Assembly (NCBI RefSeq): GCF_964204865.1
Contig: NC_135259.1
Location: 14,570,001-14,634,000, forward strand
Direction: 5' to 3'
DNA length: 64,000 nucleotides
From: Styela clava
Lineage: Eukaryota
Part shown: piece by piece, positions 1 through 64,000 of the stretch
How the letters are laid out: each line of letters opens with the position of its first letter
Numbering within the stretch: position 1 is the first letter of the stretch
The notes under the pieces: generated by a model
The model's database searches: none
The model's input: the letters and a program-made list of their open reading frames with translations, nothing else
Told to the model about the DNA's origin: nothing
Position numbers and translations under genes: made by a program

Positions 1-44
1 CTCTTTATCTCTTATATTTGTATGAATTTTCAAGCTTTTTTGAA

Positions 45-285
45 GGAACAATGGGTAGTTGGCGACATGGTAAAATGGTCCGTTTTTTTTCTTCGGTCAG
101 GTTTTCGGTCGTAACTTTTTTATTTATGGCCGCATTTTAGTGTAATTTCGCAGAGCTACGAGGGATAAGTGGACGATAACGCGTGAGAAATATCGGCGCG
201 GTTCGTTATTTTTTTCGGCATTAATTTAATCGATGAAGTTGATGGTCGCAGATAGGTCATGTCCGCAAAGTGGGTAAGCCACCCT
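45..285. repeat. Interspersed repeat family B, copy 1 (~240 bp)
   Basis: Reverse-complement similarity along its length to 34419-34652 (e.g. gggataagtggacgataacgc vs gcgttatcgtccacttatccc). No clear TIR or TSD. Confidence 0.75.
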
Positions 286-565
286 AAGTATGTTGATAGG
301 TATTTGTCTGTCTGTGTGTATGTCTGTTAGACGCACGCGATATCTCACGAAAGCGAGATTGAATCTGCTCCAGATTTTGCATGTGCATTCATTATATCTC
401 GGACCAAAAGCCCATTGATTTTGGGCGAATTATGCCGTATAATTAGCAAGTTATCAATTAATTAGTGATGGGACACAAGCTGTCACTATGGAGTAAAAGC
501 GCTGTTTTGGGGGATCCCCTAACTTTCGATTGATAAATCTTCGGTCTCTGACCGATACTCTCGTT
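285..565 (-). mobile_element. Helentron/DINE-like non-autonomous repeat family C, copy 1 (hairpin end missing)
   Basis: Reverse complement of 51245-51543. Contains a (TGTC)n-like microsatellite. Abuts family B where the terminal hairpin would be. Confidence 0.65.
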
Positions 566-964
566 TTGTAGTTTCGATGCATCAGATTGATTTTCGTAAC
601 CCTGAACGCTTGACTCCAAATCTGTTTTCAAATTTGTTGAATTGGGCGTATTGTTTTTATGCTTGAGTGTAGCCAATTTATTTTAAGTGTAATTTGTAGG
701 AACAATTTAGGAAATTTAGAAAAAAAGACTATCCATTTGTCCATGTGTGAAATTTAGGAAGTTAGCATTTTAGGTCAAATTTTAGAGGTCAGAACGACAT
801 TGAACGATGGAAACAGGGTTAACCACATATTCCTGCATTCAGGTCATCATGAGTTATGTAGCCAGAAAACGCCATAAATGAGGCTCCCTATATATTCTTG
901 ACTTGAATTATCCTCTTTTCTATCTACAGGTTCTATGCATAGTGGATCTTTCTATTCCTAAATT

Positions 965-3826
965 ATGAATATGCATGGGCCTTCAAATTTTCCTCCAAAT
1001 ATTAGAGGACCTGGTCCGGGCCAGTTCATGGGCCAACTTGGTCCAAATCAAGGGCCAGGGGCCCCAGGCTTACTTGGACCACCGCCAATGTTTCAAGGTC
1101 CGAGGGGACAATTTGGACCTTCATTTGGTCCACCTAACCAGTCTCATGGCCCACCTCCTCTTATGGGTCCTCCACCAAGGGATATGGGACCGATGGGTGG
1201 CATGGGGGGTCCACCAGGCTTCATGGGAAACTCTCCAAGAATGCCTGGTGATCTTCCTCCACGTTTGCCTGTTATTGATAGAAGCAAAGAGATATGGGTG
1301 GAAACTGGAACAGATCAGGGTAAAGTGTACTACTATCATGCAATAACTCGCAAATCCGTATGGAAGAAACCAACTGATGAGAATATTCAAATAATTACAC
1401 AAATTGAAGCAAATGCACTGGCAGCTGCCACTGCTGCAGGTATTATTCCCCCTATAAATGTAGGCGGACCAACGGGAAAGACAAATATGGGACAAATGAA
1501 GGACGGAGATTCTGCTGCCTCTCTTGAGCAGGGCCAACAAAAATCAGAAAGCCAAGAAAATGATAAAGATAATCAGAATGATAATGATAAGCTTGATGAC
1601 CATGATGGGGAGCCGATGGATCAGGAACCATTGATGAAAGAGCAGTCAAAACCTGATGTTTCAATGAATTTCTTAGGTCCAAGTGGACCTATGGGTCCAA
1701 GGATGGGCGGACCTGGTCCTGGCATGGGCGGTCCAGGGCCGATGCCCATGATGAGGCCTCCAGGGCCTGGTATGCCGAGAGCGGGTTTTCCAGGTATGCC
1801 ATTTGGTGGACCCTTTATGGGAAGACCACCAATGTTCATGCCTGGTGGAGGCACGGTCTGGAGGGCCCATAAAGCTCCCGATGGTCGTACATATTATTAT
1901 AATATTACTACAATGGAAACCCAGTGGAATAAACCTAAAGAATTAGAGCAATTTGAGGAGGCTACTAAAAATAAGGCTGAAGAAGCAAATCAGAGGGAAA
2001 ACGCTGATAAAGTAAATGCTTCTGAAAATGATAATGAAAACAATGAAGAAAAACAACACACAAATTCATCTGATCGATCCAATGATCAAGAGAAACCACA
2101 ATCAATTATCAGTTCTAGTGGGTTATCAGAGGAGGAAAGAGCAAAACAAAAAGCAAGGCCAATAGCTACCGAACCCGTACCTGGCACACCTTGGTGCGTC
2201 GTCTGGACTGGGGACGACAAAGTTTTCTTCTACAACCCTACAACAAAGCTATCCATGTGGGACAGACCCGATGAATTGCGTGGTCGTACTGATATCGGTA
2301 AAATTTTAAGCGATCCCCCCCATAAGCGAAAAAGAGGTGCAGAAGAATCAGAACCTGCTAAACCTACAGAAGCAGTTTTAGCGGAGCAGATATCAAAAGA
2401 AGATGCTGGCATACCAGCTAAAAAGAAAAAGAAGAAAGCAGCAACAGAGGATGGGAGTCAACCTAATAAGCTTGCTATTCCTTATGTTCCCTTGGATGAA
2501 AGAATACAGCATTTTAAAGATATGTTGCACGAAAGAAAAGTTTCTGCATTTTCCACATGGGATAAAGAACTTCATAAAATTGTTTTCGATCCTCGTTACA
2601 CAATGCTAAATACAAAAGAAAGGAGGCAAGTTTTTGATGATTATGTCAAAGTAAGAGCTGAAGAAGAAAGAAAGGAAAAGAAAGCTCATTTGTTGAAAGT
2701 TAAAGAAGAATTTAAAGAATTATTGGAAGAAGCCAAAGTTCACAACAGAATGTCATTCAGTGAATTCGCCGGGAAATACGGAAAGGAATTAAGATTTAAA
2801 GCCATTGAGAAAATGAAAGAAAGGGAGGCTTTATTTAATGAATTCCTACAAGACGCAAGAAAGAAAAAATCAAATGAAGTGATCGAGAAAGCTATAAAAG
2901 TTAAGGAAGACTTCATGGCTTTGCTCGAAGAACAGAAAACTGAGAAATACTCAAGGTGGAGTCGCGTTTATGATAAGATTCATTCAGATTCAAGATTCTC
3001 TGCTGTGGAATCGTCGACGCAACGCGAGGATATGTGGAAAGAATATTGCGAAATAAGTAAAAGCAAAAAGAATAGTCGAACGGATGATGACGATGAAGAA
3101 ATAGAAAAGAAAAGAAGAACCGAGGAAAGTATGAAAGCGAGAGCTGAACAAGTGGAAAGGGAAAAAGCGGAGATGAGTCGAGAAATCAATACGGAAAGAC
3201 AAAAACATAAATTAGATGAAGCAATTCAACATTTTAAAGCTTTGCTTTCGGACATGGTTAAAAATACAGATCAATCATGGTCAGATATTAGAAGGCAGTT
3301 AAGAAAAGAAGTACGATGGGAAATGGCTTCATTGTTATCCAAAGAAGAAAAGGAAAAATATTTTGATGAGCACATCGAGAGCCTGAATAAACGAAAAAGA
3401 TCGGCATTCAAGAAATTATTGGAAGAAACCAAGCAAATTGAACTTACGTCTACATGGAAAGAAGTTAAAAAATTGATTAAAGAAGACCCGAGATATTCCA
3501 AGTTTTCTTCAAGCGATCGAAAACGAGAACGAGAGTTCGAGGAAGTAATGAGAGATAAAAAATCTGCCGCTAAAGCTGAATTTAGAGAGTTATTAAAAGA
3601 AACAAAGGTGATCAATCATAAATCAAAAGAATTAACAAAAAATAATCCTCAACACATGAAAGAAATTATCGCAATTTTAGAAAATGACAAAAGATATCTG
3701 GTGATGGACTGTATGCCTCGTGAAAGAGATGACCTGCTATACTTTTATATGGACGATCTTTATCGCAAAGGTCCTCCCCCGCCCCCCACTGCAACAGAAC
3801 CATCAAGGAGGGGAGCAAAAACGTGA
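965..3826 (+). CDS. TCERG1: Transcription elongation regulator 1 (CA150), 953 aa, single coding exon
   Basis: Three WW domains (IWVET..GKVYYYHAITRKSVW; VWRAHKAPDGRTYYYN..TQW; PVPGTPWCVVWTGDDKVFFYNPTT..SMW). Tandem FF domains (VSAFSTWDKELHKIVFDPRY...). Conserved C-terminal GPPPPPTATEP. In-frame TAA at 959-961 fixes the start. Splice acceptor AG at 928-929 lies in the 5'UTR. Confidence 0.95.
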   Translation: MNMHGPSNFPPNIRGPGPGQFMGQLGPNQGPGAPGLLGPPPMFQGPRGQFGPSFGPPNQSHGPPPLMGPPPRDMGPMGGMGGPPGFMGNSPRMPGDLPPRLPVIDRSKEIWVETGTDQGKVYYYHAITRKSVWKKPTDENIQIITQIEANALAAATAAGIIPPINVGGPTGKTNMGQMKDGDSAASLEQGQQKSESQENDKDNQNDNDKLDDHDGEPMDQEPLMKEQSKPDVSMNFLGPSGPMGPRMGGPGPGMGGPGPMPMMRPPGPGMPRAGFPGMPFGGPFMGRPPMFMPGGGTVWRAHKAPDGRTYYYNITTMETQWNKPKELEQFEEATKNKAEEANQRENADKVNASENDNENNEEKQHTNSSDRSNDQEKPQSIISSSGLSEEERAKQKARPIATEPVPGTPWCVVWTGDDKVFFYNPTTKLSMWDRPDELRGRTDIGKILSDPPHKRKRGAEESEPAKPTEAVLAEQISKEDAGIPAKKKKKKAATEDGSQPNKLAIPYVPLDERIQHFKDMLHERKVSAFSTWDKELHKIVFDPRYTMLNTKERRQVFDDYVKVRAEEERKEKKAHLLKVKEEFKELLEEAKVHNRMSFSEFAGKYGKELRFKAIEKMKEREALFNEFLQDARKKKSNEVIEKAIKVKEDFMALLEEQKTEKYSRWSRVYDKIHSDSRFSAVESSTQREDMWKEYCEISKSKKNSRTDDDDEEIEKKRRTEESMKARAEQVEREKAEMSREINTERQKHKLDEAIQHFKALLSDMVKNTDQSWSDIRRQLRKEVRWEMASLLSKEEKEKYFDEHIESLNKRKRSAFKKLLEETKQIELTSTWKEVKKLIKEDPRYSKFSSSDRKREREFEEVMRDKKSAAKAEFRELLKETKVINHKSKELTKNNPQHMKEIIAILENDKRYLVMDCMPRERDDLLYFYMDDLYRKGPPPPPTATEPSRRGAKT

Positions 3827-5311
3827 ACACCTATTGGGCTATGCTTAATATTGAAGCTCAAAAAGTTGGTGGTTTGCTTTGCTACCATTTTTTGAAAAAA
3901 GGGGAAGGATTGAATGTGGAAATTCAAATTTTTCTGGGTGATAACAGAATTAAAAAAACACTGGAGTTACAATTTTTTTTAATGTAGCTTTTATATTATA
4001 ATTTAACGACACAGAACTCCTGGAATGATTAACGAACAGGTGTAGAACATTTGATAATGATGTTAAATGTGATCTGCTATGCTTAGTAATATGGATTATC
4101 ATTTCAAGTTTATTGTCGGTAACGGCACCTTTTCAGATTCAGTAGTTTTCATTATTATCTGATATTATTTTAGGGTAGTTTTTTGACATGCTGGTTCGAG
4201 AAATTTTGATTCTCAATTCTGTTATTTCTTCGTGTTTTATTTTATAGTTGCTGCTCAAACTAAGTTGGGTAAAAATGATGATTTTAATTTAGTGTACAAT
4301 ACTGGCACATATCATATCACATTCTCTGACACGAGTGCTAGAAGTTCCCTCTCACTGCCTTGTGTTGTTTTTTGGATATTTTCAGTATGTTGTACATGCA
4401 TTTAATCATTATTATTGATTATTGCTTTGGTAAGCATAAGATCGTAAATGTATGGATTGGTTGCAATATCAGTTCAATTGTAAAATCATCAATATCATCT
4501 TTCATTTAAAGTTCACTCATGTGCTTATTATTATTTTATAGTGCAGTCGTGATTTTTTTTGTCCACTCTAATTCTAACCCAGTCATTAGTGCCAATTTGG
4601 CTTCCATAACAGAGATTTCAAGCAATAAGTGATCAAGAAAGAACCGAAATGGATTTTGTGTTATCCTATGCCATATTTATTTAGTAAAAGTTTTATGAAC
4701 ATTCGTCTTGTTAAAAATATTCAGTTGTGGATAATATTAAAAAACAAAGTGTGGGTCATTATCAGAGATGGGTATTTCTAGAGACAAATTTTTAAGTTTA
4801 CACATGGCCAGGGATAACTGCATTGAGAACAATATTAGTAATAAGCACAAAAATGCATCACTTTTTCTTGACAAATTATTTGCATCGTTTCAATATTTAA
4901 TAATGTAGTAATGCATAACCACAGATTATCATATTGGGATAGCTTGAAATTATGGAAATTTTATATAAAACATGATTTTCTGCTCAACTAACTGGTACAA
5001 CTGTAATTTTTTCATCATTTTCTTGAAAATTTTAGAATGTCTTGGATTCAGAATTGTGTTTTTAATGTAATTATTTAGACATTCCAATGCTCAATTGCTT
5101 TTGAATATGTCATTGGTGCCAGAAACAAGTTTTTATGGAATATTCTACTTCATTTGTGTGTATGAGATGCTTTTATAGAAGAAATGTTAATAATAATCAT
5201 TTCTAATATTTGTAGGCGATCTCTCACCTTGTGTATTTCCTCATTTGATTTTGAATGTGTCTTAATTTTTTTTCAGATTTTTAGTTATATTGAGTTTGTC
5301 ATAGTTCAAAA

Positions 5312-8300
5312 ATGTTTAAGCGATTTCGGAAAACCTTACAAGATGCAACAGCGAATCCAACAAGTAATGCCCCGGCTCTACCTCAAGCTCCCGAGACACC
5401 AAAAAATGACGAAGCTTCTGGTTTTATATGCCCCATGTGCATGGCTGGATTCAGTGCACCTGATCAACTTCAAATTCACTTTGACCAAGCTCATAGTGAA
5501 GATCAAACTACAACACCACAAGAAACTACCATAAAGCAAGTGGAAGAAAATGGGAATTCTGATAACGCTACCAACGATGCGAATTCCATACAAAGTAAGT
5601 CTGATCATGTTGAACCATTGCATGCCGTTGCTGTAAAATCACAAAATGACAATACAAACAGACATCCATTTGCTTACACAGATGGTGACGGTTCGAATGA
5701 TCAAAAACCTTCTGCTAACAAAGACGCAGTTGGCGAAAACGGAGAAGACTCCCTTCGACAAGAAATATCAGATTTAGAAGCATCATTAAAAGAAGAAAAA
5801 TGGTATTCAAGTGAATTGAAAGCAGAATTAGAAAAGAAGGAAAATGAACAAAAGGAAGTAGAATTAATAAAACAACAGATGAGTATTTCAATAAAGACGA
5901 ACGAAGATTTAGCGAGGGAGAAAGAAAATGTCACTCAAAAACTGGCTGAAAAATATCAAGAATGCGCGAAGCTCCAATCGCAGATTGATGAGCTCAAAAG
6001 TGAAAAATTACACCAAGTGGAAACGAACGAAAATCAGAGTGCAGAGTTGGAAAAAGCTGCTGCGTGGATACGGGACTTAGAATCACAGCTCATTGAAAGG
6101 CCAGGTGCCGATGACGTTTTGGTCTTGAAGAAAGAATTGGTTTCCGTGCAACAATTAATGGATACGCTCACTCTCGGCAGTGAAAAAGAGAAAGCAGATG
6201 TAGAGGAACAGTGCAAAAAGCTTGAAGGAGAAAATTCACAGTTGAAGAAGACCATTGAAACCTTACAAGAAGGACATGAGCAAGCTTTACTTGACCAGCA
6301 GAGTTCCCAAACCCTGTTGTCCGAATCTTTGCAGCAAAAAGAATCTGAAACAAAAAAACTTGAACAGGTTAGGTTGGACGAAATTGAAAAGTTGAAAGAG
6401 GAGTTGTCTAATCTTCAGAGTGCTTTGGAAAATGAACAACTGAATTCACGAAATCTTGAAGTGGAAAATAATGTTTCACAAGAAAAGTATTTAACAGAGA
6501 AACAGGATAGGGAGAAATTTGAAAGTGATTTGAGCAAAAACAAAGGAGAACTGGCCAAACTGGAAAAAAAGCTTGAAAATCTTAATGTTGAATTGTCAGA
6601 TACCAAGTTGCAAAAAGAGAAAATACAGTCAAAACTTGATGAACAATTACAACAGTCTGAGAAATCATCCACTGAAAAAGAAGTTGATTTGAGAGAGAAG
6701 ATCGCTAAAATTGAATCGCTGACACATCAGTATGAAGATTCCGTAACAAGCCTGAATTCAGCTAAAAAAGAGATTGAGAATCTGTCTACTAGTAAAAGTG
6801 GGTTGCAGTCTGAATTGGAAAAGTTACGTGAGGCACATAACGAACTACAGTTGTCCAATACCTTAGCAGTGCAAAAGTATGAAAGCAATATTGAAGACCT
6901 TAGAATGAAGCTTAACCAGGCATCGTCAACAGATTCAGAATTACAAAAGCAAATCGAACAACTTGAATCTGACGCAAAAAAGAATTGGGAGGAAAACCAA
7001 GAAGAAAGAGGAAAGTCTAGAATTGCTTTGTTGGAATATGAGAATCAAGTAGTGCAAATCAAAAGTGAACAAGAAAAATTGGAAAACGAACTGAAAGAAG
7101 TGAAAATACAATTAAAGGAAGAAGTGGATAAGAGCAATAATCTAAAGGAATCATCTGCGAATCTAACAGAACAGAATAGGTCTTTAGAAAGTGAAAAAAA
7201 TGCATCTGTACTTCAGGTGCAAGCCTTGGAGAAAAACCTTGCCGACGTAAATCTGAAATTTGCTTCGATTTGTCAAGAAAAAGAAACTGTTCTAGCAGAC
7301 GTTAAACGACTTCAAGATGAAAGAACTGAATTGATGGCTAAAATGGAAGTTGGTGAAGGACAGGCTGAATTGGTCGGACAATTGAAGGATGAAAATGATT
7401 CGCTGAGAAAACGTCTTGAAGAGGGTGATGCAAAGTTGAAAGAAATAGTTCAGCAGCATGAAGCAATAACTAAAGAATTCGAAGGTGTGATCGCAGAGAA
7501 TAAAGCTAAATTAAAAGAACAACATGAAAAAATCGATACATCTCAATCTGCTGTAGTTAACTTAGAATCAGAGGTAAAGAACTTAAAAGAGGATGGCGTT
7601 AGACACAAGAAAGATATGACCGAAAAGAACGACAATATTAAGAAGATGAATGAAGAAATCACAACCTTGAAACTGGAATCTGAAACAAAGGCATCACTAT
7701 TCCAACGATCTGTTGATGAAAAATCTAGAGATATAGAAAAATTGACGACTACATTTGAAAATTTGAAGTCATCCTCTGAAAATGCTCAAATGAAGGCAGA
7801 AGAAACAAGAGTACGTTTACAAGAACGTTTAAATGAATTGCAACAGGAAAATACTGAGATAACCCTGAAATTAAAAGAAGAAGAAGGAAAAGTAAACTTG
7901 AAAGAATCTGAAATTACTGAACTTAAATTGAACATGGAAAATGTGAAAGAACAACATCAACAAGAAATTGATGTGATGAAAACAAGGCAGGGTGAGAAAA
8001 AGGCGGCACTGGAGTTGCAATTGAAGGCATTAGATGAACATCTTGCTACCACGAAAGCAGAGCTTGGTGCCACCAATGCAACAAAAGCTCAAGTTGAGTC
8101 AAGTTTAGCAGATGCTAACAAAAATTTAAAAAATGCTGAAAACACCATTGATAGTAAGGAGAAAAGTATATCAAGTTTGGAGTCCGATATTCAGTCTTTG
8201 AAAAATAAAATTAATGAAGGCGAAACCAAATTGCAGGTGTCTATTTTGGAGTTTGAGAAAAAGATTACCGGCTTAAACGAGCAACATTCAAATGATATAA

Positions 8301-11300
8301 AACAAAGGCAAACAGAAAATGAAGGCAATGTTAAAAAATTTCAAAGCGATATTGACACATTGAAGAATGAGCACAGTGCAGCTATTGCACAGTTAAAAGT
8401 ATTGATTGATGAAAAGGATGCTCTCGTGAAAGAGAAAAATCTGGAAGTTTTAAAACTCGAGGGTGAGATAAAAGTAAGAGACGGTGAAATCGAAAATGTC
8501 AAGTCTAATTTTGCATCAGAAGCTGGTGATTTGACAGGGAAATTGACAGCATCCAATGCTAAGATAACTGAACTTGGAAAGGCTGTCGAAAATTTGAAAT
8601 CCGATAAAGCGAGTCTTGATAATCAACTTTCTGCAAAGATTGAAGAATTTTTTACATTGCAAACAAAATTATCTAAATTGGAGAACGACTATGGCATCCA
8701 AACTGAAAAATTGAATTCTACCAGTGCTGAGTTGGAAACAAACGTTGCAACTTTGGCGGAAGTGAATCAAAAATTGACAAAAAGTGACAGCGAACTAGTC
8801 ACATCTCGTGGAACTTTGCATGAAACGTCCGTAAAGGTTTCAAGTCTGGAAGCAAATGTCAAAAATTTAGAAGAGTTGTTAAAATCTGGTGATAGTAGAG
8901 TGATTGAGACTGAAAAAAGTCTTGAAGAGGCAGAGAAAAAGCTGCTTGAAGCTGGTAGTTCAATTCAGAGCAAAGAAGAAGAAATTATTACGTTGAAAGA
9001 ATACTTCACCGCGAAAGAGAAAGAGTCGAATAAAAAATGTGAAGATTTCTCAATCGAAATAGAAAAACAGAAATCTGATATCAATGAATTGGAATCTAAG
9101 TTGAAGGAACGAGTTAGCCTGCATGAAAAGGAAGAAACAGCTTGGAAAGACGAGAAAATGTCACTGGAAAATGAAGCAAAAGAAAAGGAAACTCATTGGA
9201 AAGAAGAAAAAGAAGAATTATTGCAATCTCAAGATACATTAAAAGGTGCTCAACAAATTCTTATCAACGCAAAAATGGAGTTGCAAAAACAACTTGAACT
9301 TTCAACCAAGGATACGGAGTCGCTGAAAAGTCAAATGGAAGAATTAAAAGTTTCTCATGGAGAACAACAAGCTGCAGTAGATGGCAAAATTACAAATTTA
9401 TCAGCCGAGTTGGATGCCATTAAAGGATCGTTAAAAACTGAACAAGAAGAAAAACAAAAAATGGAAGCAAGGTTGCAGCTGGAAGCAAGTACGTTGAGGG
9501 ATAACCTGGACAGTGTGAGAGCAGAATGGCAACAAGCTCTGCAACAGGTATGAGAAACTAGCTGGAATATTTTATTATGAGAAGAGTTAAGTTATTTCAA
9601 TTGATTGTGTACTTTAGCGATATGATGTATATCAGGGGTGGACAATTTTTTGGCCCACAAGTTATCGGAGGTCCACACTTTTTGCGTTTTACAATCATGA
9701 TAAAATTAAAATTTATCAATAAATCAATGTAGTTTTTTTCAATTTAAAATGCAATGACACTTAATTTATAAGTTCTATTAACAAGAAAAATGCACCTATT
9801 ACTTCTACAATTTTTAAAATTGGGGGTCATATTGCTTGTTGAATCCTCGTCAAAGCCTGCAAATTAATGCCTGGCAGGGAGCATTTATATTTATTCTTTT
9901 GATTTAATAGAAAACCACTGTTAGTTAGTCATTGTAGTTTGGGGACATGAATATAACTTAACAGAAGTGTAATTATTTGTTTCATCAAGTTTTATCTGTT
10001 TTTTGGGTTGGAATTATTGGATTGAGGCTTTCGTGGACCGCATAAAAATACTCTATCAGCCACAGTTTGCACACTTTGGTCTATATTAATACAGAGAGAT
10101 GACTTTTTTACTACTTTATCTTTCCCCTGTTCATAATTGAAATTTATTACTTGTATATGTTGTATTTATAGGATACCTCATTTCAACTAATACTCGTTCT
10201 TGCTGAATTTTGTCCTTGTTTATGTCCAGGTTGAAGAGAAGAATGTAGAGTCTGATGATCTACGAGGACAAGTAGTTGTTCTACAAGCCACTGTACAAAA
10301 CAATGCAGATGAACGTCGTGCTTTGCTTGAAAGATGCATTATTGCCGAACAAGGAGTCGAACAACTCAAATCTAATGAAGTGCAATTGAAAAAGAGACTT
10401 GATGATGCACAAGCTGCTATGCATGAGTTAGGAAGAGAAAATCAGGCTATGCAGGTACTTTGCTTATTAAGTTTATCGATTTAATAAATGCTTAATTTCC
10501 CTTGCTTTTTATCCCTCTTTTATCTACGACACCATAGTATACTTTGATTTGCTCTAAGGCTATATGGAGTACCAAAAAGTGTATTTTATTAGTGGTTAAC
10601 TAGTCTTACATCTCTCACTAACAAATTGCCTTGTGTAACATTTCGTCTCACCAAGAAAAGTCTTTCTCAGTCAAGCAGCTATGAATGATCTTGGTTGTTT
10701 GAATTATTGTGTGACCAACTATTGCTTATTTTTCCTTCCTTTGTGTTATCTTCAGAGATGTGCAGAGAAAATTGACAAAAATAAATTCTAGCGCCAGACG
10801 CTGGTAAATTTGATAACAAAAACTTTGAGCTTTTTTCAATAGGTTTCTAAGATCTCTTAGTAAACCTGATGCTTTTTGAGTTTCTGTGGATAATTTTGAC
10901 CTCTATCACTATTAAAAACATGAAATTCTGAGCAATTCAAATATTCGACCCTTACCCGTAAATTGGAGAATACAACACCCACTTCCACAACTCTGGACAG
11001 CACAGGCTACTTCATCAACCATATATTTTATTATTTAATTTTTTTTTTTACCATTCATTGTTTTACAATAGTTTGATAAAATCTCTATCTTATTAATCCA
11101 GGTGAAGCATACAACGGTTTTGTCTCGACAATGGGCAGATGACAGGGAGGCGATTGAATGCATGGGATGTAGAAAGCAATTCTCTCTCACCATCAGAAGA
11201 CATCATTGTCGACACTGTGGAAAGATATTCTGTGCGGAATGCTCCTCCAAAACAATGACTGTGGCAGCATCGAAAAAGCCTGTCAGAGTTTGCGAGAAGT

Positions 11301-11329
11301 GCTTTGATGATTTGCTAACTGTGCAATAA
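5312..11329 (+). CDS. EEA1: Early endosome antigen 1, ~1562 aa; coding exons 5312-9547, 10230-10454, 11102-11329
   Basis: N-terminal C2H2 finger (GFICPMC...QLQIHFDQAH), very long coiled coil, ERRALLERC motif, C-terminal FYVE domain (WADD, RRHHCRHCG, RVC). Both introns are GT-AG, phase 0. Acceptor AG at 5275-5276 upstream of the ATG. Confidence 0.93.
9633..10078. mobile_element. Degenerate hAT (Charlie-like) MITE in EEA1 intron
   Basis: Left end caggggtggacaa, right end ttgcacactttg. Flanks atgtatat/gtctatat (6/8 match, NTNTANAN-type TSD). Confidence 0.55.
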
Positions 11330-13348
11330 TTTGTTTGCCTTGATTTTTATTACATATCTAAACATCTATAGAGCAACATGACATGTGATTGTGAATGCTC
11401 GATTGTTCATAATTTCTTTCTGGTGAGAAAAATTACAAAATTCATATTATTCTTTCATAATCCCATGAATCAATGTTTATTCTATTTAGTTCACGAAAAA
11501 TAAATTCTAGATTCTGTGTTTCATCAAATCATCTATCTTCACCATCATAACTAGATACGTAAGTCACTTTTTGAGAAATTCAGGTTATATTTATATATAT
11601 ATACATTACTCTGAACAAGGTTGAAATGATCTAATGCATTTTTGGTATTTGAGTAATGGAATACTGGTATGCTAAAGTTGTATGAGGGTTTGCTATATAT
11701 AAGTTTGAATCACAATCATAACCTCCTTGGCCTAGCATTCATTTCTTGCCCTAAATTATTGAAATCTCGGTTTTACATTATATAACACCAGGGTTTATAA
11801 TATTCGATCTTGGATATGATTTCACGAAGATATCATACCTCTATTAAAGCATGATACAATTAACATACCGTAAATAATTTGTATTTCCTGAGATTATACT
11901 CTATTATCCATATTTTGAATGCTTTTTCTATCCTTACCTTATTTTGGCTTAAATTCATTTTTTGGAGTTGGCTTGTTCGCTGTTAAACTTTACTGTGTAG
12001 TGAAATCGATATTTTCCATTTTATTATTTATGCTATTATTCTTTCTTGCAGTATTTTTGTCAATATGCATTTTCAACAACATTTGTCATGTTGAGTTTCA
12101 CATATATTTATTGTTTATTCTGGGCCATACTTTGCCTGAATTGAAAAATTAGGATTGGAATTTTAAAAAAAGAATGGAGGTTATAAAATAAGAAGTATTT
12201 TGATGGATATGTTTATTATTATCAATATCAAGATTTCCTGTTAATAATTAAGGGGCTTTTTTGAAATGTACAATAAATACTGAATAAAAATTAATGATCT
12301 CCAAAGTATGCTTGGTGCCAAATCACTAATATTAATGATTTAAAATCTCACCTTATATAAAGCATATTGTCACATTGATCAAATATATAAATTACGCCTA
12401 CATCATTACTATTGTAAAATTATCCATTCAAGTTATTTTATTCTGCTAGCAGAATCATTTTGCATACATATTTTTTGAATTCAGCTAGGTGCATTTCAGC
12501 GTTATTCTTGTCATGCCATTTTGTTTTACCTATCATTATTTTTCACCGGTCACAAATCGGCTGAACAAGAACGAATATGATATTACAAATTGATAACACT
12601 CAGCTATATCAGCTTCTATTTGTCAAATTCATCCATCCATCCTTCTCATCTTGTTGTGGTTCATTTATTTGTCCCACCTACCGGTAAATTGTATATTTTA
12701 TCATTTTCTGCTTCTGTGTATGTCCTGCTATGTTGAATGTTCCTCAGTTATGAACAGTAATTCTGCTTCTTCTTGGATGAAATTCGCTGGTGCTACGTCC
12801 TTGTTCCATTAAGACATTTTCCATTTACGGTAGCATTTCTGGAGTTACAGCCAAATTGACAATTGGCTCAAGAGTTACAAAATAGCAAGATAAAAATCAT
12901 AACAAATCTTTTGTCTCATAGAAGATTGTTTAAATTTGATTTGTGAACGAATCACATTCATGAATTTATATTATAACAGTATTAAGGTAATTTTATATAA
13001 TAAATTATTCATCTGCGATTTGTGTACTAAAACAGCACTTTAGATGACGGTAATAATGAAAAGGGGCAATTTTAATGGTTCTAAGTTTCCGATGTTTTTA
13101 CACAACGTAAGCTGAAACGACAAGTGAGGTTAGTGTAAAATACGAATGAAGGCAATATGTGGTTGTAGTAATATGGTGGAGATAGGTTTCAAACGTTTTT
13201 GCAATAGTCTGTCCAAGTTGTGGGTATCGATTGTTGTCGAAATGAGTAACAGTACATGATATTATTCTTTCCAGAATAGATTCTCAAGAGTTTGATGAAA
13301 ATAAACTCCAAAAATGAGATACCATGCACCATCAAGTGTCTATTTTCC

Positions 13349-13362
13349 GTCGCCATGAAAAC
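13349..13362 (+). promoter_or_regulatory. RFX X-box-like motif at putative IQCK promoter
   Basis: GTCGCCATGAAAAC resembles the X-box consensus GTNRCCATGGYAAC. A forkhead-like TAAATAAAC follows, then a donor aag|GTAATG at 13394 that can pair with the acceptor at 14488-14489. Confidence 0.55.
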
Positions 13363-14524
13363 AGTCGGCTAAATAAACGCTCGACTGCGCAAGGTAATGG
13401 GGATCAAATCGGTAAGAGCTGAATACGGTATGGAGAGTGCTTTTAGATGATTACTACTGTAATTGTATGTTGTTGCATTGTGAGAGATTTATTAGTTTAA
13501 TACAGTCAGCAATACAATAAAAATGTAACAGAAATAAAATTGTTTTGGTACCGTTTGGACAGGAGAGAGCGGTACGATCATCAAGGTCGATTCCTACCAT
13601 ATTTGCTGCTGTGATTAAGATTCACATCAAAGTTCACTAATGAAAAATTAATATCTTCTGTCTGAGCAAATATTTCAATTGAAATGCGGTTTTTGTTCTA
13701 TGCAATCACAGAACCAAAATCCATTTTTAGCTTATCTATTGAATGAATACAGGAATAATAAAAATTGTGTGCTATTAATGTATGGAAATAAGGTTTTATT
13801 CAATTCTTTATTTATCGTATTATACAAACCTATAATATATTCTATGGTGGAAACTGCACACTTGATTTTCATCACTGACTGGTGCTGTGCAATTTAAAAT
13901 TTTTCGGCATTAAAAATGCGACTACCTTGGACCAAAATTTTTAGGCCTGACCGAATGGTGAGAAGTTTAACCTTGATAAGCACTCTGTTCCAGATTTTCA
14001 CTTCAGACTCAGAAGTTTGAAAAAACATCTCCACATGCTTTTTAATTTGAAATCCAGTGTTTCTTATAAAAATTTTCGAATGTTATTCGATATCTGGATC
14101 ACCACATTAAAGCGGCCAAACATTCCTCATCATATCTACAAGGATTCACAATTATTTTCATCATGATAGCATTCGTTTATAAATGCAGCATGTGACAATA
14201 ATAACTAAAAGTATGTAAATAATGCATCAAAATGTTCTTTCTTCACTCTGAACAAAGCTCAACACAAGTACCGGTATGTGTTTTTTAGTGAAGGATGTTC
14301 AGATATTGTTATTGGTTGTTTTACTTTTGTTACAAACAAGGCTCTATACCAGGATTGTTTAACATTTTTTGTCAGCGGGTCATATAACCAAATATCTAAC
14401 ATCTCTTCTATTTAGCTCTATAGTAAAAAGCTGACTCCTTATAACCTGTTTTATTAAATGATCTCTCACTCCTGCTATTTTCCTTACAGATAATAAATAT
14501 ATTTTGACCTAAATAACACAAAAC

Positions 14525-15415
14525 ATGGCATCATCTGGTAAGGTCTATGGTGAAAAGAAACCAAAGACATTATGGGAGAAAATATGCGAAGATTTTGCAG
14601 CACAACGAGCAGAATTTGAAGATCAAGACTTTGATGACACAGCTTCATCTGCACCAACTGACATTACTCAATTTTCTGCCAGCCGTCACACACCAGTGGT
14701 GTATGGAAAAATGGTTCATGTCGCTCAAGTTGACAGCGATCTAACACAGGATTTTGATCCTGCCATGAGCCACCCAGCAGCAATTGGGCTGAGTTTACTC
14801 AGCAGGCCTAATAAAAAGCCTGCACATCCATCTCCTGCTCCACCAGATCCAAAGTTATGTCCAGCAAGGGACTACCTAGAAGCATATGTTTTTCCAACTC
14901 TGATACCAGCAATGATAGCTATGCTTCAGCAAGCGAAAGCAGAAAGGTGCTTTGAAAGAAAAAGGACTAAGTTTAATGCGTGTGACTTTTTGACAGAGTA
15001 TCTGTATAAACAAAACCCAGAAAAGAAAATTGGACGTGAAAATATGAATTTGTTAGATATTTCATTTGTGAAAGAACATCTCGTTGATCATCCGAGACCT
15101 CCTCTCCCACTCTCTCTCCTTTGGTCAGAACCCGAAGCCGCTGTTAAGATCCAGTCTTTCTGGCGTGGTCATCTTGTAAGAATAAGGCCAGAAGTGCAAG
15201 AAATGCGACAATGGCAGAATGAATGGCGAAATGAAAATAAAGATGTGAGGCAGCAGGTCAATGAATTCTGGCACCAACAAGAAAATAAAGATATTCCGCC
15301 AAGTAGTCCGCAACAGATACCAAATGTCTCGAAATCACCAAGGACACCAGAAAGGAAATCACGAAAAAGTAGTGCATCATCAGGGCGTAGAAGCAAATCT
15401 AATTTAAATGTGTAG
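14525..15415 (+). CDS. IQCK: IQ motif-containing protein K, 296 aa, single coding exon
   Basis: D/D-like region (PARDYLEAYVFPTL...CFERKRTKFNACDFLTEYLY), HPRPPLPLSLLWSE, IQ motif AAVKIQSFWRGHLVR, EVQEMRQWQ. Confidence 0.85.
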   Translation: MASSGKVYGEKKPKTLWEKICEDFAAQRAEFEDQDFDDTASSAPTDITQFSASRHTPVVYGKMVHVAQVDSDLTQDFDPAMSHPAAIGLSLLSRPNKKPAHPSPAPPDPKLCPARDYLEAYVFPTLIPAMIAMLQQAKAERCFERKRTKFNACDFLTEYLYKQNPEKKIGRENMNLLDISFVKEHLVDHPRPPLPLSLLWSEPEAAVKIQSFWRGHLVRIRPEVQEMRQWQNEWRNENKDVRQQVNEFWHQQENKDIPPSSPQQIPNVSKSPRTPERKSRKSSASSGRRSKSNLNV

Positions 15416-15585
15416 ATTTCTTTTAGTATTTTTTAAATATATATATATTTTCTCAAAGTGCTCGTTTACATTTTCATCAGTACAAAAACAGTCATATTTT
15501 CCCAGTGACAGATATCATGTAGTTAATTAGAATTTTATGTAGCCATGAAATATTTCTAAATAAATTAAATTATTTGGCGCTTACG

Positions 15586-16019
15586 TAATATGTGTACCAG
15601 GTTAGGCCATGATTTTATTCCAATTTTGGGGCTCCCGAAGTATGCGAACCAAGATCTCGGACGTCGGAACGTAACATGGGTAACCGGTTAGGGTTAGGAG
15701 ATAATTATTTTCCAATTTTCCTTATTTTAGTCCTATTATCAGTCCGAAGACTAGCCAAGAGCCTCCCGTAGTATTTATACCTAAAATTATGGCCTAACCT
15801 AGTACAGATATTACACTCCGATGTCCGCCATCTTGGTTCGGATACTTCGGGAGCCCCCCAATTTTAGTTCTATTAGGAGTTTGGGGACTAGCCAATTGAC
15901 TCCCGTAGTATTTGTTGACTCCCGTAGTATTTGTACCCGAAATTATGGCCAAACCCTAACCTGTTACACATACTATGTTCCGGTGTCTGCCATCTTGGTT
16001 CACATACTACGAGAGTATC
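15586..16019. mobile_element. MITE family A composite: full copy 15628-15857 nested in an older copy of the same family
   Basis: Inner TIRs ggggctcccgaagtat / atacttcgggagcccc, flanked by the 8-bp duplication ccaatttt (15620-15627, 15858-15865). The flanking sequence is itself family A. Confidence 0.8.
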
Positions 16020-16596
16020 AATTTTCGTAGTAGACTTGTACCTCAGATGCCAAAGGCGCGAGACCTTTCACAGCAGTAGGCAACTCTTTTGTTGAGTCCA
16101 TTTCATACAGTAGATCAAAAGTTTCTATATTAGAATATGTTGTGTAAAGAAGCCTCTATGCAAACTACCTTCCTTGTTGCACGAATATGTACAGCCTTTA
16201 ATTTTAGTCACTGAAATATTTCTGACCACTCTCATTATGCAAGATACAAGCCTGCTTGCTATTGACCTGCCTACTGCCCCAGGTAGGTGTTGGAATCATA
16301 GAGCATCTGATGTTCCTAATATTAGGTTATGTGGATGCCCATGTATTTCATACAAAAACCAGATCAGCCATGATCATGACTTGACCCATCTTTCTGCTAA
16401 CAATTTGCGCCAGATTCATAATGTGTTCACAGTAACGATTAGATTGAAAGAAGAGAACAAAAAAGGGGGAAGGGGGTGTGGTCATGAAAGATAATTTCTA
16501 AATTATCTATGGTTGAAAAAATTATCTTAGAATTTAACTGTTAGAATATCTGCGATTACTGAACTGGGGTGGGGGGAAAACAGCCTGGACCTAAAG

Positions 16597-16888
16597 CAGG
16601 GGTGCACAACACAGGCACGCATGTCAAATTTGGCACGCGTGGCACTCGAACGGTTTTGTAAAAAAAAATTCGTTTATGATGTACATTAAAATATCACGTT
16701 CATATCAAAATCAGCAGTTTTTTCATTCAGGACATTAAATTGTTTACCTATGTTATGTATTATGATTGAAATTAGTTTTATGTGTGTTTTACGGGAGTTA
16801 ATTTACAATACCAACGATTGTACGTGGCACGCGACAAGATTATTTTGAAAAATTTGACACATGTCCTCATTTGAGTTGTGCACCGCTG
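16597..16888. mobile_element. hAT (Charlie-like) MITE
   Basis: TIRs caggggtgcacaac / gttgtgcaccgctg. Perfect 8-bp TSD acctaaag. Subterminal tggcacgcg repeats. Confidence 0.85.
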
Positions 16889-18558
16889 ACCTAAAGGATG
16901 GCTAGTGTGGAAGGGCTGGTTATGAATGTAAGTTTCAAAATCCCTAATCAGAGCAATTTGAATCAGCGCCAATTCGAATCGAAGCAATTTCAGACAACAC
17001 AGTGTGATTCTATTCAAAAAAATATTGATCAAGATAATATGAAACAATTGTATGACGCGGTGGCGTTGTTGCAAAATGGATTAAGTCGTTTCCAGATTAT
17101 CTTTGAGTTTAGCACTTTCCAATATCGTAACAAACCTACCGTAGTTTTGTGAGCCACAGTTATGTAAGCACCTACAGTTTTGCTCAATTTTTTTACTACT
17201 CGAAATGTTTAGATTTTATAACCAACATGTTGCTATTATTTTGTGTAACAAATGATATCAATTTACATATTTTTTTCCACTTTCTGATCACATAAGACAC
17301 TGTATAGTTCTTCCAGGCTTCAAAAAAATATTAAATAAAATTAGATTCGGAAATATTCGAAACTTGCGCAAGTTAATTTTAGCTACAGTGGTCAAATTCC
17401 CAAAGGTTTCCACCCTGTTCATTGCATCTCATATTCAATACCTTACGTTGGATAATATTCACATTCAACTTTTTGGTTTTATGGCAACCAGATTTGGACA
17501 GATCGAGAAGCAAGACGCAACATTCTCGCATACTTATAAAGCATTGCAACCATATTTACCAGACAAATATTAAAAACATAGGAAGAAAACTATTTAAATT
17601 TAATTAAACCTTTGGAACAGGGCCCTTTTGAAATGTAAAAAAAAATAAAAGCATCTTCTTGTATCATACATAGCAATTTTTCGTAGCTTGGGACGCTTCT
17701 TAGACGCATGAAAACACACAATTCACAGCGTTCATCCGGGCCCGCAGGCTGTTTCGATCTAACTTGGCAAATAGAAATTTCAATTCCTGGCTACGCCACT
17801 GCTTTGACGATAGGTGGATGGAAATTCCATAGTAAATTTTTTGTCAAGGATTCGAATACAATCGATGGAATCAAGTCGGGGATGCAAATATATTCGATTG
17901 AATCAAATCTATTTTTCCCATCTATGTAAAAAAATTTACTACAATTGTATATTCCATAACAATTCTTGTACAACTTGCATTGACCAAAAATTAGTAAAAA
18001 AACCTGGATTGCAAACAATTTTATAGGTTGGGGATTGTTTCATGACTGTTCAATATAAATTCAAAAGTGATCTTGATTTTTTTTTATATATTTCAGGATT
18101 TTGAATACTTTATGTCTGTATGTAATAAAAATAACTGCAGGGACGAGTGTCTGATACAAATACATTACGTCTATCTCAAGGTATATATAAAAAGACTCAA
18201 CCAAGAAGGAATTTGTTTTATGAGAGGGAAGAAAATCAGAAACATTAATTGTATTCTGTGTTATTTTAACACATACACAATGCTAGCAAAGAATCCTCTG
18301 AACATTGAACAAATAATGAAGTTTTTTTTGCATTGTGAGAGGAATAAAGAGATCCAAAATGGGTGAAGAAAGAAAAATATTGAAACAGGCCTCTGCTTAA
18401 CGTTATCTAGTTCTGGATCAAGCTACTGAACTAGGCTATACCTTCTGATCTGATAGAACAATTAGGACATAAACAAACTACAAAAAGTATTTTTTTTTTA
18501 GTTTTATTTTAGTATCGCACTGACCAGAACCAGGGAATCTTCACAGATAAGATTTAAA

Positions 18559-19137
18559 TTAATCCTCATCCTCTTCTTCATCACCTCCTCCAGAACCTTT
18601 CTTCATGTTTCGTCTCTTGACACGTCCTGGTCTTCCTCCACCGTATGGAGATCGCAGAGAGAAATCTATATGTTTCTGTGAATCCAATCGCACGATGAAA
18701 GAAGGAATATTAACGACCTGCTTTCGGACACGAATGTGACGTTGGCGGATTAAAACTCTTGCATGATGAATTGACTTTGCCAAACCCAGTTTGAAAACTT
18801 GTGTCTGAAGTCTTCTCTCCATAAAATCTTCAATCTTGAGACCAAGCACATAATCGAGTTTCATTTTCGTTTCATCCAATACCCCGACTCGTACAAGTCT
18901 ACGCAGGAGAGCATTTCCTTCAAACAACCTTCTTTGGTCTTTCTCGTCCAGGGTAAGGAGTTCACGAGCTGCCTTCCTGATTTTGGCCAAAAGAAGCTTT
19001 ACCCTCCATACTTCACGTTTATTTTTTAATCCATATTCACCAATAAGTTTTAACTCCTGGTCGAGCCGTGTTTTTTCGAACGGCCGCCTCGGTGTTACGT
19101 AGGTTTTACTACGAACTAAGCTCCTAGCGTGCGGCAT
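18559..19137 (-). CDS. RPS9: 40S ribosomal protein S9 (uS4), 192 aa, intronless
   Basis: [63 protein letters not shown], acidic C-terminal tail. AATAAA on minus strand at 18503-18508. Confidence 0.97.
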
Positions 19138-19154
19138 GACAGCGCTCTGTTTCA

Positions 19155-19162
19155 GAAAAGGA
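19155..19162 (-). promoter_or_regulatory. TCT initiator / 5'TOP tract of RPS9
   Basis: Minus strand reads TCCTTTTC ~20 nt upstream of the ATG, the typical ribosomal-protein gene start. Confidence 0.65.
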
Positions 19163-19405
19163 TTCGCTCGCCGTGTCTACTTGACAGTTGCCAGATTTTA
19201 CACTTGCTCTTTGCTGCCTCTTGTTCCAGCTATACCAACTGTTCCAACTTGGAATATAGCAAAACATGCTTATCACGAGTGTTTTGCCACTTTTTCGGGT
19301 AATAAAAAATAAAATTGGAAAAAACTAAAAAAATACGTGAAATCAGTACGATTAAGAATGGAATCACAAAAATTTCACACGGTATGTTAAAACATTCCGC
19401 CACTA

Positions 19406-19796
19406 CCCTGTTTCTACGAAAAAAAGACTGGGTCTTATTTCCATTTTTTTTTCCGAAAAATAACACTTGGGCTTATTTGCAGGTGATGTCATATATTTTC
19501 AATTATCAGACACCAAATTACAAAGTAGAGAACTACAAGTTTTTCTAATATAAAAAATATGAAAACCGATATTTATTTTATTATAAATAACATGTTTTTA
19601 TTTGAAATAACTGCAAAACATAGATTATCTATCATTTAAAACATTTTGGAGAAATTTCTTGTTATCGACTAGGTCAAAAAAAAAATTGCGTGATTGACTA
19701 GATTATATTTTGAGGGAAGGGATCATATTAAAATCATTTTTAAAATTCAGACTTAGTCTTATTTTTAGGGTAGGTCCTATTTTCGGGGAAACACGG
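19406..19796. mobile_element. Tc1/mariner-superfamily (Tc2-like) MITE in the RPS9-SRSF2 divergent intergenic region
   Basis: TA|ccctgtttctacgaaaaaaagac ... gtcctattttcggggaaacacgg|TA: imperfect TIRs with TA TSD. Confidence 0.7.
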
Positions 19797-20470
19797 TAGC
19801 TAGATCGCAAGATAAAGAAATGTTTAAAAGAAAATATTTTGCTAATTTATGATTTGCGTTTTTTTATTTGCTATTTGCCTTCTAATTAATCAGTAATTAA
19901 TTTTTGCACATACCAAAAATATGAAAGTATACAAACAGTAAGGAAAAATATAAAATAATGCATTTAGGCGTGGAGAGAGACGCGATCATGGTTTTCGAGC
20001 AGCGTCATCTTTGAGGGAGTCTAACCGTAAATATATACTACTACATAGAATCATAAAAAAAAAAATTTTCGATTTTATTCTAATGCTACATAACAACAAA
20101 ACAAAAAGTATACCAATGAGTTCATGCTTTTTCAGACTATATTCATTACCTAAATAGATGCGCCCAACCTTGAATGGATCCAGATGGAATAGCGTAAATC
20201 GTCATGTGATGGAACATTTTTTTAGTTTTCCTATTTCGAAATCTGCTTCGAAGTAAACGAAATTGAGTAAAAAAGAGTTTGCTAAATTACATTGTACTTA
20301 TCTCAAACTTTTTAATATTAATCACATTTAATAATGTGATACTTATATTATTATATAAAAGCAAAATATAATTACCGGTTAATTGGTTCAGAATAAATAC
20401 CGACATGAGTAAATACATTTCTTAGAAACTTGCTGAAAATTATATTAACATAAGTGAGCGAAAAACGCTA

Positions 20471-20480
20471 GTCACGTGAT
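20471..20480. promoter_or_regulatory. E-box (GTCACGTGA) upstream of SRSF2
   Basis: gtcacgtgat ~110 bp upstream of the ATG in a CpG-containing stretch. A similar gtcatgtgat lies at 20201. Confidence 0.4.
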
Positions 20481-20583
20481 CCAGACCGTTCCGAGGCTTT
20501 TTTCTTGTATACGTGTGCCACCTTCCGTTGTTTTGTCTGCGAGTTGTGTCACTAGCTTTTATCCTGTATGATCTGGTTGCAAG

Positions 20584-23500
20584 ATGTCTCACTCACAGCA
20601 GAGTAGAGGGCCGCCAAATATAGAGGGAATGTACTCATTGAAAGTGGACAATTTAACGTACAGGACGTCGCCAGAAACATTGAAAAGATCGTTCGAAAAG
20701 TACGGCAAAGTGGGAGATATTTATATCCCACGGGACAGGTTAGTTGCTTAATTGTTCATTTCATTCAAAAAATTTATTCTCTGATATACACCACAAAGAA
20801 AAATATTTGTTTGGCGTCAAATTTATAATTTTAGGCATAGTGTAATTCTTTGTCTATGGCAATTTAGACATACTGACATACCAGTTAACAGAAAAATGCC
20901 AAGCTAACCTAATTTTCAAATCTTTACTTATCGTTATCACTGTTATATCTAATTTGGGGAGGTTTAACATGCTCATTTTTAAAAATATCTTTGACAGATT
21001 AGGTATGCCGTTCTTGTCTATTCAGCCATTTATAATATTCATATTCAATATTCAAGGGCCACGAAGGAAAGCAGAGGATTTGCGTTTGTTCGATTTTATG
21101 ATAAACATGATGCTGAAGATGCAATGGATAGCATGGATGGAAAAACACTGGATGGTAGGGAGCTGAGAGTTCAGATGGCGAGGTGAGGCTAGGATAGAAA
21201 ACAAATGTTCGTTATACCTAATCAATGGGTCTTACTACTTACTGAATACAGCGCGAAACACTGCAAAGAGCGTGAAACAGGAAAACAGCGCGAAACAGGA
21301 AACCAGAGGGGAACAGCGCAAAACAGGAGACGTGGTTATTACCACTGCGTTATTACCACGTTGCCTCTCGCCATGGTTTTTTTACGCTATTTCGCTATAT
21401 CCACAAGGTTATGTATCGGATTTTAGGTCAACATGCGAAATTTTAAATTATTTTTTTTTTTATCCAACCACAATCCTCAAGCCAAATCAATCAAAACTGT
21501 ATGCATATGGAAAATGTTCCAAATCACGGTAACCAAAATGTGTCACCAGCAGGGGCAGACCTGCCATTACACCCTACATGCCTTGGTTTGTGTTTCAATT
21601 TGCTGTCGTGGTACCCCAACTTGAAAAAAAGAGGTACCATAACTCTTTGCAGAATATTTTTCTGCTTTGCGCTGTTCCCTCTGTTTTGTGCGCTGTATTC
21701 AGTAAGTAGTGGGACCGCCTGATCAATTCATTGAATTTTGTTATTTTAACAGAAACTTCGTGTCGAAGCAAGTATAAACTTTCACATCAAATGCGGTTGG
21801 CTGGTGGGCGGCGGATGCTGTCAGCAAGTGTTGCAGTGGTGCAGCGATGCTGAGTTTAATTCATATATTTAAAACAGTACCATAAAGCAAGCTGTAAACC
21901 ATGCCGCCGCTATTTATTTTTCATATTACAGTAATACACATTGCTAATTAGAGAAAAAGCAACTCAAAATTATTGATCGAAATTATTTCTTTTATCAGAT
22001 TAAATCTATCAAAAATATACAGGGAAACGCCGCCCACCCCTGACTTCATTGCCGCATTTTACTGAAATGCATCTCAAAATAGATATTACTAGACATGGCA
22101 ACGTATATGGAAAAAATTGAAATATTCATTGGCCTTGTTTCGTTCAAATAGTTTCCATTATTAATTGTTATATAGCTATACATCTGCATGCATGTGGGTT
22201 CATTTTAATATTTTTTTATTAAAGCTAATTTGAAGAGATTCAAAAACTATCAGCAGGAAGGCATACAAAGTGTCGTCTATAATTTTAAAGTAATCAATTT
22301 ACATACATTGACTTGCAAAATGGGTAAAAAATTCTATTCCTAAATAAGTGCAAATTAGTTTTGATCGAGCAATGGTCAATGGTGCCTGGTTTCGGCTAAC
22401 ACTTTTTTCCACTTCGTGTTAAGCCAACAACCGTATATTATTAGATATGGACGACCACAAGAACAACATTACAACAATAGACGAGGACCACCTCAACGTT
22501 ATGGAGGAGGGGGAGGATGGTATGGAGGTGGTGGCGGCGGCGGCGGCGGTGGTTATGGAGGTGGTGGTGGATACAGAGGTGGAGGTGGACGGTACAGCAG
22601 AAGGTACCATCTTTTGATAGACATAAAACGTTTTGTTTCTTTCCAGTTGACTGATTGTTTGTTACTTGTAGCAGTGATGTAGGATGTAGTTGTGGTGTGT
22701 TTCTGTTAATGTCGAAGTCGTAATTCCAAACTTCCTGGAGTCGAAGTAAAAATTTCTAAGCACTCTTAGCAGTCAATACTTGTTGTTTTTTCATGCTTAA
22801 TGTTTTTATATTTAGATCCAGATCACCACGACGAAGATCATATTCCAGATCCAGGTCTCGATCACGTGACAGGGACCGAAGAAGGAGAAGTTACTCAAGA
22901 AGCAAAAGCCGAAGTCCTTCAAAAAGCAGATCCAGGTCTAGGAGTCCGGTTGAACAAGAGGAACGGAATGGAAGGTTTGTTTGAAATTCTAATTTCCCAC
23001 AACGATACTCCATTCACATTGAGTTGTGATCAGGGCTGGGAAGCCGGAGCTGGAGTCGGAGCCTGGAGCCATGGAGCCGTTACATTTTGATGGAGCCGGA
23101 GTCGGAGTTGGAGCCAAGCTTTCCATAACAGATGGAGCTGGAGCTACCAAAAATTTAGTGGCTCCAGGCTCCAGCTCCTAAATATCTCCTTTTTTTGTTT
23201 TTCAAATTTATAATTTTTTTCTGATAGCGTTACAAATGATAAAATCTTTTCTGTTCAGCTTATAATTCATTTTAAAAATTTTAGTTCCTAATATTTTTTA
23301 AAAAGTTTCCAGTTATTCTGTATGTTTGAAAGTTTAGTATCAAAATTTGAAGCGGTTCGCTTTTATCCAAATTTTGATTCTCATTTCCACTAAGCTGCAA
23401 TTTTTCATGATTGCGGTCAAGCTCAAAAACCCTAATGGCCAGGGATTTTCGAAGAAGTGATTTTGGAATTTCCATGTAACATATTATGATTTTTTCGTGG

Positions 23501-25264
23501 CGTTGAATATCCAATCCATTTCAAATGTCTTCAATTCTGTTCAACTTATCTCGAGATTGAGTCGTTTTACGACAAAAGAAAGGTTTAACTACTCCAAAAT
23601 GCACCGCAGCAGTCACCTATCATAAAAATGTATGGCAAAGTGCCCCATTATATCTTGTTTTGATCCATAACATAGCATGTTCTGGAGAAAAGTCTCATCA
23701 ATTTCCGTTGTTATTTTTTGAATATATAAGAGGTATATCACGAGTAAGATTGATTGCGTTTAGATTTATTTTAGTGACTGTATAATTTTCAAAGTCAACC
23801 GGTAAATAATATGTCGTAGGCAAAAAAAATAATGAGATTAACAAGGCATTTTTTTTAGCTGTTGGGAGTCTCCTAGAACAAAGTTTATAGTGTTTTCCGT
23901 TTCATTTTAGTATCTTATAATAACTCTCCAATGTGGAAATTCGGCTTGCGAATTGACTTCCCTATTTATCTTCAACATCTCATCGCTGATAATTATGAAA
24001 ACGCCTCGATTCTAGAACCAACTTTTGGCCTGATTTGGGAGAGGGGGACGGCATCTAATTGGGTGATGATGGTAATTTCCATTATTTTGGGTCTGCTTAT
24101 TCAATTTGTACCATAAAATACTGCCTCCCCGTTAGGCCAGTTTAAATTATCATGAGTTGAAGGGCTATTGCCGTTACTATCACATGTGCGTTGCATTTCG
24201 TGAAAAGCCTCAATTGTTTTCGTCGCCATAAACATTAGGCCATAACATCTTTTATTTCAGTGTTTATTTTTCCCTTAATCACAATTTCTCAAGACATATG
24301 TTTTGTGTCACGCACTATATTTGTGAGAAAACGAGTTATTACATAATCATCGGTGATGAAATTCTAAGATAAATAAAGAAGTCAATACGCAAACCAAATT
24401 TTCCTGATTAAAAAGCGACATTATGAAATACTAAAAATAAAACAGAAAACACCATAAGTTTTGCTTTAGAATGGCCCACGACAGATTGTATTTGGCCGGC
24501 ATGATTGCCAGTTATGTTGAACACAATTAAATTAAAATAAAAAGACAATTATTATGGGTTAAATATTATGTGGTAGAAAAAGTCATTTTGAGCTATTTTA
24601 CCGAATGCGCAAACGCTGCGACCATTCCAGAAGCCGATTTTCCTTCCCGTCTTATTGTGGGGTTATATGTAAAACCCTTATATGCTGGGTAGACCGATTC
24701 GCATATAAAAATACAGCATATAATAACTCTCAGTGGATTCGCAAGTTACATGCAGGAACAAAAAGGAATTAACATGACACCGACTTGAAGGGTGTTTACA
24801 GCCTAAATAACATGCCACACTTAGAAAACAATTAGCAAAATGCGTTATTGGGCTGCACTACTGATAATGGCTATGGAGCCGGAGCTGGAGCCAGCTCCGG
24901 CATAAAAAAATGAAGCTCCGGAGCCGGAGTTGGAGCTATAGATTGAATACCCTGCGACTCCGGAGCTGGAGTCGGAGCCATCATGATTTCGAACCAGCTC
25001 CCCAGCCCTGGTTGTGATGCAACGGATTCAGACTCTGATTTGGTATCGCTTCCATGTCACTTTTACCAAGTCTATTTAATTCTGTTTTTCTTTCACTTCT
25101 ATGCCCATGATGTATTTTTTCTGTCTATATCCTCGTTGGGCCAAAAGATACCAGGTATCATTCAACATGCGTATGAGTTGCGTTGTTGAATTATCTAAAA
25201 AATATTTTATTTTATATCTTACAGCAAATCGAGATCAAGATCACCTGAGCGAGAGCGAGATTGA
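20584..25264 (+). CDS. SRSF2: Serine/arginine-rich splicing factor 2 (SC35), 212 aa; exons 20584-20738, 21057-21182, 22445-22603, 22816-22974, 25225-25264
   Basis: Spliced translation gives ..[85 protein letters not shown].., then a Gly-rich linker and RS domain. All four introns are GT-AG, phase 2; total 639 nt. Confidence 0.93.
21228..21716. mobile_element. Long-TIR foldback-type MITE in SRSF2 intron 2
   Basis: ggtcttactacttactgaatacagcgc ... gcgctgtattcagtaagtagtgggacc. Internal acagcgcgaaaca repeats are mirrored at the other end. TSD not resolved. Confidence 0.75.
21796..22042. mobile_element. Degenerate hAT-like MITE in SRSF2 intron 2
   Basis: ggtgggcggcg ... cgccgcccacccctg inverted ends. 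Confidence 0.45.
23031..25010. mobile_element. Non-autonomous hAT element (1980 bp) in SRSF2 intron 4, family D
   Basis: TIRs cagggctgggaagc / gctccccagccctg. Perfect 8-bp TSD gttgtgat. Subterminal GGAGCC/GGAGCT arrays at both ends. No intact transposase. Confidence 0.9.
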
Positions 25265-26194
25265 GAAGTTCAGAACTTCATTGAAGAAAAAAATTGTCCC
25301 TATTACTGGATGAACTATCAGAAGCCAGCTGTCTGTTGCATAAGTTGATTTGTCAGCCAGAAGTGCAGCGCAGCTGGTAATTTTTATACATAATTTCCGT
25401 ATGTGCTGTAAACTAAGATAAATTGAACAATAACTGTTCGTGCTAGATGTTTAAGGGTTTAGAACTTCGTAAATCTCCAGCCAACTTTGCTGCTATCTGA
25501 ATTCTGAATATTGGTCTAGTATTTATTAAAGTATACTAGCGCCTCCATATGCCACCCAAGGAATATATCCCCTATTAATTTTTAATGACGAAATTTTCGT
25601 GCCAAATATCAACACTTTTTTGATAACAATATATCATGATCTTGCAAGAACATAGACCAGGTATATATGACTTTAAAGTAATGAAAATATGACAAACTTG
25701 TAGAGAAGTCCTTAGATTTTAAAATTAATTTGTACAAGTAAATTGCATTTATTTCTGTCAAATAAATTGTGATTCCTCACAAAGAGGGACATATTAAATG
25801 GATAGTTTTGAGATAGAAATCATAAGCTTGTTTGGAATATTTCCTCTGCAGTATGAAACTGATCAAGGCTTATCAACAAAAAATAATGAAACGATGTTTA
25901 GCAATTTGAAATTTTATTCATTTACATTGAAAATAGTTTGCCTTGGTGTTTGTATTATATGCTCCTGTATAAAATTGAACCATGTTTTATTTTGTTGTTG
26001 TTAACCTTTATTTTGCTTGCTTACATTGTTTTTTACTCCTTAAAACAGCGAATCGAGAGCGGTGATTAGCGGTCCTGTGAAATAGTGGCGAGTAGCAGTG
26101 TATTTGGCAAGAGTATGCTGTCCTGTGTAACCAGTTAAACTGTTTCGGTCATTGCCAGTTTTGCTTCGGTCCTCTTTTTTTATGGATGGAGTCT

Positions 26195-26354
26195 GTGGGT
26201 CCAGTGTATTGCCGAGTTCCGGGGTCCTGTCGTCGGTGGGTCCAGTGTATTGCTGAGTTCCGGGGTCCTGTCGTCGGTGGGTCCAGTGTATTGCGGAGTT
26301 CCCGGGTCCTGTCATCGGTGGGTCCAGTGTATTGCTGAGTTCCGGGGTCCTGTC
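26195..26354 (+). repeat. GC-rich 41-bp tandem repeat, ~3.9 copies
   Basis: Unit gtgggtccagtgtattgcNgagttccggggtcctgtcgtcg starts at 26195, 26236, 26277 and 26318. Confidence 0.95.
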
Positions 26355-26451
26355 CAGAGCCAGTTAATTAAAAGTTTGCGTATAGCGATTACCAGCATCT
26401 GCTTCTAGTTCCTAGTGCCTGTTTTGTCGAGTAAGTTGCAGGGATACCTTG

Positions 26452-26582
26452 TACTTTGTGAGTATGGAAGTTATCCTGTGGAAGAAATCTTGGTGCAAGG
26501 AGAAACATGGTAATATCTTTTACTTTGTGAGTATGGAAGTTATCCTGCGGAAGAAGTCTTGCTACAAGGAGAAACGTGGTAA
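26452..26582 (+). repeat. 69-bp tandem duplication containing duplicated 5' splice-site-like motifs
   Basis: tactttgtgagtatggaagttatcctg... at 26452 and 26521. Confidence 0.9.
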
Positions 26583-28373
26583 ATTCAGGGCTTTGACATC
26601 TTCATTAAACCTTTTTTAAACCTTTTTCCTAATAATTAATATTCGAGATTGCTAGCTAGCATTAACCTTTGGGATAAAGTTCTTTATTTTTTTTTTTGTT
26701 CACTTGACTGTCTTTTCTCCCAATTAGCTCCTGTCTGTTGGAAATTTATGAAGAAGCCAGGTAGGGGGTCTGGATTGACTTCTGGAACTTGTAAATAGAA
26801 ATCGAAGAATTTTCATTAAATACCCCCATGACACCTTTGCATTAACAAATTATGCAGGAATATCGATAGCTTCATTATTTGCCCAAATTTAATAGACCAG
26901 TAATCTGAATAATAATGCAGTAAAATTAAGATGTTGGCTACATACATATAAGTGACTTGATTTAAGAGGCCCTCTTGTTTGGTGAGCTTAACTGTGCATC
27001 GTGTACAGTGTTTTTATTTCTTGTATGAGGACCGTCATTCTATATACCTGAATTGCATTGGAGCATACATACCCACAGGCAACTGCATTATTCATTAAAC
27101 TAAACTTTTGCCTGAACACATTGCGATCGTCTACTGGGACGAGCGGTTGTTTATTGAAGTGAAGGTCTGTTGAGAATGCTACGTCCGCAGGAGTTGTATG
27201 CCTATAGTCACATGTTAGTTGTCCGGATCGACTGATAGTTTTGAGAAAACAACTTCGGGCTTCTTGCTGTCTTATTTCAGCTTTTCTCGTATGGACCTCT
27301 GCTTTTCTCGTATGGACCTCTGAAGAGTTGTGAGAATTTGGGCAAAGCTTCCCTGTGTGTGCCTGTTAAGAGAGTTGTGCGAGTGGGAACCTCTTATAAT
27401 CTTTTTCCAGATTTTATAATTTCTGGTATGGACCTTGGAAGAGTTGTAAAAAAGGTGACAAAGCTACTTTAATGAAAGCTTTACTAGGCGTCTTTTGGAA
27501 TTCATTCTGCTTGTTCTCCATGCTCTGTGTATAAAATCCTGTAATGGGTTTGTATATAGGCTGATGAAATATACCATGGCACTAAAATTGCTTACTGAGT
27601 TTTTGAAAGTCTGGGGGCTTGGTCACTTATGCTCTACTGAAAAGAACCTACAATATTTCATGGTGTTTCACTGGTGTCCAAATGACTTTTAGTTTTGGAT
27701 TTCCAAACTCACTCCCATTTGATTTTTGTGGAAGTTGTGGAGTCTGCATAGAAAGTGATAGCATAACACACTGACTTTTAAGTCTACAAATCTAGTGGTT
27801 TTACAATTGGCTAACAGCACATAGATGTCCACCTTTTAGCTATGGTTCTGTAATTTACCAATCAATAAAACACCCAAGCTTGAGAAACTGGACTTGAGAT
27901 TGGTGGCAATCCTATCATATGCGACAGGTCTAATACCTAAATAGGTAAACTTATGCCTCTAATACAAATTAGTCGCATTACACCCCCTATTTTGACTTGC
28001 ACCCACCCTGTTCTTGGGAGTTTACGTTTAAAGCAGAGGTTCCCAAACTTCATTGGCCATGTCTAATATTTCTTACATGGTTGATAACTAAATTGCTGCT
28101 TTGTGTAATACCGATACGTATAGTTGGGACACAGTCAGGAGCCATTTCCTCGGCTCCTATTCTGGTTTTAATTTGCTTCTCAAGCCTTTCATTAACAAAA
28201 ATTCACACACTGGTTGCAATTGATCTTTATTTCCAGCCTTTTAAATTCTAGGGAATAAAATCTTTACATCTATCGTAACCACAATATTTTACACTTTATT
28301 CCCAAACACTCCAAAAATATTAAGTAACTCTGTGGCCACTGGTGCCGGCATCTCAACTAGTATTTTCAATGCT

Positions 28374-31300
28374 TCATCTTAAGGCAGATACATGCTTGTT
28401 GAGCTGTTATACAAATATCAATGATTAGAAATGTCAAATGTTCTTCACTTGGGTCATTAGGTTGGTGTTTCATGTGAGACAGATAGTTGTAGCTGGACAT
28501 GCTTACCTTTTCAAAGTTGAGAATCTGCTCTATGAAATAGTCAGCATATCCTCGTTCTATTTTTGTATCTGCTATATGTATCATATCCTGCAAACAGAAA
28601 GATTTCCGTTATTGTCAGTTGAGTTTTTCAAATTGAATCTACATTACATATTTCACAGTCCTCACTATTTCCTTCGTACCTATTACAAAGCAATCTTGCT
28701 AGGCCTCGACAACTTAATGGTAAAAGCTAGAAATAAGAATTAAGTGACTTCATCATTATGTATCCAACCTACCCCATCAATGTAGAAGTCAACTTCAAGT
28801 TGATTTTGTTCTTGTGATGTTTGAGAGTCAGACTGACTGTTCTTCATTTTGTGCTGTATATAATCAAATAAATACCGAATTATATGATTTTACTGACTTG
28901 ACTTTGGAATAGCAAAAAATATGGTCATATAATATTAATCATACTGATAAAGAACCATACGCTCGACAACCAATAACTCTAAACAGTCCATGCAGATGTA
29001 AATGCACGACAAATCCTTTATTTTGAAGTTCTTATATAGCAGTAGCTGCTCATTCAGATAGAAATGCGTATAAAAATGATTCAACTTTACTCCAAATTTG
29101 AATCATTTCACTGTTGGGAATATCTTGAATGCTCAACACTTACAAACCATTAAAATAAAGTTTTTGAAATATATAAATTCAAACCTTCAGACACATAAGC
29201 TCGGCTCTGAGATCATGTGGTGGCATGTCCAGGAAATCAGCAAGTTTATCCACAGGCATTGTAGAATATAATTTTAAATAACTACGGATTGTTGGCAACA
29301 GTGCTTGCTGATCAACTTCTTCAAGGAAAACCTAGATTGAAATTTCAATTTTATTTTAGAGTATATATATAACAACTACTGAACAGGCAAGGCATCTAGG
29401 ACATTGCATGTGAATTGGAAATAGTCTCTTCATGCTCGGTTCTGCCCACTTGAAAAAGACTATTAAAGCTACATATTTATAATAATGCTGCAATGAATGT
29501 AATAAAGTATTGCATGTTCAAATTATGTTCCATCGTTTGGGTTTCTGTGGATCCAATGCAAGGGCACTGTAGCAAGAACGAAGATGACTGTTCTAAGTAA
29601 TTCAAGAGTCTTCATATATACAGTATGTTAGACTGAAGTGAATCCTACCGCAAGCTGATGGTTCATGGGTTCCTTGTGAAGGTTGACAGGACCAGCTCCA
29701 TAATTTGGTGCCACAGGAGAAACAAACTTGGGACAAGCAAATGAAAATGCCTCTTCAAAAGCCCCTTTCTCCCTGTTAATTAAAACACACAGGCATTCAA
29801 TTTTGGATTAATGGAAAGCTAATGAGATTTGTAGAAATTATCCTTTTCAACAAAAATACATACCCTCTCTGCATTCTGGCTCTTTTTTCCTCGCCAGTTT
29901 TTTCTATCATTTGTCTTGAAAGAGATTCATCAATTCTAACTGGATAAAGAGTTACACATATTGCCAGAAGATTGTACATCTGATCGGTTTGTTTGGAAAT
30001 CTGTTGAAGAAATAAAATCCATTTAATGAGAGCAGTCGGAAATTATTGGCTGTTAGTTGTCAAGCCTCGATACAAAATTGGAAAACAGCAAAGACATGTC
30101 CAAAAAAATAATTCAGTGCTCGCTGCTTTAAGTATACCTGGATAAATTATTAATTTGTGAGCCTTGCACTAAAACGCTCTTTCTTTTTCATTCAATTTAT
30201 TGAAACAAGTAATGCTAGCTGACAGCTTCCCTTAAAATTCCCTGCTTTTAAGTGAAAGTTATATATAGAATCAATGATCAATTTGTATCCAATCCATTCG
30301 AAACCCATGGGGGATAATTATGTGTGAGAGGATAGCTGACTCCCCTCCGCTGTAGGGTAGTTGAGCGGTTACAGCTTGCTCCTCCATCAAGTCCTTGCAT
30401 CTGAAACAAATAACTAGTAACTGATCTCATACCCCACATGGACTGGTAAACAGACAAGGCCGAGGTTGGCCATCCATGGAATAAATAGTATAATTTACCA
30501 TATCAATCTTGAATTGACTGGAACGTTGTTGCAAAGAGTTTTTTGTCCTTTGTATGTGGGTTAATATGCTTGAGAAGGTGTTTATAGCATCTTGATACCT
30601 GTGAAAGCAAACAAAATTGAGTATAATAACTTGACCAAGTAATTCAAACAAATTTATTTGATCCATAGCATTTGTGAAGCTTTTAATCTTAACAGTTTAA
30701 AAATTGATTATGTGATAAACACACTAATCCGTACATGCAACCATCTACATTTTCAGATAGTTTGTTGCAGGGCTGGGGAGCTGAAGTCAGTGTCTGGAGC
30801 CATGACATTTTGATGGAGCTGGAGCTGTGCTTATCATAATAGCTGGTGATACCAGATTATTTAGTGGCTCCAGCTCCTAACCATCTGATTATTTTTTCAC
30901 ATTTATGATTTTGTAATACGCTATATAAATATTAAACTCTAACCTTTTCAGCCTAAGCTGGAGCCACAGGTTGAATATACTGTAGCTCTGAAGCCGGAGC
31001 TATTGTAATTTGAAAACCCGATCCCCAGCCCTGGTTTGTTGTGAACCAGTGGCTTTTTATTACAAATAAATAATCGATGATGATAGAGATCTACTTCTAG
31101 ACCGAGACTGACATTTTGTTGAGTTTTTTGTTTGTACTAAGTATTGGGATTCGGAAATAAATCTAGTCTAGTAATGAGGTAAAAACCTACCTTCTCATCA
31201 TCAGATATGAGAATCCAATATAATAGTAAGTTGTGATCTGACATTCAGGTACTCTGGCCATGACTGAACTCTGGAAATGAAAAATAGTCAAAATCATTCA

Positions 31301-34300
31301 AGGAATAGATTTTATTACAGTACTAATTAGGCTTTAAAATAAGAGGTAATAACACTTTCGGCTTGTGTGATTCACCTATTTATCCTACTCCCAAATTCAC
31401 CATAAAAATTGTCACATTCACATTACCTTTTTAGAAATGTCAATGTTCGTCATGACAGAAAGGGCTTGGTGATAATCTCCAAGTAGACTATGTAGTCTCA
31501 ACAAACCAATAATGCTGAAATATCCCAGCATCTTGTACATTGGCGATGCACCAAACTCTCCTGAAAAGAAGTGTAAATGGCATTTTCATTTATTTATACA
31601 TATATATATAAACTAACTCACACGGGACCTATAATAATCAAAGCGAAGAATTACAAATGCATCTACTAACCTCCAATTTTCAAAACTGTCTCTTGATCTG
31701 CGCCATTATTGTACGCTGCCAACTGTTCATTGATTCTTGACTTGTCAACAAGGGAATGCAAAACATTCAGAACACTATGGACGTTCCATATCTGTAAATC
31801 ATTCATATTGCAAAGCTCAAACTACCGTATTTTATGGACCATAACAAGCACTGGGGTATAAGAGACACCGCCAATGAAGTGCTTAAATTGGGGTTTTGTC
31901 CATACATAAGGCGCACTGGGCTATAAGACGCAACCGGTACTGGTAGTTATCCATACATTAGGCGTGCACCAGCTTATAAGGCGCGTGATTGATTTTTGAG
32001 ACAACAAATGAATTTAAAGTAAGCCTCACGGTCCGGAGAATCCGATACAAAAAAAGGTTTAAAATCTTCATACTGCCAAATAAATTTTTTGACGTGTTTT
32101 TAGATAAAAAAAAAGCGTCTTGTACGAATTAGTATTTTGAAACAAGAACGAGGATCACTAGTGCCAAATAATTGTGATAATTTCCAAAAAGATTTCAAAA
32201 TATCTCTTGAATTTATATAAGCTAACCTCCTTTGTATATATAATGACTAATGAAAGGGGGTGTGTAGTAGTCCCAATCATTTCAATAGTCTTTTTCACAT
32301 TGTGTATCATGCGAAAATATCATACCTTTGGACTACTCTTTAAAATCTCAATGTCCTCTTCTGTCTTCTTACTCATTTTGCTTCTGTATTGACTGAATGT
32401 TTGGTACTAGGTACAAAAATACATATTATTAGTGCTGATTGCTGAAACTAATAAATATATATCAAAACAAGTTACGAATAGATATTTGACTTTGTCATCA
32501 ATTTATTTGAGTACCGCTAGGATAGGATTTGCATATTTATCCCAGGGGAGAGGAGAAATGATAGGGCCGGCTCAATCATATGAGGACCACGGCCTCTTGT
32601 CCGGTTACCATGTTGGATACGTAATTAGTAAACCAGTTATTTGTTTTAGATGCATTGACTTATGCCGTAACTCACCATCGGTCACGTGAACCACCCTACG
32701 AACCCACGCAGGGTAATAAGAGGTGCGATAGTGAGTGCATTCCTAATGCTTAGCACGATGTGCCACACCGCCAAGCCCGAACATGGTCAAATAATTAACC
32801 TAGTTACTACTTGATACCAACTATTTATGTGAGATTTACAACAAAGTAAATATTATGGAAGCAAAATACCCACTAAACCTACCTGATAAATAAATTCATC
32901 AATGATATCCCACAACCATTGGTTTGGAAGCTGCAGTGGAACAGGTGAATCAGCATCTGAACACAAGCAAAAGTAGATTAAAAACCAATCTCGATAACTG
33001 TGTATTAATTTACTTCTTCTACTTACTCAGTATATAGTTGAATAAATCACAATAATTGTAGTAAGATTTGAATCTCTGATCCTGATCCGGACCTTGAGAA
33101 ACTCTGGCGTAAATGTGTCGATAATATAACTCCTTGTATAAGATCAGAAACAAGGAATCTGGAAAGAAAAAAATTCCATTGAAGAAAATTGTGATGCTTA
33201 CAATACTTCTGAGTAAAATTGTGTTTACAATTAAAATTATGTGTATTTACCACTTTATTCTCAATAACTTTTTGCGTGATACTGTTATTTTTACAGACTG
33301 GAAAAAAAATAACTCGATAATGACTATTACAAATCTCATCATTTACCAAATACAATAACCAGAGTTAGTTTCTTTTTTACACATCATTTTTACATGCTAT
33401 TCCCTTTGAACAAGGCTTTGTACAAGCAGATATAATAAGAGTTCTACCCAATATATTATAGCCTGAATTAGCTGGTGGACATCAGATTCAATAGCGGATA
33501 TTTTTAACATGTAGTGCCAACATAATAAGCCGTAGTGCCCAAGCATAATTCCAAATGTCCAATAAAATTTTGGCATTGTATTACATAGTATGGGAAAATA
33601 TCACAACAATCTTTTCAAGATCTCCAAAATATTACCGTGATTGACAATTTTCTCAATCAATTCCGCTTCTGGCCAAGGATCTGTTCTATACATTCTCTCA
33701 GTCAAACGATTCCAACTAAAGAAATAGATACAATGTTATTTCAAGAGTTTATCACACACAAAAACAGAGTAAAAAAACTTCTACTGTTTCAGCTCTAATC
33801 TTATCCAATAATGAAACAATAATTAATCGTGACTTGTCTCGGCCGTCTCGCGACCAAAGTTACGTTTTTTTTTTTTAAATAAAAACTCTTGAATGCTACA
33901 ATAAAATTTTTTGATCTTCCGTGAATTGGATTGTGCTTCATTTTAGTTTATTGCGCAGTGCTGGTTTGTCGATTTCTGGCAATATGAAGGCCCAAACTGT
34001 CTCGTGAAAGAGAAGTTTGCAATCACTGTGATAATTGATGTCTTTTAATGTGGGGGCTAATATTGGATCAGAGAAATGTGCTGTACTGTTATTAGAGCGA
34101 AATCTAGGGCAAGTTCTATCAACCAAAGCGATCAGAATGTTTTGAGTTATAGTCTAACTAGCCAAACTGAAATTACCCATTCTCGTAATGATTTTCAATC
34201 TCAAATATATCTTGTTCATTTATAGCTTTTTGAAAAAATTGGAGGAAGCTTTGCACAGCTTCTGGTACGAGAGATGAATGTTGTCTCTGTTTCTCATATT

Positions 34301-35622
34301 CTAAATCTTGTTGTGGATCTCCAGTGTGCAGCCCATATGTATCATCATACTAAACATAAGAATATTAGTTAAAGGCATGGTTTCGAGTAGCATCATATCG
34401 GTATTGCTGTATCGGTGTAGGGTGGCTTAGCCACTTTGCTGCCACGACCTATTTGCGGCCATCAACTTGTCGATTTAATTAATGCCGGAAAAATCAACAA
34501 ACCGTGACGATATTTTTCAAGCGTTATCGTCCACTTATCCCTTGTGGCTCTGCAAAATTACAATAAAATGCGGCCACAAACAACGAAGGTATAATAAAAC
34601 CCAACCCGACAATTCTTTTTTTTTCATGTGGCCAACTTTCCCATTGTCCCTGTAGGAAAGCTTCATAGAAATATAACATCCATATCCATAGAAATGAAAG
34701 GTAAGAAAATGTAACTTGTCAGGTGGGTAGAGTTGTGTTTCTTTTAATAACAATCTTGAAAGTTTCGCGTTTCTACATTTAAAGTAGGGGGAATGGGGAT
34801 GGGGTGCGCATTTCCAATAGGTCAATAATATCTTTGTCGACCAATTTGCGATCACCATGTTTTTATGTGTTTAATTGCTGCGATGCGGTGTTTTTGTTTG
34901 TAATTTGACGAGTTGTGTTCGAAACAACCGTGTTCTTAAAATATATGATGGCCAGAAATGCAATTAAAAGCCCAATTTTTTCACTCAGCAGAAACGATGT
35001 TTTCAGCAGAAACGATGTTTAGGGCTCGAAATCCGTGGTCGCACACTGGTCGTTCAATAGCAAATACGTCTTCTGAGTGTCATACTTTGATGGTTTGTAT
35101 AGCTTTAACCCCTGGTCATAGAAAGTTAATTCGACTGTAGCGTGTAGAATAAATGCCAATGCACTTACGCTAAAAAAATTACCGGGTTAGAAATATTGAA
35201 TTTTATTTTATAGCGGTTTGAATGAAATCGTCCGCTGACTGGCTGCACCACCCTATCTCAATATCCAGATAACGTACATAGCCCACAGGCATAGGCAGAT
35301 AGGTAAAGTAGGAAGATCTACGGTATCATCAATCATTTTATGTCGGTTCTCCAGTTCCAGAGTTCTCTGACATAAACAACACAAAAAGTAAACAGACAAA
35401 CAAAATGAAGGGTGGCGAGCATAACTTAATTTGAAGTTAAAAATCGCACAAGTACCGGTACCGTACGCGCCCATCCACACCAAAAATAAAACAAGCACAC
35501 AAGAGTGAAGGGTAATACCGGTACTTTTAACGCAATTTAAAATGAGAATATCTAAAAATATACCTCAAAAAAAGTTACATTTCACTCACCGGCACGTCTT
35601 CTTTAAAATGAACCTGATACAT
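28374..35622 (-). CDS. EIF3L: Translation initiation factor 3 subunit L, 535 aa; exons 35622-35590, 34349-34177, 33715-33636, 33158-33027, 32956-32883, 32406-32326, 31791-31671, 31560-31427, 31270-31191, 30598-30499, 30000-29864, 29772-29649, 29331-29185, 28853-28773, 28587-28507, 28403-28374
   Basis: Spliced frame is open (1608 nt) and contains [99 protein letters not shown]. All introns GT-AG. The first exon ([11 protein letters not shown]) is the least certain. Confidence 0.92.
30297..30478 (+). mobile_element. tRNA-derived SINE, partial copy in EIF3L intron
   Basis: Matches the reverse complement of 60787-61083 (tgcatctgaaacaaataact core). Confidence 0.7.
30768..31033. mobile_element. 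hAT MITE, short derivative of family D, in EIF3L intron
   Basis: TIRs cagggctgggga / tccccagccctg. Perfect 8-bp TSD gtttgttg. Same ends and GGAGCT repeats as 23031-25010. Confidence 0.88.
31825..32045. mobile_element. Tc2-like MITE in EIF3L intron
   Basis: TA|ccgtatttatggacc ... ggtccggagaatccga|TA with internal ataaggcgcac / ataagacgca repeats. Confidence 0.6.
32519..32776 (-). mobile_element. tRNA-derived SINE copy with internal deletion, in EIF3L intron
   Basis: Colinear with 60787-61083 (taggattt.catatttatc ... gccacaccg). Confidence 0.75.
34419..34652. repeat. Interspersed repeat family B, copy 2 (EIF3L intron 1)
   Basis: Reverse complement of 45-285. Confidence 0.75.
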
Positions 35623-37139
35623 TATGAAAATTCACTATCCTGCTTTCAGAACGAAATAAAGGATGAAAGCCGTGATAGTAATCCCACCTTTCTGCCTTTG
35701 ACAAAACGACAACAAGACAACGTGAACGACGAGCACCACCTGTTTAAATGTAATTTGTTCCACGCGGAAAAATGTAAATACCGTTAGTTGCAAATCAACG
35801 ACTAACATGCCGATGCAAATTCTGCAAACGAAGGAAAGAAAATTGTTTGCAACAAACTTCTAGTCTAAATCTAACAATGAGAACTAGCGAAGAACCAAAT
35901 TTCACCATCTATAATAACTCAGCACCGTTGACTGAATAGCAATATGGACCCGACAACCATCTCTTGTCTGTCTTGTAGCTGAGAGCTATTACGTAGATTA
36001 GGACACAAGAAAACACGTTTATATGGTGACACTGGGAAAATCATTTAAAAACAATAGACATCATGAGAAGTTATGAAACAGTTTAGATATAGATTTGAAA
36101 CAATATAGGTTGACATACAGTTATCAGTAGCCAAACAACTGAAAAGGTTGCAGGTCGATTGATTACCAACTTTGGTTTGGATCGTTTGAGGAAATTACTG
36201 CAAACTTAAATCCAGGTGGACACAATTTTCACTGAATGTTTGTTATTAAATTAATTATAGTTGATTGCGTACAGTCGTCAATTATTGTGCGCGGGGATAC
36301 CAGCGGAGTGTTTGTTATACGTCACTCGATCAGTTGCAGGATTTCATAATAGCGTTGCTTTGTGCTTCGCTCGGTGGTGCCGTTATATTAGATACAGTAT
36401 GCAGGTAGGCAAGAAGTAGGCCTACTTGATAACTAGAATCGTACCGCTGTTATTTTATTTTGTTGACTGTCAAGTGATCATCTATTTGGGAGCAACGCCA
36501 ATAAGAGTTGTGTTTGATTACAAAGTGATAAGTTAGCAATAATTATGAGGCTGACTGCACAGCAGGGTCATATTTTATATAAAAAAAATCTATAAATGAT
36601 TTGCGGCTTTGAAGCTACACTTTCAACAATTATTCAAATTTGTCTTGTTCTTATTCGTTCAATGTTCTACCCGCGTTGCAGTTGGATCAACATATTCACC
36701 TTTCTCTGAGCATATGCTCGTCTATGAAAACCGAACAGCGTTATAACCTAACCTTGCTAAGAAATTATGTATTGTTTTTATATCGATATAAGGATATCTT
36801 TTCACTACCAGTTTTTCAGTTTCCCATTGTACGCAATATTTATATCAACTGGTAAATATCATCATCTACTTTGTTTTATCCAACATCACTAGTTTATTTT
36901 GTCAAGCTTCGTATTTATTACGTTAATTCTTAAGTTGATCAAAATTCCTTGTTTTTGTCAGGGCTTTTTTTTATATAAAAGTCGGAGTTCATACGAAGAT
37001 ATAATTTAAGCCCGGAAATATTTCATTTGATACAGCTTTTTGTCCTTAGTAACATCTATATTCTAATAGAGGTTAGGTTCAGGTCTACAGACAGAAAGTG
37101 ACTTTAAGCTTGTAAAATGCCTTAAAAGCACAAATTATT

Positions 37140-38265
37140 CTTGTTAAAAAATAGGCTTGTGAACAAAATGTTGATAATAAATGAAGCACAACCGGTGTTT
37201 AGCAAAACGATGTAATTTGCCGACGTTTCGAATATATATATACAGAAAAACTTCATCAGGGAATGATATGGAAAGGACACAAGTGAATATATATAGAGCA
37301 AGAAAAAGAAAAAAGGAAAATATGAAAAAATTATCATGGCGTCAACTCTAATCTGAAAGGATGATGGTAAGATGATATATATAATTAAACAAATTAGCGC
37401 AAGTTCAAACAAAAAGGGGGACTATTTAAACAATGATTTATACACAGGCGGAAAAAGTGTGGTTTCTTTGTCATTCATCGAATTCTTCTCTTTATTTATG
37501 TGATAAGATTCGAGAAATAGTCTTCTCCTGTATTGAGTTTCTTTTTCTAGTATCCTGCTGTTTGCCCATTCGATGCTATGGTTATTAGAAAGGGCGTGTT
37601 TCGAAAGGGCCGACTTGTCAATTTTCTTTTGTTTAATATCTCGTAGATGTTCCTTGCTGCGATTTTCCCGGCTTCTTTTGGTTTTCCCAATGTAGACTGA
37701 AGAACAGTCGCTGCATGGGATTGCATATACAACTCCGTATTTTTGTTTAAAGGCATGGGCGGTCTTGGGACGCTGGAGAGCAATTGGCCGATAGTGTTTT
37801 GGGGTTTAAAACTTACTCTGATTTTAACGTCTTCCAAAATTCTTCGAATTTCTTCACTTAGTCCTTGGACATACGGAATGGTGGTAGATGCGATCGGTTT
37901 GGGTTTATCAGGCAGTTTTTGGAGATTTACATGATTTCTGAACATTTTTGTTGGATATCCATTTTGTCGTAAAGTCTTCTTAATGAAATTTATTTCTTGT
38001 TTCTGCTTTGTTTCATCCGATGTAAGGGACTACTAACAACTGAACGTTTATGGTTAAGCGGGTGGCTGAAATTAAAATTAAGATAGCGATTAGTATGGGT
38101 CTTTTTCCTAAATTTATCAGTCGTCAATTCTCCATTTCCTTCTCTCTGTATCTGGACATCTAAGAAGGCTATTGTCCCATTGACTTCATTTTCTATGGTA
38201 AATTTTATGCTTGGTTCGATCGTGTTGATGTGGTCGTGGAACGCGTCACAAAATTCCTCTTTCGT
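37140..38265 (-). mobile_element. 5'-truncated Penelope-like retroelement: RT C-terminus plus GIY-YIG endonuclease, frameshifted; 3' pseudo-LTR region
   Basis: Minus-strand translation gives FHDHINTIEPSIKFTIENE..IAFLDVQI..FRKKTHTNRYLNF..HP; IPYVQGLSEEIRRIL..VSFKPQNT; GVVYAIPCSDCSSVYIGKTKR..R.KEH..KSALSKH..H.IEW..RRLFLES..NSMN. Stop at 37422-37424. Confidence 0.9.
37219..37262 (-). ncRNA. Minimal hammerhead ribozyme-like motif (probably degenerate) in the Penelope-like 3' region
   Basis: Minus strand ccCTGATGAag..(ta)n..cGAAAcGTCgg has both catalytic boxes and the ACGUC stem III / cleavage triplet. Stem II pairing is poor. Confidence 0.55.
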
Positions 38266-38804
38266 TCAACATAATCAAACATGAGTTTACCTGGTGGCAA
38301 TCATGCACTATTTCGAACAAAATCTCTGGAAATTGAGACTTATCGGGACTAATTTTTGAACATTCCTACTTAACTAAAGTTCTCCGCAAGATACAATTAC
38401 AGTTAAATTACTTTATTTGCAACTAATTTTTGGAAACAAGTGAAAACTGAGAAATACCACGCAAAACCGCGAAAACGACGTCTTGTTATAACCGTGCCTG
38501 AAAATCTGTCCGAACGAACGAAGTGTCTTAGCGGCTGCTAAAATTTCAATTGTTACGTCATCGTGGACTTTTCGCCGATCGGTCATTGTTACGGTAATAA
38601 CAAGGAACGCGGTGCTCCGGGAAACATCCATAGAGTAACAAGTTAGATAGATAGCCGCTGTACATTACATTGCTGTACATTGAATGACTTTGGTGAGCTG
38701 AAAAAGACTGGAGAAAATTCAAAAGATTAAGAACGGGTTCTCTTTTGTATTGAAATCCCTTAAAAGGTTCCCTCTTCAGAAAATTTATGTCTGGCACATA
38801 CAAA

Positions 38805-39704
38805 GCTAGTTCTATTATGAGAACTAGCCAAGTAACTCCCGTAGTATTTGTACCTGAAATTATGGCCGCCTTATAGGGTTGCCAACTACGAAAAGTCTCA
38901 ATAAAGGACATAGATTACCGTCATCATTCATTTTGTAACTTGCAGGAAAGAACAATATAAAACAATGAAATACAAATTATATATACAAGCTTAAAAGATA
39001 TATTAAAAAATCTTCATGTGTTTTTCATTTAATGTTTGATTAACATTGACCCAAATAAGCTCTAATTTTTCAGTTGCATAAGTTTATAATTCTTAAAGTT
39101 ATATTTCTTCCGACTCTTTGCTGACTTCAGCAATTGTGGGTCTTATTTTTTTTTCCGAAAATTCACGACATGTGTCTTTCAAGTTGAAGTATATTAAAAG
39201 CTCACTTTTCATTAGTTGTATGAAGCATCTGTTTCTTTCACTGCGCCGTTTAGATGACATTACACTAAAAATGCGTTCACAATAAGCCGAGGTTTCGGGA
39301 ATAGAGAGCACAAATGAAACTATTTTGAAAACATTAACTTTCATCTGCATTCTCGAAGAAATCAATAATATAAAAAACTGTGCCATGTTCCAAACTAAAA
39401 TAAATATTTCTTTGAATATTTGAGCTAGACCAAAGCGAAATTAAAAAGAATATTTAAAAGCTTTAAAATATATAAACGGAGACGATTTAAGAACGGAACA
39501 ATATCAAACACAGTACTATACTATCGGGCAAAACGATGTTGGAAAAAATAAAGGACAATTATCATCTTGAAAAGGACAAGGACAAAAATCTCAAATAAAA
39601 GATTGTTCTTTGAAATAAAGGACGGTTGGCAACCCTACCGCCTCACCTGGTTCACATACTACGTTCCGATGTCCGCCATCTTGGTTTACATACTACGGGG
39701 GTAC
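38805..39704. mobile_element. MITE family A half-copy interrupted by a hAT insertion
   Basis: ctcccgtagtatttgtacctgaaattatggcc before the insertion and acctggttcacatactacgttccgatgtccgccatcttgg after it. Confidence 0.75.
38874..39637 (-). mobile_element. Internally deleted hAT transposon with transposase C-terminal dimerisation-domain remnant
   Basis: Perfect 13-bp TIR tagggttgccaac / gttggcaacccta. TSD ccgcctta/ccgcctca. ORF 39099-39386 contains VLSIPETSAYCERIFSVM..ERNR. Subterminal aaaggac repeats. Confidence 0.9.
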
Positions 39705-39800
39705 AGTAAATTTTATCTACTCCATATTTCTGGTATTTGGAATCAGCAACTGTTTCGTATTTAGAGTCACTCAATTTTTCCTAATATATATACCTTGAAA
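39660..39800 (+). repeat. 141-bp near-identical direct repeat, copy 1 (copy 2 at 44370-44510)
   Basis: Three mismatches by eye. Comprises a family A end plus ~95 bp of flank. Confidence 0.9.
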
Positions 39801-40004
39801 GCTTAGCATCAACTTTTCTGCGTTTGTTGCCATTTATTGTCTAATTATCATTAAATTATAGGTTCAATAAAGGATAGATTGTGAATTATATATTTGTTAG
39901 GTTATATTATAATTTATTCTACGCGTGTATCACAATTAATTATGTTACATAAAGAATATAATAGTAAAGACAGCTGTTTTGTTACTATAATTCAGTGAAG
40001 TCGA

Positions 40005-40640
40005 AATTCGCGGACCGGATTATATTACTCCGCGGGCCGTAGGTTGCCGACCCCTGGTTTAAACTCTAAAACAAGAAGGGCTCGCGCGTACTCCCGGAAT
40101 CCCAACTTTGGTTAGACTTAGAGGGTTGAAATGCTCGTGATGTTGGATTTAAATAAGGACGTCGAGCGGACTAGTTGGTTTGAAAGACTTTAAAAACCGA
40201 GTGAAAACGGTGTAGAGTAGAGCGGAGCGGTGTTATTAACCCGGGTTCGGTGGAGCTGTTCCAGGAGTTCGACGAAGTTTTTGCTTTGGTTGTGTTTCTC
40301 TTTTCAAGTCGCACAATTTTTTTCCTGTAACGAAATCACCTGCCTCGGATGCTGTTGTGGCACAACAAAATCTATTTCGACACGGTGTACTTTTCAAGTA
40401 TGTTAGAAACAATTCCGAAGATTTTTTTTTTGTGAAATATGTCAACTAAGAACGAGACCTGTTTGGATAATTATGTGTAATTGTCCTGTTCTATTGTTGT
40501 AATTTATGTTTCCCTATATCCATCGGATTCGTGCTCTCCAACAAAAATGTATTCTAGTTATTGATGACGGTTTGGGGTTCGACAAAAGCTTCCAGGGTAA
40601 CGTGCGGGTTCGGCAGTCTCGCAAAGGTTAAGAACTACTG
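40005..40640. mobile_element. Charlie-like hAT MITE fragments
   Basis: Termini ggttgccgacccctg (to 40056) and ggttaagaactactg (to ~40639), with gggttcg subterminal motifs. Confidence 0.45.
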
Positions 40641-40797
40641 ACGTAGAGGGTTTGTTGTTTTGGTGCTGGCTTTTAATTATAAATACGAAAGCGATTCGGG
40701 CAATTGAGGTAGGAAAATTAAAACGTAATTTTCATTTTTCAACTTTTGCCTTTATACCCCTAAACACAGTCAAATCCTATGGTGGTGCGTTTGCAGA

Positions 40798-41958
40798 TAG
40801 GGATGGCGGAATCGACTCCGAATTCGATTCCAAAATGTATTGGAGTCGATTTTTAGGGTTGAAATTTGTATTGCAAACAAGGTATTATGTTCTGTGACAA
40901 ATTGTTCACATATTTGTATCAACTGATATGAGGAGTTGCTACAACGCCGCAAATTTTACTATATTTCTATAATGTCCTTCTGGCTCGTTTGCGCGGGTTG
41001 AGGGCACATGCCACATTTGGACCATTTCTGAATATTTTATCTTATTCATTGCGTTCATTACTCCTATTTACTTGGAGCAACTGGCATCAAGAACAATAAA
41101 AAACTTGTTGCAGTTTGAAGTAGACAATTTTACACTTAAGAGATAAAACAGTCTGCAGTCCAACAGACAGGAATAGCAAAAGAACTCTTCCATAGAAATG
41201 ATGAAGCATGTATTGAAAACTGATCAGTGATGGTATGGGTAGCTCTGAAGTGACTGTGGATGACATTGATGAATTGACCAGTGAGGTGGCGTCTTCAGCC
41301 GAGATATTAAAAGATTTGAATGACAAAACTCGCGTCATATCTGCGACCCACGAAGAAATGTTGCAATGTTGGCGACAAAACAAAACATCGTATCCAAACA
41401 TCGCCTCTGTGTCCCAGCAACATCAGCTGCATCAGATAGAGCATTTAGCTCAGAGGAGCTTTCCGTGTCCAAATTCCGTTCGAGCTTACAGGACTACATG
41501 TGAACGAATTGAACTTTTTTACTATGATAGAAATTTATTGACACAAAGTGGACATTCAAATCGTTTTTTTTTTTGCATTTTTGTTCGAATTCATGTTCTT
41601 GTTATGAAATATCTTTTATCATTACCTACTGAACCAATTGCCAGGAGGAAATTCCGTGGTTAAAAATTGTAATTTTCCGCTAGAAAGCTATTACATTTAT
41701 TTATTTCAAGATTTTATGTGGGCTCTGAGGGATTTGTTTGCAATTTTGTCAACTGTGACAGATTGAAAACCCATACCACTTAGTTTAGGCTTTTGTGTTC
41801 ATATATTTGAACATTGCTCACTTGTTTGATTTGTTAGTATTGTTTGAGTTGGTATGTTTTCTCGTTAAGCTATGTCGAGGAATCGAGAATTTGAACCGAA
41901 AATTTAGGGAACCGGATAAGAATCAAATACTTGTAATTACTCATACTTAGCAACCTTA
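40798..41958 (+). mobile_element. Decayed hAT transposon with dimerisation-domain remnant
   Basis: LQCWRQNKTSYPNIA, then in a shifted frame LCVPATSAASDRAFSS (~41360-41450). Ends tagggatggc / gcaacctta. Flanks tttgcaga/ttcccaga (6/8). Confidence 0.65.
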
Positions 41959-43083
41959 TTCCCAGAGGAGTACAGCAGCCTTGCACAATGCGTCCATGCA
42001 TTTCATACTAAAGGAGTCACGTGTGAAATAAGTATCATTTGTTCCCATAGTAGTGCGCTATGCTGAGTTTAACAGAAATATTAGGTTAGCGAATTAAGAA
42101 GGTTTATCCTATTCTCAAGTTTTAACTGAAATACTAAGAAATAAATTGTTGAGACGAGTCATTGCATGGATAATTATGAGTAACACTGACGCCAAAACAT
42201 TAAATCAATATGTAATTTGATGAGTAATGAATTAGGACATGGTATCCAGATATGACGTCTCGAACTGATATCTTCCTTTTATAATCGCGGAATTTTAATG
42301 CATACTATTAAGTTGCCTTTGTTAGCATTGACTGGTACGAGGGCCAGTTCTCCTGTTAATTACTTTCACAGCCCTGCAGAATGGCTTAAAAAATACTTTG
42401 TAGATTTCTGTTTGTTTTTCTATCATAATTAGTAACCTCGGTATTAAACCATAATATTTGAAACTTCAAATAATTTATCATTCCGTTGGGAATAAATGAA
42501 AAATATTTATGGACTTATTTTCCCAATGTAGATTCACAGCAAATATAATTTGGTATAAAAACCTATTTTTGCACACCTATTAGATAAAAGCTAATGATTG
42601 TAAAGTAGCTACAACAAACATGACACAATTTTCAACTACTCCACAGCTATACATTTTGCATTGTAATAAAGTCATTTGGTCTTCGCATTCTGTTGCTGAT
42701 GTTTTCTTTTTTTCACGTTTATACGCGCTCTTGTTTCGATGTTAGTGTTATCTGTATCTCCATGCCCGACAGGTGACAGTACAGGGCAACATATTTTCGT
42801 TCGATAAACCGTCATTCATCATTTAAAGCGAAATTTTACTCATCGTTTATCTGCACGGATCGTTTTAATGCCTTCCACATGAATATACACTCCTGGTATA
42901 TCTGCAGAGTGCAATAATGATTGACATATATGCTTGTCTATGAATTGATTAAGCGAGGCTATATTCCTCCAAACGATTACAAAGATGTGGTTAAAGTAAC
43001 ATATCACGCCATATCTGAAATGAGATTATCTCGCCAGTCTCGCCTAGTGAGGATTTTTAATGAATACTGAAATAACAAGAATC

Positions 43084-43312
43084 GGTTCTCCCGAAGTATG
43101 TGAACTAAGATGGCGGACACCGGAACGTAGTATGTGTAGCAGATTGGGGGTTAGGCCCTAATTTCAGGTACAAATACTACGGGAGCCACTTTGCTCGTCC
43201 CCGAACTAAGTAATATTGAGAAAATTGGTAAAAAATTATGGCCTAACCCTAACCTGGTACACTTACTACGTTCCGATGTCCGCCATCTTGATTCACATAC
43301 TTCGGGAGTACC
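43084..43312. mobile_element. MITE family A, complete copy (long TIRs, GG termini, 8-bp TSD)
   Basis: ggttctcccgaagtatgtgaactaagatggcggaca ... tgtccgccatcttgattcacatacttcgggagtacc. TSD caagaatc/caaaaatc. Confidence 0.85.
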
Positions 43313-44369
43313 CAAAAATCAGTGTCAAAAACCATTGAATTAAAATTGAAATAATGATATATCACGGTGATATGCCCAGACGCCATTTGCTGTAAATTTC
43401 ATATGAACCAAATAAAATTCCATAACAAATCACGCACATGATATTTAGAGTGATAGTGAGCTAGACGTGATGTCTCTATAACCGTATTTTGGGTGTCTGG
43501 TACTCCATTTGTTTACTATTGAAATCGAAAAGTGACAGCTGAAGACACGATATAAAATGCAAAGGTTGGCCATTGATAACTACTAAACTATCAAGAATAT
43601 TTATCAGTGGCCTAAAATAAATATAATAATTTGGCTGCAAACTTCAGGTAGCTCATGATATATTTGCACAAAACGTCGTAATTATTTAAAGACAACGCCT
43701 AGTTACATGATATCTGGCGCCGGGCGGAAATAAAATCAAATTTTTCCTGTTCGGACGCCGGCGTCTGCTCTCTGCGGTCGAATCCAATATTAGCGTAACG
43801 CTATTAGGGTATTGACAAGCAAAAATACTAACGGATGACATTCTTTTCATCGTTATTGAATTAACATATTGTTATGTCATATTGGTTTGTCGAACCCCGT
43901 CGAAATGACTGAGGTAAATAAATCGTTTAAAAAAAAATCGAAAACACACTTGGTCAATCTCGGGCCGTGCACAAATTTTCCTGGCATATGAGGTTTTTTC
44001 AATATCTCAGGTATGGTGCATTTATATTATATTCCACGATGACTGACATGGCGCCCTTTTGTATGGGGAATTTATCTCGCTCCGAGAACGGAGATATCCT
44101 CGCAGCAGGGAAACTTCCTCTAAATATTGATGGTCGTTCCCTGTCGCCCGCAACGCCGCAAATTACATTTATTTTTAGAATTTCCTTTCAAGGCTTGTAT
44201 TTGGGGCTGATAAATACATTATCATAAATACATTAGAGAGAGTTACACATATCTCACATATTTTCTATTTAAATAACATTTTGTATGTTGTATAGTGTAC
44301 GCTGCTACAGAAGCAATCATCTGGACTACAGGACCGCTCGGGTGACCGCTAGATAGGAAGTAAATTTGG

Positions 44370-44510
44370 TACGTTCCGATGTCCGCCATCTTGGTTCACA
44401 TACTACGGGAGTACAGTAAATTTTATCTACTCCATATTTCTGGTATTTGGAATCAGCAACTGTTTCGTATTTAGCGTCACTCAATTTTTCCTAATATATA
44501 TACCTTGAAA
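44370..44510 (+). repeat. 141-bp direct repeat, copy 2
   Basis: Matches 39660-39800. Confidence 0.9.
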
Positions 44511-45050
44511 ATATAAGTGTAAGCCTACAGTTCTCATAAGGCATTAAAGTCCTACAACTGTTCCCATTTGCAATAGATTCTGCAAACGCTATTAAAGAGA
44601 ATATCACCCTCATGAGCAAACAAGCATTGTCTACTCCGGTCAGACGCGTGTCGTCTGTTGATTAAACATGGACGGTCTTTAAGTCTCTACAATGTAAACC
44701 GTATCATTATCTATACTTACTTGAGCAAACCACTATAAAACTATGTAAATATGAATTGTTCATTTAAGTATTTACACATCGTAGACCTGGTTTGTAGAAA
44801 GTCTCCATATTGTGTTTAATTCAATAATATTTATTTTATAACAAATCCAAAATGTCAATTAGATATTCAAAGAATTATTCTACTCTGTGGTTTTTTATCT
44901 AAAAACGATTAAAATATTGAAAGCCTCTGGGCTGTTGAGATGTACGAAAAAATAAAAATTCCAACAATATGCGGTTTTTCAACTTGTTGTAAGGGAAATA
45001 TGAGCAACCACAAATCAACATTTTAAAATTAATTTATGCCAAAAATCATG

Positions 45051-45186
45051 CCTGTGCATCTGGAACAAATAACTGGCTTACTAATCTCATACCCGACATT
45101 GACTAATGAGAAGCCGTGGTACGCCATGTGATTAAGCTGTCTTATTGGTTTTCCTATCACCCGGGATATATGTGTAAATCCTATTC
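45051..45186 (+). mobile_element. tRNA-derived SINE, 3' part
   Basis: tgcatctggaacaaataactggc ... atatgtgtaaatccta matches the 3' half of the SINE. Confidence 0.7.
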
Positions 45187-46539
45187 TAAAAGAGGTATTT
45201 AGCATCATATATGTGATATGACTGGCACATGTCATGATTCGCAATGTGATATGTCTTTTCTTGTCTGTCCTCTTCCCGCGTCAATTGAGCAGTTTACCGA
45301 TATTTATTGGTAAATCTACATTTTTGACTCAATACTAAAGAAATCAAGTGTCACATAATATGACATTTCTAGAGCTTTTATACACATTCCTTATTGTTGA
45401 CTAATTTTATTAAAATGTCGAGAGGTGTGAGACCGGCATACTTTGACGATTCTTACAAATTCTTGGGAAGCAAATCCCCACAATTGACACTCTCATATAA
45501 TCGAGTTGAGATAATAGATTAACGCACGTTCAAGTGGATATTTGTGAACGATTATTCGAAAATCAAAAGGCGGTTACTTGAGTTGAGGCCAACGTGAAAT
45601 TTCCCTCTGACAACACCCTTCATTAATGTTGTAATAATATAAGCACACTTCAAAATTTTCTTCTCCCTACGAAAGACAAGTAGCAGTAATAGATTGGGTG
45701 TGAATTTATTTCCATAGATAAATTTTTGGTGGTTGAAATGGCAAACAGTGAGCAAAAGTGGAATATTTCCGAACGAAAAGTTTGTTCTGGTGTGATTTTT
45801 ACGTACTACGCTACATCATCTGTATTAATTAATTGTGTATAAATAAGAAACGTGTGTGTTTGAATATAGAACATTATTCATTTTTGTGAAAATACATAAA
45901 ATATGTCATATTAGCTAGAATTCTTCGTCTTCGATCGAAAAATTAGGATTCACAATTAATACTTCGAAAATGAAATATATCATCATATGCACAAAAGATT
46001 GCTTAAAGTTAACTAAAATTCCTTTCTATTGTTTGTACTGAAACCGATATTTAGACAGACAGCGCATGAACTCTCGATGGCAATATAGTCAATGAAGACA
46101 GCCGGGATGGTTTTGAATGTAGGCCCCTAATGTAAAATTGATAAATTTAAGTTTATTATTCATTTTATATATATATATGAAAAAAACACGTATTATACAG
46201 CATATAGAGGCAATGCTCTATTAAATAGAGCACCATTTACACTGTCCTGGTGAATGTGTCCGACACATAAGAAACCCGTGGATGACCTAGATATCTTGAG
46301 TGATTACTCCTATCGTATCTATGCGCTATAGGTAGACTTCTTCATTATTTTTTTGGAATGTCTTCCATAGTACCTGAACACACTTTGTTTCAAGCTTGTC
46401 ATTTATTTCAAACTGCAAACAAGAGATTGATGCTCAAATATATATACGAATACGAAAGCAAAAAGTAAAGTAGTGTGGGTATGCAAATCTGTCACAGTAG
46501 ACTACCGGTACCATAGTCTTAACGACTTCGCCTGACCAC

Positions 46540-46808
46540 TAACGCGAACCCGGAACCCCCACAAGGTGCGCAAATTTTTATGACGTCACGGCGTACAGAA
46601 AACGAATCCCATAAAGCCCACAGAAATTGTCGAACTAAATAAAAGTAATAGCCTTCTATAGTGAAAAATACAATCTCCAAACACTGAAAATTTCAAAGCA
46701 TTTGGTCCTGTAGTTTTTCCCAACAAAAAGGGGAAGAAAAGAAAGACTAACAAGAGCAATGAAAACATAATCACAAAACGATTCATATGTATACTTCGTG
46801 TACAATAA
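46540..46808 (+). mobile_element. Helentron/DINE-like repeat family H, copy 1
   Basis: Reverse-complement match to 57706-57930. AAC/AAG-rich tract, then a short imperfect hairpin (gtatacttcgtgtac) and aataa. Confidence 0.55.
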
Positions 46809-49800
46809 AAAAAATGTAATGTACCGGAATAAAAATCACCATCACTTCACAAAATGGCGGATATCAAAATATGATAAGTTTTGTAGATGTTTATCTTAAC
46901 CGAAAGTTTATATGTCTCCAAGGCAAATGACCTACAGTGCCATTTTGTCTGGTGCGGCGTCTACATATCGACTTAAGAATTAAATCGTTCTCGGTACAAG
47001 AACATCGCGACAAATTCGTTGTCAACTATCGTTCAAGCATGGGAGAATTTCTCTAAACAGACTCATTGCTTTTGGCCCAAACCCGTTTCGCTATTACGGC
47101 GCTGTTGGTTAGAAAAAGTTACGTGAATTTTAGCGTATATAGAAATACCAGTTAATGGGGAGTAGAATCTGAATATGAGTTTTTTGCGTGGGTAGTTAAT
47201 AAATATTTGAATTTTTGATTCTCTCTGAAAACAAATCCAACATTTTATATAAAAAATGTTCTATAATATTCAATGTATGTTGCATGTAATACGTGCACGC
47301 AAAACCTGTTTTTGTTGATATTTTGTCGCCATGAAAGCCAACCACGGCGCCACCAGGCTGTTTCGTAGTTGAAAACTGTCACATCATAATTTTAAACAGT
47401 TGGTTTATAGAGGGCGATTAGTATTAGTGGCTACGGGATCACAAACTTAATAATTTGATCGGTATATCAATCCCGTATATGATTCTATTTCCCGTTGCAA
47501 AATCTAGCTTCCTCTACAAGAACCGAAGATTTTATTTTTGCAGCGTGATGTAAGGTATTCGGGAACAAAATTTTCAGAGATTTTTTATAATAAACCGGCA
47601 AGTCTTATTTTTTAGTTTGCCATCTCATCCCAACAGCCCCTGCATAAATTGGATTGATTATTGCATTCTTAACTGACTTGTCTCTGTGGTTCAGAGGTGA
47701 CTGAGGAATTCGGTGTAATAATTAAATAATATTCACTGAAAACAAGACGATTCAGTTAGAAGTTTGATTAACATCAGTTTGTCAATTTGATTTATCTTGT
47801 GGCTTCTGCATTATGCATTTTTTTGTTTTGTTTAAAATGTTGAACTCGGCACATAGCGATATTTTAATCTAATGCTTAGAATGAGCTGCTAAGGAGTTAC
47901 ATGGCAATGCATCTAGTAATATCAATTGTTTTCATCCATTAAAGACTTGTCATTTTTGAAATTCCCGTCTAACTTACTGGCTAAAATTGAAAATAATTTG
48001 CGAAATCGCGTAACCTTTTTTCTGATCTAAAAGAAGAAAAGAAAGATACTTGCGAAAAAGGATAACCTTCGATCAAAATATGTAAACCGAGAGTTTCGGA
48101 ACGAAAAAAAAGCTTTATCTAATGAATGATATATTAGATTCAAATGTCGATCTTGTAAACAAGAGTAAATAATAATTTCAGTGACGTAGTATTGTAAGAC
48201 AACTGGCACCAGTTGTGGCGAACACAACGATGTTTATCTTAAATATTATCTAAAATGCTTTGTTTTTCGGAATAGGAATCAGAAATGTCTTGACAAGTAA
48301 TAATGTACTTTCCGTTTATTAACATGTGCTTGCCCTTTTTCAACGTCACTGCAATTTTCTACGTGGGTATTCGATTTAACCAAATGGGCGAGAATCCACA
48401 AAAAAGAAAGTTTTCTAATCATCTTTTTCAGGTGTATATTTCAGTGAATATCATAGTACGATTCCAATAGCTAACTTCGTCGAGTATATATAAGCACCTT
48501 TTATAAGAACACAAACCTGAACGAAAAAACACTTCAATCAATTCGAAAATATTCGATCAAAAACAAATTTTGTAATATCAGTTCAATCACATAATTTACA
48601 GCGTGTAAAAGTTTAGAATGTCTTTTTGGCGATAAGGAATTTTTCAGTGAAATATACGCCGCCACTATAATGCTTTGGAAGAGTCTAAAGTCTGAAAACT
48701 CACATTCTTCATTGTTCAGAATCGTCGGCATCTTCCGTCAATACATACATTTCCGGCGCCATGAGATGACATTACCTGTTTGATAATTAGTTATTTTGAC
48801 AGACATTAATTCATCCCACAATACTTTGAGCGCATTAGGCAGTTATTGCAAATAAAAGAACGATAAGCCTAATAGAAAGTCAACAAATATTTCAGAGACC
48901 GCAGAACAGTTCAAAATTAGAAGAAAATCAAAATTTGATCAGTGATTGTACTGTCAACAATATTATAATGTAAAAAATTGTGGTCTTACCGTATGCCTTT
49001 GCATTTTCATAATAACGTTTCAAGTTTGATATCACCAATCTTATGTTATAAATGTCATTTTCAAAATTACCACGTAAAGTAGGTTTATTTCCATTTATTT
49101 CCAAGTATTGAAAGCATGGCGACTGATTGTCTGTCCTCAGACAGACAAGTTATAAAGGCGCATAACATTAGTATTCCAAAATTAAAAAAGAATCAAGAAT
49201 TCCATGTCCTCGCGTGGAGGACAAAAATAGAATGAGTTTTTGTCTGGACATTCCAAACAACTGAGAATCCTATTTTGGTGACCAAATAAAATCGCTGTCG
49301 CCGTTTCGACAAGGACTTCAGATTCATCTAAATTTTCAAATGATCGAAAACAGAACTAATATCACAAGAAGATATATTGATTGTATTGCAAACCTTTAAC
49401 CTTCAGGTCAAACTGAAGAATATATCAGGATATGTGAATGTCCAGAATAATCTAAAAACTGGACTGACCACCCAAGGAATTCAATAAATAAAAGTGTTTT
49501 TTAAACATCGAGAAACAAAATAAAGTTATAAAACGTATATATCATATCTTTCCTATGAAGCCAAGTTTTCCTAGTTATCTGAATGGTTGAAAAGAATAAA
49601 TATTTCTGTAATTAATTTTGGTTCAATCTAATGTTTACTGTAATCACGTTCAAAGACTAGATGTTAATTAGTCCACACGGACAAGCTGTTTACTACTAAC
49701 ATACTTACACTTCACGGGATCAGTCGGACGCCAAATGTCTTAACTTTACGATAAAATTTAATGTTGTTTGTAAATAAAATTTGAAAATCAGCTGTTCTGT

Positions 49801-51244
49801 ACAAGCGTCTACCAAGCAAGTCTGATTTACTGTAAATGCTGTTTCAAATAAAAACGTAAAGCGGGTCACAGATTTTCTTTTTGTCATCAATGTACTAAAA
49901 AAACATTCGTAACTATATTCCTATTAAAGTTTGTATTGTAACCAGCAGTAACCACAAATTTGTTTAAAAAGCCAAACAAAATGATTCTGCGTATATATAT
50001 TTTTTTTTTGAAAGATTATAAACTACGGACTCTATATACCAGCAATGTGCCTTTTAGTATTATCGTTTTTTTTTTTCAACAAATACGTAAACTGATATCA
50101 CTTCGTATTGCACAATTTGGATCTTAGTCAAATCCTAAATTGATGTGTGTTTATTTTTAATGGACTATCTTTATCTTGCTGCATTTTGCTTAAACTGTAT
50201 GAGCCGCACAAAACATTCTATCGTTTACAAGGAATAATATTAGGACAGTTAACAGACTTTGGTAATTATGTCCAGACCACCCATATTCCTGTTTTTTTAA
50301 AGACAATATATCAGCCCTCTTTTTTACACACATCTCGATTGCGGTGGTAAGTTTTATGGCTGGGTAATTTTTGAATAGTATCAGGAGTCGAACATTTTTC
50401 TAGAAATAGTGTATTTGAGAAAACTAATTTTGTGCTGATTTTTGTATTTTGAAATAAAGAGGAATACGTCGAAAATCATCGCTTTATGCTAAAAATATCA
50501 TTCATCTACACAACGGTTGAATATATTAAACAATGACAAGTTAATTGTCTCGACATGATAAAGAATAGACGCCAATAGATCCGTCTGTAGGGAGATTAAT
50601 GCCGTTTGTCAACAAACAATTCAAATGCTTCACAATACATAAAACGCTGGCGAAACGGAAACGTTTTTCATGTCACACAGTTATTTTCTCCACTATTTTA
50701 TTTAGCCTTTTTCTTAAATTTCAATTTTTTTATTTTGTTCTCTATTTTTTTCCCTTTGTACTTTTGTTTTATCTTGTTTAATATACCATAATAAAGGATA
50801 ATACAATATAAAATCGAATTCGTTAATTGCTGTCGTGTTGGCATATAAAGCAAATATCACTAACACTTTTTTAAAACTTTAAACAAAGATTTAGAAAATG
50901 TTTTCATTTGTAGTAGCAAAATTTGACAATATTCTTGATTTTATACTATAATGATATCAACCTAATCGCTTTGAATTATCCGAAACTTATTTTTTCAAGA
51001 CATATGGGCGTTTAAAAGAGTAGTTCATAGAAAATATTTGCTGATAATGATTTAAACTGAGCTTCACAAATATTACACACACTTATACAGATGAGGTTTG
51101 AAATTTTATTGTCCAAAGTTTTTTTCTACATATATAGGTCAGACTGTATCAGGGCAATGTTTCGAGTTTTACAGATGATTTCTGTTTTTTTATATATTTG
51201 ATTTAAATATAGTCGCGTAAGGTTCTTTTCCAACAAAGTATAAT

Positions 51245-51543
51245 AACTAGAATTCCGTTGGAAACCGAAGACTTATCGATCGGAGGTTAGGGGATCCCCC
51301 AAAACAGTGTCTTACTCCATAGTGACACCGTGTGTCACATCACTAATTAATTAATACCTCGCTAATTATACGACATATTCCATCCAAAATCAATAGGCTC
51401 CTGTTCCGAACTATGATGAATGTACATGCAAAATTTGGAGCAGATTCAACCTCGCTTTCGTGAGATATCGCGTGTATCTAACAGACAAACAAACAGACAA
51501 ATACCTATCAACATACTTACCGATCTTAAGATCGATAAGTAAT
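51245..51543 (+). mobile_element. Helentron/DINE-like repeat family C, apparently complete copy
   Basis: Starts aactagaa. Has a (CAGA/CAAA)n tract. Ends in the hairpin acttaccgatct-ta-agatcgataagt followed by aat. Matches 285-565. Confidence 0.7.
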
Positions 51544-54500
51544 TACTGGTTTAGACACAATTGTGGAAATATACAAGTACAATAGGACAAAAATTAAAAT
51601 GGGGTGTAAATAGTTACACACCCCATCACGCTCATATAAACCACGCAATTGTGAATGAAAGCTCGAAAAGATCGCACGCATTTTGAGATATTTTACCACT
51701 TTCGTTTTTGTGATAAGCATACAAATATTTCTTTCTTATTATCACGCTTTTGGATAAAATTATGGGTTATGGCGAACCGATAATGAGCGCGTCTCAATTT
51801 TCGCTCTCGTTCGAAGCACGAATAGTTGGTTAGAATGTTTTCTGTAACGTTCACAAATATTTTGGTAAACTATATCGCATAATTACTCACACCTTGGTAC
51901 GAACAATGTTTCAATTACACAATCTAACAATTATCATCGAAAGTATTTAACTTCAAAACCGTTGTCGGCTTTCGGCAGTGACTTATACGAACGTGAAAAT
52001 TGTCTTACAATTTTGAAAAACGTTTTCTTCTTTACGCAATTATAAACATTGCAAAAACATTTTTTTGTATTATACAAGTCAATATTTAAAGCTAAAAAAT
52101 AAAGTAACTGACTTAAAGTATCTACTGCTAATCAAGGTAGGGGAAGCCGTCACTTATGTTAAACTACAGCTTGAGTAAGCTGCTTTTTTATGCATCAAAT
52201 GCATGCTCGAATAAAGAGACGTCTGGTTTTTTAAAAATCGCTGTTTTCGTAGTTTTGCACATTCTACCTCGTTTATTATACTGTCATTGCCGTACCGAGA
52301 TTTCAAACCTGGGGGGGGGGGGGGCAATCCGGGGGGGATTTGGGCAATTTTGGTTTTTAAGTTTGCGAGTTGTAAGATTTTGTCCATTACCCACTCCATC
52401 ATTGAAAAGTATTTGTTATCATTTTTTTTGGTTTGGTGAAATTACTACAAAATCAATCCATTTCGTGGATAATTTTCACAGTACATGCCCCGACCAATTA
52501 GATCGCCATTTTCAGTTTTCCATGCGTCAAAGACTGTTGAATAAAAACTCAATTCAATTACACCTAACTTCCTTCCTTTATCGTGTTTGTCCTATTAAAA
52601 ATGCGTTCATTAGTGAAGCACTTTGCCTAATTGTTTAAATTTTTCCTGTCGTCTGTCGCCATTTTTGCGTCAACGGATCCACGCGTGCCGCAGTCACCTC
52701 ACGATGTCTGTCGCCAATAACTGTTACAAAAGTCAGAAAAATAAATTTACTTTCGGTGTTATTGGAATATTTGAGGTTGTCTTATGCTTAAATAAAACGA
52801 TATCAATATAATACAAAAACGCGTTTTAGTGCTCATTCAAAAGTACTGGAAAATGCAATGTTAATTTAACTTTTAGTTTCCTGTAATAAGAATGTTATCC
52901 AAATCTTTTATTGTTAATTTCCTTGATCAGAAACTTGATGTTATTGTTGCCTCTTAGTTTATCACGAAATTGAAGCTAGATTTCCGAGTCAATAGTGTTT
53001 TGAGAATTGCGTCATTGAAATTATAAATTTTCCTTTTTCGTGTATTGTTTAAACTTAATTTATCCACGAGTCAATTATTTGTCAAAAATTTAAAATTACG
53101 TTCAAATTAAGAGGTGATCATAAAAAAAAAATTAGTGAAGATTTTATATACATATCAAGCTATTCTGTTAACAGTGCTCACTTTCTAGAAATGCTTACTT
53201 GATCATAGTATATCTGAAATTGGGGTAACGTCAGAAATATTCTTTCTAATAAAAAAGACGGATGTCATTTGCGAAAATAATTTATGTGTAAACCACCAAT
53301 TTGTCCATTGATATGCCTTTCAAAGTTTACTCTGATAATTATTTTTTATTTCATATCGCCATTACAATTTCTGGGGAGTTTCATACATATCCTTTACAAG
53401 TGTACATCATCAAACCTATTTTATCTGCGAGCATTATATATACCTCATAAAAGGATAAGGTTTCTATGCAGAATTACCCTCGTCGAGGACGTGACATTGC
53501 ATAAAAATAGATTGTTTTAATCAAAATTGCAGAGGTCGTTTTGCAGAAGTCAGACATGGAATCAATACAGACACGCGTTAAAAGTAATGAAAACATTTCT
53601 GGTTAAAAAGGAAAACATTTAATTTTAATAATTATCAAAAAAGTGGGAAATTATGTCATAACTTTCTGTTTAATTTAACCCCAATAATTTGATTTTAATT
53701 CCAATAATTAGCGACTAACTCATTGTGTTGGGATGGTATTTACCGAAGATTAAAAAAAATTCTTGCTAATAAGCCATAATTTCCTTCAAAATTACCCTCA
53801 ATTATAAAATTGTTAGATTAAGAAATTTAGCGGTATACAATCCGCGCCAGTAGGTCGCCAACTTTAGCAATTGCGGCTAAATTCGTTTCCTACGAAAATT
53901 CAACAATAATAACATTTATACTCACGGGCCATAGAAAAAAGTCAAATATTACTACGAATTTTTGAAAATTCAAGCTTGAAAAATAAAAGGCGGTTTTATA
54001 CCACCACGCGGATTGGAAGAAATGAGATTTCTGGCGACAAATTAACTTTTCGTTAAGCTAACCGCTTTAGCTAATCGGATGATCAACTTGAGTCTACGAA
54101 GTAGCAGGAAATGCGTTCAATCCCCGGACAATAACCAACAATGTCAGCTATGGAACAAGCGCGAACCCGAGTTCCATAATAGTTTACAGAACTCATATTT
54201 TACAGATTCTTGTACTGCAGATTAACTAGTTTACCGACTATATTGTTCACTTTTACAAATTGGTCTCTAAATTATTAAGTAAAACCCGTATCCAGCTAAA
54301 CACGGCACAATTTCGAAATTTAAAGTTGTAAATTCTGCTCATTCGCGTCGATTTAAATAAAACTATAAACAAATGAAATCGAAGAATATCTGCTCCCCAT
54401 TTATTCATAAAATTTGAAAACCTAATTGGCGCGGGGGTCATGTGGTTAAATAATTGGACTTAACTATGCATCCTAAGCCTAAAATTTCAAGATTAACCCC

Positions 54501-57500
54501 CATGCCCGCCACATCACTCAGGGTGTAATAAATTTGGTAGACAGTCCCGAAAATAGTAGCAACTCACACATTAGTGGCAACTTTTATAGAGCCTTTTTTG
54601 GAGTAAAAGGCATGAAAACAAGAAAAAAATTAAAAAAAAATTACAAAACATAAGTGATATACTTTCAATTTTTTTTTGCTTCAGAAAAATAAACTATAAA
54701 TAAATACTTGTATAGTAATAAATTCCTTGTACACATTTTATTTTTTTTAAATGTGGATTTTCATAGACACTTCACATCTTTGGCGCCGACGAAACCGCAC
54801 GAAAAGCCAAGTGTTTGTTGCTTAAAATTATAATTAGTATTTATACGAAATATGAAAGCAATATTTATAACAAAATAGATATTCAGTCGCCATTTTAATC
54901 AAGTTCCGAATGAAGTGAGCAAAATATAAAGCTTATTTTTAACAAGCCTAGTTTTTAAACTGTCTTGTGTGTATGAAAGCACGAGTGAACTTACTATCTA
55001 TAGGTACTTTGAAAGCGAGAAAACGACTTTTAAATTTCGTAAAAGCTTTTAATTGAAATCTCATTTGTCTCAGTTTTATTTGCAGAAAAATAAATCTCAT
55101 ATTTTCAGTAGTTGGTGAGTAACAGCGACCCCTGCAAAGGTGTTCAACAGATTTTCACAATAAATATCCCCAGTTTGGATTTACAAATATAGAAAATGAT
55201 TGGCTTAAAACTTTAAATCATCGTATTAATTTACTCTTAATTCCTTTTTTCATGTGGGAACACAGCTGGGTAACTAATATTTGACAAACCTGGGTCCAGA
55301 ACGTCATGTAGATTAAAATATGTTCCTTAACAAGAACAAATGTATTTCGAAATGGAAATATTACAAGAAAAGAGCGTCGTAACTTATTTCGCAGGTACGA
55401 GCGTGGAAAACTCTCAGTGAAATGCTTTCTAGATAAGTAACAATAAATGTTGCTATATATTTACATACTTCAATATATGATAGACCACAAGAACAGATGT
55501 TTTTTTAAACTATACTAGGTTCCAGTAAATAAATGAATATGTTACATTTTGCTATGTATTTAATTTTTTACTATTAACAATCAGTTTCAATACTTATACA
55601 ACTAAATATTTAATAAATGAAGCTATTCAGAATGTTTTTGTTTTGTTTTGTGAATCTTGATCTTTTTATAGATTAAGTTGATGATATGACAAGATACGAC
55701 TGATAACATGAAAACGGAGGCGCCAACAATGATCAGACAAACTTTACGACTTCACGACCTGAAGATAATAAAATTAAGTATCCAATTTGACTGAGGAATT
55801 GTTTTATTTTGCGGTTGTGTCACAGTTTGAGTCTGTTTTAACCATCTGTTTCGTGGTTTGTTGGAAGCGCTTCTCATCTTTATATCGAATTCACCTATTA
55901 CAATGCCCTTACTAAAAAAAATGCCAGCGGCTCGCAATTGTTTGTATAGTGTGAAACATTTTTAATTACTTTCAAAGAAAATTTACGAACACTTTTTTAA
56001 ACTTTCACATGTCGAGTTTTTAAAATCAAAATTGAAAAAAAAATATCGTATTTTGACAAATTCACCTCTGTTCATTTTCTATAAAAAATAAAATAAAAAT
56101 TATATAAAAAAAACTCTTTCGTGATTATAATCTTTATCAAAGGTTTACAGTACACAAACAATTTTATCTGAACATTTGAAATTTTCAGTTTTTATCTTGA
56201 TGTTTATTCGTATCCCAATTTACTTTGTTCTAATTTATTATGCAACGAACGCGGAAACCGGTTGAATCCAATACCTTTTTTTTAATTCTCCAAGTATTAA
56301 AAAACCTATAAATACAATGATACCACCAGGAACAGGATGAAAAACAATCTATTTGACGTGAGAAACGGATCACCCAATGGACTTAACTCTGTATTAACAA
56401 TGTATTGTTATGTTAATCACAGTAGAATGGCCACCACACTCTTACACAGATTTATAGTATATGACAAAAGTACAGACATTTTTACGTTCTCTACATAAAG
56501 TTTTGTTTGTGCAGAATTTCCATCGCCAAATGAGCACAACCTAAGACAACAAAAATTTATACGGAAATTGGTCACTTGAACAAATTGTATAACACGTCGT
56601 ATCAATTTTCAATCAGGTATGTCGTCGGGAGACGCGTGCTGCTAATTTTCCGCTGATACTACTTAAAAAATTATAACAAAAGCCACCAAGTGAGACGACG
56701 ACAAAAACGTCGTCGCCATAAATGATCCCTTATCAAAGTATGAGCAGATAATCTGGTTATAATAAACCAAGTTAACTCTCAAATGGGCGCCCGTATTGTC
56801 GATCTACAGACGTTCAGTCGTAGAACTTTCACTGATAGCAGATAGGTGACGCTGCTACCAAAATTTCGTGACAAATTATCCGGTTGACAGAAACATGAAA
56901 CCTTGTCGTATTCTGACAAATCTTTACAACCGTATCCTCATATCAGATCAAAGATCGACCCCGAGACGCTGGTCCTTGAGAGAGAAGAACAGGTGCGGGC
57001 TTGTGTTGATTGACGGTTAAATTTTAAGATTCCCAGAGAAATATATCTGATACGTAGTTGATACCATACACTAATAAAGATAGATTTTTTGTGAATGTTT
57101 TCTGTAGCTGGTATACGTGATTGTCATATATCAATAATCCCGTATTTTTAGGGGGATGGGAGGGGGCGTTCCCACGCATTCACTCAGAACAATGTTCCGG
57201 ACAAGCAGTCCAGCCACTGATGTTTTACAAAGTCATAATATTTATGAAGCTATGGCTCTCAAGTAGTCCCATATTGAGAACATAAATTATTTGATAGAAA
57301 TTTTCCAACGCCTCTGAAACATAGTGTCGCTTCACTTAGAAGTTGAGTGCCTCGATTAAAGAAAACTCAACAAAGACAACTTTACAAATCAACGCTTCAA
57401 TCTGAACATTATTATAGCCCTGATGAAAATCATACAACTCCAACTGCATATCTAACCCGACTGGTTAATGGAGTTGAACAAAAATTACAAAAGTAAACAG

Positions 57501-57705
57501 GTTGAGCCTTTGGTGCATTATAGTATAAAGAGCTTATAAACAGACTTTGAATGTACCCGATTGTGAGCCGCAATGAAAGGTAAATATGCCGCGATATCCG
57601 TGTAAAGATTATGAAACATTGTAAAACGCATTTATCCACCGCGCGGGAAATATTTGCAATTTAGTTCTGTTTATTTGAACCGCAATCAGAATTCTGGGTT
57701 CTCCA

Positions 57706-57930
57706 TTATTGGACACGAAATGGACCTATGGATTGTTTTGTTATTATGTTCTTGTTCTTGTTGGTATTTTTCTTCTTGTTGTTACCGTATGTAAAAATTG
57801 CTTTTCTCATTAACTGCTGGATCAATTGCTTCGAAATTCAGTGGTCAAAAATTGTATTTTCTGCTAGAAGGCCCTATTTTTATTTATTTCGGGACTTTTT
57901 CTGGGCTCTATGTGATTCGTTTTTCACCTC
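57706..57930 (-). mobile_element. Helentron/DINE-like repeat family H, copy 2
   Basis: Reverse complement of 46540-46808. Confidence 0.55.
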
Positions 57931-60786
57931 GAATTTTGTGTGATCGTGTCCAAACACAATATTCTAGATCTTGATCTTATCCGAATTAAAGTGTATATAT
58001 ATTGCTGAGAAACCTTGCCCAATGAAGGCTGTGAGCTACCATCAACATGCGAAGACAGAAAAAACAAAACTGAATTGAATTTTGAAAATTAAATATCAAT
58101 ATATATACGACAACATTTCCTGGGTTTTGTCGGAATACTTTTATTTAATTTTAGAACCTTTTTTAGATTTTCACAAAACAACCCCGTATACATAAATTTA
58201 ATTTAGTTGTTTTACCAGTGATACTGACCAATTAAAACGTCAATTTTATCGTCTGCAACAACTTCGTGAACAGATAGCAATAGAAACATCGTAACTTGCA
58301 TGGCCCTCTCCGTGGATAGATACTTGGCTGACAATACACAGGAAATTCGGACCGCAATCTCAAACCATTTCAGTTGAAAACCAAATATTGATTTAACATA
58401 AAACAAAACTTGACTGAGTATTTGAATTCAACCGATCATGACACGAAGGCCCTAAAATTACGCGGCGTCTTTGGCGAATTTATCTGTCCATATGATCTAC
58501 AAGTTCAACGAAAGAGGCGCCACGGGTCGTGCACACGCAGTGTTCCTAACCAAAAAGTAAATATGGTAAAATAAAATTTTATGTTGTTTTAATAGGAGAA
58601 GTGAATAAAAATATAACCGAGTGCACACTATCTCACGCGACCTACATGTCGCCGACGTGACGATCGAGATATCTTGTAAATATGTTTGTATCTTGTCTCT
58701 TATCTAAACGGAGGTCAATAGGAATTAAATTTGCGTATAATTCGGTCTATTCAGGAGTCTGCCGCCGAAAAATTGGTCGATATTAGGCATTAAAGATCTC
58801 CAATTCGGTATTGAATCCGTCATATAACAATCTTTAGTCATGTGATATGGCGCCACATGTATTTGGATACTGTATGACGCCAAACCATTCCGTCTAAATA
58901 TGTCGTCTATTAGGATTGGATGGTCAGTAAGAGGCTGAAATATTGGACAAAAATATTTATCGAAGCACGGTAGACAACACCGACCAATTTTTCTAAAATG
59001 GCGAATCGGAAAAAGTTGAAATATAAATAAAAACATACCTCTGAAACAGAAAAGACCGAAAATAAATTTGTAAGTAGGATTTAAGGATAAAAAATTGTCT
59101 TTGATGCACGCTAAGTAAGAAGATTATCTAGTATTTACAACTGCTGTAAAAATGCATCGTATTGTTGTCGCATGACTTGTTTGGGTCTTCGCGTATAATC
59201 TTCGCCATTTCGCCGCCGGAATGAGTGACGTAGGTCGATGTTTCATCAAAATTGATGTCTTAAATATTTATGTCGCATGTCGGTGACGTTTCATAGCCAA
59301 GAAACCCGGCGCCAATTATGATATACACATTTAAAGGATATGAGAGAGATGAGACAATTGGGCATGTACCATGCAAGTCCGCATACACCTTTAAATCTCG
59401 TAATAAAATGTGGCGATTTATGTCGAATGGCGAATTATCAAGCATGGTTATGCAAAGAGAGTCCCACTACAAAATACCATATTTGACCACAACTTTGTGT
59501 ATAGCAAATAAGTAAATTTTTTTTTTACTTTTTCAAATACGTGCTTCGTGCTAAGTTTTTTTAAAATAGCTGTGTTATTAGTCAGTTGAAAAAACGACAT
59601 TTTTAAATAAAAAGACAACTAATACATTCTATATTATAAGTAAATATTATAAGCGCCCTGAATGCACATTTACATAAAATTGGCTGTCATTCTGACGGAT
59701 TTTGCGAACAGTGTTTCGTACCCGAGACCGTAGCCCACCACCTATTGCATTGTCAACGATATAACCATCAAAGAAACCCAGTCATTAGCAAAGCCAGAAA
59801 ACTTAAATTGGAAATGACTTTGGAAGAAGTGCTTAGTAACACGGGCATTATTGACACTGTTATCGAATTTGTTTTGTCTACGGGCAGAAATGTTTAGAAA
59901 TAATTACTTATTGTAAATGATTCAATTGTATAATTATATTTCGTTAATATTGTCTTATATGTTAGTATAGTATTTTTAAATTTGAATCGATCAAAGGCGC
60001 AGAAGACCATAAAAAGCGCCATAAAACATATAACAACATTATAAGTTTGGGGCCATTTCGGTTTTATGCTATGTATTACGCAAACCAATTATTGTACATA
60101 GGTATACATCAACGATCTGACATGGCCATGCTTCATAGAACCTTTCATATTATGACATAATAATTGTGAAAATGTAATATTTTTATGAGGCATTTTCTAT
60201 ATTGTAGCAGGTTATATTGTCCGTTATGATAGTTCAAAGCGTTTTTCCGCACAAATTTGCCGCAAATTACCACAATGATTTGCTGCCGCGACCGAAAACA
60301 ATGCCGCCTCTTAGTTAAATAGAAATATAATAAGATGCGCTGACGTCTCGGTTATGTTACTGGCGCCACTTTTGATTTCAAGACAAGATCGAGGAGAGAA
60401 TAAAACATATATATTAGTGGAATAACGTTGATGACGAAGGAAGACGCGAAAACATCTTTTACGTTATAATCTGTCTCGACGATCAAGAAGAACAAAACGA
60501 AACTTAAAGATGTAAACAGAACTGACTACCTCGTTATACCATCTGGCGAAAAAGAAAAAAAATTGACATAACAATGTAGTAATAAATATATCGTGGACGG
60601 AGTGAGCGCGGCCATTTTTTATACAAATCTAAGTATAAAAATGACCAGAATAACTGTAATTTACAGTTACACAGTCAGCTTCATATGCGATCTTAAATCA
60701 AACCACAGTGGCCACATAAAAGAGTGAAGTGTTTCATACAATCGAGAATATTTTAAAACCACGACCCTCAACCGGCCCTGTAACTT

Positions 60787-61083
60787 TAGGATTTACATAT
60801 TTATCGCGGGGAGAAAAAGACGATAAGACGACCGAATCATATGACGAACCACAGCCTTTCGTCCGGTTACCAGCCCATCGGGTATGTCATTAGTTAGCCA
60901 GTTATTTGTTTCAGATGCATAGACTTGACGATGAACCACCACCGCTTACGTAAACCACCCTACGGCGGCGAGGAGTCCAGCAATCCTCTCGCACATAATT
61001 AAGCATCGCAGGATTCGAACCTGCGAACACGTCAGAGGTGCGCTGGTGGCTAGCGTTTAGCACAATGCGCCACACCGCTGAGC
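60787..61083 (-). mobile_element. Full-length tRNA-derived SINE (~300 bp)
   Basis: Minus strand has a Pol III A-box-like TGGCGCATTGTG (61061-61072) and B-box GGTTCGAATCC (61011-61021), followed by a non-tRNA body shared with three other copies in the window. Confidence 0.85.
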
Positions 61084-63468
61084 TGTTATAATCAAAAAAT
61101 AACATACACAGCCATTGGAGAATTAAATCGAGGTCGACTATTTTCATTTGTCAGCTTACAAAAACTAATTATACAATACACCAAATATTTTCTCTAGAAA
61201 TAAACACCTAGAACGATACGGCCACACTGTGTACATTTCTCCAATCTTACAATAGAACCTACGTCAATTTCTTTTGGCAGCCGTACAAGGTCAAGATACC
61301 TTGCCAAACGGAAATAAAACGAAGAAGAATAGGTTAACTTGAGATACTGTAAATGACATTTTAAAGAAGCTTGCTGCCATTTTGACTGGATGTCAAACAC
61401 TATTTCCAATATTAAATTATCCAGTGTCAATGCAAAATACATTGCATTGTAGAGAGTGACCAACTATAATTGAGTAAACACGCAAAACCAGTATACTGTA
61501 AATAAAAATTAATAAAAAAGGTGCCACACTAACATCTAAGTCACAAAATTTGTTGAATACCAATGGCGCTTGATCACAGCTTTATTCAGAGTGATAGACG
61601 AGACAAGACGTATAAAAAATGAGTACTACTTCATAACCATATAATAAAAAGCAATTTGCTCCTGTTTGAAGAGAACTGCTGAACCAAAATCTCGTTTTGG
61701 AAATAGTCAAAAATGTAATAATGAGCAAAATAATTTTTGAATTTTGGGGAAAAAATATTGACTTTTAATATACACTCTATATTTCAAAGTTATCAATATA
61801 TATTTTCTGAAAAATGCAATATTAGGTGCTAATAGTATATGAAATGACTTGAGTGCTTTTCCATCCGCTAAACCAAATGTTTTTATGCTGCGCGCGATGT
61901 TATATGTTTGGATCGGCTACTGAATTGGTAATGTCTAACTTGTGATGTCAACGGTTAACCACTAAACCATTTGAGGATCAACATCACTAGCAGTATCGGT
62001 AGAATATGTTTTTATTTTATTTCGTGTGATTACAGATGGATCAACTTGCCAAATACAAACCTTATAAAATTGTATAAACGCACTTTTTTTTTATTGTATA
62101 GCGAGTTATAAATACATACATTAAATAACGATCGATCATTTCTGACAAAATAATCCTATTTCTGACTAAATATTATTTATTTAACCCTAGATATTATTTA
62201 GGGGATTAGTTATGTAAACCATATCGTCGTAATTGCTTCGGAGTATATACAAACTATGGTCTTTGGGAAAATTCCAATTATATCCAGCGGTCTAGATTTA
62301 TATGAAATTTATTTCATCTTAAGCGTTTAAAAACTCGCCATAACATTATTTTGTCAAAGTATGACATTTTGTGCGATAACAAAAAAATAAAAACATTACT
62401 TCCAAACTCCATTTCTTTTAATGTATTTCTTTAATAGTATTCTTTCACTTTCAACATTTTTTGGCCTAGTAACGACGTTCAGTGGATATATTATATATCT
62501 GTACGAAGATTGAAACCTAATGTCAAAATAATATTATTTTTACAACGATCGTTTTGTGTCGCGTGTCTTTGTGTAAACATCACGTGAGGAATGGTACACT
62601 TGATAAAAATAAAGCAAATTTCACTAAAATTAGAAGCTCTGATAATAGCGTGTGCTCTCAATTCTTCGGTTAACCCCGTTTAATTTAACGGTTAACCACA
62701 ACACATAATTTCATCCAGAATACTATACACTTGTATATATATTCCAGCTTTCCCTACCTTGCTAACTATTTACATATACGTGGGAACTTATACAAGGCCT
62801 TCCATTGACCAATTTCATAATATCCCCCCCCCCCCCTCAAATAAAATTGACTGATTTTATTTCAAAAAATTTACGTTGAATAAATAATATTAAAAGGGGT
62901 TCAACAATATTAAATAGAGCAAACAGTACCATATAGTTAAGTCGAAAAGCCATACATTTCTGGTTTCTCTCGGCCATAGTATTCATGTTTTGGTAAGGGA
63001 TAAGAGGGACTTCTTTCCAATAAAAACTCGACAACCCTGTGTTTTGAAATCCGTGTCAACACAACAACTCAGTCTTGTCAAACAAAATGTTTATCCGATC
63101 ACGACGAATATGTCAAACTTGTCATAAATTGTCGACAAGCATTGTGTCTATGCCAGAATACATATTTGTGTAATGTTAGAAGGCTTTCTCCTGTTAGTTT
63201 TGACATTATTTAGAATTCCTTATGAACTTGAACCTGAATGACCTACTTTTTACACAAACAAAAACTCTTTTGACAATCAGATAGGGGTATGCTCTCAAAT
63301 CGACATGTGATCGTTCGTGATTGGCTAGCGATAAAGGGCGCTCCAGAAGTGTGTGTACCAATATGGAAGTAACTAATTTTGTTCGCCTACTTTACATCAA
63401 GTTGTGTATAGAGCCTATGGGCCTATAGGCCTATGGGCATGGGGTATATTCACTTGGCTAACACAAAC

Positions 63469-63560
63469 AGTCCCCGAACTCGTCACAGAACTAAAATGTG
63501 AAAAATCGGAATAAAATTATGGCCTAACCCTAACCTGGTACAAATACTATTGGAGTACCC
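63469..63560. mobile_element. MITE family A fragment
   Basis: aaattatggcctaaccctaacctggtacaaatactattggagtaccc. Confidence 0.7.
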
Positions 63561-63649
63561 GGTAAGACTTAGACTGAACTGGCAGGTTATACATATTCAT
63601 TTCGATTCCCATTCCCACCACCTCACCCAGAATTTAAAAATGGGTAGGC

Positions 63650-64000
63650 CAGGGGTTCCCAACCTTTTAGAGCCGGCGGCCCTCTTTCGGAAGCTTTTAG
63701 CACTCATGGTCTCCCTGTTTACCATTCCAGCTGTATTTATATTGTTTTTGAATGTCAAATCCCACTATATTGAAACAATTCATGCGCAACAAAATGAAAA
63801 CAGTCTAGCAGTCCGCTAAATAACTTTATCAAGCAATGAAACTAGAAATGACGGAGAGTTTTTTTGTAAAGTAAAAAGTAAAATAAGTTTTGCGGCTAGC
63901 ATTGTGGTCCCCGACTAACTGCTCTGTGTTCAAATTATTTATGCTTGGTCCATTATTTCCTTTTCCAATTTCACGTATTTGGTAGGTGAAAAGCACTTGA
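63650..64000. mobile_element. Charlie-like hAT MITE left end (other end not seen)
   Basis: caggggttcccaacctttt terminus. The extent is uncertain. Confidence 0.45.

What the first reader, a model, noticed from the sequence alone, without database searches (positions are those of the whole stretch)
25264..27870. Candidate SRSF2 autoregulatory tail: chain of non-coding exons downstream of the stop codon, competing with a proximal poly(A) site
Seen: a donor ctg|GTAATT at 25377, 112 nt after the stop, and an AATAAA at 25761 inside the would-be intron. A long pyrimidine tract plus AG ends at 26048. Further acceptor/donor pairs define non-coding exons ~26049-26430, 26728-26760 (ag|...ccag|GTAGGG), 27281-27329 and 27411-onward, with a distal AATAAA at 27864. 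No credible ORF lies here. Known: mammalian SRSF2 limits its own level by promoting 3'UTR splicing that triggers NMD, and junctions >50-55 nt past a stop are NMD marks. Inference: this lineage has a more elaborate, multi-exon version of that switch (proximal polyadenylation = stable mRNA; splicing into the tail = decay).
Basis: partly seen in the sequence, partly recalled or inferred. Interest (0 to 1): 0.75.

Follow-up and report, generated by a model that had tools for sequence, protein, structure and literature searches.

The report
SRSF2 gene with one optional 3'UTR intron

Summary
Splice-like motifs here are only about 1.6-1.7 times as dense as in the whole window. The gene is a five-exon SRSF2 orthologue with its stop at 25262-25264.

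RNA contigs from four runs were laid on the region.
- All four runs show the exon 4-exon 5 junction, so they hold spliced RNA.
- In 3 of 3 organism-A runs, the contigs that leave the coding exons run unspliced through 25377-26048 and past the AATAAA at 25761.
- The predicted junction 25376^26049 appears in one low-depth contig of one run (X10).
- Junctions 26430^26728, 26760^27281 and 27329^27411 appear in 0 of 4 runs. Unspliced contigs bridge those sites, and one contig runs past the "distal" AATAAA.

The exon after the intron holds 10 of the window's 12 plus-strand GTCCWGT motifs (UCCAGU/SSNG type).

Verdict: this is probably a one-intron 3'UTR switch of the mammalian SRSF2 kind. It is a new member of a known kind. 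Autoregulation and decay are inferred, not shown, and the multi-exon tail is unsupported. Scan note s1-810868 had already flagged the minisatellite on this same window.

The parts
20584..20738 (+). SRSF2 coding exon 1 (ATG at 20584; first half of the RRM)
   Evidence: Sequence and ORF. Pfam RRM_1, E 2.2e-06. Best solved-structure match is SRSF2 2lea, E 2.4e-20, with 35 of 46 aligned residues identical.
21057..21182 (+). SRSF2 coding exon 2 (second half of the RRM)
   Evidence: RRM_1, E 2.9e-11. Best solved-structure match is SRSF2 2kn4, E 2.9e-18, with 35 of 40 aligned residues identical.
22445..22603 (+). Coding exon 3 (Gly/Tyr-rich hinge)
   Evidence: Read from the sequence. Its last 30 letters are the loose end in front of exon 4 in X1, X2 and X10 (table 7).
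22816..22974 (+). Coding exon 4 (RS domain)
   Evidence: Read from the sequence. The joint 22972->25223 (cut +2), GT..AG, is present in 4 of 4 runs (table 5).
25225..25264 (+). End of the coding sequence in exon 5 (..[12 protein letters not shown], stop TGA 25262-25264)
25265..25376 (+). Constitutive first 112 nt of the 3'UTR, ending at donor CTG|GTAATT
   Evidence: The 25 letters 25352-25376 occur once in the 377-Mb genome.
25377..26048 (+). Facultative 672-nt 3'UTR intron: retained in the main RNA contigs, removed in one contig
   Evidence: Unspliced contigs: X2 record 11 (25223-26243), X1 record 3 (25223-25962), X6 records 23-25, X10 record 10 (25356-25556). Spliced contig: X10 record 9, 25352-25376 + CGAATC + 26056-26222.
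25761..25766 (+). AATAAA inside the intron; candidate proximal poly(A) signal, use not shown
   Evidence: Contigs of X1, X2 and X6 run past it. It lies inside the 150 nt skipped by X6 joint 25697->25848.
26049..26840 (+). Distal 3'UTR, the terminal exon of the spliced form. The 3' end is only approximate (about 26.7-26.84 kb); candidate signals are ATTAAA at 26604 and 26815.
   Evidence: Contigs tile it (X2 record 15, 26325-26677; X6 record 25, 25848-26140). X6 has no depth from bin 26837 onward. Hexamers. Single copy in the genome.
26072..26353 (+). Cluster of 10 GTCCWGT motifs (UCCAGU / UCCUGU, SSNG type), 2 of them upstream of the tandem array
   Evidence: 10 of the 12 plus-strand copies in 64 kb lie here. 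SSNG count for 26049-26430 is 46 against 29.6 +/- 3.6 in shuffles; 0 of 300 shuffles reach it.
26191..26354 (+). 41-nt minisatellite, 4 copies, 94% matches; each unit carries UCCAGU and UCCUGU
26444..26582 (+). 69-nt tandem duplication (2 copies, 90%), each copy with GTGAGT and GGTAA donor-like motifs; role unknown
   Evidence: X2 record 15 crosses it unspliced.
26728..27870 (+). Best read as space between convergent genes, with only thin unspliced coverage.
   Evidence: none of these joints in any of 4 runs; unspliced X1 records 4, 5 and 7 bridge the sites; decayed 116-nt duplication.

Best explanation
The window holds the SRSF2 (SC35) orthologue of an AT-rich animal genome; earlier scan notes call it the sea squirt Styela clava, which I did not verify. 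Its 3'UTR contains one facultative intron (25377-26048, 672 nt) that starts 112 nt after the stop codon. Most mRNA keeps this intron and carries a long 3'UTR reaching at least about 26.2-26.7 kb, possibly with earlier ends inside the intron. A minor form removes the intron and joins 25376 to 26049.

The exon behind the intron opens with a dense, poorly structured cluster of ten GUCCWGU sites. Eight of them lie in a 41-nt minisatellite. They match the SSNG/UCCAGU type of ligand bound by the SRSF2 RRM.

Inferred mechanism, by analogy with mammalian SC35: when SRSF2 is abundant it occupies this cluster and activates the weak upstream 3' splice site (TTAAAACAG|C). The intron is then removed. The resulting exon junction, more than 50-55 nt downstream of the stop, marks the mRNA for nonsense-mediated decay, which lowers SRSF2 output.

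Shown here: gene identity, the exon structure, the retained-intron form, the existence of the junction, and the motif cluster. Inferred: SRSF2 binding, splicing activation, and decay.
For: - Gene identity. The exon 1 and exon 2 peptides hit RRM_1. Their best solved-structure matches are SRSF2 (2lea, E 2.4e-20; 2kn4, E 2.9e-18).
- The runs hold RNA. Joint 22974^25225 is present in 4 of 4 runs.
- Retained form. Contigs run from the coding exons through the intron in X1, X2 and X6, 3 of 3 organism-A runs from three studies (table 8).
- Spliced form. X10 record 9 joins 25352-25376 to CGAATC (= 26049-26054) and then 26056-26222, exactly at the predicted GT and AG (tables 5, 5c, 8).
- The junction is not a repeat or retrocopy artefact. 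Its 25-letter 5' side is unique in the genome, and 26049-26700 is single copy.
- Geometry. The stop-to-junction distance is 112 nt.
- Motif cluster. 10 of 12 plus-strand GTCCWGT in the 64-kb window lie at 26072-26347, against 6 on the whole minus strand. SSNG in 26049-26430 is 46 against 29.6 +/- 3.6, with 0 of 300 shuffles reaching it. The two top-scoring 300-nt windows on the plus strand (37 each) lie here.
- Accessibility. The block is not more folded than shuffles (z +1.28), so the motifs could be accessible.
- Literature. Mammalian SC35 activates splicing of its terminal 3'UTR intron through multiple SC35 sites in the downstream exon, and the spliced forms are NMD targets (PMC2831310: abstract, introduction and one discussion section read). 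SSNG and UCCAGU as SRSF2 RRM ligands come from passages of PMC10465970.
Against: - The junction rests on one contig of depth 4 in 1 of 4 runs. Only 25 letters lie on its 5' side, below the tool's own 31-letter rule for bridging.
- That run is labelled organism B but is letter-identical to the window over 534 letters in four of its five listed pieces. It comes from the same study as X1, so carry-over between libraries cannot be excluded.
- None of the three organism-A runs shows the junction, although contigs drop rare forms.
- The motif statistics lean on a tandem duplication. One 41-nt unit alone is not significant (7 SSNG against 4.2; 21 of 300 shuffles reach it).
- Unlike the mammalian element, there is no stem-loop signal.
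- No relative's genome could be compared, so conservation is unknown.
- Whether exon-junction-dependent NMD works in this animal was not tested.
Confidence: 0.5

Rival explanations
1. This is a plain long 3'UTR with alternative poly(A) sites. The rare 25376^26049 junction is splicing noise or an artefact, and the 41-nt minisatellite is a neutral tandem duplication that happens to contain SSNG-type words.
For: - The main contigs in 3 of 3 organism-A runs are unspliced.
- The junction is seen once, at depth 4, with a 25-letter side.
- Splice-like motifs are near background density.
- A single repeat unit is not significantly SSNG-rich.
- A 150-nt segment carrying the proximal AATAAA is missing from one X6 contig, which points to weak constraint on this stretch.
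Against:
- Two further GTCCWGT copies (26072, 26120) lie outside the tandem array.
- The arrangement mirrors the experimentally dissected mammalian SC35 terminal intron and exon (PMC2831310).
Confidence: 0.3
2. One reading: a chain of four non-coding exons (26049-26430, 26728-26760, 27281-27329, 27411 to about 27885) spliced behind the stop and ending at the AATAAA at 27864. On this view the chain is visible only when NMD is blocked.
For: All motifs are present. Thin coverage exists out to 28.2 kb in X1 and X2 (table 2). NMD targets are rare, and contigs drop rare forms.
Against: - Junctions 26430^26728, 26760^27281 and 27329^27411 appear in 0 of 4 runs.
- Unspliced contigs bridge every one of these sites (X2 record 15; X1 records 4 and 5).
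- X1 record 7 (27868-28262) runs past the supposed distal end.
- X6 has no depth in any bin from 26837 to 28600.
- Two of the 'exons' are copies of one decayed duplication.
Confidence: 0.06
3. The distal part (about 26.7-28.2 kb) belongs to something else: read-through or an extended 3'UTR of the convergent minus-strand eIF3L-like gene, or an independent non-coding transcript.
For: - A minus-strand gene (Paf67/eIF3L family) ends near 28217, with an AATAAA on the minus strand at 28226-28231.
- Its intron 28404-28506 is spliced in X1 and X2.
- X1 record 7 links 27868 to 28262.
- Contig strand is not informative.
Against: Coverage there is thin and continuous on both sides. No capped start or splice junction of its own is seen. 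This rival explains only the distal part, not 25265-26700, which is physically joined to the SRSF2 coding exons in X2 record 11.
Confidence: 0.1

Closest known systems
Mammalian SRSF2 (SC35) autoregulation by 3'UTR splicing coupled to NMD. Sureau et al. 2001 is not held in the library and is known here through PMC2831310 and PMC7764535. Dreumont et al. 2009 is PMC2831310.
   Same: - An intron lies inside the 3'UTR and is retained in the main mRNA but removed in a minor form.
- The junction lies far enough behind the normal stop to mark it as premature.
- Several SRSF2-type sites sit in the exon directly downstream of that intron.
   Different: - No 3'UTR cassette exon is seen here.
- The candidate enhancer is a 41-nt minisatellite plus two loose copies of GUCCWGU, not a 60-nt element in a conserved stem-loop. 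The fold z-score here is +1.28.
- The motifs resemble the high-affinity NMR ligand, whereas the mammalian sites are described as low-affinity.
- The coding region here has four introns.
- There is no functional evidence here.
3'UTR-intron AS-NMD feedback in other RNA-binding proteins (SRSF1, hnRNP A2/B1), as tabulated and described in PMC7764535
   Same: The logic is the same: splicing of a 3'UTR intron places an exon junction behind the normal stop.
   Different: The genes and binding motifs differ. Those cases have knock-down or over-expression evidence.
Ancient SRSF5 poison exon / retained intron (Lareau and Brenner 2015, PMC4379411)
   Same: Unproductive splicing of an SR gene outside vertebrates.
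   Different: That event lies in a coding-region intron and was traced by ESTs across animals and fungi. SRSF2 is not discussed in the main text of that paper (0 mentions; SC35 appears only in the reference list).
Competition between splicing and intronic polyadenylation (composite terminal exons), a general concept recalled from memory and not taken from any call
   Same: An AATAAA lies inside the facultative intron.
   Different: Use of that site is not shown. Contigs read through it in 3 of 3 organism-A runs, and one contig of X6 lacks the segment that carries it.

Membership tests
SRSF2 (SC35) orthologue | A single N-terminal RRM that is closest to SRSF2 among RRM proteins | tested here: met
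   Exons were searched one at a time. RRM_1 hits. The best PDB matches are SRSF2 (2lea E 2.4e-20, 35 of 46 identical; 2kn4 E 2.9e-18, 35 of 40 identical), ahead of SRp46 and other RRM proteins.
SRSF2 (SC35) orthologue | C-terminal Arg/Ser-rich domain | tested here: met
   Translations of exons 4 and 5 are RS dipeptide-rich. No Pfam model applies.
SRSF2-type 3'UTR AS-NMD switch | An intron wholly within the 3'UTR that is spliced in some transcripts and retained in others | tested here: met
   Retained in contigs of 4 of 4 runs. Spliced in one contig of 1 of 4 runs (X10; depth 4; 25-letter side). Support for the spliced form is thin.
SRSF2-type 3'UTR AS-NMD switch | Exon junction more than 50-55 nt downstream of the stop codon | tested here: met
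   The stop ends at 25264 and the junction follows 25376, a distance of 112 nt.
SRSF2-type 3'UTR AS-NMD switch | SRSF2-responsive enhancer sites in the exon downstream of the intron | tested here: inconclusive
   The motif cluster is present (10 of 12 GTCCWGT; SSNG count reached by 0 of 300 shuffles). Binding and enhancer activity cannot be tested here, and the statistic leans on a tandem repeat.
SRSF2-type 3'UTR AS-NMD switch | The spliced isoform is stabilised when NMD is blocked | not testable with these tools
   No NMD-inhibition data could be reached. Read laying and the look-up of sequencing runs are capped at one call each.
SRSF2-type 3'UTR AS-NMD switch | Excess SRSF2 protein increases the unproductive splicing | not testable with these tools
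   Needs an experiment.
SRSF2-type 3'UTR AS-NMD switch | 3'UTR cassette (poison) exon, as in mammals | tested here: not met
   No joints flank 26728-26760 or 27281-27329 in 0 of 4 runs, and unspliced contigs bridge them. Absence from contigs is weak evidence.
SRSF2-type 3'UTR AS-NMD switch | Strong sequence conservation of the regulatory 3'UTR region among related species | not testable with these tools
The other locus tools hold prokaryotes and viruses only. X10 ('organism B') is letter-identical and so says nothing about conservation.
   0 of 3 junctions in 0 of 4 runs. X1 record 7 (27868-28262) passes the supposed end.

The most novel reading that the evidence does not exclude
The ten-copy GUCCWGU cluster, grown by minisatellite expansion, is a purpose-built concentration sensor for SRSF2. 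It switches the mRNA between a stable intron-retaining form and an NMD-targeted spliced form. If the genome is a tunicate, as earlier notes say, the '3'UTR intron plus SRSF2 sites in the next exon' design would then predate the tunicate-vertebrate split. Alternatively it was re-invented with a different enhancer. Either way, a fast-evolving repeat would be doing the job of a vertebrate ultraconserved element.
Probability: 0.25. Interest if true: 0.6.

Novelty: new member of a known kind. Interest (0 to 1): 0.4.

Why it matters
SR-protein self-limitation by unproductive splicing is well studied in mammals. For SRSF2, its evolutionary depth is not treated in the papers I could read: there is no SRSF2 in the main text of PMC4379411, and an ascidian survey (PMC10573349) reports no differential splicing events in SRSF genes. 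None of the titles and abstracts listed by three literature searches concerned an invertebrate or tunicate SRSF2 3'UTR intron.

A non-vertebrate SRSF2 with the same layout would give a small, testable model. Its candidate enhancer is a simple repeat of the known RRM ligand. That would let one ask how site number sets the feedback threshold, and whether such switches are inherited or repeatedly rebuilt.

The negative result also matters. Chains of splice-like motifs in AT-rich 3' flanks are close to chance, and here they were not borne out by RNA.

Tried and rejected
- Transposon or retrocopy origin of the downstream block: rejected. 26049-26700 and 25690-25860 each match only themselves in the 377-Mb genome.
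- A known structured RNA in 20000-29000: none found in Rfam at E up to 0.1.
- A stem-loop like the mammalian enhancer: not seen. The MFE is -107.3 kcal/mol, and 91 of 100 shuffles fold at least as well.
I did not try it again or by another route.
- The spliced SRSF2 protein was never assembled. For that reason search for homologous proteins, the search of protein representatives and structure prediction were not used on this gene.
- Depth figures are one value per contig, and the tool warns against ranking parts of a gene by them. I use them only as weak hints for where most transcripts end.
- Sureau et al. 2001 is not held. I cite it only through PMC2831310 and PMC7764535.
- PMC2689934 (fly NMD targets) was read in passages. 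Apart from a single mention that I did not see in the shown passages, it says nothing on SC35.
- The species name comes from earlier scan notes. I only checked that the assembly size (376.8 Mb) is compatible with the published k-mer estimate of 406.87 Mb and the 340.42-Mb assembly for Styela clava (passages of PMC7540406).

Full report
**What is in the sequence.** The plus strand carries a five-exon gene. The exons are 20584-20738, 21057-21182, 22445-22603, 22816-22974, and 25225 up to the stop TGA at 25262-25264.

- The exon 1 and exon 2 peptides hit Pfam RRM_1 (E 2.2e-06 and 2.9e-11).
- Their best solved-structure matches are human SRSF2. For exon 1 this is 2lea, E 2.4e-20, with 35 of 46 aligned residues identical. 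For exon 2 it is 2kn4, E 2.9e-18, with 35 of 40 identical.
- Exons 4 and 5 encode an RS domain.

So the gene is an SRSF2 orthologue.

**Are the motifs more than chance?** Hardly. With a simple consensus count, 25265-28200 has 8 donor-like and 4 acceptor-like sites. That is 2.72 and 1.36 per kb, against 1.70 and 0.80 per kb for the plus strand of the whole window. The minus strand of the same stretch also has 8 donor-like sites. Sequence alone therefore cannot carry the exon-chain claim.

**RNA evidence.** The look-up of sequencing runs listed 16 runs, with coded names and RNA only guessed. I laid four of them on 22700-28600: X1, X2 and X6 (organism A, three studies) and X10 (organism B, same study as X1). 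All are Logan contigs.

The exon 4-exon 5 junction (22972->25223, cut +2, GT..AG) is present in 4 of 4 runs, so the runs do hold spliced RNA. The exon 3 end appears as the loose end in front of exon 4 in X1, X2 and X10.

The contigs that leave the coding exons continue unspliced into the proposed intron:
- X2 record 11 covers 22814-22972 joined to 25223-26243.
- X1 record 3 covers 25223-25962.
- X6 record 23 covers 25223-25697, with records 24 and 25 tiling on to 26140.

The intron-retaining form is therefore the one assembled in 3 of 3 organism-A runs, and it reads through the AATAAA at 25761.

**The one supported junction.** X10 record 9 (201 letters, depth 4) consists of three parts: 25352-25376, then the six letters CGAATC, then 26056-26222.
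- The six letters equal 26049-26054, so the join is 25376^26049.
- The 25-letter 5' side occurs once in the 377-Mb genome.
- 26049-26700 is single copy, so a repeat or a processed copy does not explain the contig.

Caveats:
- The 5' side is shorter than the 31 letters the tool asks for.
- The depth is 4, next to an unspliced X10 contig (25356-25556) of depth 4.2.
- X10 shows no differences from the window over 534 letters in four of its five listed pieces.
- Its few differences in the fifth piece are shared with organism-A runs.
- It may therefore be the same species, or carry-over within study P1.

**The rest of the chain.** Junctions 26430^26728, 26760^27281 and 27329^27411 appear in 0 of 4 runs. 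Unspliced contigs bridge the sites: X2 record 15 (26325-26677), X1 record 4 (26705-27246) and X1 record 5 (27324-27555). X1 record 7 (27868-28262) runs past the 'distal' AATAAA at 27864. X6 has no depth in any bin from 26837 to 28600.

Per-contig depths fall by roughly ten-fold or more beyond about 26.0-26.3 kb, and again beyond about 26.7-26.84 kb. The tool warns that such figures cannot rank parts of a gene, so they are only a weak hint. They suggest that most transcripts end within or shortly after the intron region and that the long form ends near 26.7-26.84 kb. The candidate signals are ATTAAA at 26604 and 26815.

Contigs drop rare forms, and NMD targets are rare by nature, so the absences are not proof.

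**Surroundings.** On the minus strand a Paf67/eIF3L-family gene converges on SRSF2.
- Its exon peptides hit PF10255 (E 1.1e-15 and 3.2e-04).
- Its intron 28404-28506 is spliced in X1 and X2 (CT..AC on the plus strand).
- Its transcript ends near 28217, behind a minus-strand AATAAA at 28226-28231.

The stretch from 26.85 to 28.2 kb is thus the space between two convergent 3' ends.

**The block behind the intron.** 26049-26430 is GC-rich (0.52, against 0.29 for the intron).
- It holds 46 SSNG words, against 29.6 +/- 3.6 in dinucleotide shuffles. None of 300 shuffles reaches that count.
- The two top-scoring 300-nt windows on the plus strand lie here.
- Ten of the window's twelve plus-strand GTCCWGT motifs lie at 26072-26347. 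Eight are in the 41-nt x 4 minisatellite (26191-26354). Two (26072, 26120) lie in unique sequence upstream of it. The whole minus strand has six.
- UCCAGU occurs once per repeat unit.
- A review states that SRSF2 prefers SSNG and that its RRM was solved with UCCAGU (passages of PMC10465970).

Caveat: the statistic leans on the tandem duplication. One unit alone is unremarkable (21 of 300 shuffles reach its count). The block folds no better than shuffles (z +1.28).

**Mechanism and comparison.** In mammals, high SC35 activates splicing in its own 3'UTR, and the spliced forms are NMD targets. The terminal retained intron is activated through several SC35 sites in the downstream exon (PMC2831310: abstract, introduction and one discussion section read). 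The layout here matches that design:
- a retained 3'UTR intron;
- a junction 112 nt behind the stop;
- SRSF2-type sites at the start of the next exon;
- an acceptor with a purine-interrupted tract (TTAAAACAG|C) that would plausibly need an enhancer.

I therefore favour the same feedback here, with confidence 0.5. Binding, activation and decay are inferred.

Differences from mammals are that no cassette exon is seen, the candidate enhancer is a minisatellite rather than a conserved stem-loop, and there are four coding introns.

The proximal AATAAA may offer a third outcome, an end inside the intron, but its use is not shown. In addition, one X6 contig skips 25698-25847, with AAA in its place, and that segment holds the site. 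The segment is single copy, so this looks like an indel allele.

**Novelty.** A Ciona study reports one SRSF2 gene per species and no differential splicing events in SRSF genes (passages of PMC10573349). None of the titles and abstracts listed by three searches concerned a tunicate or invertebrate SRSF2 3'UTR intron; I did not read those papers in full. Earlier scan notes name the genome Styela clava. I only found the assembly size compatible with that.

I class the finding as a new member of a known kind, of moderate interest.

Noticed in passing
window 18559-19137 (-): An uninterrupted 192-aa ORF for ribosomal protein S9 (Pfam Ribosomal_S4 and S4). It lies head-to-head with SRSF2, with about 1.4 kb between the two start codons. 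Whether it is the functional intronless gene or a retrocopy was not examined.
   Followed up: no
window 14525-15415 (+): A single 296-aa ORF with an IQ motif and a weak Dpy-30 motif hit.
   Followed up: no
window about 23025-25012 (SRSF2 intron 4): An insert of about 2 kb is bounded by GGAGCYGGAGC-rich terminal repeats. RNA contigs of X1, X2 and X6 end at 25010-25014 and continue into different unrelated sequences. Joints 23051->24957 and 23265->24984 also occur. This looks like a multi-copy terminal-inverted-repeat transposon.
   Followed up: partly
window 25698-25847: One X6 contig (depth 44) replaces these 150 nt with AAA, while another X6 contig (depth 58) keeps them. The segment is single copy and carries AATAAA 25761 and ATTAAA 25793. 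It is a probable indel allele that removes the candidate proximal poly(A) signals.
   Followed up: partly
window 28217-29331 (-): A convergent eIF3L/Paf67-family gene (PF10255, E 1.1e-15). Its last intron, 28404-28506, is spliced in X1 and X2, and there is no coverage at all in X6.
   Followed up: partly
window 22445-22603 (+): Exon 3 encodes a long Gly/Tyr tract (..[34 protein letters not shown]) between the RRM and the RS domain. From memory, this is longer than the short Gly hinge of vertebrate SRSF2.
   Followed up: no
window 22672-22745: Another first-stage note (s1-810936) proposes a poison cassette exon here. In one search the main contigs of X1, X2 and X10 join exon 3 directly to exon 4. 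My laid stretch began at 22700, so the candidate was only half covered and is not excluded as a rare form.
   Followed up: partly
window 26444-26582: A 69-nt tandem duplication just behind the motif cluster. Each copy carries GTGAGT and GGTAA donor-like motifs, giving four U1-like sites that are not spliced in X2 record 15. They might help define the terminal exon or damp nearby poly(A) signals; this is pure speculation.
   Followed up: no

Follow-up and report, generated by a model that had tools for sequence, protein, structure and literature searches.

The terminal exon of the SRSF2 gene of Styela clava contains a 41-bp minisatellite of four units (26191-26354, plus strand), produced by tandem amplification, at this one locus, of 41 nt from the alternatively spliced exon itself. 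We tentatively propose that the array serves as an auxiliary site bank for SRSF2 within a predicted loop of negative feedback, the core enhancer of which likely lies upstream of the array in the same exon, since the strongest cluster of long SC35 motifs is found there (26090-26122) and no such motif in the array. The original prediction had taken the array itself for the sensor of SRSF2 concentration. Coordinates refer to the window, the 64,000 nucleotides of contig NC_135259.1 that we analyzed, and statements taken from the literature refer throughout to the parts of each cited paper that were covered.

We located the SRSF2 coding region in five exons on the plus strand (20584-20738, 21057-21182, 22445-22603, 22816-22974, and 25225-25264), which encode 212 amino acids and a stop codon ending at 25264. 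The protein has an RRM, a Gly/Tyr linker, and then an RS domain. The RRM exons find SRSF2 as their best PDB matches (E values are 2.4e-20 and 2.9e-18) and share 35 of 46 and 35 of 40 residues with human SRSF2 in the aligned stretches. As expected of an SRSF2 orthologue, the single N-terminal RRM is closest to SRSF2 and is followed by the RS domain, and the homologues are named SRSF2-like. The equivalents of Phe-57, Phe-59, and Pro-95, which contact RNA in SRSF2 (PMC7050488, PMC3326313), are conserved. Exon 1 has a single match in its own genome, and all four coding introns are joined at GT..AG in the combined contigs of runs X1, X2, and X6. The array lies on the sense strand of this gene, and the predicted identity of its host as SRSF2 is borne out.

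Contigs also reveal two in-frame insertions between Arg and Tyr of MARYGRP at the C-terminal end of the RRM, a 15-nt microexon with a GC donor (21753-21767, X1) and a 21-nt extension from an upstream acceptor (22424-22444, X6). Both adjoin the Pro-95-equivalent RNA contact and could change specificity. The alternative acceptor in intron 2 (21753-21858, plus strand) yields the microexon or, if read on, an in-frame stop; one X1 contig continues from 21753 to exon 3 in this way, a possible second unproductive isoform. At 21830, a second SC35-motif cluster (21811-21837, plus strand) matches the human core motif GUUGCAGU exactly. Two intron insertions (21221-21723 and 23031-25010) have inverted ends and high depth in a DNA-like run, and are likely MITE-type repeats. 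Elsewhere in the window, a convergent spliced neighbor gene occupies the minus strand at 28000-33000, its peptides resembling what we take to be eIF3 subunit L, and long single-frame ORFs are found at 962-3826, 5294-9553, and 18559-19176, resembling what we take to be TCERG1, EEA1, and RPS9.

The SRSF2 stop codon is followed by 112 nt of 3'UTR (25265-25376, plus strand) and by an alternatively retained intron (25377-26048, plus strand; 672 nt, GC 0.29, GT..AG). We find the GT..AG joint from 25376 to 26049 in two of four runs, in two haplotype contigs of X15 (depths are 10.5 and 23.7) and in one contig of X10 (depth 4), with short arms of 23-25 nt that fall below our 31-nt bridging bar; X15 possibly belongs to the same project as the assembly, and X10 resembles spill-over. 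The joint was seen on a narrower stretch, where all five joints were counted, and none of the 15 of 34 joints listed for X1, X2, and X6 leads into 26049. We infer that X1, X2, X6, X15, and X10 are RNA from their spliced joints. Intron-retaining contigs are present in X1, X2, and X15; one from X15 spans the acceptor at a depth of 55.1, and one from X2 runs unbroken from 25223 to 26243, placing the array in intron-retaining long transcripts. An X1 contig begins exactly at 26048, as expected of merged spliced and retained forms. The region is transcribed, as predicted; the 3'UTR intron is alternatively spliced, the exon that follows it holds the array, and the acceptor at 26048 is used. No cassette exon was seen: the contigs of four runs, which drop rare forms, contain no joint from the candidate donors at 26430, 26509, and 26578, and the exon thus looks terminal. 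The spliced junction lies 112 nt behind the end of the stop codon (25264), over 50 nt, and by the 50-nt rule the spliced form is therefore a predicted NMD target.

An AATAAA at 25761 suggests a putative proximal poly(A) site inside the 3'UTR intron, and the fall in depth within the intron is a weak hint of such a site from contigs, which cannot show ends. A 150-nt deletion allele of the intron (25698-25847; X6, X12, and X15) loses this AATAAA together with an ATTAAA at 25793 and could alter poly(A) choice. Runs X10 and X11, which are labeled as other organisms, were considered for an orthologue comparison and rejected, because their pieces (98-100% identical, depth 2-6) are most likely spill-over.

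The array comprises 4.0 copies with 94% matches and no indels. Each of its units contains UCCAGU (TCCAGT at 26200, 26241, 26282, and 26323), CCGG (26219, 26260, 26302, and 26342), and CCUG (CCTG at 26226, 26267, 26308, and 26349), and TGGAGT is found at 26187, all as originally noted; G-runs are present as well, and the whole array holds 15 SSWG sites. GGTG, expected at every unit junction, occupies unit positions 4-7 in three of the four units of the reference allele (26235, 26276, and 26317) but is absent from unit 1, where the other allele (X1, X2, X6, X15, and X10) carries a G at 26194 that restores it. The TGGAGT at the 5' edge does not precede the array directly but overlaps its first two bases, and the array is indeed inside the exon, although it starts 142 nt in rather than just behind the acceptor. 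It is GC-rich (0.61) as described, whereas of its surroundings only the intron is AT-rich (GC 0.29, compared with 0.46 and 0.41 in the exon flanks).

A genome-wide DNA search with the unit, as originally suggested, returns one match, at its own locus. A 19-nt unit pattern allowing one mismatch likewise has all four of its genome matches at this locus and none in a reversed control. The unit is thus not dispersed: as a repeat or transposon fragment it has no copies elsewhere in its own genome (377 Mb), and its pattern has no match in metagenome contigs. A genome sample of 570 kb (57 stretches, 35% GC) contains no array with a period of 30-60 and at least 3.5 copies, and four arrays with a period of 20-100 and at least three copies. 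Together, the single-locus matches and the scarcity of such arrays define a rare, locus-specific repeat. Rfam returned no matches in 20000-30000. A structured array was rejected (z is +1.2 to +1.8), and an open frame on the minus strand (26040-26363) was taken as a by-product of the repeat.

We then assessed motif content, counting the four copies as one draw, since they are one event copied; the motif P values given here are uncorrected, and the scoring scheme is our own. One unit contains 7 SSNG sites compared with 5.1-5.7 in shuffled sequences (P = 0.15-0.29), and the hexamer has a P of 0.03-0.12. Against 196 composition-matched genome windows, P is 0.13 for SSNG, 0.18 for SSWG, 0.03 for CCWG, and 0.03 for the hexamer. 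Either hexamer (UCCAGU or UGGAGU) is carried by 5 of 100 control unit strands, and both occur within 183 nt in 1.7% of shuffles. SSWG sites in the unit are confined to the sense strand (four compared with none antisense), and the unit's GGUCCAGU matches the human core GUUGCAGU in six of eight positions. Nine published SC35 motifs (PMC1526722, Table 1) score below most shuffles in the unit (P = 0.94). The motif content of the unit is thus marginally above chance.

The exon surrounding the array is itself motif-rich. With duplicates removed, it contains 21 SSWG sites compared with 11.9 expected (P = 0.01), an enrichment that ranks 17th of 864 same-shaped patterns and persists when the unit is left out (17 compared with 9.5); CCAG ranks third and CCTG seventh of 256 4-mers. 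Neither the intron nor the distal exon nor any of three further 3' flanks is enriched, and one of three coding controls is as SSWG-enriched as the exon (P = 0.017). The array itself is a copied piece of an exon that was already motif-rich.

These counts bear on an explanation that we consider a serious possibility, though not the favored one, in which the feedback exon is real and the array, which would have arisen recently by slippage or unequal crossover, has no effect on splicing and contains SRSF2 motifs only because any piece of a motif-rich exon has them. The motif content of the unit is what composition and surroundings predict, and the array, separated from the acceptor by 142 nt, falls outside the 60-nt active zone of the human exon. 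The same exon contains a tandem duplication of 2 x 69 bp (26444-26582, plus strand; a single locus, present in both haplotypes) and one of 2 x 21 bp (27280-27322, plus strand), which is missing from the other haplotype (21 letters are absent in X1 and X15). Three tandem duplications within 1.2 kb compare with 0.13 expected per 1.5 kb, and given the two further duplications, one of them polymorphic, the exon may be duplication-prone. Against a neutral array stand the rarity of arrays with at least three copies (4 in 570 kb), the recurrence of SRSF2-type motif arrays at other SRSF2 loci (see below), and the contigs of several studies that end within the array, suggesting that it is common to the samples.

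Contigs of X2 and X12 end inside the array at places that the reference array predicts; the ends of X1 (26221) and X15 (26251) are unlike this prediction and may reflect unit variants, in contigs that cannot give copy number. Summed contig depth over the array (204 and 494 compared with ∼100 in X1; 58 and 84 compared with 40-60 in X15) is inflated by overlapping short contigs, and we discarded it as a measure of copy number. Differences of the alternative haplotype number 2 of 174 at the exon start compared with 32 of 602 further 3' (P = 0.019), a weak sign of constraint at the exon start.

GGG triplets number 11 in the array and zero in the preceding 142 nt. By binding hnRNP H/F or TDP-43, the GGG/GGGG runs and UG dinucleotides of the array could raise the SRSF2 threshold, or the array could influence how stable the long isoform is, how it is translated, or which poly(A) site it uses, as it is also present in that isoform (X2 contig 25223-26243). 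On the human terminal exon, hnRNP H and TDP-43 counteract SC35, creating a threshold (PMC2831310). The GGG and UG counts of the unit are not above those of its own shuffles (P = 0.29-0.68), and we regard a repressor or 3'UTR platform as improbable.

Matches to the long SC35 motifs are absent from the array at thresholds of 10-12 and cluster upstream of it. Five matches fall within unique sequence at 26090-26122 (plus strand), +42 to +74 of the exon, which we consider the likely core enhancer from its sequence. Within the 7.1-kb gene, no other cluster of long SC35 motifs is as strong; none of 18,924 control windows reaches it, and it ranks first among the 60-nt windows of the gene under 11 of 16 scoring settings. 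Only 0-6 of 114 control strands match it by summed matches; it is weaker when overlaps are counted once, 3-59 of the 114 control strands then reaching it. Downstream of the cluster, a 17-nt stretch (26176-26192, plus strand) consists of a U-run followed by UGGAUGGAGU and ends in the UGGAGU ligand; it has an exact match in the 3'UTR of SRSF2 transcript L077, one of 11 UTRs compared, and none of 200 shuffles scores as high.

That the array is the main SRSF2 sensor, with copy number setting the SRSF2 level, is very improbable: an exact UCCAGU in every unit, a UGGAGU at the 5' edge, human SRSF2 affinities for the two ligands of 0.27 and 0.22 μM (Kd; PMC7050488), and an SSWG density higher than elsewhere in the 3' region speak for it, but SSNG content is at chance for a unit of 61% GC (P = 0.13-0.29), motifs cluster more strongly upstream, where the human enhancer has its equivalent, and the active sites of the human exon are of low affinity and within its first 60 nt, affinity and enhancer strength being inversely related there (PMC2831310). 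Arrays at the SRSF2 loci of other animals keep the sensor idea alive.

In the auxiliary site bank that we favor, most transcripts would keep the 3'UTR intron, or likely end inside it, and would be productive. When SRSF2 is abundant, it would load in a dose-dependent manner onto the initial 460 nt of the terminal exon, which are rich in motifs, and switch on the acceptor at 26048, and the resulting junction 112 nt behind the stop codon would direct the spliced transcript to predicted NMD. The three extra units supply a further 12 SSWG sites beyond the 21 that the non-redundant exon contains, together with most of the array's 11 GGG triplets, G-runs to which hnRNP H/F could bind. The array would thus shift or sharpen the threshold, not create the switch.

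To compare SRSF2 loci of other animals, we scanned metagenome contigs and obtained 39 SRSF2-like loci in 27 clusters, most of them 1-3 kb long, which may miss the regulatory exon. Long non-coding arrays on the sense strand (period of at least 20) are found at 2 of the 27 clusters. At loci L089, L092, and L095, a 34-35-nt array is located 5' of the ATG, and AGCAGAGUA occurs in it 6, 11, and 15 times, respectively, on the sense strand and never on the antisense strand. None of 400 shuffles and none of 182 control unit strands score as high as this unit, and AGCAGAGUA is an SC35 SELEX 9-mer with a Kd of ∼61 nM (PMC3326313). The array of these three loci (1-880 in L095) is a multimer of the perfect SELEX 9-mer and makes a stronger case than the Styela array. 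Loci L063 and L064 contain a 21-nt array (11924-12246 and 14131-14681, respectively) with 16 and 26 copies of AGCAGAG, located behind the last placeable exon and reaching the contig end; the L064 unit does not score significantly for long SC35 motifs (P ∼ 0.1). At loci related to L089, L092, and L095, a degenerate version of their array lies between tandem SRSF2 paralogues, in L097 (six copies of a 7-mer) and L086 (three copies). Tandem pairs of paralogues are seen in L086, L087, L091, and L097, and in L086 and L097 a motif-rich stretch and an acceptor-like site lie between the upstream stop codon and the downstream ATG.

Like the Styela array, the arrays of L089/L092/L095 and L063/L064 and the degenerate ones of L097, L086, and L094 are non-coding, on the sense strand, and contain SSWG motifs, whereas their units are unrelated, their copies far more numerous, and the L095 array is located 5' of the ATG. 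Their placement in exons is putative, and for those organisms the counts cover SRSF2 loci. Among 11 alignments, unit 1 of Styela aligns with the L064 3' region (P = 0.014) and the L095 unit with the fish element (P = 0.016), both uncorrected. The related SRSF2 transcripts L068, L072, and L077 have in common a 14-20-nt element ∼60-150 nt after the stop codon, which has no significant match in the Styela UTR. L065, a fish-like duplicate, has an early stop, and no terminal element was seen in it. It is conceivable, though unlikely, that amplification of SRSF2 ligands in the gene's own feedback exon arose independently in several invertebrate lineages (Styela, L063/L064, and L089/L092/L095, with L097 as a degenerate stage), so that a rheostat based on repeat number would govern the set-point of an SR protein in place of the ultraconserved element of vertebrates.

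Human SRSF2/SC35 regulates itself through its 3'UTR by alternative splicing coupled to NMD (Dreumont et al. 2010, PMC2831310, citing Sureau et al. 2001). SC35 activates the terminal 3'UTR intron there via multiple sites of low affinity that lie within 60 nt of the start of the following exon, the most active region being +44 to +58 with the core GUUGCAGU (PMC2831310), and the motif class of SRSF2 is GGWG and C/GCWG (PMC7050488). Styela resembles this system in its retained terminal 3'UTR intron, in a spliced junction far behind the stop codon, in a motif cluster ∼40-75 nt into the terminal exon, and in the G-rich and UG antagonist motifs nearby. The predicted setting of the array, a downstream exon of SRSF2 itself, thus fits the human SC35 model, and we hold the feedback layout at this locus to be probably real. 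Unlike human SC35, the Styela gene is of an invertebrate type with five coding exons, has the added 4 x 41 array and 2 x 69 duplication, and shows no cassette exon in four runs of contigs, which drop rare forms; its regulation is predicted from sequence and contigs. A stem-loop as in the human exon was not found (z is +0.39 for 26045-26150 and +1.79 for 26030-26400).

Local alignments of the Styela exon or unit with a fish terminal exon (L070) are not significant (P = 0.11-0.86), and a likeness to the fish element seen by eye failed shuffling. We take the L070 sequence to be the terminal exon from its position and from partial agreement with published landmarks. In Drosophila, no SC35 poison isoform was found without a decay inhibitor (PMC7726792). 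The parts covered of a survey of Ciona SRSF genes (PMC10573349) and of a review of unproductive splicing in SR genes (PMC4379411) do not describe the Styela element, and our search, which lacked most subscription journals, found no report of a repeat that multimerizes the SRSF2 ligand in its own gene.

Through this analysis, the 3'UTR feedback layout of SC35 comes to include an SRSF2 gene of the invertebrate type. If the repeat acts, its unit number would form a natural dose series for low-affinity SR sites that set an autoregulatory threshold, and it would show that fast-evolving repeats can take the place of ultraconserved DNA in building such a feedback loop. Tandem repeats that alter splicing via SR-protein motifs are known as spl-TRs, examples being the RYR3 (AAG)n enhancer, the 25-bp VNTR of ABCA7, and the (TG)n repeat of CFTR (PMC10078293). 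Length-to-splicing data exist for spl-TRs, whereas a dependence of splicing on the length of the Styela array is hypothetical. The array has in common with the spl-TRs that a regulated exon, or its vicinity, contains tandem copies of a unit with a splicing-factor motif, in Styela one marginally above chance; known spl-TRs act on the exons of other genes, whereas the Styela repeat is located in the feedback exon of the very factor whose ligand it multiplies.
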